This document shows, piece after piece, positions 1-64,000 of a stretch of DNA of 64,000 nucleotides. Both the position numbers and the translations under genes were made by a program. How positions within the stretch are numbered: the first letter of the stretch is position 1; each line of letters starts with the position of its first letter. The notes beneath the pieces were generated by a model. That model did no database searches, was not told the origin of the DNA, and worked only from the letters and a program-made list of their open reading frames with translations. The stretch is from an uncultured Chloroflexia bacterium (lineage in GTDB: Bacteria; Chloroflexota; Chloroflexia; QHBQ01; JADMIH01), in assembly GCA_963797095.1 (NCBI GenBank), contig CAWCNY010000005.1, positions 221,231 to 285,230 of the forward strand, written 5' to 3'.

Positions 1-309
1 CTGGCCGACATCCTGGAAGGCGAGGGGTATGTCGCTCGCAAAGCTGCCAATGGCCTCGAAGCCCTGCAATTGATCGCGGAGCGAAGGCCCAACCTTATCT
101 TTTTGGACATGATGATGCCGGTGATGGATGGCTGGCAATTCCTCAACGAGTTGCACGCCAACCCTATGTGGACAGCTATTCCCGTGGTGCTGATGACTGC
201 TGTTTACGACATGGCTTCTCTTGAGCACAAAACAGGCGCGCGGGCCATACTCTCCAAGCCTTTCGACATAGAGCTTATCATTGAGTCGGTCAGGTTCTTT
301 GCGGATTGA
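1..309 (+). CDS. Response regulator receiver domain protein, 3' part; the 5' end lies outside the window
   Basis: The open frame runs from window position 1 to a stop at 307-309. It carries CheY-like motifs: LIFLDMMMP (phospho-Asp region), VVLMTA and LSKPFD. Confidence 0.6.
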   Translation: MADILEGEGYVARKAANGLEALQLIAERRPNLIFLDMMMPVMDGWQFLNELHANPMWTAIPVVLMTAVYDMASLEHKTGARAILSKPFDIELIIESVRFFAD

Positions 310-439
310 GTTGCTTGAGGCCGCTGCCCGGTCCCGTCCGGTCCGTGTGCGCCTGTATCCTTTGTCGTGTATAATTGACTAAAGCGCGCCCGGCACACTG
401 AGGCGCGCGCTGTTTGTACGGAAAGGGTACTCGGACTTA

Positions 440-1696
440 ATGTCCTCCGGAAAATCACGCCGACGCGCGGGAGGCAACCGCAAGGCTCGGCAACCTGCTT
501 CCCAGCAATCCACACAACCAGGAACCTCGCCAACCATGCCCGCAGGCACAGGCGCGCCCGGAGCGCGCTCGCCGCTTGTGCTATGGGGCACAACCATACT
601 TATCGTGCTGGCGATTGCGTTCGTAGCCTTTCTCTTCGTCGCGCAGATAGTCCTGCGGCCACAGGACCCCACCCCCACACCCACCGCCGGTTCAAACACA
701 AACCAAACTTCCGGCGCGTCAACTTCTGCGAGCCGCATTGCCTTCGTGCGCGTACCTGCTGATGGCGGCCCGCGCAATCTGTACGTGGTGAACGCCGACG
801 GCACCAACCAGCAGCAGGTAACCGAAGGCTACGACATCAACGGCACGCCAGCCTGGTCGCCCGACGGCAAAAGCATCCTTATCCAGACCGACATCGACAA
901 AGTAACCACCATAGTTCGTCTGACAATTGGCCCCGACAATAAGATGGCCGACTCGGCCCAACTTACGGCAGACATAAAGGCCGATAGCGTGCTTGCCACG
1001 TGGTCACCTGATGGCAGCATGATCGCCTTCCAATCGAAGCAGGATGGCCCCCTTTCTCAGATATACGTCATGAATACCGACGGCAGCAACAAGCGCCGCG
1101 TGTCCGACGGCAACGGCTTCGCCGGGCAACCGGCCTGGTCTCCCGACAGCAAGATGGTCACTTACGTCTCGGGCGCAGAGCAGGTTGCCGGGGCCGAGCG
1201 CGAGGTCTACATCGCTCCTGTAGATGGTGGAACGCCAACTCAGGTCTCAAGCATCGGCGGGAGTCTCACCAACCCTATCTGGTCGCCCGACGGCAAGACA
1301 ATCGCGTGCTTACAGGTACTTGGCGACCGTGATTACAAGCTTCTCTTGATGAACACCGACGGCGCTAACCTGCGCACCCTCGATGAAGGCCTGGTTATAC
1401 GCGCGCCGAGCTTTTCGCCGGCTGGCGATGCCATAGTTTACTATACGGTCAGCGACGTGAACAACAACATCAACATCTACGACCTGACCACCGACCGCAA
1501 CCTGAGCGTAACCAAGAGCCAGGGTGATAATTACAATCCTGTCTGGTCGCCTGACGGCAGCATGATCGCATGGGCAAGCACGCCTGGCAATTCACCTCAC
1601 AAGATCGCGATTGCAAACCGAGATGGGACCAACCGCCAGACGGTATCGAGCGGCGATGGCGACGATTCCCAGGTAGCGTGGGGCGTTGTGAAGTAG
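440..1696 (+). CDS. Membrane-anchored TolB-like beta-propeller protein with PD40 repeats
   Basis: Basic N-terminal tail followed by one TM helix (LVLWGTTILIVLAIAFVAFLFVA). At least 6 repeats carry the PD40 signature WSPDG (AWSPDGKSI, TWSPDGSMI, AWSPDSKMV, IWSPDGKTI, VWSPDGSMI). Confidence 0.7.
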   Translation: MSSGKSRRRAGGNRKARQPASQQSTQPGTSPTMPAGTGAPGARSPLVLWGTTILIVLAIAFVAFLFVAQIVLRPQDPTPTPTAGSNTNQTSGASTSASRIAFVRVPADGGPRNLYVVNADGTNQQQVTEGYDINGTPAWSPDGKSILIQTDIDKVTTIVRLTIGPDNKMADSAQLTADIKADSVLATWSPDGSMIAFQSKQDGPLSQIYVMNTDGSNKRRVSDGNGFAGQPAWSPDSKMVTYVSGAEQVAGAEREVYIAPVDGGTPTQVSSIGGSLTNPIWSPDGKTIACLQVLGDRDYKLLLMNTDGANLRTLDEGLVIRAPSFSPAGDAIVYYTVSDVNNNINIYDLTTDRNLSVTKSQGDNYNPVWSPDGSMIAWASTPGNSPHKIAIANRDGTNRQTVSSGDGDDSQVAWGVVK

Positions 1697-1724
1697 GGTC
1701 TTCCACATTACCAACGAGACAAGA

Positions 1725-3206
1725 ATGCACAAACCCGGAGCACTCTACACAATATATCTGGCTCTACTTGCGCTTATCATCCTGGTCGCGCTTGCAGCCT
1801 GCGACGCGGCGGGCATCCCCCAATCTGGCACGCCGGAAACCGCTTCAACCTCGACCCCTAAAACGGTTGCCATCGCAGAGCCAACATCTACGGAGAGTCG
1901 CCCGGCACCTGAGCCGACCAACACTTCTGTCGTCGGAGGCTCGTCCCAACACCAGCCTACCGCGACGAGCCCCCGCGCCACCTTTACAGCAGTTGAGCCT
2001 ACAGAGGAACCAACCGCCGAGCCTGCTACCCCGATCTTCAGCGGCGACGAGGCGACACCCACCATCCTACCCGAAGATGAGCGCGTCAGCCTGTTCCAGC
2101 AGGTGTGGGACACCGTTAGCGAACACTACCTTTATCGCGACTTTAACGGACTCGATTGGAACGCGGTGCACGACAAGTACGAGCCTATTGTCCGCAACGC
2201 CAAAACTTCTACGGAGTTCTACAAGGCCATCAGCGACATGGTCGATGAGTTGAACGATGATCACTCGCGCTTCCTGTCACCTGAGGAAAGGCAGGAGGAA
2301 GACGACCTTCAGAGCGGCAACGCCAACTATGTGGGGGTAGGCATCGTTTCGGCACCGGCCGATAAGTCGGTGATGGTGGTCTTCGTCTTTCCGGGAAGCC
2401 CGGCAGGCAAGGCCGGCATAATACGACGCGACCGCATCATGGCAGTGGATGGTAGGCCGATTGAGGACCCGCAAAACATAGCGGACATGATCAGGGGTGA
2501 GGAGGGCACGACTGTCAACCTCACGATCCGCTCGCCTGGACAGGACGAGCGAGTGGTACCTGTCGTGCGCGGCAGAATCACCGGAGCAATTGTACCCTCA
2601 AGCTCGCGCCTGGAACGAGACCCATCAATCGGCTACCTGATCATCCCCGACCTGTGGACCGACGACATGGGCGACCGGGTCGAGAACGAGCTTGACAGCC
2701 TCCTCACAGGAAGCCCTGACCTCAAGGGGCTGGTGGTGGATCTGCGCGGTAACGGTGGCGGCTTCCGCAGCGTGCTGGAACAAATCCTGGGTGACTTTGT
2801 GTCGGGACAGGTTGGCTCATTCTTCGACAGCAAAGCCTCGTACCCGTTCAAAATCACTGCCGGGCCTATGCTGGACAGGCTGAAGGACGTGCCCGTAGTG
2901 ATCCTGGTGGACGGAGGCTCCGAAAGCTACGCTGAGGTCCTGGCCGCATCTATTCAGGAGAAGGGTCGCGCCCAGGTGGTGGGGGTCCACAGCGCGGGCA
3001 ACACAGAAACCATCTACCAGTACAATTTCGACGACGGTTCGCGACTGTGGTGTGCCCAGGAGGGTTTCAAGCTGCTTGACGGCACCAACCTGGAAGGACG
3101 CGGCGTCATCCCCGACTTCGTGATACAGGACGACTGGACGAATTACCCTGAGCGAGACGATCCCGATATCGTCAAAGCCATAGAGTTGCTTACCCACCCC
3201 ACGTGA
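1725..3206 (+). CDS. S41 family C-terminal processing peptidase (CtpA-like, tail-specific protease) with PDZ domain; lipoprotein
   Basis: Lipobox LAACDAAG. PDZ segment GVGIVSAP...FPGSPAGKAGI. S41 core motifs VVDLRGNGGG and ILVDGGSESYAEVLA. Confidence 0.8.
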   Translation: MHKPGALYTIYLALLALIILVALAACDAAGIPQSGTPETASTSTPKTVAIAEPTSTESRPAPEPTNTSVVGGSSQHQPTATSPRATFTAVEPTEEPTAEPATPIFSGDEATPTILPEDERVSLFQQVWDTVSEHYLYRDFNGLDWNAVHDKYEPIVRNAKTSTEFYKAISDMVDELNDDHSRFLSPEERQEEDDLQSGNANYVGVGIVSAPADKSVMVVFVFPGSPAGKAGIIRRDRIMAVDGRPIEDPQNIADMIRGEEGTTVNLTIRSPGQDERVVPVVRGRITGAIVPSSSRLERDPSIGYLIIPDLWTDDMGDRVENELDSLLTGSPDLKGLVVDLRGNGGGFRSVLEQILGDFVSGQVGSFFDSKASYPFKITAGPMLDRLKDVPVVILVDGGSESYAEVLAASIQEKGRAQVVGVHSAGNTETIYQYNFDDGSRLWCAQEGFKLLDGTNLEGRGVIPDFVIQDDWTNYPERDDPDIVKAIELLTHPT

Positions 3207-4033
3207 AACGTGTCGCGATCATTGGTCCGGGCGGCGCGGACAAGTCAGCATTGCCCGCAGGGAGCAACATGCGCCAAAACTATCCCATTCTTGAATTCAG
3301 CGCCCAGCCTGAGGGATTGATTGAGCCGAAGCGCCTCATCAAGCCGATCGAGGTGCCGGAGCGTGCGGTGGCCTGCTTCTTCCAGGATGTGATCACCCGC
3401 CTCTCGCAAGAGCACAAGGCCGAGGTTGTTACCCACCTGCGAAGCGAAATGGGCACGAACCCGGTATACCGCCTCGAATGGAACGGCAAGCCTCTTACTG
3501 TATTTCACCCCGGCGTGGGCGCGCCTCTTGCCGCCGGTTTCCTGGAAGAAGTGATCGCCCTCGGTTGCAACAAATTCGTGGCCTGCGGCGGCTGTGGGGT
3601 GCTCGATAGCAAGCTGACGGTCGGGCACGTTATCGTTCCAACTTCTGCGGTCCGTGACGAAGGAACCTCGTATCACTACTTGCCGCCGGGGCGCGAAGTT
3701 TCGGCCTCGAAAGAGGCGCTAACCGCCGTTATGCAGACCCTCGACGCCAACGCGATACCGTACACGGCGGGCAAGACCTGGACGACCGATGCCATCTATC
3801 GCGAAACACCCGAAAAGATCGCACTCAGGCGCTCGGAGGGCTGCATCTCGGTGGAGATGGAGGCTGCTGCCTTCTTCGCGGTGGCGCAGTTTCGCGGCGT
3901 GCAGATGGCCCAGATGCTCTACGGCGGCGACGATGTCGGCGGCGAGACCTGGGATAGTAGACACTGGGTCAGCCACACTTCCGTTCGCGAAAAGCTATTC
4001 TGGCTAGCCGCCGAAGCGTGCCTTTCACTGTAA
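3203..4033 (+). CDS. Nucleoside phosphorylase family protein (PNP/UDP phosphorylase family 1)
   Basis: Core motifs GVGAPLAAG, GGCGVL and the family hallmark SVEMEAAA. The true start may be the internal Met (MRQNYPILEF, about 3269). Confidence 0.55.
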   Translation: MKRVAIIGPGGADKSALPAGSNMRQNYPILEFSAQPEGLIEPKRLIKPIEVPERAVACFFQDVITRLSQEHKAEVVTHLRSEMGTNPVYRLEWNGKPLTVFHPGVGAPLAAGFLEEVIALGCNKFVACGGCGVLDSKLTVGHVIVPTSAVRDEGTSYHYLPPGREVSASKEALTAVMQTLDANAIPYTAGKTWTTDAIYRETPEKIALRRSEGCISVEMEAAAFFAVAQFRGVQMAQMLYGGDDVGGETWDSRHWVSHTSVREKLFWLAAEACLSL

Positions 4034-4037
4034 GCCT

Positions 4038-4679
4038 GTGCAAGAGTACTACAATCGCCGCGCCCGCGAGTACGAGGCCATCTACGCCACTGACGATCCG
4101 ACGCGCCGCGCCGAACTGGCAGCCATTGCGGCCCAGGTGGCGTCTCTGCTGGCCGGCAGGCGGGTCTTTGAAGTTGCCTGCGGAACCGGCTACTGGACAA
4201 CTATCATAGCTAAGGCCGCCTCCAATGTGACCGCCACCGACGCTTCCAAGGAAATGCTTGAGATCGCAAGCTCAAAGGCTCTTCCGCCCAACCGCGTTAC
4301 CTTCCTTACCGCCGATGCTTACGACCTCGCGAGTGTACCGGGCAAGTTCGATGCAGCGCTCGCCAACTTCTGGCTTTCGCACGTGCCGCGCGCCCGCATC
4401 GACGAGTTTCTCACAGGTCTGGGTGCCAGGCTAGAGCCAGGCTCGGTAGTGTTTATGGCCGACAATATGTATATGCCCGGCGTCGGTGGCGAATTAGTGA
4501 GCACGCCCGGCCACCCCGACACATTCAAGCTCCGCACCCTTGCGGATGGCTCGCAACATCTTGTGCTGAAGAATTACTACGACGAAGGTCAATTGCGTAC
4601 TCTCCTCAACTCTTATGCGTCCGATCTTCGGGTCCATATGGGCACTGCCTACTGGTGGTGTTCCTACAGCAAACCATGA
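4038..4679 (+). CDS. Class I SAM-dependent methyltransferase
   Basis: Motif I VFEVACGTGYWT. Rossmann-fold methyltransferase layout. Gap of 4 nt from the upstream gene. Confidence 0.7.
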   Translation: MQEYYNRRAREYEAIYATDDPTRRAELAAIAAQVASLLAGRRVFEVACGTGYWTTIIAKAASNVTATDASKEMLEIASSKALPPNRVTFLTADAYDLASVPGKFDAALANFWLSHVPRARIDEFLTGLGARLEPGSVVFMADNMYMPGVGGELVSTPGHPDTFKLRTLADGSQHLVLKNYYDEGQLRTLLNSYASDLRVHMGTAYWWCSYSKP

Positions 4680-5254
4680 AAGAGCGCGTTGTTGTGATCA
4701 TCACCGGGCTACCGAGCACCGGTAAGACTCATCTAGGGCGCGAGGTGGCGAGCAGGCTTGACCTGCCGTTCATCAACAAGGATGCCATCAAGGAAACGCT
4801 CTTCAACGAACTTGGCTGGAGCGACCGCGAGTGGTCGCGCAAACTTGGCTCTACCACCTATGGCATACTTTATTACCTCCTTGATGCGCTGATGCCTCCC
4901 GGCGTGTCGCTGGTAGTCGAGAGCAACTTCGAGGCCGACAAAGCCGGTCCTGAACTCGCGCAACGGATCGCCAGGCATGGCTACCGTGTTGTGCAGGTGT
5001 TGTGTAAGACCGACGGCCCGACGCTGGTGGAAAGGTTCAAAGAACGAAGCGAATCGGGAGAAAGGCACCCGGGCCACGTGGACAGCCTTGCCGAACTGAC
5101 ACCGAAGTTGTTGAAAGGCCGGATCGAACCGGTCGCGCTGCCCGGACCGCTGATTGAGGTAGATACAACCGACTTCGATATGATAGACTACGACACACTT
5201 GTAGACTCGATTCGCGATGGCCTCGGCAGCCAGAAAGGTGATGTACAGGAATGA
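4676..5254 (+). CDS. P-loop kinase (AAA_33/zeta-toxin-like ATP-binding protein)
   Basis: Walker A GLPSTGKTHLG. Start ATG overlaps the methyltransferase stop (ATGA). The ORF-track start at 4655 is probably too far upstream. Confidence 0.55.
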   Translation: MKERVVVIITGLPSTGKTHLGREVASRLDLPFINKDAIKETLFNELGWSDREWSRKLGSTTYGILYYLLDALMPPGVSLVVESNFEADKAGPELAQRIARHGYRVVQVLCKTDGPTLVERFKERSESGERHPGHVDSLAELTPKLLKGRIEPVALPGPLIEVDTTDFDMIDYDTLVDSIRDGLGSQKGDVQE

Positions 5255-5595
5255 ACCCTTTAGAAAGCGTGCCGCAGATGGACGTTCAAACCACCCACGA
5301 TATGTGGCAGGTGGACGAGATCGCCTTACTGGACGTGCGCGAGCAGTCGGAGTGGGACCTCGGCCACGTTGACGGTATCAGCCTTATCCCGTTGGGCCAG
5401 CTGCCGATGCGCTGGCGCGAGCTAGACCCCGACAAGAAGTGGGTAATCGTTTGCCGTAGCGGCAACCGCAGCAACTATGCCGCCGCTCTCCTCAGGCAGG
5501 CGGGGCTCGATGCGGTCAACATGTGGGGCGGCATGCTGGATTGGAAAGCCGCAGGACTACCCATAACCCCACCGGGGATAGTCGAGGAACATTGA
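5251..5595 (+). CDS. Rhodanese-like sulfurtransferase domain protein
   Basis: Active-site loop CRSGNRS. Rhodanese fold motifs LLDVREQSEW and MWGGMLDW. ATGA overlap with the upstream kinase. Confidence 0.75.
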   Translation: MNPLESVPQMDVQTTHDMWQVDEIALLDVREQSEWDLGHVDGISLIPLGQLPMRWRELDPDKKWVIVCRSGNRSNYAAALLRQAGLDAVNMWGGMLDWKAAGLPITPPGIVEEH

Positions 5596-5894
5596 TCTGC
5601 CTGAGCGAGGCTAATAGCTGTACTTACGGCTGTTGTTGCCCGATTTTTTCGGAAGCGATCGGTACGTGTCTTATTCTCCCCCCATATATTAAAGGACTTT
5701 GGCGGGCCTAAACTGGACAGGTTTTGGAGTGTACTTTAGTACGGTCTTTATTGTGGGAACAAACAGATAGCTATGCGAATAACCATAATTTTTGGGCTGT
5801 GAGATGCTATAATTGAGCCATACGACGCGCAACCGTTAGCCCCACTTTTCGTCATACTTGTGACAACGGTATAGCGATCGATAGCTAACTGATA

Positions 5895-7784
5895 GTGAGT
5901 TTCCACATGACGCTCAGTTCCTTTCGTGCGCGCCGCTCTGGTGGCCCGCGTCTCCTCATGGCTTTAATGCTGACGTTCTCTGCCCTGGGAATATTGCTCG
6001 CGCCGATCTCGCGTGCGGGTGTAGCGCAGGCGCAGACTACCCGCGCACGAACCCCCGGAGACGGCGACCTTTTCGGGATCGTGATGCGCGATCCCTTCTA
6101 CGAGTTCAACACCGACCCGGTCAACTATCCGATGCAAGCCAACAAGACGGCCCTGGAAGAGCAAGCGCAGGAGCTTGCGAACGCGGGTGTGCGCTGGGTG
6201 CGCCTGGAGTTCTTCGCCGACTATGACGGCAGCGTACCCGCAGGGGACATCAACTGGGCCAAGTACGACTACTTCATCAACGAGTTGGCCCCCAAGTACG
6301 ACCTCAAGGTGCTGGCCCTCCTGAACGTGGGGATTGTATCGTACGAGGGCCAGACAGTGCGCACAATCGCGTTCAACGACCCACCGGACGGTGCGGGCGC
6401 AGATCCCAACGACGGCTCCAACCACTTCATCCGCGTGTTCCGCGACCGAGCCGCGCAGGTAGCAGCACATTACGGGCATGCGATCAGCGCCTACGAGATC
6501 GTCAACGAACCGAACATTAGCTGGGATCTGTGGCAGGACAGCCACTATATTGAGGCCGAGATCAAATCTGAAAGATATGCAGCGCTGCTGTCGAGCGCCT
6601 ACGAAGCGATCAAGACCGTGGACCCCGACGCGCAGGTGATCACAGGCGGGATCATGATCGGCTCGCCACCCGAAGAACAAGATCGCAATGAGTTTGACTA
6701 CCTGTACGAGCTATATACATCCAAGTGGGTGGCCCGATATAAGTTGGATGGTGGGCCAAACAAACCCGGCTGGAACGTCGTGCCCTGGGACGGGGTGGCC
6801 CTGCACCCCTACTGGATGGACGCGCCAACGCTTTTTGCGCTGATCAACGACTTCTCACGCAAGCTGCGCGACCGCCAGGACTTCAAGAGCAGGCTGTGGA
6901 TCACCGAGGTGGGCGCGCCGGCCGATCCGCCTACTGGGCAGACCGACAAGCCGTCACAGCAGGAGATCGACCAGGCGTACTACCTGCGCGCCATCTACGG
7001 CGGCATCCTGGACAGCGACGAATTGAGCGCCAACGTCGCGCACGTCTTCTGGTTCAAGTACGAGGACTTTGTGCCCGGAGACTACACCCACAACTACGGG
7101 CTGGTGCGCCTTGAGGAGAACGCCACCCATGACGACTACGCACCTTCGGGCAAGGTGTGGGTGCACAAACTGGCATTCAAGGCATACCAGGAGCTTGCGC
7201 TCGGCTACAGCATCACCGACCCCGTGGCGGAAGCGGATGCCCGCGCCCAGAACTTCTTCTACTTCGATGCTACCCACCAGGCCATCGCGCCTCAGTTCGC
7301 CGAATACTGGATCGAGAAGGGGGGGTTAGAGCGCTTCGGCTATCCCATATCGCGCCCCGTGACGATTAAAGGCGTACTCAGCCAGTTCTTCCAACGCGCG
7401 GTGTTCGAGTACCACCCGGAATACGCGCGCACCCCTAACGAGGTGCTACTGCGTCTGGTTGGCAGCGAGCTTGCCGTTGGGCGCAATTTCGCTCCCGCCG
7501 ACAAATCGGTGCTCTCCAGCGACGGAATGTTCTTCCCCGAAACCGGGCACACACTGAAAGACCCATTCCTCACATTCTGGAATGAGCGCGGCGGCCTTGC
7601 TGTGTACGGCTACCCGATCTCCGAGCAGCTTTCGGAACAGGCACCTGACGGCCATATCTACACCGTCCAATATTTCGAGCGTAACCGCCTGGAGTACCAC
7701 CCCGAAGCAGCGGGCACACCCTACGAAGTACAGCTTGGCCTGCTTGGCGCGGCCCTCCTGAAAGAGGACCTCTGGTGGCGCTAG
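5895..7784 (+). CDS. Secreted clan GH-A glycoside hydrolase (GH5/GH39-like) with two C-terminal tandem repeats of about 75 aa (LGFP-like)
   Basis: Signal peptide. Acid/base motif YEIVNEPN and nucleophile motif LWITEVGAP. Two C-terminal repeats containing GG(L)xxFGYPIS...QYFERxRxEYHP...QLGLLG. Confidence 0.7.
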   Translation: MSFHMTLSSFRARRSGGPRLLMALMLTFSALGILLAPISRAGVAQAQTTRARTPGDGDLFGIVMRDPFYEFNTDPVNYPMQANKTALEEQAQELANAGVRWVRLEFFADYDGSVPAGDINWAKYDYFINELAPKYDLKVLALLNVGIVSYEGQTVRTIAFNDPPDGAGADPNDGSNHFIRVFRDRAAQVAAHYGHAISAYEIVNEPNISWDLWQDSHYIEAEIKSERYAALLSSAYEAIKTVDPDAQVITGGIMIGSPPEEQDRNEFDYLYELYTSKWVARYKLDGGPNKPGWNVVPWDGVALHPYWMDAPTLFALINDFSRKLRDRQDFKSRLWITEVGAPADPPTGQTDKPSQQEIDQAYYLRAIYGGILDSDELSANVAHVFWFKYEDFVPGDYTHNYGLVRLEENATHDDYAPSGKVWVHKLAFKAYQELALGYSITDPVAEADARAQNFFYFDATHQAIAPQFAEYWIEKGGLERFGYPISRPVTIKGVLSQFFQRAVFEYHPEYARTPNEVLLRLVGSELAVGRNFAPADKSVLSSDGMFFPETGHTLKDPFLTFWNERGGLAVYGYPISEQLSEQAPDGHIYTVQYFERNRLEYHPEAAGTPYEVQLGLLGAALLKEDLWWR

Positions 7785-7795
7785 TAGTGCGTCAA
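7781..7795. repeat. IS630 left terminal inverted repeat plus TA
   Basis: Exact reverse complement of 9051-9065. Confidence 0.8.
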
Positions 7796-8457
7796 GCGGC
7801 ATCTGATAGGTTCTCGGATTGAAGTGAGGCTTGCACTTGGATGGTTGGATACAGCTTCTTCAGTTTGATACGCGCATCAGCTGTCGTGAAGCGCCATTCC
7901 ACTGTCGCCTTGGCGTTGTTGCGCTCCTCTACCCAGCCGCTCGTTTCCATCCCCAACCGCTCTTGGTCTGCTATTCGCCGGTCCAAACACTGCTTGCTAA
8001 GCACCGATAGCTCGATCTCCGCCATGTTCAACCAACTACCATGCTTGGGTGTGTAGTGGACCTCCAACCTGTTGATGATCCGCCTCGCCTCTTCGGGCTC
8101 AAACACTTCATAAAGTGCGGATAGGTCATGCGTATTCAGATTGTCCATCACCAACCGGATCAAAACGGCATCTGGGAAGTAGGGGTCCACCAACTCACGC
8201 ATACAGTAGGCAAAGTCCACTTTGGTGCGATGCTCCGTTACCACTACCTCTCGCCAGTTCTCAAGACGAGCAAATAACATGAACAGGTTGCTCACACCGT
8301 TACGCACATACTCGTAGTCCACCCTCGCTGGCAGGCCGGGTGCTACCGGTAGGGGAGTGTGGCTCTCCCCGATTAGCTGCTTGCTCGTTTCATCGAGGCA
8401 CACCAGCGGGTATTCAGGATCATAGGGAGCAGTGTACAAATCGAGCACATCTTCCAT
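7792..8457 (-). CDS. IS630 transposase C-terminal DDE_3 part (orfB frame). The frame is open upstream to the A7 run, where a -1 shift would fuse it to orfA.
   Basis: DDE-domain motifs VCLDETSKQ, LVMDNLNTH and SWLNMAEIE. The -1 frame after AAAAAAA reads KKNEIKPWLKEEYCIPPQADADFVYHMEDVLDL, continuing directly into this ORF. Confidence 0.75.
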   Translation of the reverse strand: MEDVLDLYTAPYDPEYPLVCLDETSKQLIGESHTPLPVAPGLPARVDYEYVRNGVSNLFMLFARLENWREVVVTEHRTKVDFAYCMRELVDPYFPDAVLIRLVMDNLNTHDLSALYEVFEPEEARRIINRLEVHYTPKHGSWLNMAEIELSVLSKQCLDRRIADQERLGMETSGWVEERNNAKATVEWRFTTADARIKLKKLYPTIQVQASLQSENLSDAA

Positions 8458-8507
8458 ATGGTAGACAAAGTCGGCATCGGCCTGTGGTGGAATACAATAT
8501 TCCTCCT

Positions 8508-8984
8508 TCAGCCATGGCTTGATTTCGTTTTTTTCAGAACAGAGCGCACCGTCTCATGAGAGACCGCATCAACATAGCCAAGTACTGCCAATCTGTCGGC
8601 CAGCAAGCGCAACGACCAGTGCTCTCGCCCGGTGGGTGGAGAGGAGCAGGCCAGGGCGAGCAGGTGAGCTTCCACTTCCCCATCCAGCTTGCGCTCTCGC
8701 CAGCCGGTCGGTCGGCGCTGATGCAAGGCTGCATCCAACCCTTCTTCAACGAAGCGCTGACGGACACGATGAATGGTTTGGCTACCGACATCGTGAGCAT
8801 CTTGGATAGCCTCATCGGTCCAAGCGGGGCCCTGTGGACCGCAACCAGCTTTGAGCAAGATCTGGGCATGGGTACGCACGCGACCAGGAGCGGTGCCAGT
8901 GCGGACCAGTTTGTCAAGTTCAATGCGCTCATCAGCAGTCAGAGTTACAATGTATTTAGCGGGCTTCGGATCGGGTACCTCCAA
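8508..8984 (-). CDS. IS630 transposase N-terminal part (HTH DNA-binding, orfA frame)
   Basis: Typical IS630 N-terminus (paired HTH; LADRLAVLGYVDAVSHETVRSVLKK). Ends with LKKTKSSHG just after an A7 slippery run (minus strand, plus coordinates 8528-8534). Confidence 0.75.
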   Translation of the reverse strand: MEVPDPKPAKYIVTLTADERIELDKLVRTGTAPGRVRTHAQILLKAGCGPQGPAWTDEAIQDAHDVGSQTIHRVRQRFVEEGLDAALHQRRPTGWRERKLDGEVEAHLLALACSSPPTGREHWSLRLLADRLAVLGYVDAVSHETVRSVLKKTKSSHG

Positions 8985-9050
8985 TCAACAGATCTTGAAA
9001 CCATCAGTTGTTGGATTCTACCCGATCCATGCCTGTTTACCACTTCCCAT

Positions 9051-9065
9051 TTGACGCACTACTAG
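9051..9065. repeat. IS630 right terminal inverted repeat plus TA
   Basis: Exact reverse complement of 7781-7795. Confidence 0.8.
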
Positions 9066-9075
9066 CTTAGACAAA

Positions 9076-9106
9076 ACAAAACGTCTGCTCAACTGGCAGA
9101 CGTTTA
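9076..9106. terminator. Bidirectional intrinsic terminator between convergent genes
   Basis: aaaacgtctgc-tcaactg-gcagacgttt: a 10-bp GC-containing stem with an A-run upstream and a T-run downstream, so it reads as a terminator on both strands. Confidence 0.6.
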
Positions 9107-9125
9107 GTTCGTGCGCGGGTTTCCG

Positions 9126-11141
9126 CTAGATCCTGGACAGTATGTCCGCTTTCTTGGCGGCATAGTCGTCCTCGGTGATGAGGCCGGCGTCCAGCATGGT
9201 CTTTAGCTGTTTCATCTTGGCGATAGGGTCGTCCTGATTGGCCTTCGACCTGCTTGAGCTACGCGATCCGGCAGCCTTGCTGCCTTTCGTCTCGTCCGAT
9301 GATGTCTGGTCCGAGTAGGCCCCGTTCCGGTTGAGCGCGCCTGAGTTTCTCTTGCCCGCGGTCGAACCGTCTGGCATGTCCCTCAACGATAGGTTGATAC
9401 GGGTTGGCAAATCGCCAAACTCGGAAGGCGCTTCGGACTCCAGCCGCTGAGTTGCCATGGCGGTCATGTTGCGGTAAATCTCTTCCATATCGAGGTCCAT
9501 ATCGACAGAGGCGGCAAGGAGAGGCCCGCTGGCGGTGGAGCCTGGCATCGGCAAGAGGTAGTCGTCCGAGCCCATGGGGGCTGTCGGGCGGGCATTATTG
9601 AAGTCGTCGTACTCAGAGTCGTCGGCTTGTTGCGGTTCCGGTTGGAGTTCGCTCTGTGCAAGCGATATGACTTCTGCTGCGGGTGCGGGAGTGGCTTCGT
9701 CCCATTCCATTACCGTCGCCTGTTGGGTAGGCTCGGGCTGTGCAGATGGAACTCCTTCACCGGCTGCCTGCAACGGGCCGCTGGTGACGATTGGGGCGAG
9801 AGGCGCGCTTACATCTATGGGCGTGGTAGGCAACGCGATTCGCTGAAGGCCGCCTATCACGTCCAGGTCCTGCGCAGTCTCAGGCGCGACTTGCTGAGCC
9901 TGAAGCGGGCCGGTTACGGGCGTATCATCGCCGTCGCCGCTCGCTTCACCGGCCTGGTCGTTGTTGAGGTCGATCTCGCTGTTGTCGGGCAAGCTCCCTA
10001 TCAGGGCGGCCTCATCCAGCGCCGCTAGAGAGTACAACGGGCCGCTCTTAGGTAGTGGCGAGGAGTTCAGTGGCGAGCTTATGCGGTTAGTGCCATCGCC
10101 GGACAACGGCCCCGAAGGCGGAGTGAATACGGCTATCTTCTCCAGGGTTGTGAGAGGAGGGAGAGGGCGCATGTGCGGCTCGGTGTCGGTGGCAGGGCCA
10201 CTGTTCGTCAAGGTAATAGGTTGTATATCGGCAATTGCCGGGGCTTGAAACGCTGCGCTCCACTGCATTGGCCTGGTAGGCACCCCATCCTCCAGGCCGG
10301 AGCTTTGCAATATGCTCTGCAACACCGACTCGGGCGTTGGAATGTAGTTCGCGGGCATAGGCGCGGCGCTCGCCGCTATCTGTGCATCGAGGCCACCGGA
10401 GTTATTGGAAATCATGCCCAGCGGAGAAAGGCCACCGGTCGAAGGGGCTTCCAGGCCCGGGGCCATTACGTGACGTTGCTCTTGAGACAATGCCCAGGCC
10501 GGTTTGGCAGGTGCGGGCACCGCTGCCGGCTGAGAAGGCGCAGGGACCGCTTCCTCCTGGCTTTCGGCTGGCGGGTTAGCCGTCGCACGTGGCGTGCCTT
10601 GCAGCCTGTCGCTGTACTGAAAGGCCATATCATACATTCTGGAGGCTTGCGTCCTGGGAAGGTTCTCGATGCTCATCGTCCAGCCCTGGATCGCGTCCAG
10701 TTTCAGGTTGAAGCCGTTCTTATTCTCATAGAGGGCAGCCGCGCTCACGTCGCGCCACCAGCAATCATCGAGATCGACTTTGCCGAGCACCTTCTTACGG
10801 AAGAGCATCACGCGCTTGTTAGTGATCACGGCACAATCGGGAGCATGAGCCAATCCACCCTTGCCGGTGGCAACATACTCGACCGATTCGCCCTGGGTGA
10901 GAATGGGAGTAGCCCGCTCGTAGGTTTGCTTAACCAGCGCCCGGTCCTGCCCATCAGGGCTGAACCGGACTACAGGGTCCATATTTACCGCTATTACAGC
11001 GGGGTTGGGAGCGCGGTGCTCGGCTGTCGGCGCACTATCTCCAAGAGGGGCCCCACACCTGCTGCAATAAGGTGAGCCCACTAGATTCCCTGCCTGACAA
11101 TTATGGCATTGCACCTGCGATTGCATTTTGGCTGGTGCCAT
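9126..11141 (-). CDS. Zinc-ribbon / bacterial PH-like / disordered linker / SHOCT domain protein
   Basis: N-terminal CxxC...CxxC zinc ribbon (CHNCQAGNLVGSPYCSRCG). Then a roughly 130-aa bPH-like domain (VITNKRVMLFRKK...). Then about 400 aa of Pro/Ala/Ser-rich low-complexity sequence. C-terminal SHOCT motif (KMKQLKTMLDAGLITEDDYAAKKADIL). Confidence 0.6.
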   Translation of the reverse strand: MAPAKMQSQVQCHNCQAGNLVGSPYCSRCGAPLGDSAPTAEHRAPNPAVIAVNMDPVVRFSPDGQDRALVKQTYERATPILTQGESVEYVATGKGGLAHAPDCAVITNKRVMLFRKKVLGKVDLDDCWWRDVSAAALYENKNGFNLKLDAIQGWTMSIENLPRTQASRMYDMAFQYSDRLQGTPRATANPPAESQEEAVPAPSQPAAVPAPAKPAWALSQEQRHVMAPGLEAPSTGGLSPLGMISNNSGGLDAQIAASAAPMPANYIPTPESVLQSILQSSGLEDGVPTRPMQWSAAFQAPAIADIQPITLTNSGPATDTEPHMRPLPPLTTLEKIAVFTPPSGPLSGDGTNRISSPLNSSPLPKSGPLYSLAALDEAALIGSLPDNSEIDLNNDQAGEASGDGDDTPVTGPLQAQQVAPETAQDLDVIGGLQRIALPTTPIDVSAPLAPIVTSGPLQAAGEGVPSAQPEPTQQATVMEWDEATPAPAAEVISLAQSELQPEPQQADDSEYDDFNNARPTAPMGSDDYLLPMPGSTASGPLLAASVDMDLDMEEIYRNMTAMATQRLESEAPSEFGDLPTRINLSLRDMPDGSTAGKRNSGALNRNGAYSDQTSSDETKGSKAAGSRSSSRSKANQDDPIAKMKQLKTMLDAGLITEDDYAAKKADILSRI

Positions 11142-11423
11142 TCTCGCCCTCCTGTGATGCTCCTGGCCTTGTATAGCGCCTGTTGTTTACTTGAACGAAG
11201 GATTATTGCTGCTACGCAAGAGTGAGTAGGACCACGCCACCCATCGTTGCGTCTATTGGTACGCAGACCCTTCTCTACCTTCCTCGACCGAAATTGATAG
11301 AATACGCGCCGCTGGCGGTAATAGTCTGCGCCAAGTCAAATATAGCCTCCAAGCGCGCTATTTGGAATGGTACTTAGGTGAGGATGCGCGCTGGTACCTT
11401 TTACTAGTACCCTATGATGCAAA

Positions 11424-11455
11424 ATAGCTAATCCTCTTGGGTGAGGATTAGCTAT
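11424..11455 (-). terminator. Stem-loop downstream of the RmlC-like gene, read as a terminator on the minus strand
   Basis: tagctaatcctc-ttgggtg-aggattagcta: a perfect 12-bp stem. On the minus strand it is followed by TTTTG. Confidence 0.45.
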
Positions 11456-11497
11456 CCAATGGTACCGGTCTGGCCGGGGCCGAACGTGGCCGCGTGG

Positions 11498-11962
11498 CTA
11501 TTTTATAGAGGGGCCGGAAACCCAATCATATCCAATTTCGGGGTCGTCATGAGCGATCCTTCCCTCTTCGGCGGTGTCATACACGTTGGACGTAACGTAG
11601 ATCAGGTGGGCGGTGTCTCCAATAGCTTTGCAGCCGTGGGCCACGCCTGCGGGTATCTTCAATACAGTGTGGCCGTGGTCACCGCCCATAAATAGCTCCT
11701 GGAGAGTGCCGTGGGTGGGCGAATCGGGCCGCGTATCGTAAAGCGCAACTTTGAGGACGCCGACAGGCACGTACCACCAGTCGATCTGGGTCTTGTGGAT
11801 GTGCCAGGCTTTTGCAACGCCGGGGTGCATCAATGAGTGGCTTAGCTGCGCGAACCCTTCGCTAAAGAAGGGATCAGTGACCCTTATCAACTCGCGGAAA
11901 AATCCTCGTTCGTCGGGATATGTCACCAGCTCTTTGATGACAACTCCATCTATTTGCCCCAT
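11498..11962 (-). CDS. RmlC-like cupin (dTDP-4-dehydrorhamnose 3,5-epimerase family)
   Basis: Alignable to RmlC: ERGFFRE, AWHIHKTQ, GDTAHLIYVTSNVYD, HDDPEIGYDW. Confidence 0.6.
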   Translation of the reverse strand: MGQIDGVVIKELVTYPDERGFFRELIRVTDPFFSEGFAQLSHSLMHPGVAKAWHIHKTQIDWWYVPVGVLKVALYDTRPDSPTHGTLQELFMGGDHGHTVLKIPAGVAHGCKAIGDTAHLIYVTSNVYDTAEEGRIAHDDPEIGYDWVSGPSIK

Positions 11963-12405
11963 TCAGCAATCTCCTTCAAGATGGTGGGCAGGTCCCGCGC
12001 CAGGTTGGAGTTAGCGAGCACTCGCCCCGCGCCCGCTGCCTTCGCCTTGCGTCGCGCCTCCGTGTCCATGTGCGGCCCGAAAGCCACCACGGGTGTGCCG
12101 CGTTGGGCGGCCTCGCGGGTGGTGGTCTCCCAGTCACCGCGCGATGACAGGTCCACTACCAGCACATCGCCGCCCGGCAGGGGCACACCTGGGCGCAGCA
12201 TCACAGGCTTCAGCCCGGCGTGCCGCGCCATGTTCTGAAGTTGCACCCCGAACATCAGGTCGGTGCACAGCAGGACGGCGATACGCTCTCGCGTCGGCAC
12301 GGTTCCATCCAATGGAGTGCCTGCCTCATCCCGGCTGTTGGTGCTTCTCTGGTTAGCGATCTCTGCCACTCGCGTTAGGGTATCAGAATGCCGGTCCAGC
12401 GTCAA
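11950..12405 (-). CDS. Divergent stand-alone CheY-like receiver domain protein
   Basis: Receiver-like pattern: IAVLLCTDL, DVLVVDLSS, VVAFGPH, AKAAGAGRVL. Overlaps the downstream cupin gene by 13 nt. Confidence 0.4.
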   Translation of the reverse strand: MTLDRHSDTLTRVAEIANQRSTNSRDEAGTPLDGTVPTRERIAVLLCTDLMFGVQLQNMARHAGLKPVMLRPGVPLPGGDVLVVDLSSRGDWETTTREAAQRGTPVVAFGPHMDTEARRKAKAAGAGRVLANSNLARDLPTILKEIAEWGK

Positions 12406-12549
12406 GTTAGGCAGGGCTAATGCAAAGTCAGATAAGACGGTGGGAAAGGCCGCCCATCTCGGCCCTTGTCATTCTTCACTTCGTTCAGAATGACGCATCC
12501 AAACTTGGTGTGTCCGATACCGACTTTGCTTCAGCCCTGCAAGTTAGGC
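12403..12549. repeat. MITE-like small repeat element: 11-bp direct repeats flanking 16-18 bp imperfect inverted repeats around an internal hairpin
   Basis: Direct repeat caagttaggca at 12403-12413 and 12539-12549. Inverted repeats cagggctaatgcaaagtc and gactttgcttcagccctg. Internal hairpin gtcattct-N11-agaatgac at 12468-12494. A related copy lies at 58535-58607. Confidence 0.5.
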
Positions 12550-12643
12550 ACCAAATCTTGCCAGGATCGCCTGAGTGCTATAGTATTATGGTGGGTGGCT
12601 TTGCAATTTGCCCACCGCCCGAAGGTGAGGATATCCCGCTCGC

Positions 12644-14428
12644 ATGAGAAAAGCTGATATTCTTGACGACCAGCAAGCACAGGTGCGCGCCGCCGAACGC
12701 GAGGCTCTGAGCGCGCTCTCCTCGGCCATCGCGCCTCTCGAACCCGATGATGCAGATGTGGCTTCGCTTCGGCAGGCCGAGGCGGACCTTGAGGAGCTTT
12801 TCCTGTTGGTCGTTGTGGGGGAGTTCAATTCGGGCAAGTCCTCATTCATCAATGCGCTGCTGGGCCAGGAGGTGCTCCCGGAAGGGGTCACACCCACCAC
12901 CGCTACGATCAGTCTGCTACGATACGGTACGTCGGTGACTGAACACCAGGTGGCCGATTTCGTCACCGAGCGTACCTATCCAGCCGAGTTCCTGCGCGAG
13001 ATCAGCATCGTGGACACGCCCGGCACTAACGCGATCATACGCCGCCACGAGGAATTGACGCGCACCTTCGTGCCTCGCTCGGACATGGTGCTCTTCATTA
13101 CATCGGCGGACCGCCCTTTCACCGAATCGGAGCGGTCATTCATGGAGACGATACGGGAGTGGGGCAAGAAGATCGTGCTGGTGCTGAACAAGATCGATCT
13201 GCTGGGCAGCGAGGACGATCTCAATCGCGTACTCCACTTCATCGAGGAGAACAGCGTGGCCCTGCTGGGCCAGAAACCCGACGTGTTCCCCGTGTCGGCG
13301 CGGCTCGCCAAGCGCGCCCGCTCTACCGATACGTTCGCCGAGCGCGAAGCCCTGTTGCGAGCCAGCCGCATGGACGCGCTGGAGCATTACATATTCTCGA
13401 CCTTGGACGAGGCAGGGCGCATACGCCTGAAGCTCTCGACACCGCTGGGTGTTGCCAATCGAACGCTCGAAAAGTACCAGGAGATCGCACATGAGCGGCT
13501 GGACGTGCTGGCCGAAGATTTCAAGACCGTGCAGAACATCGAGGATCAGCTTCGCATCTACTCGGAAGATATGCATCGCGAGTTCGAGGGCAGGCTCGCC
13601 AACATCGAAAACATCATCTTTGAATTGAAGGAGAGGGGCGACATCTTCTTCAACGAGACGCTGCGTATCGGTCGCATACGCGACCTGCTGAACGCCAAGA
13701 AGGTCGAAAGCGATTTCCAGAAGCAGGTGCTGGCCGACACCGCCCAGCGCGTGGACGATGCCACCAACGGCCTCATAGATTGGATGGTGGACCAGGACCT
13801 GCGGATGTGGCAATCGGTGACCGACTACGTCAACCGCCGTCAGGCTGTGGGGGTGGGGGCGTCGCAGGGCTACCAGGAGCGAGTGATGGGAGGAACTGGC
13901 ATGACGGGCGTGGCGGGCTTCGCCTACAACCGCGATGCTCTGTTGCGGTCGGTTGTGAAGGAGGCCCGCCACGTGGTGGAGAACTACGACCGCGAGGAAG
14001 AGGCCACCATCATAGCGCAGGATATGCGCAACGCCGTCGGCGTGATGCTTGGGGCAGGTGGGGTAGCCGCGCTGGGCGTGCTGGTGGCGGCTACTGTTAC
14101 GGTAGCTTTCCTGGATGTTACCGGCATAACGGCGGCCATCCTCGCGGGGGCTATCGGCCTCTTTATCCTCCCGTACCGGAAGCGGAAGGCGCAGGAAGAA
14201 TTCCGGGCACGCACGCAGGAATTGCGCGATAAGCTAAGTAGCGCCATGACCTCACAGTTCAACTCGGAGCTTACCCGCTCTATCGAGCGGATACGTGACG
14301 CCATCGCGCCCTATACTCGCTTCGTGCGCCTTGAGCAGGAACGAGTTTCGAAAGCGGACAGTAGCCTCTCCGAAGTGGCGCGCAAGCTCACTGCCTTGCG
14401 CGGCCAGATTGAGACCATCGGGAGGTAA
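12644..14428 (+). CDS. Bacterial dynamin-like protein (large GTPase with membrane paddle)
   Basis: G1 GEFNSGKSSFINAL, G2 T, G3 DTPG, G4 NKID. C-terminal hydrophobic hairpin GVMLGAGGVAALGVLVAATVTVAF...ILAGAIGLFILPY. Confidence 0.8.
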   Translation: MRKADILDDQQAQVRAAEREALSALSSAIAPLEPDDADVASLRQAEADLEELFLLVVVGEFNSGKSSFINALLGQEVLPEGVTPTTATISLLRYGTSVTEHQVADFVTERTYPAEFLREISIVDTPGTNAIIRRHEELTRTFVPRSDMVLFITSADRPFTESERSFMETIREWGKKIVLVLNKIDLLGSEDDLNRVLHFIEENSVALLGQKPDVFPVSARLAKRARSTDTFAEREALLRASRMDALEHYIFSTLDEAGRIRLKLSTPLGVANRTLEKYQEIAHERLDVLAEDFKTVQNIEDQLRIYSEDMHREFEGRLANIENIIFELKERGDIFFNETLRIGRIRDLLNAKKVESDFQKQVLADTAQRVDDATNGLIDWMVDQDLRMWQSVTDYVNRRQAVGVGASQGYQERVMGGTGMTGVAGFAYNRDALLRSVVKEARHVVENYDREEEATIIAQDMRNAVGVMLGAGGVAALGVLVAATVTVAFLDVTGITAAILAGAIGLFILPYRKRKAQEEFRARTQELRDKLSSAMTSQFNSELTRSIERIRDAIAPYTRFVRLEQERVSKADSSLSEVARKLTALRGQIETIGR

Positions 14429-14440
14429 TCGTCACACCTG

Positions 14441-14821
14441 ATGCGACCGGACCTCACATACTTCCTCGGCAGGCGTGTCACCGTAGTGGTGGATCGCCCT
14501 GTGGGAAGCTATCACCCGCGTTTTCCAGAGGGCGAGCCCTACCCTTTGAATTACGGTTTCGTACCGGGCACGGTCTCTGGTGATGGTGAGCCGGTAGATG
14601 TATATTTGCTTGGACCTCGGGAGCCGGTCGCGCAGGCGGTAGGCACCGTTATTGCTGTAGTGCTAAGAAGTGGCGACGTTGAAGATAAACTGGTTGTCGC
14701 CACGGACGAATACGCGTGCAACACCCCCGAAGCGGTGTGGGCGCAGATAAGCTTTCAAGAGGATTACTTCGACAGCAAGCTTTTCATGCCCGGTACTACG
14801 CACAACTTACCAACACCCTAA
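14441..14821 (+). CDS. Truncated family I inorganic pyrophosphatase-like protein
   Basis: Aligns to the PPase core (YPLNYGFVPGT, DGEPVDVYLLG, DVEDKLVVA) but lacks about 40 N-terminal residues. Length 126 aa. Confidence 0.5.
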   Translation: MRPDLTYFLGRRVTVVVDRPVGSYHPRFPEGEPYPLNYGFVPGTVSGDGEPVDVYLLGPREPVAQAVGTVIAVVLRSGDVEDKLVVATDEYACNTPEAVWAQISFQEDYFDSKLFMPGTTHNLPTP

Positions 14822-14835
14822 CACCAGGAGTAACA

Positions 14836-17328
14836 ATGCAGTTCTCACTAAGATTTGGGCGCATAGGCTCGCTCACTATATATTTCAATTACACGTGGCT
14901 GTTCGCCATCGTACTCGGCCTGTGGTGGCTGGCCCTCCTTTGGCTACCCGACCATCTGCCGGGCTGGCAAGGCCGTTGGTACTGGCTGGATGCCGTGCTT
15001 GTGCTCATTCTATACCTCGTTACATTGCTGATTTACGAGGGCATACACAGCCTTGTGGGGCGCACAGGCCCGCGCAACGCTCAGCTTTACCCCATAGGCG
15101 CGGCCCAACCATTCCGCCTCGACCGGATAGAACCTGGCAGGGGGGTGCTGGCCGCGCTTCTCGCGCCGCTGTTCAATCTGGTGCTGGGCGGTACCCTCGT
15201 GATCCTTACAAGCGGCATCGCCCCCGATGGGGTGTTCACCAATGCTATCAAGGGTCTTTTCGAGCCGTTGGGCTGGCTCAACCTGGCGCTTGGCGTCATC
15301 AACTTCATTCCCGGCATCCCATTCGACGGGGGCTGGGCCCTGAGCATGGGCATCTACTGGTTCAACGGCGACCGCGAATCCGGTATGTCGCTTGCGCGGT
15401 CGGCTGGCGGGTTCGCGGCGCTCGCGTTGGTGTTGTTGGGGGCCTGGCGCGGGCTTACGACTAATTCCTGGGTGGACGCGCTGGCACTTGTGTTCATCGG
15501 GTGGTCCGCAAACGATGCGGGCAATCTCAGCAGGGGGCGGAGCCTCCTTCGGGGCACTTTCAGCGAGCTACATACCAGCGACCTGATGATACCTGTAAGA
15601 GAGAATGACAGCGTACAGGCAAACGAGAGCGTGACAGCTTTGGTCAGAGCCTTCCCGCGCTTCCCGCCGGGCGAGCCTATAGCAGTGCTCGACGACGACG
15701 GCAAGCTAACCGGAGTGGTCACCCTCAGCGCGACGGAGGCTTTGCTACAGGGCAACTGGGCATCCACCCCAGTGCGCTCTATTGCCACCCCATTGGAAGA
15801 GGCGCACGCTCTGCCGCCGGGTGCCTCGCTTAACGACGCCATCGCCCTGTTCGAAGAGCGCCCCGTTGACCAGGATGAAGAGCTTTCCATCCCGATTGTC
15901 GAGGGTAACAAGCTTGTCGGCAGCATCAGCCCATCACGCCTCAACACGTTCGTCGGCGTGGCCGAGCAGTTCGGCGTGGAAGAGACGCTCAACCGGGAGG
16001 CCACAGCGTCTGGCGGGTTGCTTAGCATGCTCGGCAGGGTGCTGCCCGCCATCATTCTGATTACGTTCCTCGCGATCCTGGGTAACATCGCTCTACGGAC
16101 GAATCCGGCAGAGATTCGCGGCTCGACCGACGTGAACACCGAGGCCCCCATCACTTTCAAGAACTTCACCCCACCCGATGATGCCATCGTCGGCCTCGGA
16201 CCCGTTACTATCTCCGTAGAAGCAGCGGGGCCAAGCGAAATCACTACAGCCACGTTGACTCTGGACGGGCAGCCCCTGGACGCGGTAATAAGCGGCGAGT
16301 CGCCTTTGACAAAAACCCTCACCGCCTCGATCCCCGGCGCGACCCTCGGCCTTCACGACATCACAGTCAAGGCCTCGCTGGAGAGCGGCAGATCGAAAAG
16401 CGAGGATTGGCAGTTCCGTGTCAGCGCCACGGGCCAACCCGAAGGCGAGGGGACCCCACAGCCAACGCCCCAACCCACCACGCCTCCTATAGCGCCACCC
16501 GAATTCTCAGGCTTTAAGCCGGTATTGGGAGCGCAGGTGCTGGCCGGAGCCACTGCGGTGCGCGTCGGAGTGGTTGTCACATCCACGCAGCCTATCAGCC
16601 AGGCAACCGTGCTACTCGACGGGCAGGAACTGGCAGCGCAGGTCGCGCCTGTGGCGGGCAACTCCAACTTGTACTCGATCTCAGCAACCGCACCTAAGGT
16701 CGAGGCGGGGACACACAGGCTGAGGGTTGAGGTAAGCGTCGGCGGTGTTTCGGGGGCGACCGAATGGACATTCAATGCCATCACGCCCGACGACAGCAAC
16801 GTCTATTTCGAGCAAACTGGCCATTTCATCTCCGAGCCGTTCCTGAGCTACTGGCAAAACAACGGAGGGCTTGCCATCTTCGGCTACCCGATCTCCGACC
16901 GGATCGTTGAGACGGCGCAGGACACAGGCGAGCAATATATCGCCCAGTACTTCGAGCGCGCCCGCTTTGAAATACACCCGTCCATTGGAGGCACGCTGCT
17001 GTTGGGGAGGTTGGGCGCGCTAATCCACCAACCCGACCCGGCTGTGGATCCGATTGATGGTCAGCAGTACGTCCCGGAAACAGGCCACAACCTGGGAGGG
17101 GACTTCCTGGCGTACTGGAACGCCAACGGCGGCCTTGCGGTATTCGGCTATCCGATCAGCGAAGTGGTTACCGAGACTAACGCGGCTGACGGCAAAGATT
17201 ATCAGGTCCAGTACTTCGAGCGGAATCGCTTCGAGTTGCACCCAGACGCCGACCCCGCCAGCCGGGTGCAGCTAGGGCTACTTGGCGTGGAAATCTACAA
17301 ACAGATTTACGGAACGGGAACGCCATGA
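14836..17328 (+). CDS. Polytopic M50 (site-2 protease)-like protein with degenerate HExxH, CBS pair, extracellular Ig-like domains and two C-terminal LGFP-like repeats
   Basis: RBS aggag upstream of the ATG at 14836; the ORF-track start at 14716 overlaps the upstream gene. YEGIH replaces HExxH. Second M50 motif NFIPGIPFDGGW is present. CBS pair (PIAVLDDDGKLTGVV; IPIVEGNKLVGSI). Internal TM, then Ig-like regions, then 2 LGFP-like repeats. Confidence 0.65.
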   Translation: MQFSLRFGRIGSLTIYFNYTWLFAIVLGLWWLALLWLPDHLPGWQGRWYWLDAVLVLILYLVTLLIYEGIHSLVGRTGPRNAQLYPIGAAQPFRLDRIEPGRGVLAALLAPLFNLVLGGTLVILTSGIAPDGVFTNAIKGLFEPLGWLNLALGVINFIPGIPFDGGWALSMGIYWFNGDRESGMSLARSAGGFAALALVLLGAWRGLTTNSWVDALALVFIGWSANDAGNLSRGRSLLRGTFSELHTSDLMIPVRENDSVQANESVTALVRAFPRFPPGEPIAVLDDDGKLTGVVTLSATEALLQGNWASTPVRSIATPLEEAHALPPGASLNDAIALFEERPVDQDEELSIPIVEGNKLVGSISPSRLNTFVGVAEQFGVEETLNREATASGGLLSMLGRVLPAIILITFLAILGNIALRTNPAEIRGSTDVNTEAPITFKNFTPPDDAIVGLGPVTISVEAAGPSEITTATLTLDGQPLDAVISGESPLTKTLTASIPGATLGLHDITVKASLESGRSKSEDWQFRVSATGQPEGEGTPQPTPQPTTPPIAPPEFSGFKPVLGAQVLAGATAVRVGVVVTSTQPISQATVLLDGQELAAQVAPVAGNSNLYSISATAPKVEAGTHRLRVEVSVGGVSGATEWTFNAITPDDSNVYFEQTGHFISEPFLSYWQNNGGLAIFGYPISDRIVETAQDTGEQYIAQYFERARFEIHPSIGGTLLLGRLGALIHQPDPAVDPIDGQQYVPETGHNLGGDFLAYWNANGGLAVFGYPISEVVTETNAADGKDYQVQYFERNRFELHPDADPASRVQLGLLGVEIYKQIYGTGTP

Positions 17329-17825
17329 CCGGGAACCAATCGCCTGATGAAATCACCGTTCGCAAGGCAGAGGCCGCGGACGCCGACCTGCTGATCAACC
17401 TGATCGTGGGCCTGGCCGAGTTCGAGAAGCTTGAACCGCCTGACGAGGCCGCCCGCCACAGGCTTGTTAATGACGCCTTTGGGCCAAAGCCGCGCTTCGA
17501 GGTCTTCCTGGCCGAGATCGATGGCGAGATCGCGGGGTACGCTTTCACCTTCGATACCTATTCGACCTTCCTTGCGCGCCCGACCCTTTACCTAGAGGAC
17601 CTGTTCGTGCTCCCCGATTACAGGGGTAAGAAGGTCGGTTATGCGCTGATGCTATACCTGGCGTCCGAGGCGGTGCGGCGAGACTACGGGCGCATGGAAT
17701 GGGTAGTGCTTGACTGGAACACGCACGCGCAAGGATTCTACAAGCGATTGGGGGCCAGGCACCTGGACGATTGGTATTTCTACAGGCTGGACCGCAAGGC
17801 GCTCGACCGTCTCATTGAGCCGTAA
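17325..17825 (+). CDS. GNAT family N-acetyltransferase
   Basis: GNAT motifs (IAGYAFTFDTYSTF, LFVLPDYRGKKVGYALM). ATGA overlap with the upstream gene. Confidence 0.75.
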   Translation: MTGNQSPDEITVRKAEAADADLLINLIVGLAEFEKLEPPDEAARHRLVNDAFGPKPRFEVFLAEIDGEIAGYAFTFDTYSTFLARPTLYLEDLFVLPDYRGKKVGYALMLYLASEAVRRDYGRMEWVVLDWNTHAQGFYKRLGARHLDDWYFYRLDRKALDRLIEP

Positions 17826-17840
17826 CTGGTCGAGAGTAGG

Positions 17841-19930
17841 CTATACTTCAATACCATCCTCATCGTTGCCCATCAATTGCGCGAGCACTTCCTCAGGGTC
17901 GGTGCTGGGGGCCTGGCAGATGTAGTTGCGGCAAATATAGGCGGTGGCTTTACCCTTCACCGCAGGCCGCCCTTCGAGCAACGGCACCTCGCGTGCAACA
18001 TCTTCAGCGCCCGGCTCATAGGCTGCTACTACCTTGTTGGGAGCAAACGGCGTTCTGACTGCCCGTAGCATAGCGTTCATATCATCGTGCCCGAAGTGCC
18101 CCACCAGCGCCACCTCGGCAGCTCCGCCCAGGTAGAAATCGAGCACCGATAGCATACGCCCGAATGCGGTGGGAGCGCGGCCCAACGCAGGAAGCAGAGG
18201 CTTGATGATCCCAAGCGCGTACTCCTCATATTCGGAGTTAGCGGTCAGCAGATAGAGCCGCAAGAGCGCCTCAGCCGCCTCCGAATTGGCCGATGGCGTG
18301 GCGTTATCGTACAGGTCTTTGGGGCGCGCCACCAGGGCTTCGTGATAGTCGGCGGTTGAAAAGAACCCTCCGCTCTTGCCGTCCCAGAAGTGCCCCGTGA
18401 GCAAATTGATCATATGCCTGGCTTCGCGCAGCCATACCGGGTTGAAATCCGATTCATAAAGGGAGATCAGCGCGCTCGCATACGCGGCGTAATCTTCCGC
18501 GAAGGCATCTATGTGGGCGCGCCCGTCCTTATAAGTCCTGTAGAAGCGTCTTTCCCCACCCTTAGCCTCATAGCTCATCGTCTTTAGCACGAAGTCGGCA
18601 TTGGCTGTCGCGATTCGCAGGTATTCCTCATTGTCCAGAAGGGCGGCGGCCTCCGCGAAGGCCCGCATCATCAGCCCATTCCAGCCCATGAGCACCTTAT
18701 TGTCGGTGCCTGGGTGTATTCTCCCGGCTCGTGCCTCATAGAGCTTCTTGCGCCAGCTTTGCACTCTTACATTCAAATCATCAGGGTCGATCCCATTTCG
18801 CTGTGCGAACTCCTCGATAGGCACATCCAGGTGCAGGATGTTGTGCCCCTCGAAGTTGCCGCGCCCGGCCGCATCGTATAACCGGCTGAATAGCTTGCCC
18901 TCTTCCCCGCCGAGTACGGCCACGATCTCGTCGGGGGTCCATACATAGAACTTGCCCTCCACGCCTTCGCTGTCGGCGTCCTGCGCCGAGTAGAAGCCTC
19001 CTTCGGGCGATGCCATCTCGCGGGCAACATAGCTCAACACCTCCTCGGCGATCTGCCTGTAGAAAGGCTTGCCGGTGGCCTGGTATGCCCACAAGTAAAC
19101 CCTGGCAAGGAGGGCGTTATCGTAGAGCATCTTCTCAAAATGGGGCACCAACCACACATCATCCACGGAATAGCGATGGAAGCCTCCCCCCACCTGGTCG
19201 TAGATGCCGCCAAGCGCCATCTTCCGGAGGGTTAGCTCGGCCAGTGCAAGGAGTTCGGTATCGCCGGTGCGCTTCCACTGCTTGAGCACAAACTCGATAT
19301 TCATCGGCTGGGGGAACTTGGGCGCACCCGTTGTTCCGCCGTTCACCCGGTCGAAGTCGCGCAAGAGGTTGCGCACGGCTTCATCAAGCACCGCCACGCT
19401 CGGTTCGTTGCGGGAGGGCGGGAGCTCGCGCCCACCCGACAGGAACTGGCTCAACTCTCTGGCGCTCTGGCCCACGTCGGCTCGGCGCTCGCGGTAAGCG
19501 CGCGAAACCGAGGTGAGGACGCGCGGGAACGAAGTCATGCCGCGCCCTTCCTGTGCCGGGAAGTAGGTGCCTCCGTAAAACGGCTCGCCATCAGGGGTAA
19601 GGAAGACGGTCATAGGCCAGCCTCCCTGCCCGGTCATGGCCTGGATCGCGTCCATGTAGACCGCGTCGAGGTCGGGGCGCTCCTCCCGGTCCACTTTGAT
19701 ATTGACGAACAGGTCGTTCATCAGCGCCGCAATAGCGGGGTTCTCAAACAATTCGTGGGCCATTACATGACACCAGTGGCAGGCCGAATAGCCGATGCTA
19801 AGAAGGATAGGCTTGTCCTCCTCCTTTGCCTTGCCCAGGGCTTCGCGTCCCCACGGATACCAATCGACCGGGTTGTCCTTGTGCTGGAGCAGATACGGAC
19901 TGGTTTCCCCGGCAAGTTTGTTAGGCATTG
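17841..19930 (-). CDS. Thioredoxin-domain protein, YyaL/DUF255 family (N-acylglucosamine 2-epimerase-like six-hairpin C-terminal domain)
   Basis: Starts [16 protein letters not shown]. Thioredoxin-like CHWCHVM. The long six-hairpin glycosidase-like C-terminus is typical of YyaL. The 1010-aa ORF in the track is an upstream run-on. Confidence 0.8.
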
Positions 19931-19939
19931 TTCTTCTCC

Positions 19940-20578
19940 CTATGCAAGCAGACTGAGCAGCGCCACCACCCCAAACCCCAGGATGAGTATACCTGAGATA
20001 CGGTTTACCCACCACAGACCCCGAAGCGTAAACTTCCCCCTCAGCAGGCTCACGCCTCCGCTCAACAGAAGCCACCACAAAGCCGATCCTGTGAACACAC
20101 CAAGCACCAGCAAGGTCGGGGCCAGGTAGTCTCCTCGGGCGCTGGCCAGCCCAAGCCCCGCGAACACCACCACGAATGATAGGATGGTGGTGGGGTTGGT
20201 AAGGGTAAGCGCCAGCGTGGATAGGTAGGCTCCCACCAGCCCCGCCCGGCGGCTGTCGTTCTCGGCTGGAGAACCGGTGGGCCTGGAGATAAACGTGCGC
20301 ACGCCCAGGTACAACAGGAAGAGGCCGCCCACAAGTCTCAGCCAGGCGGCCTGGCCTACCAGGAACGTCGAAATGAAGGTAAGGCCAAAGCCCGCTATCA
20401 ATCCATAGGTGGCGTCGGCGGTGGCCGCGCCCAGGCCCGACACCAGCCCATAAGCGCGCCCCTCGGCCAGCGTCCGCCGGATGCAAAGCACCCCGATTGG
20501 CCCGACCGGGGCCGCGATAGAGAAGCCTATAAGTAATCCGCGCAAGTAAATCCAGGGGTCCATGATTTGGTGTTCCAA
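19940..20578 (-). CDS. LysE/RhtB family amino-acid exporter
   Basis: Six TM segments. LysE signature N-terminus [32 protein letters not shown]. Confidence 0.8.
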
Positions 20579-20585
20579 GTTCCTG

Positions 20586-20620
20586 GTAGTCGGTAGTCGG
20601 TAGTCGGTAGTCGGTAGTCG
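20586..20620. repeat. Tandem heptanucleotide repeat (GGTAGTC) x5
   Basis: Perfect 5 copies in the LysE-AzlD intergenic region. The same unit in opposite orientation occurs x10 at 54602-54671. Confidence 0.9.
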
Positions 20621-20638
20621 GAGGATCCTGGGAAATGG

Positions 20639-20992
20639 TTAGGGGAGGAATCTCCTCAGCAGCCAGACCGACACGACGCCGACCAGCATAGCAAGGAGCA
20701 GGTTCTTCAACCTGGCGGCCACCGCAGCCGTTATCAGCGCGGCCAGCGCCTCGGCCGGTCCTGCCGTTAGCGTGCCCGATTCGCCTCCCGCTTGCGCCCC
20801 CAGCAAGCCCGCCGGCACGATAGTGGGAGCAACAATAGCGATTAGCACGGCGGCGGGTACGTATCGAAGCCATGAGCTTAGCTTTCCCTGGAGCGACGCC
20901 CGGCTCAACAGGAGGAAGCCGCCGATGCGAGTGGCATAAGTTACCGCAGCCATCCCCAGGATCGTCAACAGCACCAGTGGATCAACCGTCAT
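20639..20992 (-). CDS. azlD: Branched-chain amino acid transport protein AzlD
   Basis: Small 4-TM protein. Overlaps the AzlC gene by 11 nt, giving the typical azlCD pair. Confidence 0.7.
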
Positions 20993-21707
20993 CTCGCAGA
21001 CCTCCAGCCAGGCTACCCGCCAGCCCGCCCAACAATATGTACCACTTGCCGGGAAGGTAAAGCGCGGCCACCACTGCCACCACCCCGGCCACCACCCAGG
21101 GCCCTATATCGCGCCTCCCCTTCCAAAAGCCAACCAGCAACCCCAGAAAGACGGCGGTGAAAGCGAAATCGAGGCCCCACTCTTCCGGCCTGTCGAGGAT
21201 TCCGCCCAGCGTCTGCCCGACTACTGTGGCGCTTGTCCAGGCTACGAAGGCGACAAGCCCGCTTCCAGGCAGGAACGATACGTTGCGCCCGCCCCGCGCG
21301 AAGTACCCCATTGTCAGAGCCCAGCTTTCATCGTTCATGAGGAAAAGGGATATGTATCTTTGCCACCTGCGCAATCCCTCGATCCTCGGCCTTATCGCCG
21401 CCCCCATCAGCAAGTGCCGCAGATTTACCACCAGGGTGGTCAGAACTATGGCAGCGACTGGCAGGGGAGCCACCCACAGGCCAAGCACAGCGAATTGCGA
21501 CGACCCGGCAAACACCATGGCGCTCATCAGGAACGATTCCAGCAGGCTAAGGCCGGCCTTCTGTGCGAGCACCCCAAAGGTAAGCCCGTAGACGAAGATG
21601 CTGATGGCAAGAGGCACCATCTGGCGCGCGCCCTCCACTAGTCCCACTAGCGTGAAAGTCTGGTTGCTTGAGATTGTTACATCACCCACCATGTCATCTT
21701 CCGCCAT
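20982..21707 (-). CDS. azlC: AzlC family branched-chain amino acid permease
   Basis: AzlC signature SAMVFAGSSQFAVLGLW. The start is probably at MAEDD (about 21707) rather than the ORF-track start at 21773. Confidence 0.75.
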   Translation of the reverse strand: MAEDDMVGDVTISSNQTFTLVGLVEGARQMVPLAISIFVYGLTFGVLAQKAGLSLLESFLMSAMVFAGSSQFAVLGLWVAPLPVAAIVLTTLVVNLRHLLMGAAIRPRIEGLRRWQRYISLFLMNDESWALTMGYFARGGRNVSFLPGSGLVAFVAWTSATVVGQTLGGILDRPEEWGLDFAFTAVFLGLLVGFWKGRRDIGPWVVAGVVAVVAALYLPGKWYILLGGLAGSLAGGLRDDG

Positions 21708-21942
21708 GCACGTTCCTCCAGGCATAAAAAGACCCGCCGGACCCTCATGGACCCGGCGGGCTGATTGCCACACAAAGCGCAGCTAACCAGCCTTCCCTAG
21801 CGGGTCGCCTGGCTGCTGCTGGTTTTCGACACAGCTAACAGTATATTTCCCTGGTGATAACCAAGTTTCCATGTGGCTCATAATAGCAGCCACCACCACG
21901 TATGTCAATAGGTCTGAAGTCGCACTTTCACGTGAAAATGCG

Positions 21943-22806
21943 TTAGCTTTCCCCGGTCAAACCCCTAGCCTTGCCCTCGTCACCGGCGGTTGGATCTATG
22001 GCGCTGCCCACCACCGGAGGCCGCACATCATCACCTCTATCATCTGAATCTTTGGCCTGTTGCACGGCCTGGTCGCCGTCGCCTGTGGTTGGTGGGAGCG
22101 GGGATGTGGGAGGCATGGCTGACAACGACGGTTTAGCATCAGTTGCCGTGGGCGTTGAAGCCCCGGCACTGGAACTCGCCATCGCCATCAGCGACTGCTC
22201 GTCGAGAATTCCCGAGGGTGGATTGTTCGGATCCGAATCCGGCGTGGTCTGGGTCTGTGTCGTGTCGGGTGAAGGCTGCACATCAGGAACAGGCGTGCCC
22301 GACGCCTGGGCAGAGAGTTTGGGGATAGCCTCCATCTTGATAATTACCGCATCAGGTCCGATGCTGACTATATCGCCCATCTCCAGCTCTGCCGAGGCAT
22401 TACGCGCGGTCGGCACGATCTTGCCGCCCACCTCAAGAGTGGTAATGGTGCCGGTGCTCTCATCGAAAAAGACATCTTCCACCTTGCCCATCTGGTCGCC
22501 CGATTCCGTAAAAATATGCTTCCCTACCAGGCTGTCACGGTCGTCCATAATCTCCTTCACCTCGGGGAACTGGTCTACACGTCGCACAGCCTTGCTGTCG
22601 GTAATTACAACGGCGTCCTTGCCGAAACTCACCACATTTTCCATCGCGACAGCAGTAGCCGCCGAGAAGAGGCCGCCCTCATCGAGGATCAAGGCCACGA
22701 TACGCGAGTGATCTTTGCTGATCACGATATCGCGAACCGAATCGAGCCTCTCGCCGTCCATTCGGCTCAGCACTTTCTTACCGATAATGCTCTGTCCTTT
22801 CAGCAT
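21943..22806 (-). CDS. Tandem PRC-barrel domain protein with acidic Pro/Thr-rich tail
   Basis: Two PRC-barrel-like units (GKKVLSRMDGERLDSVRDIVI...; GKHIFTESGDQMGKVEDVFFD...). Low-complexity C-terminus. Confidence 0.7.
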   Translation of the reverse strand: MLKGQSIIGKKVLSRMDGERLDSVRDIVISKDHSRIVALILDEGGLFSAATAVAMENVVSFGKDAVVITDSKAVRRVDQFPEVKEIMDDRDSLVGKHIFTESGDQMGKVEDVFFDESTGTITTLEVGGKIVPTARNASAELEMGDIVSIGPDAVIIKMEAIPKLSAQASGTPVPDVQPSPDTTQTQTTPDSDPNNPPSGILDEQSLMAMASSSAGASTPTATDAKPSLSAMPPTSPLPPTTGDGDQAVQQAKDSDDRGDDVRPPVVGSAIDPTAGDEGKARGLTGES

Positions 22807-22818
22807 GTGCGATACTCC

Positions 22819-22929
22819 TTATCTGGGTGAAAATACGAAGGAAAAGACCAGTATGGCTATGAGTACGATGGCGAGCACCACGAGCACGATCACCAGGACG
22901 GTGTTGTTTCTGCCCCCTCGCAAGCGCAT
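22819..22929 (-). CDS. Possible 36-aa hydrophobic micro-protein (MRLRGGRNNTVLVIVLVVLAIVLIAILVFSFVFSPR)
   Basis: Not in the ORF track (under 60 aa). Single TM. Its stop TAA lies within the AAGGAG ribosome-binding site of the downstream PRC-barrel gene. Confidence 0.3.
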   Translation of the reverse strand: MRLRGGRNNTVLVIVLVVLAIVLIAILVFSFVFSPR

Positions 22930-23353
22930 AGTGCTCTCCTTCCGGCAAGTTCCAGGCCAAATGTTGTACCGTTCAATGTCACATTATACATGAGATTCCT
23001 TATAATGGTGGGTACAATACAAGGGCGAGCAACAGTAGCCAGCCTCAGATATAGGAACTGGCCCTGAGAGGAATGACGATGCAGCATGGCATCATAAATG
23101 CTACCTCGCGAGCCTGGAGATTGCTCAACGGGAGGTGGCACTCACACCGAAATCAAGGCAAAACAAAAAGCTCCGACAGACCCGAAAGTCCCTCAGAGCT
23201 TTTGTGCCTCCGAACAGCTTGCGCGTCCGAAGTAATCACAGTATAGCGGATGTCGCATTGCCTGTCAATAGGTTTCGCGGGCCAATTTCGGGCGATTTTG
23301 GGTCATTTTTGGAGGTCCCGCAAGGGACCCTATAACAACACATTGGAGACGAT

Positions 23354-24841
23354 ATGCATCGACCTTCCCACTCACGCTTGATAGTCCTGCTGGCTGCGCT
23401 GGCGACACTCGCGGCGTGCGATTCGGGACCTTCTACCCCTACCGCCCCAGCCCCACCTACAACCACCACTGTCGCCACTGCAACCGCAGTCCCGGTCGCC
23501 ACATTTACTGTCACCTCAGTTGCCCCGACCGAAGGCGTCACTGAGACCCAAACTCCAACGGGAAGCATCGAGGTGGTAGCGCGCACCCTCATAACGGAGA
23601 TTGCGCAGGGTGAGTACGACAATGCTATTGCCAGCTTCAACTCGACGATGGCCCAGGAGCTGCCGGCCTCCAGGCTCGAAACTACCTGGAATCAGTTGAT
23701 CGCACAATTCGGCCCTTTCCAAGAGCAGGGCGCGGCCCAGATCACCCGGCAAGACCCGTATGATATAGTGACCATCCTGTGCGTCTTCGAGAAGGGAAAC
23801 CTGAATGCCAGGGTGGTGCTCAACTCGGACCGCCGGGTCGCAGGCCTCTTCTTCGCTCCGGCTCCTTCGTCCACGCCCGGCGCCACGGTCACATCGAGCT
23901 ATCAGCCTCCCGATTACGTCAACACAAATAGCTTCACCGAGCGCGAATTGAGCTTCGGCGATCCCGATTGGATACTCACCGGCACTCTCACAATGCCAAA
24001 TACCGAAGGGCCGCACCCGGCGGTTGTGCTGGTGCAAGGCTCAGGTCCATCGGATCGAGATGAGACTATTGGCCCCAACAAGCCCTTCCGAGACCTTGCA
24101 TGGGGCCTTGCGTCTCAAGGGATAGCCGTGTTCCGGTATGACAAGCGCACCTTCACCTACCAGGCAAAGTTAGCCACCATACGGGACGAGATCACCATCG
24201 ACGATGAGGTAGTGGACGATGCTATCTCTGCGCTTGCTCTGCTGGTCAAGACCGAAGATATCGACCCCGGGAGGGTGTTTCTGCTGGGGCATAGCCTCGG
24301 TGCCTACATGGCCCCGAAGATAGCGCAAATCTCACCTGACGAGCATGGGTTCATCGCTCTGGCCGCGGAAGCCAGACCGCTGGAAGATCTGATCCTGGAC
24401 CAATACACCTACCTCGCCAACCTCGACGGCTCCATCTCGCCCGACGAACAGAAACAACTGGACGCACTGAAAGACCAGATTAACAATGTCAAGAACTTGC
24501 AGCCTGGCTCCACCGTACCCGCCGAACAATTGCCGCTTAACGTTCCTGCTACCTACTGGCTGAGTCTACAAGGTTACAGTTCAACCTCTTTCGCCGCTGA
24601 TCTTCACGAGCCGATGCTATTCTTGCAGGGCGAGAGGGATTATCAGGTCACAATGACCGATTTCGAGGACTGGCAGCAAGCCCTGGCAGGCAAAGAGGAT
24701 GCGATGCTCAAAAGCTATCCTGATCTCAACCACCTCTTCATGGAAGGCTCACAACCGCCGACACCAGCCGACTACGAGACACCCGGCCACGTGGCAGCAC
24801 CGGTAATCCAGGACATTGACCAATGGATCGTCGGCCATTGA
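23354..24841 (+). CDS. Lipoprotein alpha/beta hydrolase with N-terminal DUF3887-like domain
   Basis: Lipobox LAACDSG. Nucleophile elbow GHSLGAYMA. Dienelactone-hydrolase-like layout. Confidence 0.7.
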   Translation: MHRPSHSRLIVLLAALATLAACDSGPSTPTAPAPPTTTTVATATAVPVATFTVTSVAPTEGVTETQTPTGSIEVVARTLITEIAQGEYDNAIASFNSTMAQELPASRLETTWNQLIAQFGPFQEQGAAQITRQDPYDIVTILCVFEKGNLNARVVLNSDRRVAGLFFAPAPSSTPGATVTSSYQPPDYVNTNSFTERELSFGDPDWILTGTLTMPNTEGPHPAVVLVQGSGPSDRDETIGPNKPFRDLAWGLASQGIAVFRYDKRTFTYQAKLATIRDEITIDDEVVDDAISALALLVKTEDIDPGRVFLLGHSLGAYMAPKIAQISPDEHGFIALAAEARPLEDLILDQYTYLANLDGSISPDEQKQLDALKDQINNVKNLQPGSTVPAEQLPLNVPATYWLSLQGYSSTSFAADLHEPMLFLQGERDYQVTMTDFEDWQQALAGKEDAMLKSYPDLNHLFMEGSQPPTPADYETPGHVAAPVIQDIDQWIVGH

Positions 24842-24869
24842 TCCGCACGAACCAGCTATCGAATAGTTT

Positions 24870-26273
24870 TCAGAACGTGGTAACGCCCGTGAAGGTGCAG
24901 CGCCCGAACCTCATGATGGGCACAAAATAGTTCTGGGTAGCCATGCCATTCGCCGCCCACCAGTCCTGGCACGCTTTGCCTGTGCCCGTTTCTTGCAACG
25001 ACGACAGTAGGTCGAGCACGCCCATCTCCAGCCGAAGGTTCTTGAGAGCGCCCACGATCTCCCCATCCACTATCAAGAACGTCCCGTCGCGGGTCGTGCC
25101 GGTGGCGATCACACGCTTGCCATCGGGGCAGTGGGTGTAGTGGAAGCGCGTGACCAGCACGCCTCGCTTGACATGCTGCACCATTTCCTCCAACGTTGAA
25201 TCTCCCACAGGCATAACAATATGGTCCGCCGTCGGCCCGCCTGACCACCCACCAAAAGGACCAGCCGCGTGGCCCGTCGAGCGCGTGCCAACCTCCTGTG
25301 CGGTCTGCGCGTCATACACCGGCCCCTGCGCTACCCCATCCTTGATTATGTCAACTCGCGTGGCCGGGAGGCCCTCGTAATCTATCGGCAAAGGCAAACA
25401 GCGAGGGTCGGTCGGGTCGTCCCAGATGCTCACCACTGAAGAAGCCACAGGCTCACCTGTGCGCCCCGACAGGAACGATTGTCCGTCGATAGTCTGCCTG
25501 GCCCCCATGCCCCACACAGCCGGGAACCGCAGCATATCGGCCACCGCGTTCGGCTCGAATATCGCCTCGTAGTCGCCAGGCTCGATTTCGGCCTGATCCT
25601 TGTTAGCCAAACACTTCGCGACTGCCTGGGCAGCCACGCGTTCAGGGTAGATATTCAAGGCGTCGCGATCAAGCGCATCGCCGTAACCTGTGCCGTCATT
25701 TCCCTCCACCAGGGCCTTCAGGTAAGCAGTGGTGTACGCAGCATAAGATCGGATGCCTGTGCTGCTGACCACCGCCAGTTCCTGGGCTGATGACCGGTAG
25801 GTACCGAACGCCTTCAACCCCGCACGGGAAGCTTCCTCCACCACCCGCCTGATCGCCTCGGCGCGCGCCCGGGCAGGCATAGCAGCCGTCGACTCGAACC
25901 AGCATTGGGGTCGCTGCTCAGGTTGCGGGTAGCCGGTCGCGGGCGGAGGAAGGGGTGTCCATCGGGGATTGGGAGCCTGCAATCGTGCAAGCCCCACTGC
26001 ACGTTCGATGGCGTCATGGAGGTCTGCCGTCGAGAGTGAGTTGCTGAAGACACGCGCGGTGGCCCGGCCAACTGACACGCGCACCGCCACCTTCAGATCG
26101 ACCTGGGCCACGTTCTGGTGGATTTCCGAATTGGCGTAGCGGGTGATTTCAGTGCTATCGCCCAGCAACACAAGCTCGGTGGCGTCGGCGGGCGAGCCTT
26201 TGAGCGCGGCTTCAAGGAGCGATAGGCTCTCTGCCTCGCCAAGTAAACCCCGATTGTGCAGGCTATCGACCAT
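24870..26273 (-). CDS. TldD/PmbA family metalloprotease (peptidase U62)
   Basis: C-terminal conserved core GHAAGPFGGW...HCPDGKRVIATGTTRDGTFLIVDGEI. The start is taken at MVDSLHNRG (26273); the ORF-track 5' extension overlaps the DinB gene. Confidence 0.75.
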   Translation of the reverse strand: MVDSLHNRGLLGEAESLSLLEAALKGSPADATELVLLGDSTEITRYANSEIHQNVAQVDLKVAVRVSVGRATARVFSNSLSTADLHDAIERAVGLARLQAPNPRWTPLPPPATGYPQPEQRPQCWFESTAAMPARARAEAIRRVVEEASRAGLKAFGTYRSSAQELAVVSSTGIRSYAAYTTAYLKALVEGNDGTGYGDALDRDALNIYPERVAAQAVAKCLANKDQAEIEPGDYEAIFEPNAVADMLRFPAVWGMGARQTIDGQSFLSGRTGEPVASSVVSIWDDPTDPRCLPLPIDYEGLPATRVDIIKDGVAQGPVYDAQTAQEVGTRSTGHAAGPFGGWSGGPTADHIVMPVGDSTLEEMVQHVKRGVLVTRFHYTHCPDGKRVIATGTTRDGTFLIVDGEIVGALKNLRLEMGVLDLLSSLQETGTGKACQDWWAANGMATQNYFVPIMRFGRCTFTGVTTF

Positions 26274-26281
26274 GCCCAGGG

Positions 26282-26752
26282 CTAGCGGCCAACCGCCGCA
26301 CCGATCTGCGCGATATGCTCGTCCTCGTGCTCGGCGATCTGGACGGCAATTTCCTGCACGCTCATAGGGCCGCGCACTTCGTGGGTGCCTTTGCGCTCCC
26401 AATCTTCAGGGCCCAGCCCCCGCAAGGCGTGAACAAGCTCTTTGCGCTTGAGCATCATGGTGTGCAGGAGATCGGTCACGGGCAGGCTCCCGTAGCGAGC
26501 GACCTCAAGCCAGCGCCTCTCGTCGAACCCGATCAGAGGCGTGGCATCGCGTACCAGAATCTGGTATATGCGCGGCTCCAGGATGTCGTTGGCGGCCCGC
26601 ACGTGTGCCATCACCTGCGCCGGCGTCCACTCGTCCTCCGAGCCTGCCGCCAGCGAGTCGGCGTCCTCAAGGCGCGAAAGCAATTCCGCAAACTTCCCGG
26701 GCGCAGCGGCTAATCTCTCTATCAATGCATCAACTTCGTTACTATCTGGCAT
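26282..26752 (-). CDS. DinB_2/YfiT-like metal-dependent hydrolase family protein
   Basis: Four-helix DinB-like pattern with His residues (AHVRAAND; AEHEDEHIAQI). Confidence 0.7.
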   Translation of the reverse strand: MPDSNEVDALIERLAAAPGKFAELLSRLEDADSLAAGSEDEWTPAQVMAHVRAANDILEPRIYQILVRDATPLIGFDERRWLEVARYGSLPVTDLLHTMMLKRKELVHALRGLGPEDWERKGTHEVRGPMSVQEIAVQIAEHEDEHIAQIGAAVGR

Positions 26753-26758
26753 ATTCTC

Positions 26759-28924
26759 TCATTCATTCTCTTTGGTTGATCGCGTGGGCTTGCTCTTCAT
26801 GGCCCGCACATAGAACATCTCGGTGTACTCCTTGACCTGCCTTTGCATCGAAAACTTCGGCGCGCACGACACAATGGCTTCCTTCATCAAGTCCACCCAC
26901 CCCTGCGGGACATCGTTTTCGTCTCTCTCGTAATAGAGAGGCACCACTTTCTCTTCGAGCAGTTGGTACAGCGATTGCACATCGCGCCAGTCCTGCTCAT
27001 CAGGGTTGCTGTACTCTTGCCCCTCTCCTATGGCCCAGCCGTTCTTGCCATTATAGCCTTCGGCCCACCAGCCGTCCAGAACCGACAGGTTAGGAACACC
27101 GTTGAGCGAAGCTTTCATCCCGCTCGTGCCCGATGCCTCATAGGGCCTGCGGGGGTTGTTGAGCCACACGTCCACGCCATGCACCAGGTAGCGGGCCACA
27201 TTCATATCATATTCTTCGAGGAAGAGCACCTTGCCTGCCAGGCCTGGGTGGTGCGATGCCCAGTTTACCTGCTGGATGAAGCGCTTGCCAGGCTCGTCTT
27301 TGGGGTGCGCCTTCCCTGCGAAAAGTATCTGCACCGGCCTGGCGGCCCCGTTCAAAATGTGAATCAGGCGGTCCACATCGTTGAAAATCAACGTGGCTCG
27401 TTTGTAGGTAGCGAAGCGGCGGGCAAAGCCTAAGGTGAGCGCATCGGGATCGAGCAGTTGCTCAAGGGGCACCGATGGGGTGGTGCCTGTGCGTCTATGC
27501 CAGTACGCAGTTTTTGTGCGTGCGAACGTCACCAGTTGTTGCTTCAGCAAGGCATGGATCGCCCAAAGCTCTGCGTCAGGTGCTTTGTAGAGAGGCTTCC
27601 AGGTGTCGGGGTCGTCCACGTGTTCGTACCAATCCTTGCCCAGGTACTTGGTATAGAACTCATACAGTTCAGGAGCGAGCCATGTTCCCGTGTGGACGCC
27701 GTTGGTGATCGATGCTATAGGCACATCATCAACGTCGCGGTTGGGCCACAGCCAGTGCCACATATTGCGGGACACACGCCCATGCAGCTTGCTAACTCCA
27801 TTGCGATAGTCCGCTCCTTTGAGCGCCAGCGCGGTCATGCTGAACATCGGGCCCCAGGGATGCCCCTCGCGCGCCAGGTTCAAGAACTCGTCCCTGGTGA
27901 CCCCCAACTGGGGATAGTACTCCTGGAAATACTTGTCCATCAGGTCGAAGCCGAAAGCGTCGTTTCCGGCGGCCACCGGAGTATGGGTGGTGAAAACTGT
28001 CTGGGCTGCCCCTTCGCGTAGCGCCTGGGCGAAAGTCTCGCCTTTAGCCACGCGCTCGCGGGCTAGCTCAAGCACAAGAAATGCCGCGTGCCCTTCGTTC
28101 AGGTGGTAGGCCGCGGGATTGATTCCAAGTGCGCGCAGGGCGCGTATCCCGCCAACCCCCAGCACCAGCTCCTGCGCCACACGCATCTCCTGGTCGCCCC
28201 CATAGAGTCGCGACCCAAGCTCGCGGTCGGCGGGGGCATTGGGATAAATGTCCGTATCAAGCATATACAACGGGACGCGTCCAACCACGAATTCGTACAC
28301 TTTGGCATAGATAACGCGCTCCGGCAGTTGCACCTCCACCACTATCTCGTTGCCCTCCCCGTCGTGAGCGGGTAACGCAGGCTCCTCCGAGAAATCGAGC
28401 TTGTTGTATGTGGCTTCCTGCTGTCCATCGGAGGTGATCTGCTGCTTGAAATAGCCCTGCGGGTAGAGGAACCCTACAAACACCATCGGCACGCCGAGGT
28501 CAGAAGCGCCTTTGACATGATCTCCAGCCAGGATGCCGAGGCCGCCCGAATAAATCGGCAAGGACTCGTGCAAGCCGAACTCAAAGCAGAAATAGGCGAC
28601 GGGTCTGTTCGCTTCGGCCAGCTTTGGATACTTCTTCTTGAACCATGTGCTCGGCGCAGCAAGATAAGCATCGAATTCACGCATCACGTCGTCATAGCGG
28701 GCCACGTAAGCGGGATCGGCGGCGGCCACTCGCAGGGTAGCCTGACGAATCTCGTTCAGGAATTTGACCGGATTGTGGTACACATCCTCCCACAATTGAA
28801 TGTCGATGTCGGTGAAAAGCCGTTGCGCTTCCGGGTGCCATGTCCACCATAGGTTGTAAGCCAGTTCTGGAAGTCGTGAGATACGCTTTGGTATGATGTC
28901 AACTCTCGGTTGTACTAGGTTCAC
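26759..28924 (-). CDS. glgP: Alpha-glucan phosphorylase (GT35, GlgP family with DUF3417 N-terminus)
   Basis: PLP-binding EASGTSGMKASLNG. TNGVHTGTWLAPE. Typical N-terminus MNLVQPRVDIIPKRISRLPELAYNLWW. Confidence 0.85.
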   Translation of the reverse strand: MNLVQPRVDIIPKRISRLPELAYNLWWTWHPEAQRLFTDIDIQLWEDVYHNPVKFLNEIRQATLRVAAADPAYVARYDDVMREFDAYLAAPSTWFKKKYPKLAEANRPVAYFCFEFGLHESLPIYSGGLGILAGDHVKGASDLGVPMVFVGFLYPQGYFKQQITSDGQQEATYNKLDFSEEPALPAHDGEGNEIVVEVQLPERVIYAKVYEFVVGRVPLYMLDTDIYPNAPADRELGSRLYGGDQEMRVAQELVLGVGGIRALRALGINPAAYHLNEGHAAFLVLELARERVAKGETFAQALREGAAQTVFTTHTPVAAGNDAFGFDLMDKYFQEYYPQLGVTRDEFLNLAREGHPWGPMFSMTALALKGADYRNGVSKLHGRVSRNMWHWLWPNRDVDDVPIASITNGVHTGTWLAPELYEFYTKYLGKDWYEHVDDPDTWKPLYKAPDAELWAIHALLKQQLVTFARTKTAYWHRRTGTTPSVPLEQLLDPDALTLGFARRFATYKRATLIFNDVDRLIHILNGAARPVQILFAGKAHPKDEPGKRFIQQVNWASHHPGLAGKVLFLEEYDMNVARYLVHGVDVWLNNPRRPYEASGTSGMKASLNGVPNLSVLDGWWAEGYNGKNGWAIGEGQEYSNPDEQDWRDVQSLYQLLEEKVVPLYYERDENDVPQGWVDLMKEAIVSCAPKFSMQRQVKEYTEMFYVRAMKSKPTRSTKENE

Positions 28925-29142
28925 TCTTGTCCATTCTCCCTTCTAAGAAATACGGATATGATCGCACACTCCACCGGTTGGTGCTGCGTATACCCTCTAC
29001 AAGAAAAGAGGCGCGCTGGCCCACCGGCCGCACGCCATTGTCGGTCACATCGTCGGTCACATTGTAGCCGATTGGGGCAATAGTTGCCACCGCCCAGGCT
29101 TCCACGGAGGCGGCTCACATTACCGGGTGCTACGACCTGGTG

Positions 29143-30391
29143 CTACGCCCGCCCAAGCACAAGACAGGCATTGATCCCACCGAAACCGAACGAGTTAGAG
29201 AGGATTGTATTCACCCTGCGATGTCTGCCCCCCTCCTGGATATAGTCAAGGTCGCATTCAGGGTCGGTATGCTCAAGATTGATCGTCGGCGGCAGATATT
29301 CATGCAGCATCGACATACACGCGATTGCCAGCTCAAAAGCGCCCGACGCCCCCAGGGCGTGGCCGTGCATGGCTTTGGTGGCGCTGATCGGCATACGAAG
29401 CGCGTGGTCGCCGAACACGGCCTTGATCGCCATAGTCTCGGTCTTGTCGTTGAGGGGCGTGGCCGACGCGTGGGCATTGATATACTCGATCTCATGCGGC
29501 TGCAAGTTCGCGGAGGCCAAAGCCTCGCGCATGCACCGGATCGCCTGCGCGCCATCTGGCCGGGGCGCGGTCATGTGATAAGCATCAGTAGTGGTGGCAT
29601 AGCCCAGTATTTCGGCGTAAATATCGGCACCGCGCGCCTTCGCGTGCTCCCAATCTTCCAGGATGAGCACCGCCGACCCCTCGGACATCACGAAGCCATC
29701 CCGCCGTGCGTCAAAAGGTCGCGATGCTTTTTCCGGCACCTCATTGGAGTTGCTCGAAATGGCGCGAATGAGATCGAACGCCCCGAAGATCAGAGGCGCA
29801 AGCGGCAACTCGGCCCCGCCCGCCAGCATGATCCGGGCGCGTCCCTCACGCACCAGCCTGTAGGCTTCGCCAATCGCCACCGCGCCGGAGGCACACGAGT
29901 TGGCGTTGGTCTGGTTAGGTCCAAACACCCCCATTTCCATCGCGATGTTGCACGATGAAGCCGAGCCGAACACGGTCAAAGCGAGGATGTTGTTTACGGC
30001 ACGCAGGCCGTGCTCAATAAAGACCGAGTGCTGTTCTTCAGCGAACGATAGGCCGCCCAGTGCGCTCCCCAGGTACACGCCGGTGTCTTCGGAATCGCTC
30101 TTCGAGAGACAGAGGCCGGAGTTCGAGCACCGCTCCCTGCGCGGCGGCAATCGCCAGTTGCGAGTACCTGTCGAGGCGGCGGGCACGCTGCGGCTCCAGG
30201 TGGTCCAGGGGGTCGAAATCGTCTATCTGTGCCGCCACCTGAGACCTGAATTGCGCCGGGTCGAAGCGACTGACGCGGCGCACAGCCGAGCGCCCGGCCA
30301 GCACGCCCTCCCACAACCCCTTGCAACCGCTGCCGATTGGCGTGATCGCCCCTATGCCCGTTATCACAACTCGCCTGTGTGTGTTCCCCAT
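29143..30391 (-). pseudogene. FabF-like beta-ketoacyl-ACP synthase II with an internal frameshift near 30120
   Basis: N-terminal KS motifs (RRVVITGIGAITPIG, RRLDRYSQLAIAAAQ) are in ORF 30038-30469. The rest (SGLCLSKSDSEDTGVYLGS..., active-site NANSCASG, HGHALGASG, FGFGGINA) is in ORF 29143-30186. The frame switches right after AAAQ. Confidence 0.65.
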
Positions 30392-30434
30392 CCCGCCCTC
30401 TATCCCGCAGCCTTCCTCATTCAGGGACTGCCGC

Positions 30435-30935
30435 TCACTTGGTGCTTGATCCTCCGCCTCCGCCGGCACCGTCGCCTTCTGCCAGTTGCTTTATCCTTCG
30501 CAGGGTCTTGCCCGCGATATAGCCTATGAAGCCCCGCCCGACCACGATCTCGGTCAGGCGTCTGCCCAGGATTCGGACCGGAAACGGCGGCTGATCCAGT
30601 CGGTGCGCGATCGTCACCAGCACATCACCGTCACCGTCCCCCGGCTCAAATGACCACTCTACGTCCATCCCTCGTACCAGGCCCTTTATATGCCTGAAGA
30701 GAATCCGGCCCGGAGCGTCTTCCGTGCCCGGCAAAACTGTCTCGATTGCCGACCATGTGACGGGTATGAAGTTTCGCCACGCCGACATGCGCACCCATTT
30801 GCGGTTGCCCTGCTGCTTCAGCACCTGCACGAAGCGGTAATGAGGAAGCAGAGTTTCCCACTCCTCGACCTGCGCGGCAAGCTCGAAAATATGAGTGTAA
30901 GGAGCGTTGATAGTGATCTGGGTGCTGGTCTTCAT
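30435..30935 (-). CDS. SRPBCC (Bet v1-like) polyketide cyclase/dehydrase or Coq10-like lipid-binding protein
   Basis: Starts MKTSTQITINAPY. START/SRPBCC pattern W...W. Gly-rich C-terminal tail. Sits between the KS gene and the FAD gene. Confidence 0.55.
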   Translation of the reverse strand: MKTSTQITINAPYTHIFELAAQVEEWETLLPHYRFVQVLKQQGNRKWVRMSAWRNFIPVTWSAIETVLPGTEDAPGRILFRHIKGLVRGMDVEWSFEPGDGDGDVLVTIAHRLDQPPFPVRILGRRLTEIVVGRGFIGYIAGKTLRRIKQLAEGDGAGGGGGSSTK

Positions 30936-30949
30936 AGCGGCATTCCCGG

Positions 30950-32239
30950 TCAGGGCCTTAGCAGAGACCACAGATAAAGCGGGCTGAGAGCAGCACGAGC
31001 GTCGGCGAAATCGCCCAACACCCCGGTCAGCACCTGCCGGGCATCCTCGCGTCTTCCAAGCCTGGATACTACATAGTCCATAGCAGGAGGCATTCCTACG
31101 AAAAGTTGAACAAGCCTGCACACCATGTCCTTGGCAGTGAATTCGGCGCGTCGCGCCCTGCTGTAGCGGCTCAACGCGCGGGCCGACACATCGTCCTTAT
31201 CAAGCGCAGCGGAGGCCACATCAGCGGCGATCTCAGCGCCACGCAAAGCCTTGTAAACCCCCTCGCCCGTGAACGGGTCGAAGAACCCCGCCGCGTCTCC
31301 AACCAGCATCCATCCATCACCATGTACTCGCTTCACCCTCGCGCCTATTGGCCCAACTCCGCGCACCTCGCTCATCCGGGCAGCCCCGCGCAGACGCTCG
31401 CCCACCCCTTGGAAGCTATGCGCGAAACGCTCGAACCGCTCAACCGCGCTTCCTCCCGCGAACTGTTTCGCCTTCCTCATTGGCATCACCAACCCGACAT
31501 TGAGGAGGCCGCCCGATTGGGGGGCAAGCCCCGCATAACCGTGCTTCGACACATAGATCTCGCCCCAGTCGTCCAGGCCGCTATACCCGCTGTAATGGGC
31601 CACCATCCCCAGGTTCTGCGGCCACCTCAGCGGCGCGCCCACTCCCAGGCTGCGCACCGCCGCCGAATGAACGCCGTCGGCCCCTATCACCAATCTTGCT
31701 CTGATCTGGCGGGTGCCGCTTGACCGCTCCCTGTACACCACGCCACCTACCCTGCCATCTTGCAGCGTGACCCCCTCCACCCTGACCCGCTCACGCACTT
31801 CCGCGCCACACTGCCGTGCAAAGTCCACCAGCGTAGCGTCCAGCACGCGCCGCGTGGTGGCAAGCACCTGCATTTGCGCGCCACGTTCGTTTCGATTGAG
31901 CGCATAATCCATGGCGAACGACCTGCCCGAAGGGCTGATCACCCGCATCGACCCCAGGCGGCGCGCCCCCGCACGTTCCACCATCTCCAGCGCCCCAATT
32001 CGCTCCAACACCCGTTCCGTCTGGGGACTTGTATACTCGCCGCAAGCCTTATCTCTCGGAAATACCGCTCTGTCGAGAGCAAGCACCGAGTACCCGGCAC
32101 GCGCAAGCAAGGCTGCCGTCGTTGAGCCCGCCGGTCCTGCTCCCACAACCACCACATCGTAGGTCTGTGTATTTGCGGTTGAGCCTGTGGTGCTGTCCAT
32201 CCTCTGCCAACCCCGATCAGTTATCCCCCGAAACGTCAA
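30950..32239 (-). CDS. Geranylgeranyl reductase family FAD-dependent oxidoreductase
   Basis: FAD motif YDVVVVGAGPAGS. GGR-family motif PRDKACGE. LVGDAAGFFDPFTGEG. Confidence 0.75.
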   Translation of the reverse strand: MTFRGITDRGWQRMDSTTGSTANTQTYDVVVVGAGPAGSTTAALLARAGYSVLALDRAVFPRDKACGEYTSPQTERVLERIGALEMVERAGARRLGSMRVISPSGRSFAMDYALNRNERGAQMQVLATTRRVLDATLVDFARQCGAEVRERVRVEGVTLQDGRVGGVVYRERSSGTRQIRARLVIGADGVHSAAVRSLGVGAPLRWPQNLGMVAHYSGYSGLDDWGEIYVSKHGYAGLAPQSGGLLNVGLVMPMRKAKQFAGGSAVERFERFAHSFQGVGERLRGAARMSEVRGVGPIGARVKRVHGDGWMLVGDAAGFFDPFTGEGVYKALRGAEIAADVASAALDKDDVSARALSRYSRARRAEFTAKDMVCRLVQLFVGMPPAMDYVVSRLGRREDARQVLTGVLGDFADARAALSPLYLWSLLRP

Positions 32240-32963
32240 AGCCCGAATACCGAACCGCCGCTACGCGCCAGAATGGGTGGGTGTAAATCTTCAGCGGAAT
32301 CCCCGCGTTGCGGGCGATCCTCCCGATCTCGGCCGGTGTGAACGCCCTGTAAACTGAGGCTGGCCCATCGTGGTGCGTGAGCTTGTTCGGGGTCGTAAGC
32401 CGCGCCAGCACCCATGCCATGTACCACGCGCCTTGCGAGCGGTAGATGTCGTTCACGATGAACCCCAGGCGCGACATCCGCTCCATCTCCTTCATGACTT
32501 TGTGTGCCGCCCCCAGGTCGAAGTGGTGGAATGCAAGGGAGCAGGTAACAACATCAAACGAAGCATCGGCGAACGGAGGCGAGACCGCGTCGCATACGAC
32601 AAACTCGACCGCATCCGTGAAGCCCGCCCTGTTAATACGGTCAGAGGCTACAGCCAGGATTTCGGGACTTATGTCGGTGGCCGTAACCTCGATCTGACGC
32701 CCATTCTTACGCGCCCAACGGCACAACTCCTCCGGAATGTCTGCTGAGCCTGTCGCCAGGTCGAGCACCTTCAGCGTCTGCCCCTCAGGAAATGGGCCGA
32801 TCAAGTGCCGAAGGTGATACTTGACGACCCAGGTGCCGAGTCCGAAGATGTTAGCACGCCGGATGTCTCGCAGGGTCTCTTCCAGGTCATGCGCACTCGC
32901 CTCGCCCGGCCTGTCAAGCAATTCCTGAACATCAAGATACCGGGGCGTTCGGAAGATGCGCAT
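32217..32963 (-). CDS. Class I SAM-dependent methyltransferase (UbiE/MenG-like)
   Basis: Motif I VLDLATGSADIP and post-I acidic residue. Overlaps the GGR gene by 23 nt. Start taken at MRIFRTPRYL (32963); the ORF-track extension to 33053 translates heptamer repeats. Confidence 0.6.
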   Translation of the reverse strand: MRIFRTPRYLDVQELLDRPGEASAHDLEETLRDIRRANIFGLGTWVVKYHLRHLIGPFPEGQTLKVLDLATGSADIPEELCRWARKNGRQIEVTATDISPEILAVASDRINRAGFTDAVEFVVCDAVSPPFADASFDVVTCSLAFHHFDLGAAHKVMKEMERMSRLGFIVNDIYRSQGAWYMAWVLARLTTPNKLTHHDGPASVYRAFTPAEIGRIARNAGIPLKIYTHPFWRVAAVRYSGFDVSGDN

Positions 32964-32984
32964 GGGCCATTGTACCAGAAACGG

Positions 32985-33075
32985 GGAGGAAGTAACGAGT
33001 GACGAGCGACGAGTGAACATTGCGTGCTGCATACTTCGTACTGCGTATTCCAAGGCTCACTCGCCACTAGTCACT
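32985..33075. repeat. Heptamer-based (GAGTGAC/GCGAGTG) imperfect inverted repeat hairpin between the HD gene and the methyltransferase
   Basis: cgagtgacgagcgacgagtga ... tcactcgccactagtcactcgcc. Confidence 0.6.
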
Positions 33076-33919
33076 CGCCACGTTCCAGCCAATCGCGCGC
33101 CAGCCATTCGGCCCGCGCCACATCGTCGTGGCGCAGCCTCCCCGCCTCCACCTCGCCCAACAAATAGCCCTTTAGCGCGGCAATCCAGGGTCCAGGCTCG
33201 CGGGCCGCCAGTGCCAACAGCTGATTACCGTTGAGGGGCGAGCGGGGTTCGCTCACGCGCGCTTGCTCCTCGCGCTGAGATTCATCTTCTAGCCGTTGGG
33301 CATGGGCCTCAAGGCTATCAAGCACCCACAAACCGCGGTCGATAGGCTCAGGCAGGTAGCCCCTCAGGTCGGCCCGGGCCAGCGCCAGTAGGTCACGCCA
33401 GCCCGCTTCCCCGCGCCCTTCCTCTGCTTCGTCCTTCAACCGCCGCACCGCCGCGCCGGTCCACTCGCTGCTGTACGAGATCGGCCTCATGTGCAGCGAC
33501 ACCAATCTCTGCACCGGCTCTATGAGGGCTGGGTCTGCACCGGCAGCCTCCATTATCTCAGGCGTCATCTCAGCGCCGAACCTGTCGTGCTCAAAGAATC
33601 TGGAGCGCCCCTCCGGCGTCTCGAGGTAGGCCGGGCCCTTGCCTATATCGTGCAGCACAGCAGCCCACCGCCTTATCGCCGTAGGCTCAATCGCGTCTAC
33701 CACCTTCAACGTATGAACGAGCGCATCACCTTTGTGCGCCGGAAGCTGCGATACGCCCTTGAGCGCCGCCAGGTCGGGGAACACGTCCCGCAAATGCCCT
33801 GTTTGCGCCCAGCGCCACAGCACGTCCGAAGGACGCCCAGACAGCAGCACATCGTGCAATGAAGGCTCAGGCTCGGCAGGACTATCGTCACCGTGCCGCC
33901 TGCGTAGAAAACGAAACAT
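33071..33919 (-). CDS. Stand-alone HD domain protein related to the C-terminal half of CCA-adding enzyme/poly(A) polymerase
   Basis: HD motif AAVLHDIGKG. tRNA-NT C-terminal-like PLNGNQLLAL. Confidence 0.6.
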   Translation of the reverse strand: MFRFLRRRHGDDSPAEPEPSLHDVLLSGRPSDVLWRWAQTGHLRDVFPDLAALKGVSQLPAHKGDALVHTLKVVDAIEPTAIRRWAAVLHDIGKGPAYLETPEGRSRFFEHDRFGAEMTPEIMEAAGADPALIEPVQRLVSLHMRPISYSSEWTGAAVRRLKDEAEEGRGEAGWRDLLALARADLRGYLPEPIDRGLWVLDSLEAHAQRLEDESQREEQARVSEPRSPLNGNQLLALAAREPGPWIAALKGYLLGEVEAGRLRHDDVARAEWLARDWLERGE

Positions 33920-33979
33920 GGAAGATAAATATCGTCAAAGCCGGCTCGGCTGCCCCAACAACCGACCCGAAACCGCAAG

Positions 33980-34387
33980 TCAGGAAAGGGCCGATTTCAA
34001 CCGGTCACGCTCAGACTGCGTGAGCAATCCGAGATTGGCAATCAGGTAATCAATAAATATGCCACGATTGTCAGACAAGAGCGCGTTCATGAGCGTAGCG
34101 ACCACATAGCTGTCAAAACCGGACCTATCAACACGTGCGGAATAGAGATAGCTGGACGATGATTTGTCCTGGTCAAGAAGCTTTTTGCGCGCGAGTCTGC
34201 TGAGGGTAGTCATAACCGTGGTATAAGCTATCTCCTTCCTGGGTTGTAGCTCCCGGTGCACCTGGCTCACGGTCGAGGGGCCGCGCCGCCAGATTATCTG
34301 CATGATCTCGCTTTCGAGCGGGCCAAGTACTTTTGTCGGGTTTGAAGAAGATGGGTCGAACCTGAATTTGAAATCGTCTACGCCCAT
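33980..34387 (-). CDS. BlaI/MecI/CopY family transcriptional repressor
   Basis: Winged-helix LGPLESEIMQIIWRRGPSTVSQVHREL...TVMTTLSRLARKKLL. No BlaR1-type M56 sensor adjacent. Confidence 0.75.
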   Translation of the reverse strand: MGVDDFKFRFDPSSSNPTKVLGPLESEIMQIIWRRGPSTVSQVHRELQPRKEIAYTTVMTTLSRLARKKLLDQDKSSSSYLYSARVDRSGFDSYVVATLMNALLSDNRGIFIDYLIANLGLLTQSERDRLKSALS

Positions 34388-34492
34388 ACAATTCCTCCCG
34401 TTGCCTGCAATAGCAACCTCACCGGACTATCCACCGGCAAAATTCAGTAAAATATCGCCTGGCCGGGACTAATGATAACGGTCCGGACCGCA

Positions 34493-35068
34493 TTACTGGT
34501 CGGTCGTCGTCGATCCCGGATATTTCGCGGCCACACGGCGCGCTCGCCGGACTCTGGGCGGTCGAGGAGTTACGGGCGTTTCCGAGGAAGTGCCAGGGGC
34601 CTCAGGGGCGACCATCACGCCGGTCGGGGTCTCTAAATCGGCCTCTGCGGGTTCCGCCGGACCTGCTATCTGCTCAGGCTCTTCCGGGGCAACTTCTTCC
34701 GTTGTGACGGGCGATTCAACTTGCGCAACAACCGGCTCGGTCTCTTGTGGGAGGACAAGGGTCTCGGCCTCTAGCTCAGCTTCCGGGATGGGCGATAGTG
34801 GGAAGAGCACCTGCGTCTGCTCGACCTGTTTGGGCGGGGTCTCCGCCCTCTCCGATGGCACAAAAGCGCCATAGAGCGCACCCACCAGCGCACCGATGCC
34901 AGCTCCCGCGAGAAGTCCTACAATGGCAGTTGAAAGGACACCCTGGCCCACAGTCGGGCCAATTACCGGCACAGCTTCCGGTCGCGTGGCGATCACCCAC
35001 CCGATCAAAGCGCCGAGTATTCCACCAAACACCGCGCCAACGGCTGCGCCTCCCCTGACATTTGCCAT
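34493..35068 (-). CDS. Glycine-zipper membrane protein with acidic Pro/Glu-rich tail
   Basis: Two GxxxG-rich TM segments (GAAVGAVFGGILGALIGWVIA; AIVGLLAGAGIGALVGALYGAF). Low-complexity C-terminus. Confidence 0.4.
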   Translation of the reverse strand: MANVRGGAAVGAVFGGILGALIGWVIATRPEAVPVIGPTVGQGVLSTAIVGLLAGAGIGALVGALYGAFVPSERAETPPKQVEQTQVLFPLSPIPEAELEAETLVLPQETEPVVAQVESPVTTEEVAPEEPEQIAGPAEPAEADLETPTGVMVAPEAPGTSSETPVTPRPPRVRRARRVAAKYPGSTTTDQ

Positions 35069-35252
35069 TGTCTCGTCATCCGACACCAATCGCCCCTCCC
35101 AACCCGGGAAATAAAGCAGCTACTACGAAGAGTGAGAGCGCTGAACGCCAAATCTTCGCTAGTGAGCACTCTATTCTACGACTAATCTGTGGTTGATGCA
35201 ACGACCTCTGCACACGCGAAAAGCCTAGTGCCATAATCCCTCGAACGGAATA

Positions 35253-36927
35253 TTGGGTTGTGGACGGTTGCCCTGGAGGCAACACCACAACAGGCGATTA
35301 CGGAGTAGGCCATTGAGTTCTATCAATCTGGCTGTGGCCTGCGTGTGCGGGTGCGGGCTGGGACTCCTCCTGCTGGGCCACTACCCGGCAGGGCTTGACC
35401 TCGCGCCTTGGATGGTGCTAATCCTGCTGGGCTTGTGCTCCCTGGGTTGCGCGTTCCTGGGCGCACTGACAGGCGAGTCACATGGGCGGCTCTGTTGGCC
35501 GCGTTCGCCCCCCTGGGGTGCGGTCGTGCCCTCGTAATCCACCCGCCCGCTACCTCTACCGACCTGGCTTACTACAACACTCCAATCAGTTCCACCGGCC
35601 CACCCATCCAGGTTGTAGGCGTCGTTACCGGCGAGCCACTGTTGGCCGACCGCTCACAAAGTCTGCGTATCAGCGCAGAAACGATCCGGCTAGGAGGCTC
35701 TACAAGCAGGCTGGTAGTCAAGGGTGATTTGCAGGCCGTCCTCCCGCGCTACCCTGAGTACTCGTTCGGCGAGCGGCTCGTCCTCGAAGGAATCCTTACA
35801 GGCCCGCCCACACTTGGCGACTTCGATTACGCGGCGTGGCTTGGCAGGCAGGGCATTTACAGCTACATGAGCTTCCCCCGCACTCGCAGTCTGGGGCGCT
35901 CAGGCGACGAAGGATTAGAAGCACTGGTTTCGGAGGCTAGAGAGGAGGCGCGCAATACCTTGCGGCGCACGGTGGCCGAGCCGCAGGCCAGCGTCGCTAT
36001 TGGCGTGGTTGTGGGCGACCACACCGCCCTTCCCGACGCCCTGAGCGACGACTTCCGCCGGACCGGCACTTTGCACATTCTCGCCATCTCCGGCCAGAGT
36101 ATCTCCTTGCTGTCGGGCTCCTGTGGCTCATCAGGTCGGGCCGCCGGCGCAAGCGCGTCATGCCCCTATGGCTCGCCCTGATTACGGCGGTCGTGCTCGC
36201 GCTCCATACCGCCTTCACGGGAGCATCACCCCCTTAGTAAGGGCCGCGATTATGGGCGCTGTCGTCCTCTTTGCGCCCGTTGTTCGTCGCCGCTACGACC
36301 CACTTGCCGCCCTGGCGGTAGCGGCTGCGGCCATAATCCTGCTCGATCCCGATGTGCTGGCCGATGCGGGTTTCCAACTGTCATTCCTGTCTATGTGGGG
36401 CATAACCACTTTTGCCTCGCCCATAACCTCCCTGCTGGGGAAAATACGGCTGCCCGACCTCCTCTTCTATCCGCTGGCGACCAGCCTCTCCGCTCAAACC
36501 GCCACCCTCCCTCTGAGCATACTCCTCTACGGGCAGGTATCTATCGTCTCGCCGATCGCCACCCTGGTCGCCGACACCACCCTCTCACCGCTCATGCTCT
36601 CCGGTATTGCCACGGTTTCTAGGCCTTCTGCCGTGGTTCGTCTTTTCGTGGCTGGGCGGCCTGCTCGTCTGGCTGTCAGCCGCCTGGCTCACCTGGTGGG
36701 TAGAATGGTGGGCGCAATTCCCCTGTGCGGCCATTCCGGTACAAGGCTTCCAACAACTATACGCCCTCGCCTATTACGCAGCCCTCTTCGCGGGTGCATG
36801 GCTCTTTTCCAGGGCAAAACGCAGAGAGCAACTAATCGCATTAGGGCCCCGCTGCAGAGTGGCTGCCCTGGGCGCCCTAGCCGCAGGTGTCTGGGTGGCG
36901 GCGGTGCTGCTTGTTGTAGCCCGGTAG
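35253..36927 (+). pseudogene. comEC: ComEC/Rec2 competence channel (membrane domain only) fragmented by at least 3 frameshifts
   Basis: ComEC segments lie in four frames: 35253-35537, 35408-36181 (DUF4131; GTLHILAISGQSISLL), 36123 onward (GFQLSFLSMWGITTF), and 36607-36927 (C-terminal TMs). Confidence 0.6.
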
Positions 36928-37081
36928 ATACAGGCTACCTTCGTCTCCAACTTTTGGGAGAGAAGTACCACTGGCAGAGTGACCTCGAAAAGCCGCGCGT
37001 AATGTATAATCGGAACGAGTCGCCACTCTAAGGCGCTCATCTCTATGTAGTGCTCACTAATTCCGTGGGTTTTCGAAAGGC

Positions 37082-39556
37082 ATGGCATTGCACCGTAAGC
37101 ATATTTTATGTCGTTTTGCGCTGGCTATCTCGCTCATAGTCATATCCTGCGCTTTCCTCAGCCACGCTCAAACAAACCCAACCTCAGTATATGCCGCGCC
37201 AGCCCCCCCGCAGGCATCCTCCCCATTCGGTGTGGCCGGCGTGATGCGCTGGCCCGTTTGGGGCACCTTCAACGAGCCTGCTGACCTTATGTTGCAAACA
37301 GGCGGCGCGTGGGTGCGCGACGACTTCGTATGGTCCTTGATCGAACCTAAGCCCGACCAATGGGATTGGACCGCCACCGACAAGATCGTGGCCGAGTTGG
37401 GCGGGCGCAATCTCAATGTCCTGGGCCTGCTGGCCTATTCGGTAAGCTGGGCCACTTCCACCACCGACGACAATTCCACAGCGCTCTCATTCTACCCACC
37501 CGATCCCGACAAATACTACACCTTCGTTCGCACCCTCGTACGCAGATACAAGAACGTGATCCACACCTGGGAAGTGTGGAACGAGCCCGACAACAACATA
37601 TTCTGGAAGCCCTCGCCCAGTCCGCGCGACTACGCGGCCCTCCTCAAGGTCGCATACCGCGCCGTCAAGGACGCCGACCCAACTGCCAGAGTCGCAACGG
37701 GTGGCGTATCGGGAAACGCTGTGCCCTTCCTCGAAGAAGTATTCGCAAGCGGCGCATCAAACTCGTTCGACATCCTGGCGATCCACCCCTATGCCGTGCC
37801 CCTCGATCCCGCCCAGGGCCAGATACAAAGCCGCCCTGAAGTCCACAAGATACTCGATGTCGAGCTTGCCAAGTACCGCGCCCTCCTCAGCAGGCACTCA
37901 CTGGACAAGCCTGTTTGGGTCACCGAGATCGGCTGGCCCGCGAACGGTTGGAACCTGAACCCCAACCTCCAGGCCGACTACCTGGCCCAGGCTTACGCGC
38001 TCATGCTCTCAAGCGGCCTCACCGAGCGTATCTTTGCATACAGCTTCAAGGACCAATCGGCAAACGGCGGCGACAGCTGGGGCATGGTCGCCTGGGGTGA
38101 TGGCGCAACCGACCTGAGCCAGGTTCGACCATCTTTCGACGCCTACTCTACCAGCGCGAAACTCCTGACAGGCACCTCTCCCGGGGGCCGCATCCAATTA
38201 TCGCCCGTCTCAGTCGCCGTCGATTTCGAATCGGGCGGCCAGTGGTCGCGCTCCATGCAGGGCGATGGCACGCTCACCACTTCCACCGAACGCCAGCACA
38301 GCGGATCGGCCTCCGGCAAGCTGCAATACAACCTTACCGCCCAGAACCAGGCCGTGGACTTCGCGCCACCCCAGCCCGTGAACCTGCCGGGTCAGCCTAC
38401 CCGCATCGGCGTCTGGGTGCTTGGCGATGGGTCGGGCAACTACCTCAGCGCGTGGCTGCGCGACCGCGACGGCGAGCTTTTCAAGGTGCGCCTGGGGGCC
38501 GTAATGGGCGCGAACGACGGCTGGCGCTATTACGAATCCTCTATAGACAGCTATTACTTCGATTGGGAGCACGCAGGCGGCAACCCCGCCAACGGCAAGC
38601 CCGACTACCCACTCCAATTCGTCAGCTTCAGGCTTGAGAACACCCCCGACGAACCTGCCGGTGGGGGCACAATCTACCTGGATGATTTGCAGACCTGGGA
38701 GGGGCCTGATGTGACCGGCGTTCGTTTCAACAGGGGCGACGGCACCGTCGTTGATGTCGTATGGTCGGCCAACCCCACCCAGGCCCTTCTGCCCACCTCA
38801 TCGGGAACCGCCCAGGTCTTTACTCGCGACGGAGCGGAATCGACCGTGACCGCAGGCAACGGCGCGATTCCACTCGATGTCAACGATAGCCCAATTTATG
38901 TGGTCCATAAACCTCCTATCAGCGCCCTGAAAACGACCGCTCCGGTGCTGCCAAACGGCGGGTACACTCAATTGTGCGATGCCGCCCAACCTGCCGCCGA
39001 CCTCAACGCCCCCGGCAACACTTTCTACTCCCAGACATGGCACAACCTCTCCGAACCGTTCAGGTCCTACTGGCAGAGCCACGGAGGTGTGAACATCCTG
39101 GGCTACCCGATCACCGAGGTGTTTGAGGGCACACTGGACGATGGCAAGCCCTACAAGCTGCAATATTTCGAACGCGCCAGGATCGAATACCACCCTGAAA
39201 ATCGCTCACCCGAAGATGTGCAATTGGGACTGTTAGGCGTGTGGGCTGCCGCTCACTCCGATGCGTCACACGTGGCACAGGCGCAGGCCGCACCGGGGGG
39301 GCAGTTCTTCCCTGAAACGGGCCAGACTCTCAACATCTTCAGCGCCTGGTGGAACGCCAACGGCGGCCTCTCGACTTTCGGCTTCCCTATATCGCCTGAG
39401 ACCAAAGAGCGCAACGCCGCCGACGGCAAAGACTACACAGTGCAGTACTTCGAGCGCAATCGCCTCGAATACCACCCCGAAAACGCGGGCACATCCCAGG
39501 AAGTGATGCTCGGACTCCTCGGTACCGAGTACGTGACCGCGCAGGGCTGCCGCTGA
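37082..39556 (+). CDS. Secreted clan GH-A glycoside hydrolase (GH39/GH5-like) with beta-sandwich region and two C-terminal LGFP-like repeats
   Basis: Signal peptide. HTWEVWNEPDN acid/base motif. PVWVTEIGWP nucleophile motif. Repeats at 39023-39553 (GGVNILGYPITE...LQYFERARIEYHP; GGLSTFGFPISPE...VQYFERNRLEYHP). Confidence 0.7.
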   Translation: MALHRKHILCRFALAISLIVISCAFLSHAQTNPTSVYAAPAPPQASSPFGVAGVMRWPVWGTFNEPADLMLQTGGAWVRDDFVWSLIEPKPDQWDWTATDKIVAELGGRNLNVLGLLAYSVSWATSTTDDNSTALSFYPPDPDKYYTFVRTLVRRYKNVIHTWEVWNEPDNNIFWKPSPSPRDYAALLKVAYRAVKDADPTARVATGGVSGNAVPFLEEVFASGASNSFDILAIHPYAVPLDPAQGQIQSRPEVHKILDVELAKYRALLSRHSLDKPVWVTEIGWPANGWNLNPNLQADYLAQAYALMLSSGLTERIFAYSFKDQSANGGDSWGMVAWGDGATDLSQVRPSFDAYSTSAKLLTGTSPGGRIQLSPVSVAVDFESGGQWSRSMQGDGTLTTSTERQHSGSASGKLQYNLTAQNQAVDFAPPQPVNLPGQPTRIGVWVLGDGSGNYLSAWLRDRDGELFKVRLGAVMGANDGWRYYESSIDSYYFDWEHAGGNPANGKPDYPLQFVSFRLENTPDEPAGGGTIYLDDLQTWEGPDVTGVRFNRGDGTVVDVVWSANPTQALLPTSSGTAQVFTRDGAESTVTAGNGAIPLDVNDSPIYVVHKPPISALKTTAPVLPNGGYTQLCDAAQPAADLNAPGNTFYSQTWHNLSEPFRSYWQSHGGVNILGYPITEVFEGTLDDGKPYKLQYFERARIEYHPENRSPEDVQLGLLGVWAAAHSDASHVAQAQAAPGGQFFPETGQTLNIFSAWWNANGGLSTFGFPISPETKERNAADGKDYTVQYFERNRLEYHPENAGTSQEVMLGLLGTEYVTAQGCR

Positions 39557-39664
39557 CGCGCACTCTCCACAACAACTTTGAACAAGCTTATCCAGGCGAG
39601 AACTATTCCACCCGAAATGGTGTATAAAGAGTTGAGACACCGCGCCCCTGGATAGGATTGTTCA

Positions 39665-41260
39665 ATGCACAAGCGACGCCCAACCGCGCTCTTGCTCCTT
39701 GCCATTTTGATCGCGACACAGGCGCCGGTCGCTTGTGACAGCACCGCGCTTCCTGTCTCTACTCCAACATCACCACAAGCCACTACGACACCTGCGGCAG
39801 AGGCCGCGAGAACGCAGGCCGCTCCAACCCCGGAGCCAACATCAGCCTCAACTCCATCTCTGCTGCCAACCCCCACCCGGGAGGGCCAAACACCCACCTC
39901 CCGGGCGGCCACGCCCCCAGGTTGCCCGCTCTCCCAGCTTACCGGCTCGCCTCGCGACGGTCTGGGGGACAAGCTCTTCCTCACGCTCGGCAACTCCGGC
40001 TATGACGTACAGCACTACACCCTCGACCTCACTATAGACGTTGATAAGGACGTAATTTCCGGCACGGCCACGCTGGCGATCGCGGCCCTGGAGGACCTAC
40101 CTTCATTCAACCTGGACTTTCGCCGCCTGGGCATCGCCGGCCTCAAAGTTGACGGCCAGGACGCGACCTACACCCGTACCGACACCGAACTAACGATAAC
40201 CCCAGCAACGCCAATCAAGAGCGGGCAGGACTTCACCCTTGCGATGCAATATGGCGGCCAGCCGGTGAGCGCCACTCTCAACGGCTCGCCAACCGAAGGG
40301 TGGCAGAAGTTCAGCGGTGGCATCCTGGTTGCGGGCGAGCCGGAAGGCGCATCCACATGGTATCCCGTCAACGAGCACCCTTGCGACAAAGCCCTCTACA
40401 CCCTCAAAATCAGAGTGCCCAAGCCCTATGTAGTTGCCGCTAATGGGCACGAAGTCAGCGTCACCGACAACGGCGACACCACCACCTACCTGAACGAACT
40501 GCGAGACCCTGCGGCAAGCTATCTCATCACCATTGACGTGGGCCGCTTCGACAAAGTCACCCAGGCCGGGCCGAACGGCCTGGAGCTAAGGAGCTACTTC
40601 CCTCAAAGTATGCCAAAGTCCAACCGCACAGTCTTCAACAAGACACCCGATATGATCGACTTCTTCAACTCGGTGTTCGGCCCTTACCCTTTCGAGACGT
40701 ATGGCACGCTCGTAGTTGACACCGACCTGGGCTTTGCCCTCGAAACCCAGACCCTGTCCATGTTCGGGACCGACCTGGACAACCGCACCATCACAGCCGA
40801 GGAAACCCTCGCCCACGAATTGTCCCACCAGTGGTTCGGCGATGCGGTCAGCCTCGAACAATGGAGCGACATCTGGCTCAACGAAGGCTTCGCCACCTAC
40901 GCACAATGGCTCTGGCTCGAACATACTCAGGGTCGAGGGGTATACGATAATCGCGTCAACACCATGTATCAGGTCGTGCAGCAAGAGAACGGCATCCCAC
41001 CGGGTAACCCCACAGCCGACCGCATTTTCAACCTGGGAGTCTACCTCAGGGGCGGCCTTACCCTCCACGCGCTTCGCATGCAGATCGGTGACGATGCTTT
41101 CTTCCGCGCTCTCAAAGCGTATTACGCGAAATACAAGTACGGCAACGCCTCTACCGCCGATTTCATTGCGGTTGCCGAGCAGGAAAGCGGCCAGAACCTG
41201 CAAGACCTTTTCAATAGTTGGCTCTATGCAAAGGATATGCCCGCGCTTCCTCCCGATTGA
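39665..41260 (+). CDS. M1 family zinc aminopeptidase (aminopeptidase N-like) lipoprotein
   Basis: Lipobox PVACDS. HELSHQWFG plus downstream LNEGFATY (HExxH...E). GAMEN-like region upstream. Confidence 0.8.
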   Translation: MHKRRPTALLLLAILIATQAPVACDSTALPVSTPTSPQATTTPAAEAARTQAAPTPEPTSASTPSLLPTPTREGQTPTSRAATPPGCPLSQLTGSPRDGLGDKLFLTLGNSGYDVQHYTLDLTIDVDKDVISGTATLAIAALEDLPSFNLDFRRLGIAGLKVDGQDATYTRTDTELTITPATPIKSGQDFTLAMQYGGQPVSATLNGSPTEGWQKFSGGILVAGEPEGASTWYPVNEHPCDKALYTLKIRVPKPYVVAANGHEVSVTDNGDTTTYLNELRDPAASYLITIDVGRFDKVTQAGPNGLELRSYFPQSMPKSNRTVFNKTPDMIDFFNSVFGPYPFETYGTLVVDTDLGFALETQTLSMFGTDLDNRTITAEETLAHELSHQWFGDAVSLEQWSDIWLNEGFATYAQWLWLEHTQGRGVYDNRVNTMYQVVQQENGIPPGNPTADRIFNLGVYLRGGLTLHALRMQIGDDAFFRALKAYYAKYKYGNASTADFIAVAEQESGQNLQDLFNSWLYAKDMPALPPD

Positions 41261-41464
41261 CCCCCCGCACAAACCCATCTTACCCTCCAATTGCCGTTAG
41301 TCTCGTGCTCAGCGTCGCCATATGGGCATCCGTTTGCTCCTCCCACTTTGCAAAGCAGGAAGCACTCTATTTACGAATCTATAGACAATATTTACTTAGT
41401 TTTCACCTCTACACACTCTCCGTTTCACGTTGCCTCTTTACAATGAAGCCAGTCCGTAAGAAAG

Positions 41465-42292
41465 ATGGCAAGCGGACCAGGCACTTCTGAGGAAGTCCTT
41501 CCAAAGGACCAAGATTCCGGTGATGAGCCGGGAGAGGAGAAAAAGGTGAAGACCGGTAACATTATTCTCATGGTGGTGGCAGGGCTGCTGGGTCTTTTCT
41601 TCGGTAACGCACTCGGCGGCATTCTCTGGGCGCTCATTTTGGGCGTGATTTCGGTGGGAGGCGCGTATATCGCCACCTCTACACAGGAAAAAGCTGATGC
41701 AAAGGCAGGCGTATCCACTCAATCGACGGTGGAAGACCCCAAGATCGCTCAGTTCCTTTTCAAAGACACCCGCGCTGCGGCGCTCTGGCTGCCGCTTCGC
41801 ATATTTATCGGCTGGGAATGGCTTGACGCCGGTATGCACAAGTTCCAGGACCCCAAGTGGATGAGTGATGGCACAGCCCTCCTCGGCTTCTGGCAGAACG
41901 CCGTCAAGGTTCCCGACACCGGCAAGGCCCCCATTACCTACGAGTGGTGGCGCGGTTTCCTTCAGGGCATGATCGACTCGAACGCACACGTCTGGTTCGC
42001 GAAAGTAATCACCTTCGGTGAGATGCTGGTTGGCCTGGGCCTGATCGTTGGAGCGCTGGTAGGCGTAGCTGCCTTCTTCGGAGCCTTGATGAACTTCTCG
42101 TTCCTCCTCTCCGGCTCGAGCAGCACCAACCCCATCATGTTGGTGGGTGCCTTCCTCCTGGTGCTGGCCTGGAAGACCGCCGGTTGGATTGGCGCGGATC
42201 GCGTACTCCTCCCGTTCCTGGGAACCCCGTGGCAAGGCGGAAAGATCGTACACCGACAAGATACGATGGCACCGACCTCGGTCACATCGTAA
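41465..42292 (+). CDS. DoxX family membrane protein (TQO small subunit DoxD-like) with N-terminal extra TM extension
   Basis: DoxX core RIFIGWEWLDAGMHKF. Four TM segments. Confidence 0.6.
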   Translation: MASGPGTSEEVLPKDQDSGDEPGEEKKVKTGNIILMVVAGLLGLFFGNALGGILWALILGVISVGGAYIATSTQEKADAKAGVSTQSTVEDPKIAQFLFKDTRAAALWLPLRIFIGWEWLDAGMHKFQDPKWMSDGTALLGFWQNAVKVPDTGKAPITYEWWRGFLQGMIDSNAHVWFAKVITFGEMLVGLGLIVGALVGVAAFFGALMNFSFLLSGSSSTNPIMLVGAFLLVLAWKTAGWIGADRVLLPFLGTPWQGGKIVHRQDTMAPTSVTS

Positions 42293-42369
42293 CCCGGTAC
42301 AGCACAACCGAATATGACATCTAAAGAGAGCGCCTACGCCGGGTGCTCTCTGTCTATCCAGTCTATGGC

Positions 42370-43176
42370 TCACACCTTCGCTTTAGGCGGTTCAACCACC
42401 CGGCGCTTTCCAGCCAGTTCGCGCCACGAGATGACTGTGCCGGGCAGACCCAGCACTATCCCCACCAGGCCCAGCAGATTCGAGTTGAACCAATCGCCCA
42501 TCGAATCGGCAATCACATTGTTCGTCACGTTGCTCGCCGGTATTCTCCGCTCCGTAGTCCATAGATCGTTCGGAACAGAGCTTGTTAGCGCCACAGCGCG
42601 ATCATTCACGTCGATGTATTCGACGTACACGTGCGGCTTCAGCACCACGTCCTGCCGCTCCTCAGCCGTTATCTCCCACTCCCACATGTTAAATGTGTGC
42701 AGGTCTTGTTCGCGCTTGTCGACATTCTCCTTCGTGATCTTCGCCCCCACAACCTCCAGGTCAACCGTAACGCGGGGCCGCAAATCGGGGAACGATGGTA
42801 GCGTGACCGGCACCTCTGGAGTTTCGTTCCCCACCTGTGCAATCGGGCTGTTGCCTTCGGCAAAAATTGTGAACCTTACCACCGACGCCTGCCCGATTTC
42901 GAGCTTTTTCGGGTACGAAAGCTGCGCCTCCCGCGTGATCGGCGCCGGAGTCTCCCCGATGGCAGGTGGCGTGGAGACTCCCCGCGAAGGCGTGTTCGTC
43001 CATTCAACCCCCTCCGCGAGCGCGGTCCATGTGAGGGTTGCCGATGCAGGCGGGGATGGGTTTGAAGACCCGGCAAAGCCGCCCGTGTTCAGAACGAACG
43101 AGATTGCACACACAGCCAGCAGGCCCACGACAACCACACTTATCCACAACAAGATGACAACAAGAGATCGATTCAT
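42370..43176 (-). CDS. Hypothetical bitopic membrane protein (N- and C-terminal TM segments)
   Basis: Start taken at MNRSLVVILLWISVVVVGLL. Distal gene of the ABC operon. No recognisable domain. Confidence 0.4.
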   Translation of the reverse strand: MNRSLVVILLWISVVVVGLLAVCAISFVLNTGGFAGSSNPSPPASATLTWTALAEGVEWTNTPSRGVSTPPAIGETPAPITREAQLSYPKKLEIGQASVVRFTIFAEGNSPIAQVGNETPEVPVTLPSFPDLRPRVTVDLEVVGAKITKENVDKREQDLHTFNMWEWEITAEERQDVVLKPHVYVEYIDVNDRAVALTSSVPNDLWTTERRIPASNVTNNVIADSMGDWFNSNLLGLVGIVLGLPGTVISWRELAGKRRVVEPPKAKV

Positions 43177-43205
43177 ACTCTCAGGCTCCGCGTGCCATGT
43201 GCAAG

Positions 43206-43394
43206 CTACGGAACGGTAGCTGTGGCCCCAGGCAACGGTACTTGCAGCGGTGCGCCCACGATCTGCTGCGCGCCGCTGTCGGGGAAGCTCGCCACCAGGC
43301 CCCAGAAGCCCCACACAAGCAGCAGTAAACTCAGCAGCAGGACTATCGCGAAAAGTCCCACTCGTCCCTTCGTTGTACGCATATCGACACTCAT
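43206..43394 (-). CDS. Small hypothetical membrane protein (62 aa)
   Basis: Single TM (LFAIVLLLSLLLLVWGFWGLV). Sits tightly between the ABC ATPase and the downstream membrane protein. Confidence 0.3.
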   Translation of the reverse strand: MSVDMRTTKGRVGLFAIVLLLSLLLLVWGFWGLVASFPDSGAQQIVGAPLQVPLPGATATVP

Positions 43395-43402
43395 AGCCCG
43401 AA

Positions 43403-44956
43403 TCAGGCGGTGCCGCCTGTCATCAACAGACCAAGCTTGTCGCGAGTCGCCTCGGAGCGCGGCAGCACGGCCACCAACTTCCCCTTGTATATCACGCCAA
43501 TCGTGTCGGAGAGGGCCATAATTTCGTCCAACTCGGCTGATACCAGCAGCACTGCTACTCCCTCGTCGCGCTGTGCCACGATCTGCTTGTGGATGAACTC
43601 AATCGAGCCTACATCAAGCCCGCGCGTGGGCTGCGCCGCCACCAGGAATTTGATCTGCCTCGAAAGCTCCCGTGCCAGGATCACTTTTTGCTGGTTTCCG
43701 CCCGACAGGTTGCGCGCCTGCACCTCAACGCGTGGCGGGCGCACGTCGAACCGCTTCACAACCCTCCTCGCGAACTCCAATATCGAGCGATCGTTCCTGA
43801 AGATCCCCCTCGCGAAAGGCGCTTCATCATACGTATTGAGCACTGTATTGTCAGCCACCGTGTATGTGAGCACAAGCCCATACTTGTGCCGGTCTTCAGG
43901 CACATGCGCCAGCCCGCTATCTATCAGCGTGCTCGTAAGCGCATGAGTCACATCTTTGCCGTCCAGCTTCATCGTCCCACCCGACGGCTTCCTCAGCCCC
44001 GTCAGAGCCTCAACGAGATCTGTCTGCCCGTTACCCTCGATCCCCGCTATACCGAAAATCTCGCCCTCGCGCACGGTCAGGTTCAACCCGTCAACAGCCA
44101 GGTGCCGCCGGTTGTCGTGCACCTGCAAATTAGCCACTTCCAGCACCGGCTTGCCCGGCTTGGCGGGCCGCTTCTCCACCTGAAGCAGCACGTCCCTGCC
44201 CACCATCAACGAGGCCAGGTGCGCCTCGGTCGCCGTCGCCGGGTCGGCGCTTCCTGCCACCTTCCCATGCCTCAAAACGGTGATCCGGTCGGCCACCGCC
44301 AGCACCTCTTTCAATTTATGCGTGATGAAAACGATAGCTTTTCCGTTGTCAGCCAGCTTGCGCATAATCACGAACAGTTCGTCCGCCTCCTGAGGCGTTA
44401 GCACTGCGGTCGGCTCGTCCAGGATCAATATGTCGGCGTTCCGGTAGAATGCCTTGAGAATCTCAACGCGCTGCTGCGACCCTACGGGCAGGTCCTGTAT
44501 CTTCGCCCCAGGGTCAACTTCCAAACCGTATTCCGCCGAAAGCTGCCGGATGCGTTTGGCGGCCTCGGTCCTATCGAGCACCACCCCGGCGGTGACGCTC
44601 TCGCCCCCCAGCATGATATTCTCGGTAACAGTAAGTGGAGGCACCAGCATAAAGTGCTGGTGCACCATGCCGATCCCGGCAGCAATTGCGTCGCTAGGCC
44701 CATTGAAGCGCGCCTCCCGACCGCGCACGTAAATATGCCCTTCGGTCGGCCTATACAGCCCGTAAAGCAGGTTCATCAGCGTGGACTTGCCAGCCCCGTT
44801 CTCGCCAAGCAGCGCGTGTATCTCCCCCGGCTTTAAATCCAGGTCGATATGGTCGTTCGCAAGGATCCCCGGAAACCGCTTGGTCATCCCGCGCGCCTGC
44901 AACGCATACGCAGGATCCGGAGCCGCAATTTTGCTTTCACTGAGTGTTTGTTGCAT
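43403..44956 (-). CDS. ABC transporter ATP-binding protein with duplicated ABC domains (BMP/nucleoside-type importer)
   Basis: Two Walker A sites (GENGAGKSTL; GIEGNGQTDL). Signature LSGGNQQKV. Walker B ILILDEPT. Confidence 0.85.
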   Translation of the reverse strand: MQQTLSESKIAAPDPAYALQARGMTKRFPGILANDHIDLDLKPGEIHALLGENGAGKSTLMNLLYGLYRPTEGHIYVRGREARFNGPSDAIAAGIGMVHQHFMLVPPLTVTENIMLGGESVTAGVVLDRTEAAKRIRQLSAEYGLEVDPGAKIQDLPVGSQQRVEILKAFYRNADILILDEPTAVLTPQEADELFVIMRKLADNGKAIVFITHKLKEVLAVADRITVLRHGKVAGSADPATATEAHLASLMVGRDVLLQVEKRPAKPGKPVLEVANLQVHDNRRHLAVDGLNLTVREGEIFGIAGIEGNGQTDLVEALTGLRKPSGGTMKLDGKDVTHALTSTLIDSGLAHVPEDRHKYGLVLTYTVADNTVLNTYDEAPFARGIFRNDRSILEFARRVVKRFDVRPPRVEVQARNLSGGNQQKVILARELSRQIKFLVAAQPTRGLDVGSIEFIHKQIVAQRDEGVAVLLVSAELDEIMALSDTIGVIYKGKLVAVLPRSEATRDKLGLLMTGGTA

Positions 44957-45012
44957 AACTATCGCACCGGAAACCAGGAACTAAGAGCTAAGAACTTGGA
45001 ACCAGGCCCTAC

Positions 45013-45939
45013 TTACTTCTCATAAGGCACACCCACCGCCGCAGGTGGAGTTGAGCGCCCCACGACCCCCGCCAGTACCACAATCGTCACCACGTAAGGC
45101 AGCATACCGATGATTTGCGCGGGGAAATCGACCCCACACTGTTGAATATTGATCTGCACCGCCTGGGTAAAGCCGAACAGCAGCGCGGCCCCCCACGCTC
45201 CAAGCGGCGTCCACTTACCGAAGATCAAAGCCGCCAGCGCGATGAAGCCTCGCCCGATGGTCATCCCGGGGCTGAATGTCGATACTTCAGCGATCAGATA
45301 TGCACCGCCCAACCCCGCCACCGCTCCCCCGATGATAACATTCGTGTAGCGCACCCTGAACACGCTCACGCCCACCGTATCTGCTGCACGCGGGTGCTCG
45401 CCCACCGCCCTCGTGCGCAATCCCCACGGCGTGAAGAAGATCACGAAGTGCGTTACCGCCACCAGCAGCAGCGCGATCCACACCACAGGCTGCTGCTGGA
45501 ACAGCCTGCCGAACACAGGTATATCCTGCAAGATCGGGATGCTGATTATCGGCACGCTGCCCCCTGTGGGCGCATTGCGCGCGAAATACTGGTCATAGAA
45601 GAACCCCGTGATCCCGAACGCCAGGATATTCACCACCGTGCCGCTGATGATCTGGTCCACCTTGAACGATATCGAGAGCACGGCGTGCAGCCCCGCCAGC
45701 GCCCCCGCGCTCACCATAGCAGCCAACAGCGCCACCCATATCGAACCGCTCCACGCGCCAGCCACATAGGCGCTGAACGCCCCCATCAGCATCATTCCTT
45801 CGATGGCGATATTCACCACGCCCGACCGCTCGCAGAACAGGCCCCCAAGTGCGCCCAGTGTGAGCGGCGTGGCGACCCGCAGGGTGGTCGCCAGTAGGGT
45901 AGCAATAAGCACCCAGATTGAAACGCCGCATAGCGTCAT
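45013..45939 (-). CDS. ABC transporter permease (BMP family)
   Basis: Polytopic. Overlaps the upstream permease by 4 nt. Confidence 0.8.
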   Translation of the reverse strand: MTLCGVSIWVLIATLLATTLRVATPLTLGALGGLFCERSGVVNIAIEGMMLMGAFSAYVAGAWSGSIWVALLAAMVSAGALAGLHAVLSISFKVDQIISGTVVNILAFGITGFFYDQYFARNAPTGGSVPIISIPILQDIPVFGRLFQQQPVVWIALLLVAVTHFVIFFTPWGLRTRAVGEHPRAADTVGVSVFRVRYTNVIIGGAVAGLGGAYLIAEVSTFSPGMTIGRGFIALAALIFGKWTPLGAWGAALLFGFTQAVQINIQQCGVDFPAQIIGMLPYVVTIVVLAGVVGRSTPPAAVGVPYEK

Positions 45940-47300
45940 TGCCGCTCCTCCTTACCGCCCAGTGCGTCAGGCGGGCCAGCGGGCCGGGTCTCGTCCCCTT
46001 CCTTGTTGCCCGTAAAGGCAGGCGCGGCGGGCATGTCGGCTCTGGAAGCCTTCCGATAGCTGCCGGTAGGCTCCACCCCTTCGGGAGCGGTCTCGGCTTC
46101 CTCGGCAACAGCCGCCATCACGGCAGCCGGGGCCAGCGCGAGTGTGCCGCGCTGTGAGCGCACGCGGACATGATATAACCATCGGATGATCACATCAGCT
46201 GCTACGAACAAAAGCACCAATCCCTGCACCACCGAAATGATCGATGCTGAAATCTGCGTGTTGAACTGCATTTGGGTCGCCCCGGACTTCAGCCCTCCAA
46301 ACAGGATGGCTGCCGCCACTACCCCGAACGGGTTGGTCCTCCCAAGCAGCGCGATGGCTATGCTGTCGAAGCCGTAGCCCGACCCGAAGCCAAGCTCGTG
46401 CCGGTGCGTCACACCAAGCACCTCCACCGCCCCCGCTGCCCCCGCCAGCAAACCGCTCAGCGACATAGCAAGGATGGTGTTCTTTGCCACGCTCATCCCC
46501 GCGTAGCGCGCAGCATTAGGATTGGCCCCCACCGTGCGTATCTCGAAACCCCAGGTAGTGCGCGACAGGAATAGCCACACCAGTACCGCCGCCACCAGCG
46601 CCAGCGGCACGCCGTAATGGATCTCCCAGGGCGTGCCCGCAAAGAGCGTCGGTAGTTCGGCTTCGGGAGCGATCAGCGGCGTGCGGGCCGTAACGTTTCC
46701 GGGAGTGCGGTCCTTCATTGGCCCGCCAAGCAGGTATTGCACCAACGAGAGCGCGATATAGTTGAGCATGATCGTGATGATCACCTCGTGCGCGCCCGTG
46801 TAAGCTTTCAGGAAACCTGGGATCGCGCCCCAGACCAGCCCTCCCAGCAGGCCCGCCGCCAGCGCGAAAAAGAGGAGGATCGGGAAGGGCAGGCCCTTGA
46901 AGCTGTACCCCACGAATGCGGCAGATACCGCCCCCAGCGCCAGTTGGCCTTCGGCACCGATATTGAAAAGCCCACACTTGAACGCAAGCGCCACAGCCAG
47001 GCCCGCGAAAATATATGGCGTGGCCGTAGTAAGCGTGTCGGCGATATTTTTGGGGCTGCCGAACGCGCCCTCCCACATCCCCACGAACGCGCCATCCGGC
47101 CCTATCACCTTGAGGATGTCACCAGTCGAAACCCAGATCACCAACCCGCCGATAACCAGAGCCGTGAACACCGCCAGCAGAGGCACCAACAACGCATCTG
47201 CCACCGAGCGCAGAAAACCCCCCACCCGTACTACTTGTGATCTTGCCGGTGGCGATCCCGGCGCACCGGGCCTCGACGGCTCAGCGGAAACAAAGGTCAA
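45936..47300 (-). CDS. ABC transporter permease (BMP family)
   Basis: Polytopic with extended hydrophilic N-terminus. Confidence 0.8.
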   Translation of the reverse strand: MTFVSAEPSRPGAPGSPPARSQVVRVGGFLRSVADALLVPLLAVFTALVIGGLVIWVSTGDILKVIGPDGAFVGMWEGAFGSPKNIADTLTTATPYIFAGLAVALAFKCGLFNIGAEGQLALGAVSAAFVGYSFKGLPFPILLFFALAAGLLGGLVWGAIPGFLKAYTGAHEVIITIMLNYIALSLVQYLLGGPMKDRTPGNVTARTPLIAPEAELPTLFAGTPWEIHYGVPLALVAAVLVWLFLSRTTWGFEIRTVGANPNAARYAGMSVAKNTILAMSLSGLLAGAAGAVEVLGVTHRHELGFGSGYGFDSIAIALLGRTNPFGVVAAAILFGGLKSGATQMQFNTQISASIISVVQGLVLLFVAADVIIRWLYHVRVRSQRGTLALAPAAVMAAVAEEAETAPEGVEPTGSYRKASRADMPAAPAFTGNKEGDETRPAGPPDALGGKEERQ

Positions 47301-47340
47301 TGATCACCCCCACTGTTTCGACGCGATGCAACCTGTAACT

Positions 47341-47410
47341 CACTAACCTGATCAAAGGACGAAGGACGAAAGACGAAGGAAGCTAATTCGTCCTTCGTCC
47401 TTCGCCTTCG
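47341..47410 (-). other. Intra-operon stem-loop built from GGACGAA heptamers and their complement
   Basis: aaaggacgaaggacgaaagacgaagga-agctaa-ttcgtccttcgtccttcgccttcgttt, between the substrate-binding protein and the first permease. Confidence 0.6.
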
Positions 47411-47460
47411 TTTCATTCGTTGGCAAACCGCGATCTGCCAACTGGTGGTTCAGGATCCTA

Positions 47461-48642
47461 TCAAGGGCAGCCCGCAGGCAGGTCGGCACCCTTGGCAGGG
47501 GACACACATGTCTTCACCGACCCATCCAGGATCCCCTGAGTAGCTACGTCTACCTTCGACTTAGCATCGGCAGACACTGCCGCTTCCTGATCGTGGTACG
47601 GAGCCAACCCAACCGTCCCTGTCACGTTGCCACCCTTGAACGTCCCATCTTGCACCGACTTGATTATGTCGAACACTCCAGGTGTGAGCAGCTTCATGGC
47701 GCTCGATACCAGCGCTCCCTTGTACTCGTCACCAATGGTGAAGTACTGGTCGGCGTCCACACCTATCGCCAGCACGTTGCGTTCCTTGGCAGCGAAGATA
47801 GCGCCGTTACCTGTCTGTCCACCTGCTCCGAACACTACGTCAGCGCCTTTGTCTATCATTGAGAGAGCGGTGGTCTTGCCCCACTCAGGGTCCACAAACG
47901 TCTTGGTGATGTCTACATCGCTGTGGTAAGTAACCTGCACCGTCACATCAGGATTGACCGACTTGGCGCCGTTCTTGTATCCTTCGCAGTATCTCCACAC
48001 CGGTGGCACATCATCTGTTCCGCACACAGCACCGATGTTACCCGTTTTGGATACAGCCGCCGCCAGAACACCCGCCAGATACCCCGCCTTGTCCTCATCA
48101 AAGACCAAACCGGCGAGGTTATCGATGGTATCGGTCTGCGCCTGGTCCACCCCGATGAACTTGATGTTAGGGTTCGCTTTGGCGGCAGCGATGGTCGCTT
48201 CACCCAACGCAAAGCCAACCGTCACGATAACATCGTAGCCTTCAGACACGAACTGGTTGATGTTCTTCTCGTAATCCTTCGTGTCAACGGTCTCGATAGC
48301 CTTGGCATCAACACCCAGGTCAGATTGAGCCTGTTGCACACCTTCCCACGAAGACTGGTTGAACGACTTGTCGTTCAGACGCCCAACGTCTGTTACCAAC
48401 CCGACCTTTAGCGTGCTGCTCGACGTGCCCTGCGTCGCGGTCGGCTGTGTGCTCGTCCCCGTAGTGGCTGTAGGTTCCGCCGCTGCCGTTGTCGCCGTCG
48501 CCGGTGGCGGTGCAGTTGTAGCAGTCGGTACAATAGGTGTTGCCGTAGGGTCCGCGCCACAAGCAGATAGAATCGGCAATACAATCATCGCCAGCGTCGT
48601 AAGCACACCGGCGCGCCGAATCAAACGCCTTTCTTTAGACAT
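47461..48642 (-). CDS. BMP family (PnrA-like) ABC transporter substrate-binding lipoprotein
   Basis: Lipobox ILSACG. Thr/Ala/Pro linker. BMP core KVGLVTDVGRLNDKSFNQSSWEG. Strong RBS aggagg upstream of the ATG at 48642. Confidence 0.8.
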   Translation of the reverse strand: MSKERRLIRRAGVLTTLAMIVLPILSACGADPTATPIVPTATTAPPPATATTAAAEPTATTGTSTQPTATQGTSSSTLKVGLVTDVGRLNDKSFNQSSWEGVQQAQSDLGVDAKAIETVDTKDYEKNINQFVSEGYDVIVTVGFALGEATIAAAKANPNIKFIGVDQAQTDTIDNLAGLVFDEDKAGYLAGVLAAAVSKTGNIGAVCGTDDVPPVWRYCEGYKNGAKSVNPDVTVQVTYHSDVDITKTFVDPEWGKTTALSMIDKGADVVFGAGGQTGNGAIFAAKERNVLAIGVDADQYFTIGDEYKGALVSSAMKLLTPGVFDIIKSVQDGTFKGGNVTGTVGLAPYHDQEAAVSADAKSKVDVATQGILDGSVKTCVSPAKGADLPAGCP

Positions 48643-48686
48643 AACCTTTCCTCCTGATTCACTCAGATTAAAACCACACGCCCAAA

Positions 48687-48702
48687 CCGGCATATATGCC
48701 GG
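48687..48702. promoter_or_regulatory. Perfect 16-bp palindrome CCGGCATATATGCCGG in the 5' UTR of the BMP transporter operon (candidate operator)
   Basis: Lies between the minus-strand promoter (TTGACT-16-TATAAT, plus coordinates 48724-48751) and the substrate-binding-protein start. Confidence 0.4.
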
Positions 48703-48723
48703 TACCTACCCGGACGTTGCACT

Positions 48724-48751
48724 ATTATATCACGCACTCCCGGCAAGTCAA
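48724..48751 (-). promoter_or_regulatory. Sigma-70-like promoter for the BMP ABC operon
   Basis: Minus strand reads TTGACT, a 16-nt spacer, then TATAAT. Confidence 0.5.
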
Positions 48752-48788
48752 GGCTACGCAGGCGCACTTTAGGCACAAAAATCGAGAC

Positions 48789-48817
48789 TTGACACTCTCA
48801 CAATCGCGCTGTATACT
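48789..48817 (+). promoter_or_regulatory. Sigma-70-like promoter driving the SAM riboswitch / ask-metX-metY operon
   Basis: TTGACA (48789-48794), a 17-nt spacer, then TATACT (48812-48817). Confidence 0.55.
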
Positions 48818-48854
48818 CATAGCAGTCTTTGAGCTTTCACAATAGAATAGCAAC

Positions 48855-48960
48855 CAGGCTCTTATCAAGAGAGGTGGAGGGATACGGCCCTATGAAGCCC
48901 GGCAACCAGACCAACGGTGGTCCAGGTGCCAACTCCGACAGAGCGATCTGTAAGATGAGG
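48855..48960 (+). promoter_or_regulatory. SAM-I (S-box) riboswitch aptamer
   Basis: ctcTTATCAAGAGaGGtGGAGGGAtacGGCCCtATGAAgCCCGGCAACC...GGTGCCAActCC...aAGATGAG is a near-consensus S-box core, including the P1 strands CUCUUAUC/GAUGAG. Confidence 0.8.
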
Positions 48961-48993
48961 GAGTGGTTGGTCTGGCGCTACGCGCACATGCCT

Positions 48994-49019
48994 GCCCCTC
49001 ACCTTGAGGGGTTCTTTTT
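48994..49019 (+). terminator. Riboswitch expression-platform terminator
   Basis: gcccctca-cct-tgagggg followed by ttcttttt. The alternative antiterminator aagaUGAGGG would pair with CCCUCA. Confidence 0.7.
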
Positions 49020-49068
49020 ATCCCTCAAAGTGAGTGAGCCGGACTGAGCAATATGGAGAATTCGACCA

Positions 49069-49095
49069 ACGCCCCTTCGCTGGGCGTTTTTGTTT
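49069..49095 (+). terminator. Second terminator-like hairpin upstream of the aspartokinase start
   Basis: aacgccc-cttcgct-gggcgtt followed by tttgttt, about 30 nt before the ask start. Confidence 0.45.
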
Positions 49096-49126
49096 GCCCA
49101 ATTTTCATGATACAGGGTGCAGCATA

Positions 49127-50494
49127 GTGAGTTTTGTAGTACAAAAGTATGGCGGTACATCGGTGGCGACCACCGAACGCATCCGGGCGGTTGCCCACCG
49201 CATTCGCGCTCGCCACGATCAAGGCGACCGGTTGGTGGTGGTGGTGAGCGCTATGGGCAACACCACCGACGACCTGTTGGCCCTTGGACTCTCCCTCAAC
49301 CCACAGGCCTATGGTCGCGAAGTCGATCTGCTTATGTCCACGGGCGAGGTGGTGTCCTGCGCCCTCCTGGCCCTTGCTCTGCAAGACCTGGGTGTGCCCG
49401 CCCGCGCATTCACCGGCGCACAGGCGGGCATCCTCACCGACGGCAATTTCAGCAGGGCCGCCATCGCCGGTCTGAAACCCGACCGCCTCCAAGCCTCCCT
49501 GGCAATCGGCGAGGTGCCGGTAGTAGCCGGCTTCCAGGGCATAAGTGGCACCGACATCGAGATCGAAGTAACAACCCTCGGTCGTGGCGGCTCCGATACC
49601 ACCGCCGTTGCCCTCGCCGCAGGCTTACACGCTGAAAGGTGCGAAATCTATACCGACGTGGACGGTATCTTTACCGCCGACCCGCGTGTGGTCCCAGGCG
49701 CTCGCCGCCTGTCGCGTATCACGCCTACCGAGATGCTGGAGCTTGCTCAGCAAGGCGCTCAGGTAATGCACCCCCGCGCCGTCGAGCTTGGCGGCATCTA
49801 CAACATACCAATCCGGGTGGCCTCCAGCTTCAACGATGGGCCGGGCACATGGATCATAGCGCCCGGTTCGCCCCTACCGGCAATATATGGACCTGCCTTT
49901 CACACTCTTTCTCACAATCTGGAGGAGCAATTGGAGCTAAAGAACAAAGTCTCAGGCATAGCCCACGATACTAACGTGGCCCGCATAACAGTCTTCGGCC
50001 TCCCCAGGCCCCAGTTCGCCCTCTTCCGTCTCTTCGGCCCCCTGGCCGAGGCTGGCATCAACGTCGACGCCATAGCTCATTCAATCGAGCCGGGCGGCGA
50101 GCATGCCGACTGCTCGTTTACCGTCACCGAGTCCGATCTCACCCGCGCTTTGTCGATCACCCGGCATACAGCCACCAACCTGGGCGCGTACAACGTCCAA
50201 GGCGAGCGCGCCGTAGGCAAAGTCTCCGTCATCGGCCTCGGTGTGCAACACGTACCCGGCCTCGCCTGCCACGCTTTCGCCGCCCTTGAAAGCGCGGGCA
50301 TAGAGATCGACATGGTCACTACCTCGCAGGTACGTATTACCTGCCTGGTCCTCGAATCGCGGGTCGTTGAGGCCGCGCTGCTCTTGCACTCCGCTTTCGG
50401 CCTCGACGGGGAGCCAACAAGCGACACGCATCTCAAACCGGACATCATCGCCCCTGCACTGGCAGGCGTGCTCACCCCAGGGGGTGGAGCATGA
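49127..50494 (+). CDS. ask: Aspartate kinase with C-terminal ACT domains
   Basis: GTG start just before VVQKYGGTSV. AK motifs VVSAMGNTTD and two ACT-like repeats. The ORF-track 5' extension covers the terminators and is not coding. Confidence 0.8.
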   Translation: MSFVVQKYGGTSVATTERIRAVAHRIRARHDQGDRLVVVVSAMGNTTDDLLALGLSLNPQAYGREVDLLMSTGEVVSCALLALALQDLGVPARAFTGAQAGILTDGNFSRAAIAGLKPDRLQASLAIGEVPVVAGFQGISGTDIEIEVTTLGRGGSDTTAVALAAGLHAERCEIYTDVDGIFTADPRVVPGARRLSRITPTEMLELAQQGAQVMHPRAVELGGIYNIPIRVASSFNDGPGTWIIAPGSPLPAIYGPAFHTLSHNLEEQLELKNKVSGIAHDTNVARITVFGLPRPQFALFRLFGPLAEAGINVDAIAHSIEPGGEHADCSFTVTESDLTRALSITRHTATNLGAYNVQGERAVGKVSVIGLGVQHVPGLACHAFAALESAGIEIDMVTTSQVRITCLVLESRVVEAALLLHSAFGLDGEPTSDTHLKPDIIAPALAGVLTPGGGA

Positions 50495-51699
50495 CTGTAC
50501 AATCCTCCGGCCTGATCGACCTGACATTCCTCGACGACGATCCTTCTGTCGCCCTACGACCCCTCGCCGTCGAGGCAGACGATGTGCCGGTCGGCCCCAG
50601 GCATCTATGGACCCTCCCCGAAGGTCTCCGCCTGGAATCCGGCGCGCACCTCGCGCCCATCGAAGTAGCCTACGAGACCTGGGGCCACCTCAACGCAACA
50701 GGCGACAACGCGATACTCGTCTGCCATGCCCTCACTGGCGACTCCCACGCTGCCGGTAGATACTCCCCCGATGACGACCACCTCGGCTGGTGGGACCCCC
50801 TGATCGGCCCCAACCGCGCCTTCGATACAAATCGCTACTTCGTGGTGTGCGCCAACGTGCTCGGCGGCTGCCAGGGCACCACAGGCCCCGCGTCGATCAA
50901 CCCTGGCACGGGCCGCCCCTATGGCAGCGTCTTCCCCCAGGTCACAGTGCGCGACATCGTGCGCCTCCAATACAGCCTTCTATGCGCGTTGGGTGTCCGG
51001 CGTCTGGCGGCGGTCGCGGGCGGCTCGCTCGGCGGGATGCAGGTGCTGGAGTGGCTCGTTACATACCCCGGCTTCGTCGCCAAAGCCATCCCCATAGGCT
51101 CTTCTCTCGCCCACACCTCGCAGGGCATAGCCTACAACCTGGTGGGACGCCAGGCTATTATGCTCGACCCCGATTGGCAAGGTGGCGACTACTACGGCAC
51201 AGACCGGTCCCCTGGGCGTGGCCTCTCAATCGCTCGCATGGTCGGCATGATCACCTACCAGAGCGAGGAGTCGATGCGACGCAAGTTCGCAAGGGACCGT
51301 GTAGACCCTTCGCCCGACTCGTATTACGATCCCGACAGCCTCTTCCAGGTTGAAAGCTATCTCCACTACCAGGGCGCATCTCTCGTCAAACGTTTCGACG
51401 CCAACAGCTACCTGCTCCTTTCCAGGGCAATGGACCTGCACGACATAGGCCGCTCTCGCGGTGGCGTAGACGAAGCGCTATCCCGCATAAGCCCCACCAC
51501 AGACACCCTTTTGATAGGCATCAACAGCGACATCCTTTTCCCCACCCACCACCAGCGCGAAACAGCTGGCCGCCTGACTGCCTCAGGCCACAACGCAACC
51601 TACACAGAGATAGATTCCCCATGGGGCCACGATGCCTTCCTGATAGAATACAACCAGCTAGCCTCAGCAATAGCCAATTTCATTGGAATTGACGAGTGA
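50491..51699 (+). CDS. metX: Homoserine O-acetyltransferase MetX
   Basis: Alpha/beta hydrolase with GGSLGGMQ nucleophile. MetX N-terminal pattern. ATGA overlap with ask. Confidence 0.85.
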   Translation: MTVQSSGLIDLTFLDDDPSVALRPLAVEADDVPVGPRHLWTLPEGLRLESGAHLAPIEVAYETWGHLNATGDNAILVCHALTGDSHAAGRYSPDDDHLGWWDPLIGPNRAFDTNRYFVVCANVLGGCQGTTGPASINPGTGRPYGSVFPQVTVRDIVRLQYSLLCALGVRRLAAVAGGSLGGMQVLEWLVTYPGFVAKAIPIGSSLAHTSQGIAYNLVGRQAIMLDPDWQGGDYYGTDRSPGRGLSIARMVGMITYQSEESMRRKFARDRVDPSPDSYYDPDSLFQVESYLHYQGASLVKRFDANSYLLLSRAMDLHDIGRSRGGVDEALSRISPTTDTLLIGINSDILFPTHHQRETAGRLTASGHNATYTEIDSPWGHDAFLIEYNQLASAIANFIGIDE

Positions 51700-51754
51700 C
51701 GAGTGACGAGTGGCGAGTACCGCTGCACACTCGCTACGCGTCACTCGTCCTCAC
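51691..51754. repeat. Tandem heptamer array (GACGAGT x3-4) with downstream inverted copy, overlapping the last codons of metX
   Basis: gacgagtgacgagtgacgagtggcgagt ... acactcgct..tcactcgtc forms a hairpin in the metX-metY spacer. Confidence 0.7.
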
Positions 51755-51787
51755 CTACCCCATTTCACACCTCGGAGAAACATAACC

Positions 51788-53047
51788 ATGACTGACACTC
51801 AATCCAACAGCACCGGAAGAGCAGCGGGCTTCGCCACCAGGGCGGTACGCTCCGGCCTAAACCCACCGCTTGAGGGCACACGACCCACCGCAGTGCCCAT
51901 CTACGCTACCACCACCTTTCTCAGCGACGACGCCCAGGCTCTCGACGGCGTGCTCGGAGGCTCACTACCGGGCTACGTCTACGGACGCTACGGCAACCCA
52001 ACCCTTACTTCTCTCGAAAACGCCGTGTCCGCCCTTTTGGACGCGCCCGAAAATACCACAGTCGCCTTCAGCAGCGGCATGGCCGCCTTGCACGCCGCGC
52101 TCCTCCTCTGCGAATTAGAGCCTGGCGCGACCATCCTCGCGGGCACCGAGCTTTACGGAGCGAGCCACACCCTTCTCGCCACCCTGTTCGGCCAGTTCGA
52201 GGTGCAGATACGCTTTGCCGACATGTCCAATCTGGAAGAGGTACGCCAGGCCCTCAATACCCTGCCCACCCCTCGCGTAGTCCTCTTTGAAACGATTTCC
52301 AACCCTCTTATCAGGGTAGCCGACGTGCCCGCCATCTGCGAGGCCGCCCATGCCGCGGGCGCGCCCGCCATCGTAGACACCACCTTCACCCCTCCGCCCC
52401 TGGTGCAGCCCCTTGCTCACGGAGCCGACATTGTCGTGCAGAGCGCTACAAAGTACATCGGAGGCCACGGCGATGTGGTCGGCGGCCTTGTAACTGTGGC
52501 CGACCCCGATCGCGTCGCCACCCTGCGCCAGATATCGAAACTAACGGGCGCGATCCTCGGCCCCTTCGAAGCGTTCCTTATAGCGCGCGGCCTCCGCACC
52601 CTCGTACTCCGCGTCACCAAACAAAGCGAAAACGCCGCTATCCTGGCTCGCAGGCTTGCGGAACTCCCCCAGGTCGCCAGGGTGCATTATCCCGGCCTCC
52701 CCAATCACCCGCAGCACGAATTGGCGGGCAGGCTCCTTGTCCGCCCGCTCTTTGGCGCGATGCTGGCGTTCGAGATCGAGGGCGCGACCTACGAAGATGT
52801 GCTCGCCTTCTTCGACAGCCTCAAGCTGGCCCTGCCAGCCACCACCCTGGGCGATATCTACACCGAGGTGTCCTACCCCCTGATGTCGAGCCATCGCGAG
52901 TGGTCGCCAGCCCAGTTGCGCCGCGCAGGCATCACCCCCGGCGTGGTACGCGTCTCCGTAGGCATCGAGGATATCGACGATATAGTGGCCGATTTCGAGC
53001 AAGCCCTTGCAAAGCTGGAAAGCCGGATCGCAGCCCCCACCCGATAG
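51788..53047 (+). CDS. PLP-dependent O-acetylhomoserine sulfhydrylase / cystathionine gamma-synthase family enzyme (MetY/MetB)
   Basis: PLP-Lys motif SATKYIGGHGDVVGG. Cys/Met-metabolism PLP fold. Start at MTDTQSN with RBS ggag upstream. Confidence 0.8.
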   Translation: MTDTQSNSTGRAAGFATRAVRSGLNPPLEGTRPTAVPIYATTTFLSDDAQALDGVLGGSLPGYVYGRYGNPTLTSLENAVSALLDAPENTTVAFSSGMAALHAALLLCELEPGATILAGTELYGASHTLLATLFGQFEVQIRFADMSNLEEVRQALNTLPTPRVVLFETISNPLIRVADVPAICEAAHAAGAPAIVDTTFTPPPLVQPLAHGADIVVQSATKYIGGHGDVVGGLVTVADPDRVATLRQISKLTGAILGPFEAFLIARGLRTLVLRVTKQSENAAILARRLAELPQVARVHYPGLPNHPQHELAGRLLVRPLFGAMLAFEIEGATYEDVLAFFDSLKLALPATTLGDIYTEVSYPLMSSHREWSPAQLRRAGITPGVVRVSVGIEDIDDIVADFEQALAKLESRIAAPTR

Positions 53048-53050
53048 CCG

Positions 53051-54517
53051 CTACGACCTCAGCGCCTTCGCTAGCGCTCCGGTTCCGCGCCTCGCCGACG
53101 CAATACGCTCCCGTTGCTCAACGATCCAGTGCGAGTGCTTACCCAGCGCGCTCCGCCTCGCCTCAAGCATCCTCGCCATCTCGTCGGGTGCTGCACCTCC
53201 CACGTGCTTGCGCTTTGTGACGGCCCACTCAGGATCAAGGGCCTCTCGCACCTGCTCCTCACTAACCTCGATCTTCACGCCAACCGCCTCCGCGCCCGCT
53301 CTTATCTGCTCGGCGGTTATGCTGTGAAGCGGCCTCCCCTCCTCGATCATCGCGTCCACTATCCGGCCAACGATGCCATAAACTTGCCTGTACCCGACCC
53401 CGCTCTGCTGCGCGACGACGTCCGCAAGGTCCGTGGTGCTCGAATAGTTGTCCCGTACCGCCTGCAACATCCGCTCCCGGTTCACCGAAAGGGTGGACAG
53501 CGTCGTGCTCACAGTAGATAGAGCCGCCAGCGTCTTGTCAAAGCCGAGCGCCGTCCACTCCTTGATCTCCCGCGAGTCCCGGTTATAACCCATCGGCAGC
53601 CCCGCGAGCAGGTGGCCAGCCGTTGCCGCTATCCCTATAACCTCCTGGCCCGTGGCCCGCAACAACTCCAGCGCGTCAGGGTTCTTCTTCTGCGCCATCA
53701 CCGAGCTACCCGTGATCGGGTGCAGACGCTGCGCCACCGCCTCCCCCAATTCGATATATCCGTACTCCCAGGTGGTAAAGAGCAGCAAATCGGCGACCAT
53801 CTTGCTAACCGTAAGCGCCAACCGTTTGCACACGTCCAGGTAGGCCAGTTGAGGCAGCCCACGCGACCCAATAACGTCCTGCGGCACCTCCCAGACCCTC
53901 CCAAACCCCAGCAGTTGGGCAGTAAACTCCCTATCTATCGGCCACGAAGTGCCGTAGCTCTCAACCGCCCCCAGCGGGCAGGTATCGTACTCGTCCCATG
54001 TGTGTTCGATATCCGAGAGGCTGCGCGCAATCGCGTCCGCGTACCCAAGCGCCCACTGTCCGAGCGTAGTAGGCTTGGCGGGCTGCATATGCGTATATCC
54101 GGGCATCACCGTCCCAACGTGCTCCTCGACCAGGCCCAATAAGGCCCCCACCACCCCACACGTAGCCCTCGCCAGCGCCAGCGCCCGCTCCCGCAAAAAG
54201 AGCATTTCCGTCACCATCACCTGGTCGTTGCGGCTCCGCGCCGTGTGCATCCGGCTGCCGTCCTGCACCCCCGCCGCCTCGATCACCGCACGTTCCAGGC
54301 TAAGTTGTGCTCCCCGCTCCGGGTCGATCCGAAACTCCCCAGCCTCCACAGCCCCCTCGACATCGTCCAACGCTGCCAGTATCGAAACCGCCGCCTGCGC
54401 AGGAATGATCCCGACATGCTGTAGCATCAAAACATGGGCCAGCGTGCCCCAGATATCGTACCGAAGCATCTCGGTATCAAGCGCCACCTGGGCCGCGCTA
54501 ACGATAAAACCGCCCAT
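53051..54517 (-). CDS. argH: Argininosuccinate lyase
   Basis: Fumarate-lyase signature GSSVMAQKKNPDALE. Start taken at MGGFIV (54517); the ORF-track N-terminal extension translates heptamer repeats. Confidence 0.85.
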   Translation of the reverse strand: MGGFIVSAAQVALDTEMLRYDIWGTLAHVLMLQHVGIIPAQAAVSILAALDDVEGAVEAGEFRIDPERGAQLSLERAVIEAAGVQDGSRMHTARSRNDQVMVTEMLFLRERALALARATCGVVGALLGLVEEHVGTVMPGYTHMQPAKPTTLGQWALGYADAIARSLSDIEHTWDEYDTCPLGAVESYGTSWPIDREFTAQLLGFGRVWEVPQDVIGSRGLPQLAYLDVCKRLALTVSKMVADLLLFTTWEYGYIELGEAVAQRLHPITGSSVMAQKKNPDALELLRATGQEVIGIAATAGHLLAGLPMGYNRDSREIKEWTALGFDKTLAALSTVSTTLSTLSVNRERMLQAVRDNYSSTTDLADVVAQQSGVGYRQVYGIVGRIVDAMIEEGRPLHSITAEQIRAGAEAVGVKIEVSEEQVREALDPEWAVTKRKHVGGAAPDEMARMLEARRSALGKHSHWIVEQRERIASARRGTGALAKALRS

Positions 54518-54522
54518 CTCCA

Positions 54523-54557
54523 GATTTTGGATTTTGGATTTTGGATTTTGGATTTGA
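54523..54557. repeat. Tandem heptamer repeat (GATTTTG) x4.9 immediately upstream of the argH start
   Basis: gattttg gattttg gattttg gattttg gatttga. Confidence 0.9.
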
Positions 54558-54601
54558 CCCGTCATAATATCACTCGTCACTCGCCGCTCACCATTCACCC
54601 T

Positions 54602-54671
54602 CCGACTACCGACTACCGACTACCGACTACCGACTACCGACTACCGACTACCGACTACCGACTACCGACTA
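54602..54671. repeat. Tandem heptamer repeat (CCGACTA) x10, the reverse complement of the GGTAGTC array at 20586
   Basis: Perfect 10 copies filling most of the argF-argH intergenic region. Flanked by cactcgtcactcg (two GTGACGA-type units). Confidence 0.9.
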
Positions 54672-55766
54672 CCATCTCCCCACCAAGCTAGCCAGCAACG
54701 CGTTCTGCGCGTACATCCGGTTCGCCGCCTCCTGAACCACGATGCTGGCCGGGCTATCGAGCACACCATCCGTAACTTCCACGTTGCGGCGAGTGGGCAG
54801 GCAGTGCATGAACCGCCCGCTGTTCGTAAGCGCCATGATCTCCTCGTTCACGATCCAGTGCTTCAACCCTTCGCGGATTGCCTTTTCAGCCTCCCAATCC
54901 CCGTAATGACTGATCGCGCCCCAACTCTTGGCGCAAATCACTTCAGCCCCCTGCGCAGCCTGCGTCATATCATGGCTGATCGTCAGCGAGCCTCCCGCCT
55001 GCGCGGCTCTCGCATGGGCCGTCGCCATCACATCCGCGTCCAGGTCCCAACCTTCGGGAAACGCCAGCGTAACATCACAACCCATATCGCAAGCGGCCAG
55101 CAATTGCGAATGAGGCGTGGCGGTGGGCAATGCCTTAGGGTGATTTGCCCACGTCAGCACATACTTCTTCCCCTGCGTCTGCCCAAGTTGCTCCCTCAAT
55201 GTAAGAGCATCCCCCAATCCCTGGCATGGGTGGAACGCGTTCGATTCCAGGTTGATTACGGGCACGGAAGCGTACTTCGCGAAGCTTCTCACAATCGTAT
55301 CCTTGCGCGCCTCCTCCCACGTTGCCGACGAATTGCTCGTCTTGCCACTCGTAGTAATCAACTCGCTCGATCTTACTCCTAGCGCGTCGCAATATTCGGC
55401 CAGCACCGGAGCGGCCTCCTTGATGTGCTCCTGCGTCGCCCCGTTCATCACCACCCCATCCTCAAACTCGAACACATACGTCCCCGACAGATCGAGCGCC
55501 GTCCCGCCCATTCGAGCTATCCCGGCACCAAGCGATGTCTTGGTCCGAAGTGAAGGGTTGAAGAACACCATCCCAACCACAATTCCCCGCAACAATTGTC
55601 GCCCATACCCCTCCTGCTTCAAGCTCAAGGCCCGCTCCACAAGCTCAACAAACGCCTCCTGCGGCATCTCGGCACTATTGAGATAATCTTTCCCGGCGAA
55701 GGAATATGCCCCTTGCGCGCCCTGGTTCGCATTGATCTGTTCTATAGTATCTGTAATCGCAACCAT
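54669..55766 (-). CDS. ATCase/OTCase-superfamily carbamoyltransferase with non-canonical SLRTK motif (ornithine or acyl-ornithine carbamoyltransferase)
   Basis: HCLP motif (FMHCLPTRRN). Carbamoyl-phosphate site FFNPSLRTKTS replaces the canonical STRTR. 365 aa. Sits in the arg operon. Confidence 0.7.
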   Translation of the reverse strand: MVAITDTIEQINANQGAQGAYSFAGKDYLNSAEMPQEAFVELVERALSLKQEGYGRQLLRGIVVGMVFFNPSLRTKTSLGAGIARMGGTALDLSGTYVFEFEDGVVMNGATQEHIKEAAPVLAEYCDALGVRSSELITTSGKTSNSSATWEEARKDTIVRSFAKYASVPVINLESNAFHPCQGLGDALTLREQLGQTQGKKYVLTWANHPKALPTATPHSQLLAACDMGCDVTLAFPEGWDLDADVMATAHARAAQAGGSLTISHDMTQAAQGAEVICAKSWGAISHYGDWEAEKAIREGLKHWIVNEEIMALTNSGRFMHCLPTRRNVEVTDGVLDSPASIVVQEAANRMYAQNALLASLVGRW

Positions 55767-55786
55767 CTTTTACCTCCTATCCCTTT

Positions 55787-56860
55787 TCAGGCCACCACTT
55801 TCTCTATAACCCGCTCCTGGACCAACCCCGCGCCCTGCCCGAAAAGCTTGCCCTCAACAAGATCGGCAAGCAGGGCAGGCTGAGTGCGCCCATTGGCGGC
55901 AGCCTGCCCGAACCTTTGCCTGATGTAATCCACCCCCGCGCTATTGTCGGTGGCGGGTCCCGAAATACAGTCAACCTCAAGCCCGAACTGCCCCAGGTAG
56001 ATCAGTCCACCCCAGGCCGCCACCAGGTCGTTTGCGCACAGCACGTGAGTCTTCACATGCCCCATCAACTCTCGGTCCTGAAGCAGCAGGTCCACCCCGT
56101 AGTGCCCCATGATCCCATCTCCAAACTCCACCACAATCGCATCGGGGTGAGTTTCAGCGAGCGCCGCCAGTATCCCCTTAGCCGCGGGCACCACGCACTC
56201 GTCGGTGTGTGTCGTTGAAGGCAACCCTGCGTCGCTGAAGCTCATAGCGGCAATAGCGCCGTGGTCCTGCATGTTGAGCAGGTCGCGCTGGGTCGCCACG
56301 CCCGCCAGCTTGGCCGCCGCCAGCCTGTAGCCGCGTCCCGCCAGCACCCGGATGATCTCGCACGCCGCCGTTGTCTTTCCCGAATTCATGCAAGTACCCG
56401 ACAACAGCACAATGGGCGGCGATTGGGGCAGGCTGGCGCTCCACGGCACGCCATAGCTGCTCAAGTTGGCGGGGTGCCCGTCCACCACCGCCGTCCCCAC
56501 GACCCGTACCCGCAAAGGGTGGCCGAAATCAGCGTTGGCTGAGCTACAGCGCCCGAGCACTCCGCCCATATTCAGAACGTGCAAAATATCGCCGGGAGCC
56601 ACCTGCGCGGGTATCGAGCCAACAAACCCCTTCAATGCCTGCCGCTCCCCAAGCACGCCCGCGATCAGGTCGCCTTTGATGATGCGGGCCATCCGCCCGC
56701 CCACCAGTTCAAGCTCCCCATACACCGACTTCTCCTCCAGCGCCTCCACGACCACCACCTCACCCCGTTCCGCCGCGATAGAAGGCGCTATCTCCACTTC
56801 CACAGGGAGATTCACCCTGCCTGTAACAGAGGCGATCTTGTCAAGGTTGATCTTCATCAC
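55787..56860 (-). CDS. DUF1611 family protein (Rossmann-like N-domain plus P-loop-like C-domain)
   Basis: Motif IVLLSGTCMNSGKTTAACEI resembles the DUF1611 GTDCxxGK core. Translationally coupled: 4-nt overlap with argG, about 20-nt gap to the carbamoyltransferase. Confidence 0.55.
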   Translation of the reverse strand: MMKINLDKIASVTGRVNLPVEVEIAPSIAAERGEVVVVEALEEKSVYGELELVGGRMARIIKGDLIAGVLGERQALKGFVGSIPAQVAPGDILHVLNMGGVLGRCSSANADFGHPLRVRVVGTAVVDGHPANLSSYGVPWSASLPQSPPIVLLSGTCMNSGKTTAACEIIRVLAGRGYRLAAAKLAGVATQRDLLNMQDHGAIAAMSFSDAGLPSTTHTDECVVPAAKGILAALAETHPDAIVVEFGDGIMGHYGVDLLLQDRELMGHVKTHVLCANDLVAAWGGLIYLGQFGLEVDCISGPATDNSAGVDYIRQRFGQAAANGRTQPALLADLVEGKLFGQGAGLVQERVIEKVVA

Positions 56861-58155
56861 TCCTCACCTCCATTCGAATGCGAAGCCTGGAATACTGGCT
56901 GGCCGATTTCAACCTGGCCCAAATCGCCCTTCTTTGGCACATCCAATCCAGAATTACGCACTCTTTGAGCCAGCACGCTCTGCAACCCATACAGCTTGCT
57001 GAATGCCGCCGCCTCCGCACCCGTCCATGCCTTGTTCGTCTCGCCATACGTCCCGACCTTGCGGTCCAACATCGAATACTGGCTCCGGCACCCCAGTACC
57101 TGCATATGCCCTTTGTAAAGGTTCACCCGCACGTCGCCCGTAACGGTGCTCTGACTGCTGTCGATCATCGCCTCTATATCACGCATCACCGGGTCAAAAT
57201 AGAGACCTTCGTGCAGCATATTCCCGTATACATCGGCAAGGTGGTCCTTCCAGAATTGCTGCTGCTTGGTCAGCACCAGTTTCTCCAACTCTTTATGCGC
57301 CGTGATAGCGATCAATGCAGCCGGGGCCTCGAACGCCACCCGCCCCTTCAGTCCCAGTATCGTGTTGCCCAGGTGCATCCCCCGGCCAACGCCGTGCTTC
57401 GCGCCAACGTCAGCCAGTGCAACCATCAACTCCACAGGCCCCAGGGGTACGCCATCCAGCGCCACCGGCAACCCCTCATCAAACGTCAGCGTAATAACCT
57501 CTGCCTGGTCAGGGGCATCCTGCGCCGCCATCGTATCCACAAACGCTTCATCGGGCGGGAAATCCCACGAGTTGAGCGTTTCCACCCCACCTATCGTGGT
57601 GCCGAGCATCCCCTTGTTGATCGAATACCTGCCCGTCTTCTCCTCAACCGTGAAACCATACGACGTGAGATACTCCACCTCTCCAGCGCGTTGCGCCCCC
57701 AGGTCGCGTATGGGCGTGACAATCTCGGCCTCCGGCATAAGGGCTTTGATCGCCAGGTCGAACCGCACCTGGTCGTTCCCGGCCCCCGTCGAGCCGTGCG
57801 CGATGGCCGCCGCCCCATACTCCCGCGCCACCTCCACCACATGCATAGCCTGCACCAATCGCTCGGGTCCCGCGCACAGCGGATACACCCCCCCTCGCAG
57901 CACGTTCCCCTTGATGATGTAGCCCACAACAAGGTCCCACAGTGCTTCTCTACCGTCAATATTGTGGTGTGCCGCCGCTCCCAACTCACGAGAGCGAGCG
58001 CTTATCTTCTCCAACTCCGCAGGGCTAAACCCTCCCGTGTCAACCGTGACCGTAACCACCCGGTATCCCTGCTCTTTCAACCAGGGAACACAAAAGGAGG
58101 TATCGAGTCCGCCCGAAAAGGCAAGCACCGCGATTGGCGTCTTCAAGTTGTTCAT
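56857..58155 (-). CDS. argG: Argininosuccinate synthase
   Basis: PP-loop AFSGGLDTS. Start MNNLKTPIAVLAFSGGLDTSF with RBS ggagga upstream. Confidence 0.85.
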   Translation of the reverse strand: MNNLKTPIAVLAFSGGLDTSFCVPWLKEQGYRVVTVTVDTGGFSPAELEKISARSRELGAAAHHNIDGREALWDLVVGYIIKGNVLRGGVYPLCAGPERLVQAMHVVEVAREYGAAAIAHGSTGAGNDQVRFDLAIKALMPEAEIVTPIRDLGAQRAGEVEYLTSYGFTVEEKTGRYSINKGMLGTTIGGVETLNSWDFPPDEAFVDTMAAQDAPDQAEVITLTFDEGLPVALDGVPLGPVELMVALADVGAKHGVGRGMHLGNTILGLKGRVAFEAPAALIAITAHKELEKLVLTKQQQFWKDHLADVYGNMLHEGLYFDPVMRDIEAMIDSSQSTVTGDVRVNLYKGHMQVLGCRSQYSMLDRKVGTYGETNKAWTGAEAAAFSKLYGLQSVLAQRVRNSGLDVPKKGDLGQVEIGQPVFQASHSNGGEE

Positions 58156-58195
58156 ATCTCTCCTCCGTGACATCGGACAGCCTGTTTTTGGGCAA

Positions 58196-58227
58196 CAAAA
58201 AACCCTCGTCCCAAGCAAGGGACGAGA
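58196..58227 (-). terminator. Leader terminator of the T-box-like element upstream of argG
   Basis: Minus strand reads ctcgtccc-ttgctt-gggacgag followed by ggtttttt. Confidence 0.6.
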
Positions 58228-58481
58228 GTCAAGTTACTCCCGTGGTGCCACCCTCATTGTCACATTTATGGCCTGTGACCGCTCGTGGTTATTGCTTGCA
58301 TGGTGACCAACCACCCTCTCCTACTTGCGCGTCATTGACACTTTCTTCGGTAGGCCGCTCCGCGGCGCGTTCGCTACAACAGGTCCGTCGGGCTTCCACC
58401 ATCCCCAATTCGCTAAGGTCCCGGCTACAGCTACTATTCCACTTCAACACGGGCATTGCGGCATCAGCCGCTATTCGATTA
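58228..58481 (-). promoter_or_regulatory. T-box-like leader RNA (putative tRNA-sensing riboswitch) upstream of argG
   Basis: Minus strand carries AAUGAGGGUGGCACCACGGGAG, matching the T-box consensus AAUUAGGGUGGNACCGCG (16/18). It sits immediately 5' of the terminator whose 5' strand can pair alternatively. The leader is about 255 nt, transcribed from a TTGACG-17-TAAACT promoter (plus coordinates 58488-58516). Confidence 0.5.
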
Positions 58482-58534
58482 TCCCATAGTTTAGCATACG
58501 GCTAATAACCCGTCAAGTGGCAAACTGAACAAAA

Positions 58535-58607
58535 CAGGGCGATTGCAAAGTCGGTAGTTGGCGTACCAGAGTGGATTTGTCATTCTGAACGAAGTAAAGA
58601 ATGACAA
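58535..58607. repeat. Second, partial copy of the MITE-like element: TIR-like cagggcgattgcaaagtc plus hairpin ttgtcattct-N11-agaatgacaa
   Basis: TIR matches the 12412-12429 TIR at 16/18. The hairpin stem is identical to the 12468-12494 hairpin, with the loop reverse-complemented. Confidence 0.5.
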
Positions 58608-58882
58608 GACGTAAACTCGTAGCATTCCCTGGCATTCCCTATGCTCTCTACATGACCTTGCCTGCCAAGCAAAACGGTGAGTAGGCTATCTCCTCAACAG
58701 CCTCCTAACCATGGACCCACCCCTCCCTTATGATAAAATAGAGCAGACCATATCAATCGCCACTATGCATCGTCTTTCGTCCGTCGTCCAAAAGGGATAC
58801 CACCATCAACCCTGATACCCTGACCCACAGCACAAAGCTGCAAAACACTATAGCCGGGCGCTTCAAGGGCCTCATCCTCGAT

Positions 58883-59638
58883 ATGGACGGCGTTCTCTAT
58901 CGAGGCCAGCAGGCCCTCCCAGGCGCGCAGGACCTCTTCCGCGCTTTACGCGCCAACGCCCTATCCTTTATACTACTTACCAACAACGCCACGCTCACCG
59001 CGCAGGACTTCTCGAAAAAGCTGGCGCGTATGGAGATTGAAGTCGAACCCGACTGCATACTAACTTCGGCGGGAGCCACCGCCATCTACATCGAAAGAAC
59101 CTACCCGGATGGTGGCACAGTCTATGTCCTGGGTGAGCAGGGATTAGTCACCTACATCTCCTGTATGCCCCACTTTCGCCTCGGCGATGACCACCCCGAT
59201 CTTGTGGTCGTTGGCCTCGACTACGATTTCGACTACACGGCCATGCGCAAATCATGCACAGCCATCCGGCAAGGTGCCCATTTCGTCGCCACCAACGCCG
59301 ACGCCACCCTGCCCGTTGAAGGTGGCGAGCTTTGGCCGGGAGCAGGCAGCATCGTATCGTCCATCCAGACCTGCTCCGGTGTAGCGCCCACCGTGATCGG
59401 CAAGCCCAACGTCTACATGGCCGACATGGCCCTCGAAAGACTGGGCCTCCCCGCCGACAGGGTCCTCTGCGTAGGCGACAGGCTTGAGACCGATATCCTC
59501 TGCGGTGCAAGAGCGGGCATACCCACCGCTCTCGTCCTCACCGGCGTCTCCAGCCGCACCGACATAGAGCATGCCGAAGCTGCCCCCGATTACATTTTCG
59601 AAGACCTGCCCGACCTGATGCGGGCAATGGAGATATGA
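58883..59638 (+). CDS. HAD superfamily subfamily IIA hydrolase (NagD-like sugar phosphatase)
   Basis: Motif I LILDMDGVLY, but the first ATG is the Met inside D-M-D-G. HAD-IIA motifs LTNN, VGD...D. Confidence 0.7.
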   Translation: MDGVLYRGQQALPGAQDLFRALRANALSFILLTNNATLTAQDFSKKLARMEIEVEPDCILTSAGATAIYIERTYPDGGTVYVLGEQGLVTYISCMPHFRLGDDHPDLVVVGLDYDFDYTAMRKSCTAIRQGAHFVATNADATLPVEGGELWPGAGSIVSSIQTCSGVAPTVIGKPNVYMADMALERLGLPADRVLCVGDRLETDILCGARAGIPTALVLTGVSSRTDIEHAEAAPDYIFEDLPDLMRAMEI

Positions 59639-59664
59639 TCATAGCCCGAAGGAGAAGTGCAAAC

Positions 59665-60048
59665 ATGAAACAGCGCGTACTCACAGATCATGCCCCGGCC
59701 AGCATCGGCCCCTATTCACAGGCCATAATCGTCAATGGCATGGTCTACACAGCCGGCCAGGTCGGGATCGATCCCGTCACTGGCAGACTTGTTGAGGGTG
59801 GGATCGAAGAAGAAACCCGCCGCGTACTCGACAACGTCAAAGCCGTATTGGAGGCCGCAGGCAGCTCCCTCGACAAAGTGGTCAAGACAACCGTCTTCCT
59901 CTCCTACCTGGGCAACTTCGCCACTGTTAACGGCATCTACGGCCAGTATTTCAACACTGACACACCACCCGCCCGCTCCACCGTCCAGGTGGCGGCCCTA
60001 CCCCTCGGCGCGATGATCGAGATCGAAACCATCGCCACCCTCGACTGA
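59665..60048 (+). CDS. ridA: RidA family enamine/imine deaminase
   Basis: GPYSQAIIVNGMVYTAGQVGIDPVTG and C-terminal RidA motifs. RBS aggag upstream of the ATG at 59665. Confidence 0.8.
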   Translation: MKQRVLTDHAPASIGPYSQAIIVNGMVYTAGQVGIDPVTGRLVEGGIEEETRRVLDNVKAVLEAAGSSLDKVVKTTVFLSYLGNFATVNGIYGQYFNTDTPPARSTVQVAALPLGAMIEIETIATLD

Positions 60049-60064
60049 CCCAAAAGAGATAAGC

Positions 60065-60922
60065 ATGGCCGTCAAAGAAGAAGAGATATCCGAACAGGCC
60101 CAAAAGTCTTTCCAATTCGACTACGAAGACGCCCGCACCGTCGAAGGGCGCGGCGCTCTGCGCACCAACTCGCGTGACCTCGCAGCCCTCCGCCTGGGCC
60201 GCGCCCTTCAGGCTATCAAAGGCCATACCGGCCAGCTCCTTGAGATCGGTTGCGGCGCTGGCCGTTATCTGCGCGCCTTCAAACACTACCGCCCCGACCT
60301 CGACCTTCACGGTTGCGACATCTCCCACATAGCCCTCGCCGAAGCCGAAGCCGCCGACCCCAACCGGGAAATCGATTATAAACCGGGCGATGCCCTCAAC
60401 CTCCCCTACGAAGACAACTCTTTCGATATAGTCCTCCTATTCGATGTGTTCGAGCATGTAACCGACGTAGGCAAAGCCGCCGACGAGGTGGCCCGTGTCC
60501 TCAAGCCCGGCGGTGTCTTCCACTGCTTCGTGCCCTGCGAGGGCAACCACCGCACCATCTTCTCCATCCTGCGCAACAACCGCTACATACCCATCCATCG
60601 CTGGAAGCGCGACCACATCGGCCATATACAAATCCTGACCACCAGGGCCATGCAGGGCATCCTCGAAAGGCGCGGACTCAAAGTCACGGGCACCACCTTC
60701 TCATTCCACATCCTCGGCCAGGTCCACGACGTATTCGACTACTGGCAGCGCGAAGTCCTCTCCCGCGATTGGGTGCCAAACTGGCAAAAAACCATAGTCA
60801 GAGCGGTCAGTAAGGCCGTCTTCATCCCAACCTGGCGCTTAGCCTACTACGAAGACACCCTCTTCAAGAACACTCCCGCCGCCATAGGTGTTCACCTCAC
60901 GTGCATCAAGCGAAAGGCATAA
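60065..60922 (+). CDS. Class I SAM-dependent methyltransferase
   Basis: Motif I LLEIGCGAGRYL. Motif II FDIVLLFDVFEHV. LKPGGVF. Confidence 0.7.
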   Translation: MAVKEEEISEQAQKSFQFDYEDARTVEGRGALRTNSRDLAALRLGRALQAIKGHTGQLLEIGCGAGRYLRAFKHYRPDLDLHGCDISHIALAEAEAADPNREIDYKPGDALNLPYEDNSFDIVLLFDVFEHVTDVGKAADEVARVLKPGGVFHCFVPCEGNHRTIFSILRNNRYIPIHRWKRDHIGHIQILTTRAMQGILERRGLKVTGTTFSFHILGQVHDVFDYWQREVLSRDWVPNWQKTIVRAVSKAVFIPTWRLAYYEDTLFKNTPAAIGVHLTCIKRKA

Positions 60923-60966
60923 TCGGCCCTCCGCGCAGCACGACCTCACTCCCCGGTCAATTCCCG

Positions 60967-61827
60967 ATGTCCTTCAAACTCCTCAATCCGAAATCAGCAA
61001 TTGCCCTCCTCGCGGCCCTTGCCATCCTGGTCGCCGGCTGGGTCCTGCCCCTCCCACGTCTTGTCCTCGGCCAGGAGGAAGAGGCCGCCACCCGCATGCC
61101 CCAGACCGTCGCAGGCGTCGCACAAGCCCGTAGCGACTTCGATCAGGCTCAAGCCAGCTACAAGGGATATATCGCGACACACGACGTTGGCGCTGCCCTC
61201 GATACTTTGGAACAGAACATCGAGGCAGCCCAGGCCGACCCCGCAGATCAAACCCTGCGCAATGCCGTCGGCGCTTCATCCCAACCCGTCCGCGCCTATC
61301 TCTCCCAGTTGCAGACCTACGCCACCACAGGCGATGCCTATTTCGATCAGCTAAAGTATTTTGACGACGAGTTAATGGCCTGGACCCGCTCCCTCGGTGC
61401 CGACAGCGAGTCCCTGCGGGCCGACACCTGGCCCATCGTCGAATACCTTAAGCTCTACCCACCCCCCACCGGGCTAGACACCGATTACACATCTATGTCA
61501 GCCTCCGATGTGACCGCAATCTCAGGCCACCTGCGCGCTTTCGGACCAACCACCGACCTTTCAACCTATAAGCAGGTCATAGCTGACACCCGCGCCGCCG
61601 GGCGCTCCATAGAACACATCGAGAGCCTGCACGCCCAGTACGAATCTCACCTTCAAACCTACCTCACCAGGCTCCAGGCCGTGGCCTCAGGAACGGCCAC
61701 CTCATTATCCTCAGGCAGAGCCACTTTCGCGTTCGGTGCGAATATCTTGATCGCTCTCGCCCTCCTCGCCGGGCTGGCTGCCCTCTTCCTGCCCCGAATC
61801 CGCTCGGCCAACGAGGCCACACCTTGA
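60967..61827 (+). CDS. Hypothetical bitopic membrane protein (N-terminal signal-anchor, C-terminal TM)
   Basis: Start taken at MSFKLLNPKSAIALLAALAILVAG. C-terminal ANILIALALLAGLAALFL. No known domain. Confidence 0.4.
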   Translation: MSFKLLNPKSAIALLAALAILVAGWVLPLPRLVLGQEEEAATRMPQTVAGVAQARSDFDQAQASYKGYIATHDVGAALDTLEQNIEAAQADPADQTLRNAVGASSQPVRAYLSQLQTYATTGDAYFDQLKYFDDELMAWTRSLGADSESLRADTWPIVEYLKLYPPPTGLDTDYTSMSASDVTAISGHLRAFGPTTDLSTYKQVIADTRAAGRSIEHIESLHAQYESHLQTYLTRLQAVASGTATSLSSGRATFAFGANILIALALLAGLAALFLPRIRSANEATP

Positions 61828-63356
61828 TCTCCCCCACGCAGGCCCAACCCGAATCCACCCCCCCAACTTCCGACCCAACACAGTCCGCCCTCTTCTACAG
61901 GCTAGCCCAATCCGACGCGGCCGTGCTAACAGCCATGCTCCTCTCGCTCGGCCTTTACTACATCGTGCCGGGCCTTCTCTCGGCCGCCGTCGGAGGCGCG
62001 CTCTTCTTCGCCCTCGCCCTGTACCGCCCCAATCTCAGCCTCATTACCGTGCCGCTTGCCGCCCCCCTCTTTTACAGGCAGCGCCCATTCACTATCTCAC
62101 CCGACCACACCCTCTACTTCTCCCTCGCCGAGTTCATCATCCTCGCCAACGTTGGCGCATGGGTCCTCCGCGACGCCTGGACCTTCCTCCGCTTTCGCTT
62201 CCGGAATAAACGCTCGCAACACTCGAATACAGCACCCGCTCCCCAATTCCGCGACCTCCAAATCTGGGTCCGAAACCCCACCGTCCTGCTCGCCTCTTCC
62301 TTCCTCATAATAGGGGTGCTCTGGCTCTTCGTCCCACCCAACATTATCCGCAACATCGCCCTCCGCGAGTTCAGGGTAACGGTACTTGAGCCTGTGCTCT
62401 TCTTCGCCCTCATACTTCGATGGATGCGCACCCCCTCAGACGTCTGGCGCATGGTAGGAGCATGGCTGATAACCGCTGCCCTCGTCGGACGCGAAGCGGT
62501 CGAGCAATACCTGTTCGGCGAGGCCGCCCTCATGGAAGGCGTGGGCCGCGCCACCTCGGTATTCCCCAGCGCCACCGCCCTCGGCATCTACCTGGGCAAA
62601 GCCCTCCCAGTCGGCATCGTGCTCGCCATCCTCCTCCCACCCGCCTGGCGCTTCCGGAAAATAGCCGCTGCCCTCCTCTCCCTGGTCATCGGCCTCGGTG
62701 TGGTCGTCAGCTTCGCTCGCGGCGCGTGGATCGGCGTCTTCATCGCCCTCGCGGTGATAGCCCTCATAACGCGCAACAAATGGATATTTGCCGGATTGGG
62801 CGCTGTTATTCTCGCGGGCCTTGCCTCCATCCCCTTCATCAATGTAACGCGCATCACCTCCATGTTCGACTTCACCACGGAGGACAACACAGGCGTTGCC
62901 CGCGCCAAAATCTGGACCGCCGCCCTCAAAATCATAGGCGACCACCCGTTCACCGGCATCGGCCAGGACCAGTTCCTCTACCAGGACCCAAAGTACGGCG
63001 TCCCACAGCTACGCTTCTTCACCACCTCCCACCCCCACGACTGGATACTCGATTTCTGGCTCCGCCTCGGACTCCCCGGCCTTCTATGGCTTCTCGCCAC
63101 TCTCGCCTACTTCTTCCGCCAGACCTACCTCCTCTGGACCCGCCTAGCAGGCACAGCCGCAGGCGCGCTGGTCCTCGCCCTCATGGCCTCCATGATCGAC
63201 TTCACCACCCACGGCCTGGTAGACATGGCCTACTTCACAATGGACTCCGCCCTCACCTTCTGGCTAACCGTAGGCCTCGTAACAATCCTCCAAAATCAAC
63301 ACCGCACCCAAACCAACAAAAGAGGGCAGGGAACAATCCCCACCCTCCAAACATAA
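61824..63356 (+). CDS. O-antigen ligase/polymerase (Wzy_C)-like polytopic membrane protein
   Basis: At least 10 TM segments. Wzy_C-like loop with GDHPFTGIGQDQF. ATGA overlap with the upstream gene. Confidence 0.55.
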   Translation: MISPTQAQPESTPPTSDPTQSALFYRLAQSDAAVLTAMLLSLGLYYIVPGLLSAAVGGALFFALALYRPNLSLITVPLAAPLFYRQRPFTISPDHTLYFSLAEFIILANVGAWVLRDAWTFLRFRFRNKRSQHSNTAPAPQFRDLQIWVRNPTVLLASSFLIIGVLWLFVPPNIIRNIALREFRVTVLEPVLFFALILRWMRTPSDVWRMVGAWLITAALVGREAVEQYLFGEAALMEGVGRATSVFPSATALGIYLGKALPVGIVLAILLPPAWRFRKIAAALLSLVIGLGVVVSFARGAWIGVFIALAVIALITRNKWIFAGLGAVILAGLASIPFINVTRITSMFDFTTEDNTGVARAKIWTAALKIIGDHPFTGIGQDQFLYQDPKYGVPQLRFFTTSHPHDWILDFWLRLGLPGLLWLLATLAYFFRQTYLLWTRLAGTAAGALVLALMASMIDFTTHGLVDMAYFTMDSALTFWLTVGLVTILQNQHRTQTNKRGQGTIPTLQT

Positions 63357-63372
63357 ACCAAACCCTTCCGAC

Positions 63373-63404
63373 AACCAGGAACCAGGAACACTCGTCACTC
63401 GTCC
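63373..63404. repeat. Tandem heptamers AACCAGG x2 then ACTCGTC x2 between convergent genes
   Basis: aaccaggaaccagg aac actcgtcactcgtc. Confidence 0.7.
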
Positions 63405-63405
63405 C

Positions 63406-64000
63406 CTAAGCGTTAGCCTCCTCTCGGTGCTTCCGCGCTGTCTCGATCACCTTATCGGCCACATGCGCCGGGACCTGCTCGTAGTGGTCGAAGTCCATCG
63501 AGAAGTTCCCCCGCCCCTGTGTCACCGACCGCAGGTCGCTAACATATCGCTGCACCTCGGCCAGCGGGGCCTGCGCATCCACCACTGTGAAGCCGTTCCC
63601 CTGTGGGTTCATTCCAAGCACGCGACCCCTCCGCCCGTTCAGGTCCGACATAATGTCGCCGGTGTAGCTATCCGGAACCGTAATATGCAGCGTCATGATC
63701 GGCTCCAACAGTACAGGCTTGCCCATCTGCAAACCCTCCTTGAACGCCTGCGACGACGCCAGCTTGAACGCCATCTCCGAGCTATCCACGGGGTGGTAGC
63801 CGCCATCAAACAGTACCGCACGCACGTGCACCACCGGATAGCCTGCCAGCACACCCTCATTTAGCGACTCGCGGATACCCTTCTCAACCGCCGGGATGTA
63901 GTTCTTGGGAACCACCCCGCCAACCACCCGGTCTCCAAACTCGAAGTCACCTTCGCTCATAGGCTCAAGCTCAAGCACCACGTCCGCAAACTGCCCGTGC
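63406..64000 (-). CDS. Elongation factor G family GTPase, C-terminal domains IV-V (5' part beyond the window end)
   Basis: EF-G domain IV/V motifs (GYPVVHVRAVLFDGGYHPVDSSEMAFKLASS; VLLEPIM). The reading frame is open to the window edge. Confidence 0.7.
   Translation of the reverse strand, partial: HGQFADVVLELEPMSEGDFEFGDRVVGGVVPKNYIPAVEKGIRESLNEGVLAGYPVVHVRAVLFDGGYHPVDSSEMAFKLASSQAFKEGLQMGKPVLLEPIMTLHITVPDSYTGDIMSDLNGRRGRVLGMNPQGNGFTVVDAQAPLAEVQRYVSDLRSVTQGRGNFSMDFDHYEQVPAHVADKVIETARKHREEANA

Follow-up and report, generated by a model that had tools for sequence, protein, structure and literature searches.

Heptanucleotide tandem repeat arrays and predicted hairpins in the intercistronic spacers of an uncultured Chloroflexota bacterium

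Known heptanucleotide repeat systems

The STRR sequences of heterocystous cyanobacteria are tandem heptamers that belong to a few dispersed families, are non-coding and often lie within operons. The canonical units of STRR1-3 are CCCCAGT, TTGGTCA and CAACAGT, and to our knowledge no function has been assigned to STRR sequences since 1990. A similar architecture, described as STRR-like in an earlier note on this DNA and borne out by the analysis, is present in the stretch of 64,000 nucleotides studied here (the window), where units of 7 nt are joined head to tail and, over these 64 kb, a few families occur at dispersed non-coding loci. Unlike STRR, the repeats belong to a member of the Chloroflexota and not to a heterocystous cyanobacterium, many of them are inverted pairs predicted to form hairpins, and no two-copy match to CCCCAGT, TTGGTCA or CAACAGT was found in the window.

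Among long SSRs, heptanucleotides have been described as the class of highest abundance in the majority of bacterial genomes (Mrazek 2007, cited in PMC4679880 and PMC4692102), and a slippage hypothesis has been proposed for heptamer long SSRs (PMC4679880, PMC4692102). As summarised in these citing papers, the class of Mrazek et al. (2007) resembles the window arrays in above-chance length, a dominant heptamer period, intergenic placement and a proposed origin by slippage. In the window, arrays are longer than composition predicts, and units that are not a multiple of 3 are kept out of coding sequence. The long-SSR class, in the same summaries, is statistical and blind to sequence, whereas the window units form a small repertoire that is common to related genomes and enriched in GTC/GAC. 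Heptamer repeats are also known from Xanthomonas, Beggiatoaceae and Bacteroidetes (PMC4692102, PMC4679880). In Chloroflexus aurantiacus, which belongs to the same phylum as the host, 22 satellites derived from (GATAGRA)n have been reported (PMC6749651). These heptamer-derived arrays are likewise scattered but constitute one large family, whereas several families and hairpin pairs occur in the host and no GATAGRA arrays were found in the window. Because heptamer excess is documented across many phyla, including C. aurantiacus, the claim of the earlier note that such repeats are essentially cyanobacterial and unusual in this genome fails; (GGTAGTC)3 alone was found in more than 116 public sequence stretches from many phyla.

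The GGGAATC and GGGGAYT repeats of Xanthomonas and Nostoc, respectively, are intergenic heptamers, some of them, in Xanthomonas, in inverted pairs, and occur also in a high-GC non-cyanobacterium (PMC4692102). At a given gene pair, their copy number and sequence differ from one related species to another (PMC4692102). These units are G-rich and form G-quadruplexes (PMC4692102), whereas the window units GGTAGTC, GACGAGT, GGACGAA, GATTTTG and AACCAGG contain no run of at least three G. The TAACTGA repeats of marine Beggiatoaceae, cyanobacteria and Bacteroidetes are direct heptamer repeats that adjoin start codons, and stop codons in the unit limit their overlap with ORFs (PMC4679880). A post-transcriptional role has been proposed for them and, in Beggiatoaceae, a lineage-wide regulatory network (PMC4679880). 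They consist of a single unit, mostly in one orientation and upstream of starts (PMC4679880), unlike the several units in both orientations in the window. Arrays of the known units STRR1-3, TAACTGA, GGGAATC and GGGGATT were also absent from the window.

The REP and BIME elements of enterobacteria are dispersed, transcribed intercistronic hairpins (imperfect palindromes) without a U-tract, and in their classic case, malE-malF, the upstream message of a substrate-binding protein is stabilised. The predicted window hairpins resemble them in these respects, and the one at 47353-47410 is placed like the malE-malF REP, after a substrate-binding-protein gene. REP sequences follow one consensus and have an associated RAYT transposase, whereas the arms of the window hairpins belong to several families of tandem heptamers, and the window proteins gave no match to RAYT/Y1_Tnp. 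The (ATCTTTC)n array of Haemophilus influenzae hmw provides one arm of a long RNA hairpin in the transcribed 5'-UTR, and its processing by RNase III and its effect on expression have been shown experimentally (PMC12721329). Heptamer arrays of the window are predicted to be arms of long hairpins and, from their operon context, are probably transcribed. The hmw hairpin lies in the leader of a phase-variable adhesin, and only one of its arms is a repeat array (PMC12721329), whereas in the window both arms are arrays and the hairpins lie between housekeeping cistrons.

Arrays and hairpins of the window

The host is represented by a metagenome-assembled genome (MAG) of ~60% GC, and protein comparison placed the closest relatives of the window proteins in Chloroflexota/Chloroflexia MAGs. 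Perfect or near-perfect period-7 arrays were identified in seven gene-to-gene spacers of the window. A scan for near-perfect self-matches at lag 7 gave 7 regions versus 0.07 in dinucleotide shuffles, and the same scan gave 0 regions at periods 4, 5, 8-11 and 13, 2 at period 6 and 3 at period 12. A looser scan at lag 7 gave 6 regions versus 0.06 in shuffles. Perfect arrays of at least three copies comprise four with period 7 and one with period 4, and apart from period 7 no non-coding period is enriched in the window. With the strong arrays masked, non-coding autocorrelation at lag 7 shows a slight excess only, in a mask that is contaminated by missed genes. The elements are as follows.

20585..20621, + strand: perfect direct array (GGTAGTC)x5.3, units 100% identical
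32992..33081, - strand: composite hairpin element separating an HD-domain gene from a methyltransferase gene, predicted fold -55.2 kcal/mol, z -6.9
44971..45005, + strand: degenerate five-unit array (AACCAGG, AACTAAG, AGCTAAG, AACTTGG, AACCAGG)
47353..47410, - strand: predicted hairpin of inverted heptamer arrays, -40.1 kcal/mol, z -6.1, without U-tract
51690..51752, + strand: predicted hairpin in the metX-like/metY-like spacer, -40.0 kcal/mol, z -5.4
54523..54555, + strand: perfect array (GATTTTG)x4.7 of 33 nt, transcript (CAAAAUC)n
54570..54590, + strand: short CACTCGY run of ~2-3 units (GAGTGAC family), with a long arg-spacer array on either side
54602..54673, + strand: perfect direct array (CCGACTA)x10.3, units 100% identical, reverse complement of the GGTAGTC unit
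63373..63403, + strand: (AACCAGG)x2.4 abutting (CACTCGT)x2.1, subarrays 63373-63389 and 63389-63403

All heptamer arrays given in the earlier note are present in the window, some at slightly different coordinates. The AAGGACG/GGACGAA array, which had been placed at 47344-47366, was found at 47355-47380 with 3.7 copies, and the CACTCGY run begins at 54570 instead of 54577. The AACCAGG copies at 44972 and 44999 exist and proved to be the ends of the degenerate array at 44971-45005. Inverted partner arrays at 47387-47411, 51728-51750 and 33051-33080 had been overlooked, as had the TGCGTAC array at 33021-33047. Recurrence of families was upheld, with GGTAGTC at 2 loci, GAGTGAC at 4-5 and AACCAGG at 2 in the window and families also present in related genomes. 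The intergenic or terminal position also held: arrays of at least 2.1 copies are confined to gene termini and the spaces between genes, and the single exception in the window is a two-copy, chance-level TGGCCCG match at 53646. Spurious ORF extensions do run through arrays, as had been noted (17841..20873, 53051..54598, 51710.. and 32217..33053).

Within the long arrays the units are 100% identical to each other, as expected from ongoing homogenisation. Stop codons fall within repeat units at 54669, 51697 and 33071. All but one of the array-bearing spacers are flanked by same-strand genes of housekeeping operons, so that the arrays are probably transcribed. Their contexts are azlD/lysE, HD/methyltransferase, an ABC transporter, a met operon with a SAM riboswitch and an arg operon with a T-box; these two regulators were the sole Rfam matches, with nothing at the arrays. 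Because they head the met and arg operons, the spacers there should be co-transcribed.

Two forms of array occur, direct arrays and inverted array pairs. As RNA, the direct arrays are predicted to be unstructured. The inverted pairs are predicted to form hairpins of 23-33 bp without a U-tract, with energies of -40 to -55 kcal/mol, and the three hairpins with z -5.4 to -6.9 relative to shuffles sit in operon spacers. They were rejected as intrinsic terminators for want of the U-tract, though canonical terminators occur elsewhere in the genome. CRISPR identity was also rejected, as the 7-nt units directly adjoin one another, in contrast to repeats of 24-48 nt with unique spacers.

The GGTAGTC array at 20585-20621 lies within the 75 nt that separate the azlD stop (20639) from the ATG (20563) of a LysE-type translocator gene. 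Both neighbours, identified by AzlD and LysE Pfam matches, are on the - strand, so that the mRNA would carry (GACUACC)n. This direct array has a z of -1.0 and is predicted to be unstructured.

In the HD/methyltransferase spacer, the hairpin arms consist of GAGTGRC/GYCACTC heptamers at 32995-33016 and 33051-33080, and the stop of the HD gene (33071-33073) falls within one of them. An ACGAGYG array (x2.7) occupies 32995-33013, and the degenerate (TGCGTAC)x3.9 array at 33021-33047 constitutes the loop. The element is 89% identical over 28 nt, flank included, to the arm at 51685-51712 of the met hairpin. The latter has (TGACGAG)x4.1 (95%, 51690-51718) and inverted CACTCGY units (51728-51750) as arms; the metX-like stop TGA (51697-51699) is in its second repeat unit and the metY-like ATG is at 51788.

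The ABC transporter operon contains two elements. The hairpin at 47353-47410, with the arms (AAGGACG)x3.7 (47355-47380) and (TTCGTCC)x3.7 (47387-47411), separates a Bmp substrate-binding-protein gene from the first permease gene. The degenerate array at 44971-45005, which matches the region 44966-45006 of the looser lag-7 scan, is found in the same - strand operon, in the 56 nt that separate the second permease gene from the ABC ATPase gene, and no significant fold is predicted for it.

In the arg spacer, the - strand transcript of the 54602-54673 array would read (UAGUCGG)10. The TAG stop (54669-54671) of the N-acetylornithine carbamoyltransferase gene (argF') is repeat-derived and lies at the 54673 end of the array. 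This spacer is less structured than shuffles (z +2.25). The GATTTTG array is flanked by an in-frame upstream ATG (54565) and the internal argH ATG (54517), and therefore constitutes 5' leader or, alternatively, an in-frame insert of 11 codons. The argH N-terminus reads MTGQ-IQNPKSKIQN-LEMGGFIVS in the window, compared with MTQATLESAAFIVS in relatives, and part of the argH extension through the array may be genuine coding sequence. The arrays at 63373-63403 occupy part of the 49 nt between the convergent Wzy-like and EF-G genes, two bases from the EF-G stop, and are followed by a canonical terminator at 63348-63321 on the - strand.

Heptamers in related genomes

Among relatives of about 70-80% amino-acid identity, heptamer richness is patchy. 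The window and the loci L117, L124, L126, L191 and L194 are rich in heptamers, whereas L120-L123, L125, L192, L193 and L195 are poor. The only same-species contigs found (L117, L118 and L119) are 100% identical, and a metagenome scan for relatives of the carbamoyltransferase gave 8 short loci only.

At the Bmp/permease spacer, where the window has AAGGACG arms, L194 has a predicted heptamer hairpin whose arms consist of TGCGGAA units (-59.9 kcal/mol, z -6.7), and the heptamer-poor L195 has an ordinary GC hairpin that is not built of heptamers. The predicted fold and its position are thus conserved at this spacer, with the sequence swapped. The argF'/argH junction has arrays of related but different units in the window (AGTCGGT), L124 (GGTCGGT/GGTCAGT) and L126 (GGTCAGG), and in L126 CAATCCAAAATCC is found immediately 5' of the argH ATG. 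The azlD/lysE spacer of L191 has (AATACGG)x5.9 to 6.9. In several relatives the argF'/argH spacer is missing and the genes abut, or overlap in L117; at least this element is therefore dispensable.

Several units recur across genomes, namely TTCGTCC (window, L191, L194), TGCGTAC (window, L117), GTCAGGG (L117, L126) and AGTTGTC (L117, L017, L033, L194). GTC/GAC occurs in 57-66% of the unit families or arrays compared with ~20% expected, and in the Chloroflexota loci a GTC(A/G)G-like core is enriched in the units. Across all phyla, with query-like units excluded, GTC/GAC is not enriched (1.1-fold), the excess being confined to the Chloroflexota loci. Neither strand is preferred by units containing GTC (7 sense vs 13 antisense relative to transcription). 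L117 and L191 have a conserved dispersed core, CTCTGCGGTGAAT, with inverted arrays on either side.

Control heptamers of the same composition formed arrays at 1, 16 and 39 stretches of viral contigs, compared with 5 for GGTAGTC. On this basis GGTAGTC was rejected as a special, horizontally shared unit, and the control scans weaken any inference of horizontal transfer from units that different phyla have in common.

Possible origin and roles of the arrays

The window arrays are a new example of the STRR/long-SSR kind already known from many bacteria. The explanation that we favour, with a confidence that is about even, is that they are lineage-specific microsatellite families driven by slippage, whose hairpin forms act as intercistronic elements of mRNA processing or stability. 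Slipped-strand mispairing would let arrays grow, shrink and homogenise, and inverted copies probably arise, or stay matched, by template switching. Because seven is not divisible by three, arrays would survive only at dispensable gene ends or in spacers that are non-coding, and there would often provide the stop codon. On the RNA, direct arrays would yield unstructured spacers and inverted pairs the perfect hairpins predicted above. By analogy, these hairpins would most likely be intercistronic processing or stability elements, either a target of RNase III or a barrier to 3'-exonucleases, and would set the relative expression of adjacent cistrons in the manner of REP hairpins and the H. influenzae hmw leader hairpin. 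The role at the mRNA level that had been suggested for the arrays in general is plausible for the inverted pairs, with their predicted hairpins and the hairpin kept in an orthologous spacer.

Simple slippage gives no account of two observations, the recurrence of a small unit repertoire at unlinked loci and across related genomes, and the GTC/GAC excess in the units. An improbable further proposal is that the lineage has a dedicated activity of its own which writes or maintains the arrays and favours GTC(A/G)G-type units; a polymerase, nickase, recombinase or repeat-binding protein could provide it. Such an activity would explain the strict 7-nt period and the small repertoire common to related Chloroflexota. 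It would also explain the all-or-nothing distribution among genomes that are ~20-30% diverged in protein sequence and the joint replacement of both hairpin arms at orthologous spacers.

The strongest competitor, which we consider unlikely, is that the arrays are neutral or selfish by-products of mutation that play no cellular role, the hairpins being a side effect of inverted duplication. Units turn over fast, orthologous junctions are free of arrays in several relatives, arbitrary heptamers of the same composition form arrays too, and orientation bias is lacking, all of which speaks for this view. A pure polymerase-slippage hypothesis is available in the literature (PMC4679880), and arm complementarity can be held by quasi-palindrome correction alone, without selection. 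However, the Bmp/permease hairpin is kept with swapped arms, and a non-heptamer hairpin takes its place in the heptamer-poor L195. Arrays are also retained at two further orthologous junctions over an amino-acid divergence of about 75-80%, and the unit repertoire is limited and common to relatives.

It is distinctly improbable that the arrays are multivalent sites for a sequence-specific RNA- or DNA-binding protein in a lineage-wide regulatory network. Few unit families occur at many loci and in related genomes, they carry the enriched GTC(A/G)G-like core, and arrays lie near stop and start codons, all of which would suit such a protein. The sites of the HutP antiterminator, UAG-N4 with period 7, provide an analogy with which (UAGUCGG)10 is compatible. 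Effects of heptamer repeats on reporters have been observed in Nostoc (bioRxiv 10.1101/2022.06.06.494920). Against this, a single unit can lie in either direction with respect to transcription, as GGTAGTC does (antisense at 20585, sense at 54602). One 64-kb window also contains at least 5-7 unrelated units, orthologous spacers contain different units, and no candidate binding protein was found.

Similarly low is the probability of a mobile or enzymatically written element that left the arrays as footprints or contains them, for example a REP/MITE-like hairpin with its transposase or the product of a template-directed polymerase at breaks. The two GAGTGAC hairpins that have flanking bases in common, the inverted arrays around CTCTGCGGTGAAT in L117 and L191, the small repertoire, and the patchy richness among close relatives, as if a factor were gained and lost, point in this direction. 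However, no gene for a reverse transcriptase, a Y1/RAYT protein or another plausible enzyme lies in the window, and its sole transposase is an IS630-type DDE_3 fragment distant from all arrays. Neither target-site duplications nor conserved termini surround the arrays, hairpins of the same family have different loops, and the dispersed core was not found in the window.

Phase variation, in which gain or loss of units would switch the flanking genes and which the earlier note had also raised, is very improbable. Heptanucleotide SSRs do act in this way at H. influenzae hmw (PMC12721329), and a change of one unit in the 33-nt GATTTTG array would shift the frame from the upstream argH ATG. In contingency loci the SSR sits inside the ORF, or in the promoter spacer, of a gene for surface structures, virulence or restriction-modification, whereas the window arrays lie in intercistronic spacers, none of them a promoter spacer, and their neighbours are housekeeping genes (arginine and methionine synthesis, transporters, EF-G). 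The argH array is the only ambiguous case, and there the internal ATG would keep argH expressed at any array length.

An assembly artefact or chance pattern, which the metagenomic source of the genome might suggest, was rejected as having practically negligible probability, given 6-7 regions against 0.06-0.07 in shuffles, arrays of at most 72 nt and similar elements both in relatives that were assembled independently and in many genomes already published; recurrence in the window and in relatives likewise argues against a local artefact.

The explanation favoured here, slippage-driven families with hairpins as intercistronic RNA elements, bears on the preference of bacterial genomes for 7-nt repeats, which, together with any role of these repeats, has been a question since 2007. 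For annotation, the arrays produce false N-terminal ORF extensions, and may contribute stop codons or in-frame inserts. This Chloroflexota clade is a possible test case, since heptamer-rich and heptamer-poor genomes are closely related in it, orthologous spacers retain an array or hairpin with an exchanged unit, and the elements lie in housekeeping operons with known 5' regulators. Both the action of the hairpins as intercistronic RNA elements and the existence of a genetic factor behind heptamer richness become testable in this clade.

Heptamer arrays of the window and their gene context

Every tandem heptamer array proposed in an earlier note was recovered in the window by Tandem Repeats Finder (TRF) and an exact-match scan, with some of the coordinates off, e.g., those of (AAGGACG)3.7 by about 10 nt. 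AACCAGG at about 44971 and 44999 marks the two ends of one degenerate five-unit array, and inverted partner arrays at 33051-33080, 47387-47411 and 51728-51750 had been overlooked. Heptamer elements occupy seven spacers.

Heptamer elements in spacers of the window
azlD-lysE (lysE ATG 20563): array from 20585; (GGTAGTC)5.3, perfect direct (head-to-tail) array, 20585-20621
HD-domain gene-methyltransferase: element 32992-33081; short GAGTGAC-family run, 32995-33013
permease-ABC ATPase: element 44971-45005
Bmp binding protein-permease: element 47353-47410; (AAGGACG)3.7, 47355-47380
metX-like-metY-like (metY ATG 51788): element 51690-51752; (TGACGAG)4.1, 51690-51718
N-acetylornithine carbamoyltransferase (argF')-argH: elements 54523-54673; (GATTTTG)4.7, perfect, 54523-54555; short GAGTGAC-family run, 54570-54590; reverse complement of GGTAGTC, x10.3, perfect direct array, 54602-54673
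Wzy-like-EF-G, convergent: element 63373-63403; (AACCAGG)2.4, 63373-63389; short GAGTGAC-family run, 63389-63403

The arrays are genuine, with a signal specific to period 7. A search for near-perfect self-matches at lag 7 picked up seven regions, where dinucleotide shuffles yield 0.07; for a looser scan the figures are six and 0.06. No near-perfect self-match regions occur in the window at periods 4, 5, 8-11 or 13, and the matches at periods 6 and 12 are coding-type repeats only. The arrays are non-coding or terminal in location, and in three cases the stop codon of the upstream gene lies inside a repeat unit (TAG 54669, TGA 51697 and TGA 33071).

The window has a GC content of about 60%, and its proteins are nearest to those of uncultured Chloroflexota/Chloroflexia MAGs. 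Essentially all of its large ORFs are ordinary housekeeping genes by Pfam annotation, with no reverse transcriptase or Y1/RAYT transposase among them. The sole mobile-element gene is an IS630-type DDE_3 transposase ORF or fragment (221 aa, 7792-8457, minus strand) far from the arrays, near which a 26-nt imperfect inverted repeat is located (8968-9028). A comEC-like competence gene (DUF4131 and Competence domains) is present as two overlapping ORFs (35408-36181 and 36123-37031, plus strand), which could be due to a frameshift, a pseudogene or a sequencing error. Three large proteins with otherwise little or no Pfam annotation (5895-7784, 14716-17328 and 37082-39556) contain a coding repeat (...YW..NGG...FGYPI... 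/ QYFER.R.EYHPE) spaced at roughly 270-285 nt (7295-7750, 16829-17250 and 39048-39520).

The met operon (aspartokinase, metX-like and metY-like genes), which includes the 51690-51752 heptamer hairpin, is headed by a SAM riboswitch (48859-48961, plus strand, 80.7 bits; terminator 48994-49012). The arg operon is headed, upstream of argG, by a full-length T-box leader (58215-58456, minus strand, E 5.7e-18) that scores 81.4 bits, under the Rfam gathering score of 93. With these leaders at the operon starts, polycistronic mRNAs very probably include the heptamer spacers. Relative to transcription, the GGTAGTC arrays at 20585-20621 and 54602-54673 point in opposite directions; a 35-nt stretch of the azlD-lysE mRNA would then be a perfect complement of one in the arg mRNA, and the two might interact in trans. 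The T-box leader is followed by a terminator-like hairpin (58230-58201) and is about 71-77% conserved in relatives, with a second copy upstream of carA in one of them (L121).

At the 5' end of argH, an in-frame minus-strand ATG at 54565 yields MTGQ-IQNPKSKIQN-LEMGGFIVS, whereas ArgH of relatives begins MTQATLESAAFIVS. By this comparison, the 33-nt (CAAAATC)4.7 array seems to be an 11-codon in-frame insert within the former or current 5' coding end. A conserved Ser codon is replaced by a new internal ATG at 54517.

Direct arrays and predicted hairpins

Arrays are frequently paired with a reverse-complement partner into strong predicted hairpins. Spacers were folded as RNA in the sense orientation, with z values calculated against shuffles. 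The three inverted pairs of the window gave -40.1 kcal/mol (47340-47425, z -6.1), -55.2 kcal/mol (32985-33090, z -6.9) and -40.0 kcal/mol (51685-51760, z -5.4), with predicted stems of about 23-33 bp. No other local inverted repeats in the window's non-coding DNA are as strong as these. None of the three is followed by a U-tract, whereas canonical U-tract terminators are present elsewhere in the genome. For direct arrays the prediction is unstructured RNA: 198 of 200 shuffles of the arg spacer (149 nt) fold better than the native sequence (z +2.25), and the azlD-lysE spacer has a z of -1.0.

Orthologous spacers and unit families

Orthologous loci were found via flanking proteins; L-numbers denote loci of other, mostly related genomes. 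Heptamer richness is patchy among genomes at about 70-80% amino-acid identity. Period-7 arrays make up 10 of 27 TRF rows in the window, 13/23 in L117, 6/8 in L126 and 13/24 in L194, and are also carried by L124 and L191; L120-L123, L125, L192, L193 and L195 have zero or one.

Comparison of these spacers shows arrays persisting by position, with sequence turnover. No spacer separates argF' from argH in L117 and L118 (identical same-species contigs), where the two abut or overlap. At this junction L124 contains degenerate GGTCAGT/GGTCGGT units straight after the stop codon, and L126 contains (GGGGTCA)4.1 and (AGTAGGC)3.4 a few bases from the stop, as well as CAATCCAAAATCC immediately 5' of the argH ATG, which resembles the (CAAAATC)n of the window. 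The units AGTCGGT, GGTCGGT and GGTCAGG at the junction differ by one or two bases, as would be expected from point mutation followed by homogenisation. The azlD-lysE spacer of L191 (80% YyaL identity, same gene order) contains (AATACGG)x5.9 (6.9 by TRF) from the azlD stop, and its next spacer contains CCGACTA, CTGACAA and TTCGTCC x2, units also found in the window and L117.

In the Bmp-permease spacer, a predicted hairpin of inverted (TGCGGAA)4.4/(CATTCCG)3.9 arrays in L194 (80% identity; -59.9 kcal/mol, z -6.7) occupies the same site as the AAGGACG-armed hairpin of the window, and the heptamer-poor L195 has an ordinary GC-rich hairpin; position and predicted fold are thus kept while the arm sequence is swapped. 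L194, a 1.6-Mb relative (ERZ25039588 contig_283), has very strong predicted heptamer-armed hairpins in several spacers (4916-5016, 12143-12262, 20800-20890 and 21970-22050; -76.1, -59.9, -49.3 and -50.8 kcal/mol, respectively; z down to -13.5), including those of EF-G-Wzy (-76.1 kcal/mol) and E1 alpha-beta, where the hairpin fills the spacer (-50.8 kcal/mol).

Several other arrangements were observed. In L117 (5404-5426 and 7243-7265) and L191 (2575-2587), inverted arrays flank or adjoin a dispersed conserved core, CTCTGCGGTGAAT(CCGTAAATCC), an arrangement that suggests a composite, MITE-like element in those genomes; this core is absent from the window. In L114 (4480-5020), a genome reached via the GGTAGTC scan, a (GTCGTGG)n/(CCACGAC)n hairpin is present in each of two successive intercistronic spacers, running from the stop codon of one gene to the Shine-Dalgarno site of the next; the two loops differ in sequence. 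In L117, (GGCGGTC)x4.0 (1016-1043) lies within a called 486-aa gene with FAD-binding and 2Fe-2S domains, which many bacteria have on separate subunits; a fusion of two genes by the array, or a gene-calling error caused by it, may account for this.

The arrays of the window fall into few families. Independent sampling from about 1,170 possible classes does not account for its 5-7 unit classes: GGTAGTC is present at two loci with 34 kb between them, GAGTGAC at 4-5 and AACCAGG at 2, and two of the GAGTGAC hairpin arms share 89% identity across 28 nt, flanking bases included. Families are also common to genomes, namely TTCGTCC (window, L191, L194), TGCGTAC (window, L117), GTCAGGG (L117, L126), AGTTGTC (L117, L017, L033, L194), CGTAAAA (L117, L194) and GACGGTA (L017, L194). 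Among five rich, protein-ascertained loci (window, L117, L124, L126, L191), 3 common classes were found in 211 class pairs against about 0.2-0.4 expected.

GTC/GAC occurs in 37 of 56 arrays of the Chloroflexota loci (window, L117, L124, L126, L017, L033, L191, L194) and in 12 of about 21 unit families at those not found via the query unit (about 57-66%, against about 20% expected), and many of these units match GTC(A/G)G(T/G)N. The enrichment across all phyla disappeared once query-like units were removed, and the orientation of GTC-containing units with respect to transcription is unbiased (7 sense, 13 antisense). Three classical units of the cyanobacterial short tandemly repeated repetitive sequences (STRR) also contain GTC when read in tandem.

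Known heptamer repeats and possible roles

The earlier note had called the arrays STRR-like. The likeness holds for architecture, but in unit sequence and host they differ from STRR proper. Its view that such repeats are unusual outside cyanobacteria is wrong, as heptamers are reported across many bacteria and the genome collection yielded more than 116 stretches with (GGTAGTC)3 (29-74% GC) from Acidobacteriota, Bacteroidota, Chloroflexota, Planctomycetota, Cyanobacteria, Actinomycetota and Proteobacteria, among others. These stretches (816 kb) contain 324 period-7 arrays (143 of the query unit and 181 of other units), 19 of period 8 and 38 of period 6; heptamer-array genomes therefore tend to hold many arrays, with other units. 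GGTAGTC itself is not a special unit: it occurs in 5 stretches of viral contigs, and the same-composition controls GGATGCT, TGGCGTA and GGTGTCA in 16, 1 and 39, all far over chance (roughly estimated at well under one).

Heptanucleotides have been described as the commonest long-SSR class in most bacterial genomes, a preference attributed to how long a stretch of DNA the polymerase holds (Mrazek 2007, as cited in PMC4679880 and PMC4692102). In Xanthomonas, sister species differ in the GGGAATC arrays at a given gene pair, and some of these arrays are inverted pairs (PMC4692102). TAACTGA repeats are known from Beggiatoaceae, cyanobacteria and Bacteroidetes (PMC4679880), and the 22 (GATAGRA)n-derived satellites of Chloroflexus aurantiacus are the largest bacterial satellite family of one survey (PMC6749651). 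The window contains no array of any published unit. Heptamer repeats near start codons change reporter output in Nostoc (bioRxiv 10.1101/2022.06.06.494920). In H. influenzae, a transcribed (ATCTTTC)n array is one arm of a long 5'-UTR hairpin that is processed by RNase III and required for expression control and repeat-number change (PMC12721329).

Phase variation, also proposed earlier, is unsupported, the arrays being in intercistronic spacers of housekeeping operons. The perfect long arrays and the one- or two-base unit differences at orthologous sites suggest that arrays expand and homogenise through slippage. Plain slippage leaves unexplained the small common unit repertoire, the GTC bias and the all-or-nothing spread among close relatives. 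By analogy with REP hairpins and the H. influenzae hairpin (PMC12721329), the hairpin forms probably influence the processing or stability of polycistronic mRNA; they would fit as a substrate for RNase III (at least 20 bp) or as a block to 3'-exonucleases. The strongest single case for function is the conserved hairpin after the binding-protein gene: its arms consist of different heptamers in two genomes and of non-heptamer sequence in another. Two points tell against a necessary function: some relatives lack any spacer at the arg junction, and quasi-palindrome correction, with no selection, could keep the arms matched. The arrays of the window are a further example of a known, mechanistically unsolved kind, and their main value is as a comparative test bed.

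Follow-up and report, generated by a model that had tools for sequence, protein, structure and literature searches.

One SAM-I aptamer may gate two successive terminators ahead of an aspartate kinase-metX-PLP enzyme operon in Chloroflexota

How could a single riboswitch aptamer answer for two terminators, and why would it stand before an aspartate kinase gene? Both questions are raised by a leader in a stretch of 64,000 nucleotides (hereafter the window) from an uncultured Chloroflexia bacterium. The original prediction had placed there an S-box aptamer, a first terminator with its antiterminator and a second, independent terminator, all ahead of an ask-metX-metY methionine operon. From sequence comparisons and in silico folding, we put at about one half the probability that one SAM-I aptamer uses a single switching strand (S) to gate first the terminator T1 and then the terminator T2, ahead of an operon of ask, metX and a gene for a PLP enzyme.

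The aptamer itself is, by its sequence, of the genuine SAM-I type. It matches RF00162 over the whole Rfam covariance model (positions 1-108 of 108) with 80.7 bits (gathering score 44.4) and an E-value of 2e-17, and it is the sole Rfam match within the 64 kb. Aligned to the consensus, it shows a P1-P4 four-way junction, whose conserved core comprises AUCAAGAG, GGUGGAGGGA, GGCCC, AUGAAGCC, GGCAACC and GGUGCCAA; all four helices form, with non-canonical flags at four positions. The description of a near-consensus S-box behind a TTGACA-17-TATACT promoter was thus accurate, the aptamer starting 41 nt past the -10 box, and every sequence element listed in the original prediction was found where it had been placed. 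A promoter counterpart of the TTGAC(A)-N17-TATAAT-like form occurs at the same relative position in the leaders of relatives. The 72-aa open reading frame of this region, which had been called non-coding, overlies the aptamer and T1, and the alignment of relatives shows single-nucleotide indels inside it. Upstream of the aptamer lies a conserved motif (Table 1), for which we found no pairing partner of ACAACUGAAUA that is consistent across leaders.

Table 1. Positions of the leader elements and operon genes in the window.
Feature	Position	Strand	Remarks
Sigma-70-type promoter, TTGACA-17-TATACT	48789..48817	+	11/12 consensus positions matched
Transcription start, inferred	near 48824	+	
Mechanical 72-aa ORF over aptamer and T1, not a gene	48829..49047	+	relatives' indels inside
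Conserved 5'-leader motif CACAATAGAATA	48839..48850	+	consensus ACAAC[T/C]GAATA; kept in 11/11 leaders
P0 5' strand CAACCA, P1 extension	48851..48856	+	partner UGGUUG 48965-48970
SAM-I (S-box) aptamer, helices P1-P4	48859..48961	+	RF00162 (Rfam)
Switching strand S (UAAGAUGAGGGAGUGGUUGGUCUG)	48951..48974	+	P1 and P0 3' strand plus GUC overhang
Candidate antiterminator-1 partner of S (T1 5' side)	starting 48987	+	
Predicted terminator T1	48994..49021	+	stem-loop 48994-49012, U-rich tail UCUUUUUAU
Predicted post-T1 hairpin H2	49000..49032	+	49000-49012 pairs with AUCCCUCAA and GUG (49020-49032)
Candidate antiterminator-2 partner of S	49063..49081	+	flank GACCAAC, T2 5' arm and loop start (CGACCAACGCCCCUUCGCU)
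Predicted terminator T2	49068..49097	+	stem-loop 49068-49088, GC core 49070-49086, U-tract UUUUUGUUU
Alternative hairpin, T2 3' arm UGGGCG with UGCCCA past U-tract	49081..49100	+	H2-like, low confidence
ask, monofunctional aspartate kinase, two ACT domains	49127..50494	+	NF005155; GTG start 49127
metX, homoserine O-acetyltransferase	50491..51699	+	NF001209
Cys/Met-metabolism PLP enzyme, CGS/MGL type	51710..53047	+	PF01053, 374.7 bits

Both predicted terminator-like hairpins were recovered, T2 starting 55 nt beyond the end of T1 in the window. Folded in isolation, T1 (GCCCCTCACCTTGAGGGGT followed by TCTTTTTATC) reaches -13.1 kcal/mol with a z-score of -3.4, and T2 (AACGCCCCTTCGCTGGGCGTT followed by TTTGTTTGCC) -10.9 kcal/mol with a z-score of -1.7, marginally better than its shuffles. 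The tail of T1, given earlier as six T, is in fact UUCUUUUUAU, with a run of five U, and the U-tract of T2 stops about 30 nt short of the ask GTG. Two predicted intrinsic terminators, placed past the single aptamer and before the start codon, were found in all 12 related leaders, of which 11 are complete and one (L098, on an incomplete contig) shows T1 and T2; the arm sequences of T2 vary among them. Their retention in every related leader indicates that the two hairpins are more than chance. The proposed pairing of UGAGGG with CCCUCA as the antiterminator against T1 is supported by folding and complementarity, and extends in silico to 17 bp. When the leader in the window was folded without the P1 5' strand the probability of T1 was 0.17, against 0.93 with P1 locked. 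Antiterminator and terminator are thus predicted to be mutually exclusive and to compete through the P1 3' strand, as is characteristic of SAM-I, as is the location of the leader 5' of genes for sulfur, methionine and SAM metabolism (metX and the Cys/Met PLP enzyme). The sequence points to a transcription-terminating SAM-I riboswitch of a methionine-branch operon in a Chloroflexota host.

The operon stands in its layout and in its first two members. The genes are co-directional and overlapping or nearly abutting (an ATGA overlap of ask and metX at 50491-50494, a gap of 10 nt between metX and the PLP gene at 51700-51709). The ask product matches the NCBIfam equivalog NF005155 with 462.3 bits (cutoff 346) and has AA_kinase and ACT domains in a domain search, and metX matches NF001209 with 487.7 bits (cutoff 331), its score of 459 against TIGR01392 being under the cutoff of 500. 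The third gene fails the MetY cutoff: it scores 315.9 against TIGR01326 (cutoff 495.1), in two stretches, and has zero NCBIfam models above cutoff. Its best solved relatives in the PDB are methionine gamma-lyases and cystathionine gamma-synthase (MetB), with the solved MetY structures ranked under both and aligned in two stretches. Its sequence is closer to CGS/MGL than to canonical MetY, and we presume that it serves as an O-acetylhomoserine thiolyase, i.e. in homocysteine or cystathionine synthesis.

Placing ask under SAM control had been regarded as notable, and this is less paradoxical once its relatives are considered. Our scan of genome contigs gave one close relative (L001), and the metagenome scan almost solely canonical ask loci; most of the leaders were taken from contigs found to encode related proteins. 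The relatives, 57-76% identical to the ask of the window, have proteins of about 430-480 aa, in which extra sequence is inserted between the kinase domain and the ACT domains, and an N-terminus of the form M-[ST]-L-I-V-Q-K-Y-G-G. By sequence they form a distinct Chloroflexota clade that is always first in a methionine operon, in the gene strings ask-metX-PLP, ask-asd-metX-hom-PLP and ask-metX-asd, and ask-asd on incomplete contigs. Wherever the DNA upstream of a clade member could be read, the leader design is the same, and the 11 complete leaders score 80.6-85.4 bits against the SAM-I model of Rfam; an Rfam scan gave no riboswitch at the canonical-ask loci L008, L009, L016, L018 and L021 or at the thrB-linked L035. 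One contig of the clade (L097) carries a second ask, which is thrB-linked and only 32-34% identical. SAM control of ask would fit a dedicated paralogue of the methionine branch. The arrangement resembles the lysine-riboswitch-controlled lysC, where an ask paralogue answers to the end-product sensor of a single branch and sits among the genes of that branch, except that here the sensor is for SAM and the branch is that of methionine.

SAM control of ask may have been described earlier, since S-box-linked ask genes may be mentioned by Rodionov et al. 2004 and Lo et al. 2009. The survey of Sun et al. 2013 (PMC3766115), whose main-text table covers 24 taxonomic groups, lists 11 SAM-regulated methionine-biosynthesis orthologues, without ask or asd, in its supplementary file 5, and its five Chloroflexi have SAM riboswitches before metYX and metH, among others, and not before ask. 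The present leaders would carry the SAM regulon further up, to where the aspartate pathway begins (ask and, in relatives, asd), and a methionine-dedicated aspartate kinase clade in Chloroflexota should aid the annotation of pathways in these mostly uncultured genomes.

The evidence on what controls T2 comes from the pairing partners of S. With P0, the extension of P1, 95.5% of the cells in P0 and P1 are paired across leaders, against 40-52% when the partner is slid; we found no two-sided covariation of P0 in the MAFFT register of the leaders, and L100 has the variant CACCA:UGGUG. Within S, GGGAGTGGTTGGT is identical in 8 of the 11 distinct leaders, window counted. RNAduplex energies for S in the window are -20.6 kcal/mol with the 5' strands of P0 and P1, -17.8 with the 5' side of T1 and -20.6 with the 5' side of T2; across the 11 leaders they range from -17.7 to -21.9, from -16.5 to -21.1 and from -14.7 to -21.6 kcal/mol, respectively. 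As background we took the coding-sequence windows that score as well as the tested pairing, and this fraction is at most 0.05 for 10, 8 and 9 of the 11 leaders in the same order. By these energies the P1 3' strand together with P0 complements three partners of similar strength, which is the new element of this leader.

The pairing with T2 was characterized in the window as 16 bp at -20.6 kcal/mol, with a background fraction of 0.002. Among 73 terminator-like hairpins of the window, the 5' side of T2 ranks 2nd and that of T1 4th in pairing with S (mean -11.5, sd 3.9). Some of this match, GGG:CCC, would arise with any GC-rich terminator arm. The flank GACCAAC lies outside the T2 stem and is dispensable for the hairpin; it is complementary to the invariant GUUGGUC of S, and ACCAACGCCCC is exact in the window and in the leaders of six distinct relatives while the spacer around it is unconserved. 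In L094 the flank reads GACCAGC, which preserves pairing through a G-U pair, and in L096 changes in S (GGGGUGGU) are accompanied by changes in the T2 arm (ACCGCUCC), with 12 bp retained. Since S complements the 5' sides of T1 and T2 alike, T2 is, contrary to the original prediction, probably not independent, and one aptamer probably gates both terminators. The near invariance of S and GACCAAC makes antiterminator 2 too uniform for a statistical test, and RNAalifold is uninformative on the T2 region, since leaders with loops of unequal length have their 3' arms misaligned by MAFFT. The short pairing GGUUGGUC:GACCAAC was considered as an antiterminator in its own right and rejected: in the folds it stacks beside T2 and leaves its GC core intact, and only the full S covers the arm.

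A strand already paired with T1 would have to be released to reach T2, and the sequence just after T1 could offer a way. The hairpin H2 uses the loop and 3' arm of T1 and leaves the U-tract of T1 in its own loop. In the window it has -17.1 kcal/mol, which no background window equals; among the 11 leaders, 7 have a background fraction of 0.000 and 9 one of at most 0.05. Equilibrium folds at the T2 decision point have H2 supplanting T1 in nine of the 11, and we infer from this modelling that its role would be to hold both T1 arms once read-through has occurred and to free S. The T1 3' arm was also tried as the T2 antiterminator, in a relay; its complementarity is strong in most leaders and fails in L092, L096 and L099, whose T1 arm has changed with no matching change in T2. 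This relay is less likely than pairing by S, and H2 would capture the T1 3' arm earlier.

The full sequence of events, two successive SAM checkpoints served by one aptamer, with S antiterminating T1, H2 resetting the strand and T2 following, is our leading but tentative proposal, which we hold at a little under even odds. With SAM bound, S would be locked to its 5' partner and T1 would fold and stop most transcripts; polymerase that leaked past it would meet T2, folded too. Without SAM, S would first form antiterminator 1 by pairing with the T1 5' side. Once the polymerase had passed T1, the sequence just 3' of its U-tract would fold onto both T1 arms as H2 and release S. The freed strand could then reclose P1, giving a second SAM check, or could start from a GUC:GAC toehold, form antiterminator 2 with GACCAAC and the T2 5' arm and let transcription proceed into ask; entry to T2 would be by strand displacement through P0 after the toehold. 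Two checkpoints in sequence would, in sum, make the off state tighter and the response steeper.

The energetics bear both on this proposal and on its main rival, in which T2 acts constitutively, regardless of SAM, as an attenuator or fail-safe that lowers expression by a fixed factor or catches the leak of T1, as in the riboswitch Bc1. Its complementarity to S would then be incidental, left over from a duplication of the T1 module that produced T2. We regard this rival as doubtful, but it accounts for several observations. The 5' sides of T1 and T2 are alike (ACCUGCCCCUCA and ACCAACGCCCCUUC), and unconstrained equilibrium folds form T2 in both states in 7-8 of 11 leaders. SAM-dependent melting of T2 is predicted in only 3-4 of 11 leaders, and the same method predicts that of T1 in only 4-5. 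Two relatives, L097 and L100, have a far stronger T2 (-20.8 and -27.1 kcal/mol) and lack the GGUUGGUC/GACCAAC motif, their antiterminator 2 being unfavourable by 10-13 kcal/mol, and at least in these two T2 may be constitutive. Against the rival as a general account, a fixed partial terminator would leave the on/off ratio unimproved, which makes its retention across the whole clade hard to explain, and the exact conservation of ACCAACGCCCC in the window and six relatives concerns bases outside the stem of T2. Moreover, the poise of T2, i.e. the energy of the enforced antiterminator state minus that of the enforced closed aptamer plus terminator, is -3.0 to +6.5 kcal/mol (mean about +1.5) in the nine leaders that carry the motif, as near zero as that of T1 (+2.9 +/- 2.5 kcal/mol, 11 of 11 leaders). 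Hence T2 appears as finely poised as the accepted T1 switch. It also speaks for the proposal that removing the P1 5' strand in the folds of the window, L001 and L093 lowers the predicted probability of T2 from 0.82-0.97 to 0.00-0.11. If T2 proved constitutive, this would be an ordinary S-box leader with an extra attenuator.

Bc1, a c-di-GMP-I riboswitch of the Bacillus cereus group (PMC11218506), is the one published precedent for a dual-terminator riboswitch. Two terminators in a row are unusual among riboswitches. Bc1 too has one aptamer, followed by an extended expression platform in which two rho-independent terminators are separated by a few tens of nucleotides, in a clade-conserved layout that its authors describe as rarely seen. 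Its aptamer class is unrelated and its ligand a different one; the likeness is one of architecture and not of homology. In Bc1 only T1 unfolds with ligand, while T2 stays intact, remains folded upon ligand binding and masks the response, whereas here both 5' sides complement the switching strand and both are predicted to be energetically poised. The T2 of Bc1 also affects translation (PMC11218506), and here T2 lies at least 30 nt upstream of the start codon.

Compared with the SAM-I riboswitches of methionine genes in Bacillus and Clostridium (yitJ/metI type), the leader has the same full-length RF00162 aptamer and the same off-switch logic, with P1 as anti-antiterminator and its 3' strand pairing with the terminator 5' arm. 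It also serves the same kind of pathway, SAM-I being known upstream of metX, metY, metA and hom. It differs in its two sequential terminators, both complementary to one switching strand, in the conserved P0 and the conserved H2 that would refold T1 after passage, and in having an aspartate kinase as first gene. Tandem riboswitches, such as tandem TPP or SAM plus AdoCbl, consist of two full aptamer-plus-terminator units in series. As in those, two termination checkpoints in series would be expected to give a tighter or more digital response, but here there is one aptamer, with no second one at the Rfam gathering score or by E-value, and a short, unconserved T1-T2 spacer. Should both terminators prove to obey a single aptamer, the leader would be a compact natural way of raising dynamic range and steepness, attaining with that one aptamer the sharper and less leaky response of a tandem riboswitch. 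It would then be relevant to co-transcriptional strand displacement, the re-use of switching strands and synthetic RNA devices.

Could T2 instead be the platform of a second input in series with SAM, such as a protein, a tRNA or a metabolite? Aspartate kinases are commonly under lysine or threonine control, so that either of these would suit the gene; two-input tandem riboswitches are known, and the spacer of 45-75 nt has room for a small element. We nonetheless find this improbable. A tandem riboswitch with a second aptamer between T1 and T2 was rejected, as the Rfam scan of 48960-49140 at E up to 10 gave no family, only noise (best 16 bits), and the spacer is conserved neither in sequence nor in length except for the H2 strand and GACCAAC. 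The spacer also has no G-rich segment for the T2 5' arm, for which S and the T1 3' arm are the only candidate partners, both tied to SAM status, and the operon is methionine-specific.

We give equally little credence to a mainly post-transcriptional T2, acting on the read-through mRNA as a 5'-stabilising hairpin, processing site or modulator of ribosome access. The window would allow it, with a T2 core of only 5 GC pairs (-7.2 kcal/mol), a weak ribosome-binding site for ask and the alternative hairpin that joins the T2 3' arm to sequence past the U-tract, of which, by eye, a counterpart is absent in most leaders and complementary in L090, L092, L096 and L098. However, a U-tract of five to seven consecutive U follows T2 in 11 of 12 leaders, the exception being L100 with UUUU, and T2 ends 30-55 nt before the start codon, leaving the ribosome-binding site uncovered.

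Two further candidates were set aside. The strand GUGGUUGGUC could act against P3 by pairing with CAGACCAAC in the window, L088, L001 and L094, and this is not general because P3 of L090, L092, L093 and L099 lacks CAGACCAAC. Leader-peptide attenuation, in which ribosomes on a 24-codon frame at 49053-49127 (MENSTNAPSLGVFVCPIFMIQGAA), spanning T2 and overlapping the ask GTG, would melt T2, is effectively refuted: the frame is open over T2 in the window, L094 and L088, but is broken in L092 (TAA in the T2 loop), has a TAA directly upstream and no start codon in L001, is a different frame in L090, and has no convincing ribosome-binding site before 49053. The ATGA overlap in which it ends in L094 and L088 reflects the conserved Met-Ser start of ask (ATG-AGY), which accounts for the shared stop.

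The leader that had been proposed, a SAM-I aptamer followed by two terminator-like hairpins (T1 and T2) ahead of an ask operon, is confirmed. We found that the Rfam model RF00162 matches at full length with 80.7 bits (E 2e-17; gathering score 44.4), and SAM-I is the only Rfam family detected across the 64-kb window. The aptamer is an ordinary member of its family. The promoter and both hairpins agree exactly with the sequence of the region; folded in isolation, T1 reaches -13.1 kcal/mol (z -3.4) and T2 -10.9 kcal/mol (z -1.7). The 72-aa ORF at 48829-49047 is indeed non-coding: it overlaps the aptamer and T1, and relatives carry single-nucleotide indels within it. The original prediction was mostly right, and the corrections concern the independence of T2, the third gene as MetY, and the status of ask.

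Features of the SAM-I leader and the downstream genes (window positions)
Feature	Position	Strand	Remark
Promoter	48789-48817		TTGACA-17-TATACT
SAM-I aptamer	48859-48961	+	Rfam
Switching strand S	48951-48974		3' strand of P1, P0 and GUC overhang
T1 hairpin	48994-49012	+	hairpin search; U-rich tail follows
H2	49020-49032 with 49000-49012		T1 U-tract placed in hairpin loop
T2 hairpin	49068-49088	+	hairpin search; U-rich tail follows
metX	50491-51699		overlaps ask stop (ATGA)
Cys/Met PLP enzyme	51710-53047		PF01053
argH	53051-54598		convergent, 3' of PLP-enzyme gene

The proposed ask-metX-metY operon stands for its first two genes. Aspartate kinase (ask) is encoded in an ORF opening at 49034, and alignment with 26 relatives sharing the N-terminus M-[ST]-L-I-V-Q-K-Y-G-G places its start at GTG 49127. 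The product has AA_kinase and ACT domains and scores 462 bits against NF005155 (cutoff 346), while metX scores 487.7 bits against the MetX equivalog NF001209 (cutoff 331). The third product reaches the cutoff of no NCBIfam model, a MetY-type model aligns to it in two pieces, and among solved structures methionine gamma-lyases and MetB come closest to it, so "metY" is a functional guess and not a family assignment. Since argH follows directly in convergent orientation, the operon comprises three genes. The database protein for ask (P0001, 443 aa) begins 12 codons 3' of the GTG (49127-49165) and therefore misses the conserved VQKYGG motif; the start given in the database record is probably wrong.

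The nearest protein matches belong to Chloroflexota. We sampled the ask clade at 57-76% identity to the window (around 430-480 aa; an insertion separates the kinase domain from the ACT domains) and found SAM-I directly upstream of ask in 11 complete leaders (80.6-85.4 bits): the window, L001, L088, L090, L092, L093, L094, L096, L097, L099 and L100. The riboswitch-ask contigs, some of them truncated, show the gene orders ask-metX-PLP (the Cys/Met PLP enzyme gene), ask-asd-metX-hom-PLP, ask-metX-asd, and ask-asd. On the other hand, Rfam gives no riboswitch at any of five loci of canonical ask that were taken from a scan of metagenomes (L008, L009, L016, L018, L021), nor at L035, where ask lies immediately 3' of thrB. 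The search for a second ask returned none within the 64-kb window and one on the contig of relative L097 (513-1916, minus strand), which encodes 467 aa, a length like that of E. coli LysC, beside a GHMP (homoserine) kinase, and is 32-34% identical to the riboswitch-linked ask. The SAM control of an aspartate kinase, which had been called notable, is thus explained: the window ask is a methionine-dedicated paralogue, and SAM does not throttle the whole aspartate family. In L088 (12324-13386) the SAM-controlled operon, of the ask-asd-metX-hom-PLP type, runs on into genes for a JAB/MPN protease and for a ThiS/ThiF/rhodanese protein, and on the contig of protein P0005 into genes for JAB and DUF4395 proteins, which suggests that a sulfur carrier protein, as its thiocarboxylate, feeds homocysteine synthesis. 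These genes are missing from the window's operon.

When hairpins preceding T-runs were searched for locally, T2 was detected in 11 of 11 leaders and T1 in 10; in L001 the T1 hairpin is present, and was placed by hand because its U-tract is interrupted (CUUCUUCGU). The truncated L098 likewise has both. The T2 stems vary (CGCCC/GGGCG, GCCGCCC/GGGCGGC, CCGCUCC/GGGGGCGG, GCCCCUGC/GCAGGGGC), and that one is predicted in every leader (-7 to -27 kcal/mol), always followed by a U run, argues that T2 is a real, selected element.

Outside the aptamer, conservation is striking in two blocks. The first, GGGAGTGGTTGGT, lies directly 3' of P1 and shows no difference among 8 of the 11 distinct leaders, window included. 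The second, ACCAACGCCCC, makes up the flank and arm on the 5' side of T2; the window and six distinct relatives share it without a mismatch, within an unconserved spacer. In full-leader folds UGGUUG, part of the first block, pairs with CAACCA just 5' of P1, an extension that we call P0 (CACCA:UGGUG in shifted register in L100). P0 and P1 have 95.5% of alignment cells paired, against 40-52% with the partner slid; the changes are one-sided, to G-U, with no two-sided changes. When the entire strand S was used as RNAduplex query, each of the 11 leaders offered three alternative partners of similar strength: the 5' strand of P0/P1 (-17.7 to -21.9 kcal/mol; background fraction <=0.05 in 10/11), the 5' side of T1 (-16.5 to -21.1; 8/11), and the 5' side of T2 (-14.7 to -21.6; 9/11). 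Against the 73 terminator-like hairpins of the window (mean -11.5, sd 3.9), the 5' sides of T2 (-20.6) and T1 (-17.3) rank second and fourth, so the match is not merely a property of GC-rich arms. The pairing of S with T2 is kept in L094 through a G-U pair (variant GACCAGC) and in L096 over 12 bp, with changes in S (GGGGUGGU) as well as in the T2 arm (ACCGCUCC).

We compared the energies of the enforced antiterminator and of the enforced closed aptamer with terminator. For T1 the first minus the second gives +2.9 +/- 2.5 kcal/mol (11/11 leaders), and for T2 it gives -3.0 to +6.5 kcal/mol in the nine leaders that carry the motif; by this calculation the T2 balance is as fine as that of the accepted T1 switch. 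Hence T2, originally described as independent, is probably coupled to the aptamer, as judged from complementarity and modelled energies. A constitutive T2 is a less likely reading that deserves consideration: L097 and L100 lack the GACCAAC motif and have much stronger T2 stems that disfavour antiterminator 2 by 10-13 kcal/mol, so T2 may be constitutive there, and in the c-di-GMP-I riboswitch Bc1 of the Bacillus cereus group T2 does not respond to ligand (PMC11218506). That T2 serves a second, independent input is improbable, as the Rfam scan of the T1-T2 region gave no aptamer match and the unconserved spacer offers the T2 arm nothing to pair with; that the hairpin acts post-transcriptionally seems just as doubtful. 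A leader peptide across T2 is very improbable, its ORF being unconserved among relatives.

Coupling of T2 to the aptamer would also involve the sequence just 3' of the T1 U-tract, which can base-pair with the loop and 3' arm of T1. The resulting hairpin, H2, is conserved and has a duplex energy between -17 and -21 kcal/mol in nine leaders, with a background fraction of 0.000 in 7/11 and <=0.05 in 9/11. It covaries with T1, CUCUCUGG pairing with CCAGACGAGG in L093 and CCUCAUCG with CGAUGAGG in L096. When the leaders are folded to equilibrium at the T2 decision point, H2 supplants T1 in 9/11 leaders, whether P1 is locked or not. We infer that after polymerase passage H2 would sequester both T1 arms, freeing S from antiterminator 1 and preventing a duplex between the 5' arm of T2 and the G-rich 3' arm of T1. 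A similar, less general complement lies 3' of T2 (49081-49100).

What is directly observed is the set of elements with their conservation and complementarities, and from these we infer an order of events and termination at the two hairpins. With SAM bound, S would be locked by P1 and P0, and transcription would terminate at T1, with leakage caught at T2. With SAM absent, S would pair with the 5' side of T1, letting the polymerase read through T1, after which H2 would release S. P1 could then reclose, a second chance at SAM sensing, or the GUC toehold could initiate invasion of GACCAAC and the T2 arm, allowing read-through into ask.

SAM-I is well documented upstream of metX, metY, metA, and hom. 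Neither ask nor asd figures among the 11 SAM-regulated orthologues of methionine biosynthesis catalogued by Sun et al. 2013 (PMC3766115), and the five Chloroflexi of that catalogue have SAM ahead of metYX and metH as well as other genes. Our literature search found no link between SAM-I and ask, an earlier mention being possible. For one aptamer followed by two terminators there is a single published precedent, Bc1, "rarely seen" according to its authors (PMC11218506), and the search found no description of two terminators sharing one switching strand.

Other conserved or neighboring features were observed. The consensus ACAAC(T/C)GAATA (48839-48850), which lies 3' of the inferred transcription start and 5' of the P1 extension, is kept at equal position in all 11 leaders, with no consistent pairing partner within them. 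A divergent extended -10 promoter (TTGACT-16-TG-TATAAT, 48724-48751, minus strand) faces a BMP-family ABC transporter operon (47461-48693, minus strand; substrate-binding protein and permeases), so that the 430-nt intergenic region holds two back-to-back promoters. A tandem 7-mer in three copies (GACGAGT GACGAGT GACGAGT, 51691-51711) spans the metX stop and the start of the PLP-enzyme gene. Finally, arginine genes adjoin the met operon in the window (argH and N-acetylornithine carbamoyltransferase, 53051-55766, minus strand), and argG adjoins it in L094 (5889-8290), together with an OTCase-family gene, and in L095 (7014-7380), pointing to conserved synteny.

Follow-up and report, generated by a model that had tools for sequence, protein, structure and literature searches.

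Organisation of the arginine operon

A minus-strand operon occupies positions 58516..53051 of the window, the 64-kb stretch of DNA that was analysed, and comprises a promoter-like site, a T-box leader and the genes argG, X, argF' and argH (Table 1). This order agrees with the original prediction, which had placed a P-loop ORF and a carbamoyltransferase between argG and argH. The promoter-like site is a match to the consensus only, and four such sites occur in the region against 2.1 expected. ArgG and ArgH fit their families as ordinary enzymes, scoring 331 bits with TIGR00032 (cut-off 268) and 330 bits with TIGR00838 (cut-off 279.5), respectively. The argG start, ATG 58155, is preceded by GGAGGAG, and the argG call at a related locus (L007) is likewise 432 aa. 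The TIGR00838 alignment begins at residue 37 of the maximal argH ORF, and the likely start of this gene is ATG 54517, with GGAG before it. The maximal ORF extends to 54598, but would include a translated second repeat, (CAAAATC) x4.7. The (TAGTCGG) repeat of the argF'-argH spacer starts at the stop codon of argF'.

X had also been proposed to be translationally coupled within the operon. This holds on its argG side, where the stop codon of argG and the start codon of X share TGATG, but a 20-nt spacer that includes GGAGG lies between X and argF', without overlap. No other arg genes and no tRNA genes were found within the window, and the argB, argC, argD, deacylase and carAB steps would be encoded outside it.

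Table 1. Features of the arginine operon in window coordinates
Feature	Coordinates	Strand	Evidence
Promoter-like site TTGACG-17 nt-TAAACT, TG-extended -10	58488..58516	-	Consensus scan
T-box leader: Stem I, Stem II/IIA-B region, Stem III, antiterminator	58215..58456	-	Rfam RF00230
Specifier codon CGC (Arg), loop GAA-CGC-G before helix CCGC	58367..58369	-	Covariance-model alignment
T-box sequence AAUGAGGGUGGCACCACGGGAG with bulge UGGC	58237..58258	-	
Intrinsic terminator GACUCUCGUCCC-UUGCUU-GGGACGAGGGUU and U run	58195..58230	-	
argG, argininosuccinate synthase, 432 aa	56857..58155	-	Pfam PF00764 and PF20979; NCBIfam TIGR00032
X, P-loop ORF, candidate N-acyl-L-glutamate synthase, 356 aa	55787..56857	-	
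argF', N-acyl-ornithine carbamoyltransferase, AOTCase/SOTCase group, 365 aa	54669..55766	-	NCBIfam NF003384
Heptamer tandem repeat (TAGTCGG) x10.3, perfect, argF'-argH spacer	54602..54673	-	
argH, argininosuccinate lyase	53051..54517	-	NCBIfam TIGR00838

The T-box leader

The leader had been described as T-box-like, with a terminator able to pair with the T-box, and both points were borne out. It matches RF00230 over the full length of the model (positions 1-219) with 81.4 bits and an E-value of 6.1e-18. The score falls short of the curated gathering threshold of 93 bits, which is why the leader is missed when that cut-off is applied, and we count this against our interpretation; homologous leaders of relatives score 74.9-102.7 bits. 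The antiterminator contains the conserved T-box sequence (GGGUGGCACCACGG) with its UGGN bulge. The terminator hairpin (58230..58201) has 12 pairs, seven of them G-C, and a U run comes directly after it; the 5' strand of the hairpin, CUCUCGUCCC, doubles as the 3' strand of the antiterminator (CUCGUCCC), so that the two structures share one strand.

The specifier was identified as the arginine codon CGC. It is followed by a purine (G), the helices that flank it covary in relatives, and its register is further backed by a frame, GAA-NNN-R-YCAC, that is conserved among them. CGC stands in the same frame in all seven argG-led leaders, that of the window included, and proline codons serve as specifier in sister leaders of relatives, which lie in front of X-argC-argD-argB. 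Across the leaders of 23 related sequences, 26 of the 52 predicted pairs show compensatory changes. As judged from covariation and model alignment, this is a true T-box of the transcription-attenuating kind whose specifier is an arginine codon, and it is conserved across related Chloroflexia.

The leader has the Stem I and specifier loop, the T-box bulge and the mutually exclusive antiterminator and terminator of other RF00230 riboswitches, although its bulge is UGGC where UGGU is commoner. Transcription from the sigma-70-like promoter would yield a leader some 285 nt long with the fold of a T-box. Pairing could then form between the CGC specifier and the anticodon of uncharged tRNA-Arg, and between the UGGC bulge and the NCCA at the 3' end of this tRNA; it would stabilise the antiterminator and allow RNA polymerase to read through into argG-X-argF'-argH. 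When the tRNA is charged, the terminator would be expected to form instead. Arginine T-boxes reportedly occur at argS and, in Clostridium difficile, in an expanded arginine regulon; the one described here differs in being found in Chloroflexia, ahead of an operon of the ArgF' type.

The ArgF' carbamoyltransferase

The carbamoyltransferase had been singled out as non-canonical, with SLRTK and a length of 365 aa, and each of these statements was confirmed. It scores 396.3 bits with the N-acetylornithine carbamoyltransferase equivalog NF003384 (cut-off 288), and its best PDB matches are AOTCases, with an E-value of 1e-85 for the Xanthomonas campestris enzyme against about 1e-47 for the SOTCase of Bacteroides fragilis. 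The motifs HPCQ, AKSWG and HCLP are shared with both AOTCase (X. campestris ArgF', PDB 3KZC) and SOTCase (B. fragilis, PDB 2FG6/1JS1), whereas SLRTK replaces their S[ML]RTR, and the window protein is extended at its N-terminus by about 22 aa and carries an insertion of 10 aa. Assignment to the canonical OTCases was rejected: by these comparisons the protein belongs to the AOTCase/SOTCase (ArgF') group. It would be expected to carbamoylate an N-acylated ornithine instead of free ornithine.

Which acyl group is used is less readily read from the protein. The GapMind preprint cites Shi et al. (2007) to the effect that Pro, Ala, Ser or Val at position 92 makes for succinyl specificity, AOTCase having Glu there. 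At the position of X. campestris Glu92 the window protein has Gln (NGATQEHI against DGDTEEHI), a switch residue that on alignment matches neither the acetyl-specific Glu nor the small residues of succinyl specificity. Gln92 and SLRTK are common to all ten Chloroflexia ArgF' copies examined (the window and nine others), while the ArgF' partners of X from outside the Chloroflexia have A, V, I, S or P at this position. The acetyl-specific Glu92 was found in none of 47 partner ArgF' proteins.

Sequence and fold of X

X consists of an all-beta domain (residues 1-126) and a P-loop domain (residues 150-340), and the P-loop that had been predicted is present as the Walker A motif GTCMNSGKTT. No PDB match was found for the all-beta domain. 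The original prediction had labelled X a DUF1611 protein. This label was not upheld, since there was no DUF1611/DgcN match in Pfam (E<=10) or NCBIfam (E<=1), where the only matches were to the P-loop families CbiA and MobB at E-values of about 0.004, and the N-terminal domain is different. DUF1611_N is Rossmann-like, in contrast to the all-beta domain of X. Sub-threshold PF07755 matches were obtained for 12 of 41 relatives of X, the best with an E-value of 2.3e-4, and two of the scores among relatives, at 18.4-20.9 bits, are below the 25-bit cut-off. The accompanying statement that DUF1611 includes a novel N-acetyltransferase was correct, PDB 7XRJ being titled 'N-acetyltransferase DgcN'. As cited in the GapMind preprint, DgcN is a D-glutamate N-acetyltransferase (Yu et al., 2023).

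In structure the P-loop domain is nearest to the DUF1611 proteins and DgcN, to which it aligns structurally at 13-14% sequence identity, and almost as near to dethiobiotin synthetase and CTP synthase. X resembles the DUF1611 proteins (PF07755 and DUF1611_N; DgcN 7XRJ, TM0796 2G0T, Ava_3511 2OBN) in its size of about 350 aa and in the position of Walker A, and glutamate N-acylation is plausible for both; the predicted substrate of X is L-glutamate, for biosynthesis, whereas DgcN acts on D-glutamate in catabolism. By analogy with DgcN, the nearest characterised structural relative, the P-loop domain of X probably holds an acyl-CoA that serves as donor, and binding of the amino-acid substrate would fall to the novel beta domain, in which Arg73 is invariant.

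Against acyl transfer it must be counted that X resembles DgcN in structure no more closely than it does the ATP-dependent dethiobiotin synthetase or CTP synthase. X could instead be an amide ligase that activates a free acid such as succinate or acetate as the acyl phosphate and passes it to the amino group of glutamate without acyl-CoA, which is the chemistry of the dethiobiotin synthetase/CobQ/CTP synthase branch of P-loop enzymes. Significant PDB sequence-profile matches to X are confined to dethiobiotin synthetases (E 1.6e-4), Walker A (GxxxxGKT) is intact, and HMMER aligns the invariant K184 and E245 with Lys37 and with Glu115, the glutamate of VEGAGG, in dethiobiotin synthetase. These alignments are however short and weak, and it is DgcN, described as an acetyltransferase, that is the nearest relative with demonstrated activity on glutamate. 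We regard such a ligase as unlikely, though worth keeping in view.

Genomic context and the role of X

Close relatives of X were found in 331 species genomes. Among 77 related genome loci, arg genes lie within two genes of X in 73 and argG is directly upstream in 53. In 33 loci argG, C, D, B, F' and H occur with X as the sole unassigned gene, and in the typical order, argG-X-argC-argD-argF'-argB-argE-argH, only the first-step enzyme is lacking. Where the operon is split, two copies of X are kept. A 626-aa fusion of X with an amino-acid-kinase domain of the ArgB/ArgA type was found on four contigs, and the three of these shown come from three different samples; in one such relative (P0170) the kinase domain matches the argB model as well as that of ArgA. 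The fusion mimics the two-domain logic of classical ArgA (amino-acid-kinase and GNAT domains) with the domain order reversed. The predicted reaction of X and its place in the pathway are those of ArgA, but X has no GNAT domain and its predicted catalytic domain is a P-loop fold.

A role for this family has already been proposed, in a preprint of 2024-2026. In it (GapMind 2026) a Steroidobacter protein, ACG33_RS14135, is predicted on computational grounds to be an alternative N-succinylglutamate synthase where ArgA is missing, its family and ArgA homologs being mutually exclusive. X appears to be homologous to that family, the link running through a Steroidobacteraceae proxy (P0140) that is 43% identical to X and matches the profile of X and its close relatives with an E-value of 1.6e-98; proteins that share 86-91% identity with P0140 bear the name Steroidobacteraceae. 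The Steroidobacteraceae relatives of X sit in the operon type of the preprint, the operon of P0140 being argR-argG-X-argC-argD-argF'-argB-argH. X and ACG33_RS14135 are both hypothetical proteins in operons with argB, C, D, F', G and H, both are remotely like DgcN (7XRJ) in structure, and both have partner ArgF' proteins without Glu92. The window operon differs in that it is controlled by a T-box and not by ArgR, is split, with argG-X-argF'-argH only, and has an ArgF' with Gln92 and SLRTK. Because of these ArgF' residues, and since the preprint mentions only 'two homologs with glutamine' at position 92, the succinyl assignment may not transfer to the window.

We consider it reasonably probable that the operon is the T-box-attenuated, arginine-specific half of an N-acyl-ornithine-type pathway in which X forms N-acyl-L-glutamate. 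For X itself, comparative genomics and the independent published prediction agree in suggesting that it most likely supplies the missing first step, and that it would therefore substitute for ArgA/ArgJ while being unrelated to either. The acyl-ornithine route first envisaged, with the P-loop protein as acyl supplier, thus stands as regards the arg-operon context and the ArgF' group, and falls as regards DUF1611 membership. The T-box control, the Gln92/SLRTK clade of ArgF' and the duplicated copies of X under T-boxes with arginine and proline specifiers are new here.

It is improbable, in our judgement, that X is instead an accessory nucleotide-binding protein of the pathway, whether as a regulator, as a partner of ArgG in assembly or channelling, or as a metallochaperone serving the M20 deacylase. 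Many relatives of the SIMIBI class (HypB, UreG, CooC, MobB) act in such ways, X almost always follows argG directly, with translational coupling to it, and the two copies in split operons would fit. However, X persists without any M20 gene in the operons of Chloroflexia and Steroidobacteraceae, its fusion partner is an ArgB/ArgA-type kinase domain and not ArgG or ArgE, and GTPase-type NKxD and cysteine-rich metal-binding motifs appear not to be among the motifs given as conserved in the alignments of the family. The complete operons would, moreover, be left without any first-step enzyme.

The deacylase bears on our preferred reading, of X as an N-acyl-glutamate synthase, in that the Chloroflexia operons have no gene for it, which we count against that reading. 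That no recurrent ArgJ, GNAT or M20 gene was found near these operons we count in its favour. An M20 argE is absent from every Chloroflexia locus examined and from one further locus (L094); ArgE is also missing in Steroidobacter (GapMind 2026). An ArgJ-like X that recycled the acyl group of N-acyl-citrulline or N-acyl-ornithine by passing it to glutamate would explain such deacylase-free operons, but this seems very improbable given that 30 loci hold X and an M20 deacylase in one operon, that the deacylase may be encoded elsewhere in the genome, and that we know of no precedent for direct amide-to-amine acyl transfer by a P-loop fold.

A candidate enzyme for the first step of arginine synthesis

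The P-loop protein X, encoded between argG and argF' in the window, probably makes N-acyl-L-glutamate and thereby carries out the first step of arginine synthesis, the step that it would fill when read from its operon context. Species-representative genomes of Chloroflexia, Planctomycetota, Acidobacteriota/Thermoanaerobaculia, Gemmatimonadota, Cloacimonadota and Wallbacteria contain 331 loci encoding close relatives of X. ORFs were labelled by phmmer, with the proteins of the window and of one further locus (L004) as queries, and counts were made over the 77 loci with X labelled. An arg gene lies no more than two genes from X in 73 of these, argG is directly upstream in 53, and argG, argC, argD, argB, argF' and argH are all present in 33; an M20 deacylase is present as well in 30 loci. 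The dominant operon, argG-X-argC-argD-argF'-argB-argE-argH (as at L004), covers the acyl-ornithine route except for the step that forms N-acyl-glutamate, with X as the one gene left unassigned. Beside the Chloroflexia operons carA and carB recur, and no proline-pathway, ArgJ, GNAT or M20 gene does so. One relative, P0170 (626 aa; L011, also L012 and L013), consists of X and an amino-acid-kinase domain whose top-scoring models are argB and ArgA, a design that mirrors the kinase-plus-acyltransferase arrangement of classical ArgA. This fusion is present on 4 contigs, the three listed coming from three samples, and its divergent neighbour is an arginase gene. In Wallbacteria (L001/L044) a 1430-aa ORF without a Pfam domain is located between argG-X and argC.

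The core idea, that an X-type protein substitutes for ArgA, already exists as a computational prediction, which lowers the novelty of the present proposal. It has been proposed that the missing ArgA of Steroidobacter denitrificans is ACG33_RS14135 (A0A127FCT3), acting as an N-succinyl-L-glutamate synthase (GapMind 2026, bioRxiv 10.1101/2024.10.14.618325, Appendix 2). According to the same preprint, this protein has remote similarity to DgcN (7XRJ) and never co-occurs with ArgA homologs, and position 92 is A, P, S or V in 90% of the neighbouring ArgF' proteins. As a proxy for ACG33_RS14135 we used P0140, which is 43% identical to X (E 1.6e-98 to a profile of X and its close relatives), has relatives at 86-91% identity named Steroidobacteraceae, and is encoded in the operon argR-argG-X-argC-argD-argF'-argB-argH without argE, exactly as GapMind describes. 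On these grounds we treat X as a putative member of the predicted family. The Steroidobacteraceae-type operon carries argR, whereas the Chloroflexia version would be regulated by a T-box and not by ArgR. What is added here to the preprint is the predicted T-box control, a Gln92/SLRTK clade of ArgF', the kinase fusion and the dual arrangement of Arg and Pro leaders.

Family and predicted structure of X

The original prediction had called X a DUF1611 protein, a label that has to be given up. Pfam and NCBIfam placed X in no family; the only matches, to CbiA and MobB (E about 0.004), were at the P-loop level. Among 41 diverse relatives PF07755 (DUF1611_C) was touched by 12, with a best E of 2.3e-4 and the two listed scores below the cut-off, and similar numbers touched MobB, CbiA and AAA_26. 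The family is a large one, with 1858 clusters (50% identity) reaching E<=1e-3, and is annotated only as 'hypothetical protein'. Proteins close to X in sequence carry names from MAGs of Chloroflexia or Chloroflexota, so that the window most likely comes from an uncultured member of Chloroflexia. In the AlphaFold model of X (pLDDT 91.3) an all-beta N-terminal domain (1-126), which alone had no fold match in the PDB, is followed by a P-loop alpha/beta domain (150-340). PDB fold matches to X were the DUF1611 proteins 2G0T (TM0796; score 17.1) and 2OBN (16.2), CTP synthase (7DPT, 16.1), dethiobiotin synthetase (1A82 and 3OF5, 15.9) and 'N-acetyltransferase DgcN' (7XRJ, 15.5); in the model the P-loop domain of X appears to share its fold with those of DUF1611/DgcN and of ATP-dependent amidoligases. 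Down to 25% identity, R73 in the beta domain, G161 and K162 of Walker A, K184 and E245 are invariant. Judged by these alignments and the predicted fold, X is a distinct P-loop family and a remote structural relative of DUF1611/DgcN rather than a DUF1611 member.

By analogy with DgcN, X might use acyl-CoA rather than ATP and a free acid, although this is uncertain because residues like those of dethiobiotin synthetase are retained. The conserved arg-operon context, the kinase-domain fusion and the P-loop fold are firm, and beside an N-acyl-L-glutamate synthase two other roles come into question, that of an ArgJ-like recycling transferase and that of an accessory NTPase, both of which we consider less likely. 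Apart from the family label, the observations of the original prediction largely held, and its interpretation, in which X supplies an acyl-amino acid, pointed in the right direction.

The carbamoyltransferase

The carbamoyltransferase had been suggested to belong to an acyl-ornithine group and not to the canonical OTCs, and this was borne out. On the NCBIfam model for N-acetylornithine carbamoyltransferase (NF003384), where the cut-off is 288, ArgF' reaches 396 bits, and its best and next-best solved relatives are the AOTCase of X. campestris (E 1e-85) and the SOTCase of B. fragilis (E about 1e-47). A canonical OTCase identity was rejected, the OTC models scoring far below their cut-offs, as did the PTC, YgeW and ATC models. 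In the X. campestris enzyme, specificity switches between acetyl and succinyl at position 92 (Shi et al. 2007, cited in bioRxiv 10.1101/2024.10.14.618325). Unlike both of these relatives, the ArgF' of the window has Gln at position 92 and SLRTK as its carbamoyl-phosphate motif. Among 47 aligned ArgF' proteins whose genes neighbour X homologs, Gln92 and SLRTK occur together in all 10 from Chloroflexia, the protein of the window among them. At position 92 the partners from outside Chloroflexia carry Ala (28), Val (6), Ile (2), Ser or Pro, with SLRTR as the motif in all but three, of which one reads SVRTR and two have gaps there; Glu92 occurs in none of the 47. By sequence ArgF' is placed in the acyl-ornithine group. 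Because Gln92 and SLRTK fall outside both known types, its acyl preference is not readable from the known specificity rules. The succinyl inference does not transfer automatically to the Chloroflexia clade, in which the acyl group may be one other than succinyl.

The operon and its leader RNA

Features of the window and of related loci
Sequence	Feature	Coordinates	Strand	Details
Window	Transcription unit	58516..53051	minus	one unit, promoter-like site to argH end
Window	Sigma-70-like site	58516..58488	minus	TTGACG-17-TAAACT, then leader RNA
Window	T-box leader	58456..58215	minus	RF00230, whole model (1-219), 81.4 bits, E 6.1e-18
Window	Specifier CGC (Arg codon)	58369..58367	minus	RF00230 alignment
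Window	Terminator	58230..58201	minus	12 pairs, then U run
Window	argG	58155..56857	minus	432 aa; TIGR00032 passed
Window	X	56857..55787	minus	356-aa ORF
Window	argF' (carbamoyltransferase)	55766..54669	minus	365 aa
Window	(TAGTCGG) x10.3	54602-54673		perfect heptanucleotide tandem array
Window	(CAAAATC) x4.7	54523-54555		perfect heptanucleotide array
Window	argH	ends 53051	minus	TIGR00838 passed
Window	SAM riboswitch	48859-48961	plus	RF00162, 80.7 bits
Window	Three ORFs	49034-53047	plus	downstream of SAM riboswitch
Window	Cys/Met-metabolism PLP enzyme	51710-53047	plus	last of the three ORFs
L017	Pro and Arg T-boxes in tandem	1307-1546 and 1721-1960		X-led
L022	T-box leader	1837-2078		before X-argC-argD-argB
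L020	T-box leader	9633-9922		before X-argC-argD-argB
L009	Two tandem T-boxes	6192-6431 and 6478-6717		Arg codon CGG in both
L026	tmRNA gene and further T-box	2155-2501 and 6126-6402 (-)		near X operon
L011	P0170 (X-kinase fusion)	6001-7881		626 aa
L001/L044	ORF between argG-X and argC	5664-9956		1430 aa

At the Rfam gathering threshold, which for RF00230 is 93 bits, the SAM riboswitch alone was reported in the window and the T-box was not; the latter was detected only in E-value mode. In the RF00230 alignment the helix CCGC comes after the specifier loop, GAA-CGC-G. A bulged antiterminator is formed by the T-box sequence GGGUGGCACCACGG, and the 3' strand of this antiterminator, CUCGUCCC, doubles as the 5' strand of the terminator. 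The full-length match and the strand shared by both helices mean that a T-box leader with a competing terminator had been correctly recognised upstream of argG, and the sequence of this leader shows the architecture of a T-box whose specifier is an Arg codon. Its minimum free energy fold was no better than that of shuffled sequences (z -0.44), a measure that carries no information where an RNA switches between alternative folds.

Within the 64-kb window there are no other arg genes and no tRNA genes. X had been described as translationally coupled between its neighbours; its start codon overlaps the argG stop (TGATG), and a 20-nt gap containing GGAGG separates it from argF'. The longer heptanucleotide array begins at the argF' stop codon in the argF'-argH spacer and the second lies just upstream of the likely argH start; both could affect coupling or mRNA processing inside the operon. 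The stop codon of the Cys/Met-metabolism gene is 3 nt from that of the convergent argH.

Arginine and proline leaders in Chloroflexia

In those Chloroflexia loci with upstream sequence present (L014-L037) the T-box core motif precedes argG or X; no locus from another phylum has it. Leaders of the relatives score 75-103 bits on the Rfam T-box model, and in an RNAalifold consensus of 24 leaders, which leaves the specifier loop unpaired, compensatory changes are present in 26 of the 52 pairs. With the specifier register set by the conserved frame GAA-NNN-R-YCAC, all seven argG-led leaders, that of the window included, have the Arg codon CGC. Among X-led leaders the specifier is CCG or CCC (Pro) at 16 of 19 loci, which include several close relatives of one another and are not 16 independent events; CGC is found at L018 and L030, and both types at L017. 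Arg and Pro T-boxes also occur in the same gene row at L015 and L016, the former before argG and the latter before X-argCDB-argF'-argH. Registers that would turn CCG or CCC into Arg codons were rejected, since both the helix and the covariance-model alignment hold the frame in place and no register of the specifier region of L037 (CCC-A-CCAC) yields an Arg codon. The Pro specifiers suggest that at these loci the early arginine pathway may be under proline-responsive control.

The two tandem T-boxes of L009, a metagenomic contig without an assigned lineage, are near-identical, are both above the Rfam gathering score and precede argG-X-argC-argD-argB-argF'-argH. On a Chloroflexia contig (L026) a tmRNA gene and a further T-box on the opposite strand are found near the X operon.

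In Chloroflexia the operon is often split into argG-X-argF'-argH(-carA-carB), the half present in the window, and X-argC-argD-argB, with X in both halves. Single MAGs carry two copies of X in different arg sub-operons (L019/L029, L037/L038, L039/L040, L014/L022 and L033/L036). In the tree the copies are mutually closest in the first three pairs and are not sisters in the last two. The sister copies, together with contigs that break inside X (L039 and L040), point to recent duplication or gene conversion.

A possible joint reading of the two leaders

It is possible, although as a whole we hold it to be doubtful, that X in this Chloroflexia clade starts an N-acyl-glutamate/ornithine trunk serving both arginine and proline. 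Two near-identical copies would be kept so that the committed step answers two different tRNAs, one together with argG-argF'-argH downstream of an Arg-codon T-box, the arrangement of the window, and the other with argC-argD-argB downstream of a Pro-codon T-box. The co-evolved Gln92/SLRTK ArgF' would then be the sign of an acyl group or donor chemistry unlike that of the acetyl and succinyl pathways. Ornithine-pathway intermediates may also feed proline in these Chloroflexia, with X then placed under both signals; an ornithine-to-proline shunt of this kind exists in B. subtilis (PMC9245794).

If X does have the proposed activity, a non-GNAT P-loop N-acyl-glutamate synthase would close the first-step gap in many uncultured phyla, among them Chloroflexia, Planctomycetota, Acidobacteriota and Gemmatimonadota, and would be a new catalytic scaffold for amino-acid N-acylation. 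The dual leaders make the hypothesis directly testable, as do three handles absent from the published prediction: a tRNA-sensing RNA whose codon names the amino acid served, an ArgF' clade with a specificity residue outside both known acyl types, and a natural fusion of X to an ArgB/ArgA-type kinase domain. The Pro-codon T-boxes of the sister operon also hint at a regulatory connection, so far unrecognised, between the supply of proline and intermediates of the arginine pathway.

Homologs of X with about 30% identity, equal length and the same two-domain layout are found in the fungi Aspergillus avenaceus and A. melleus (P0185 and P0199), annotated only as P-loop NTPase or uncharacterised. In a 939-aa relative (P0265) X is fused with two further domains, a class I methyltransferase and a TauD/TfdA dioxygenase, which hints that the scaffold is used outside arginine synthesis.
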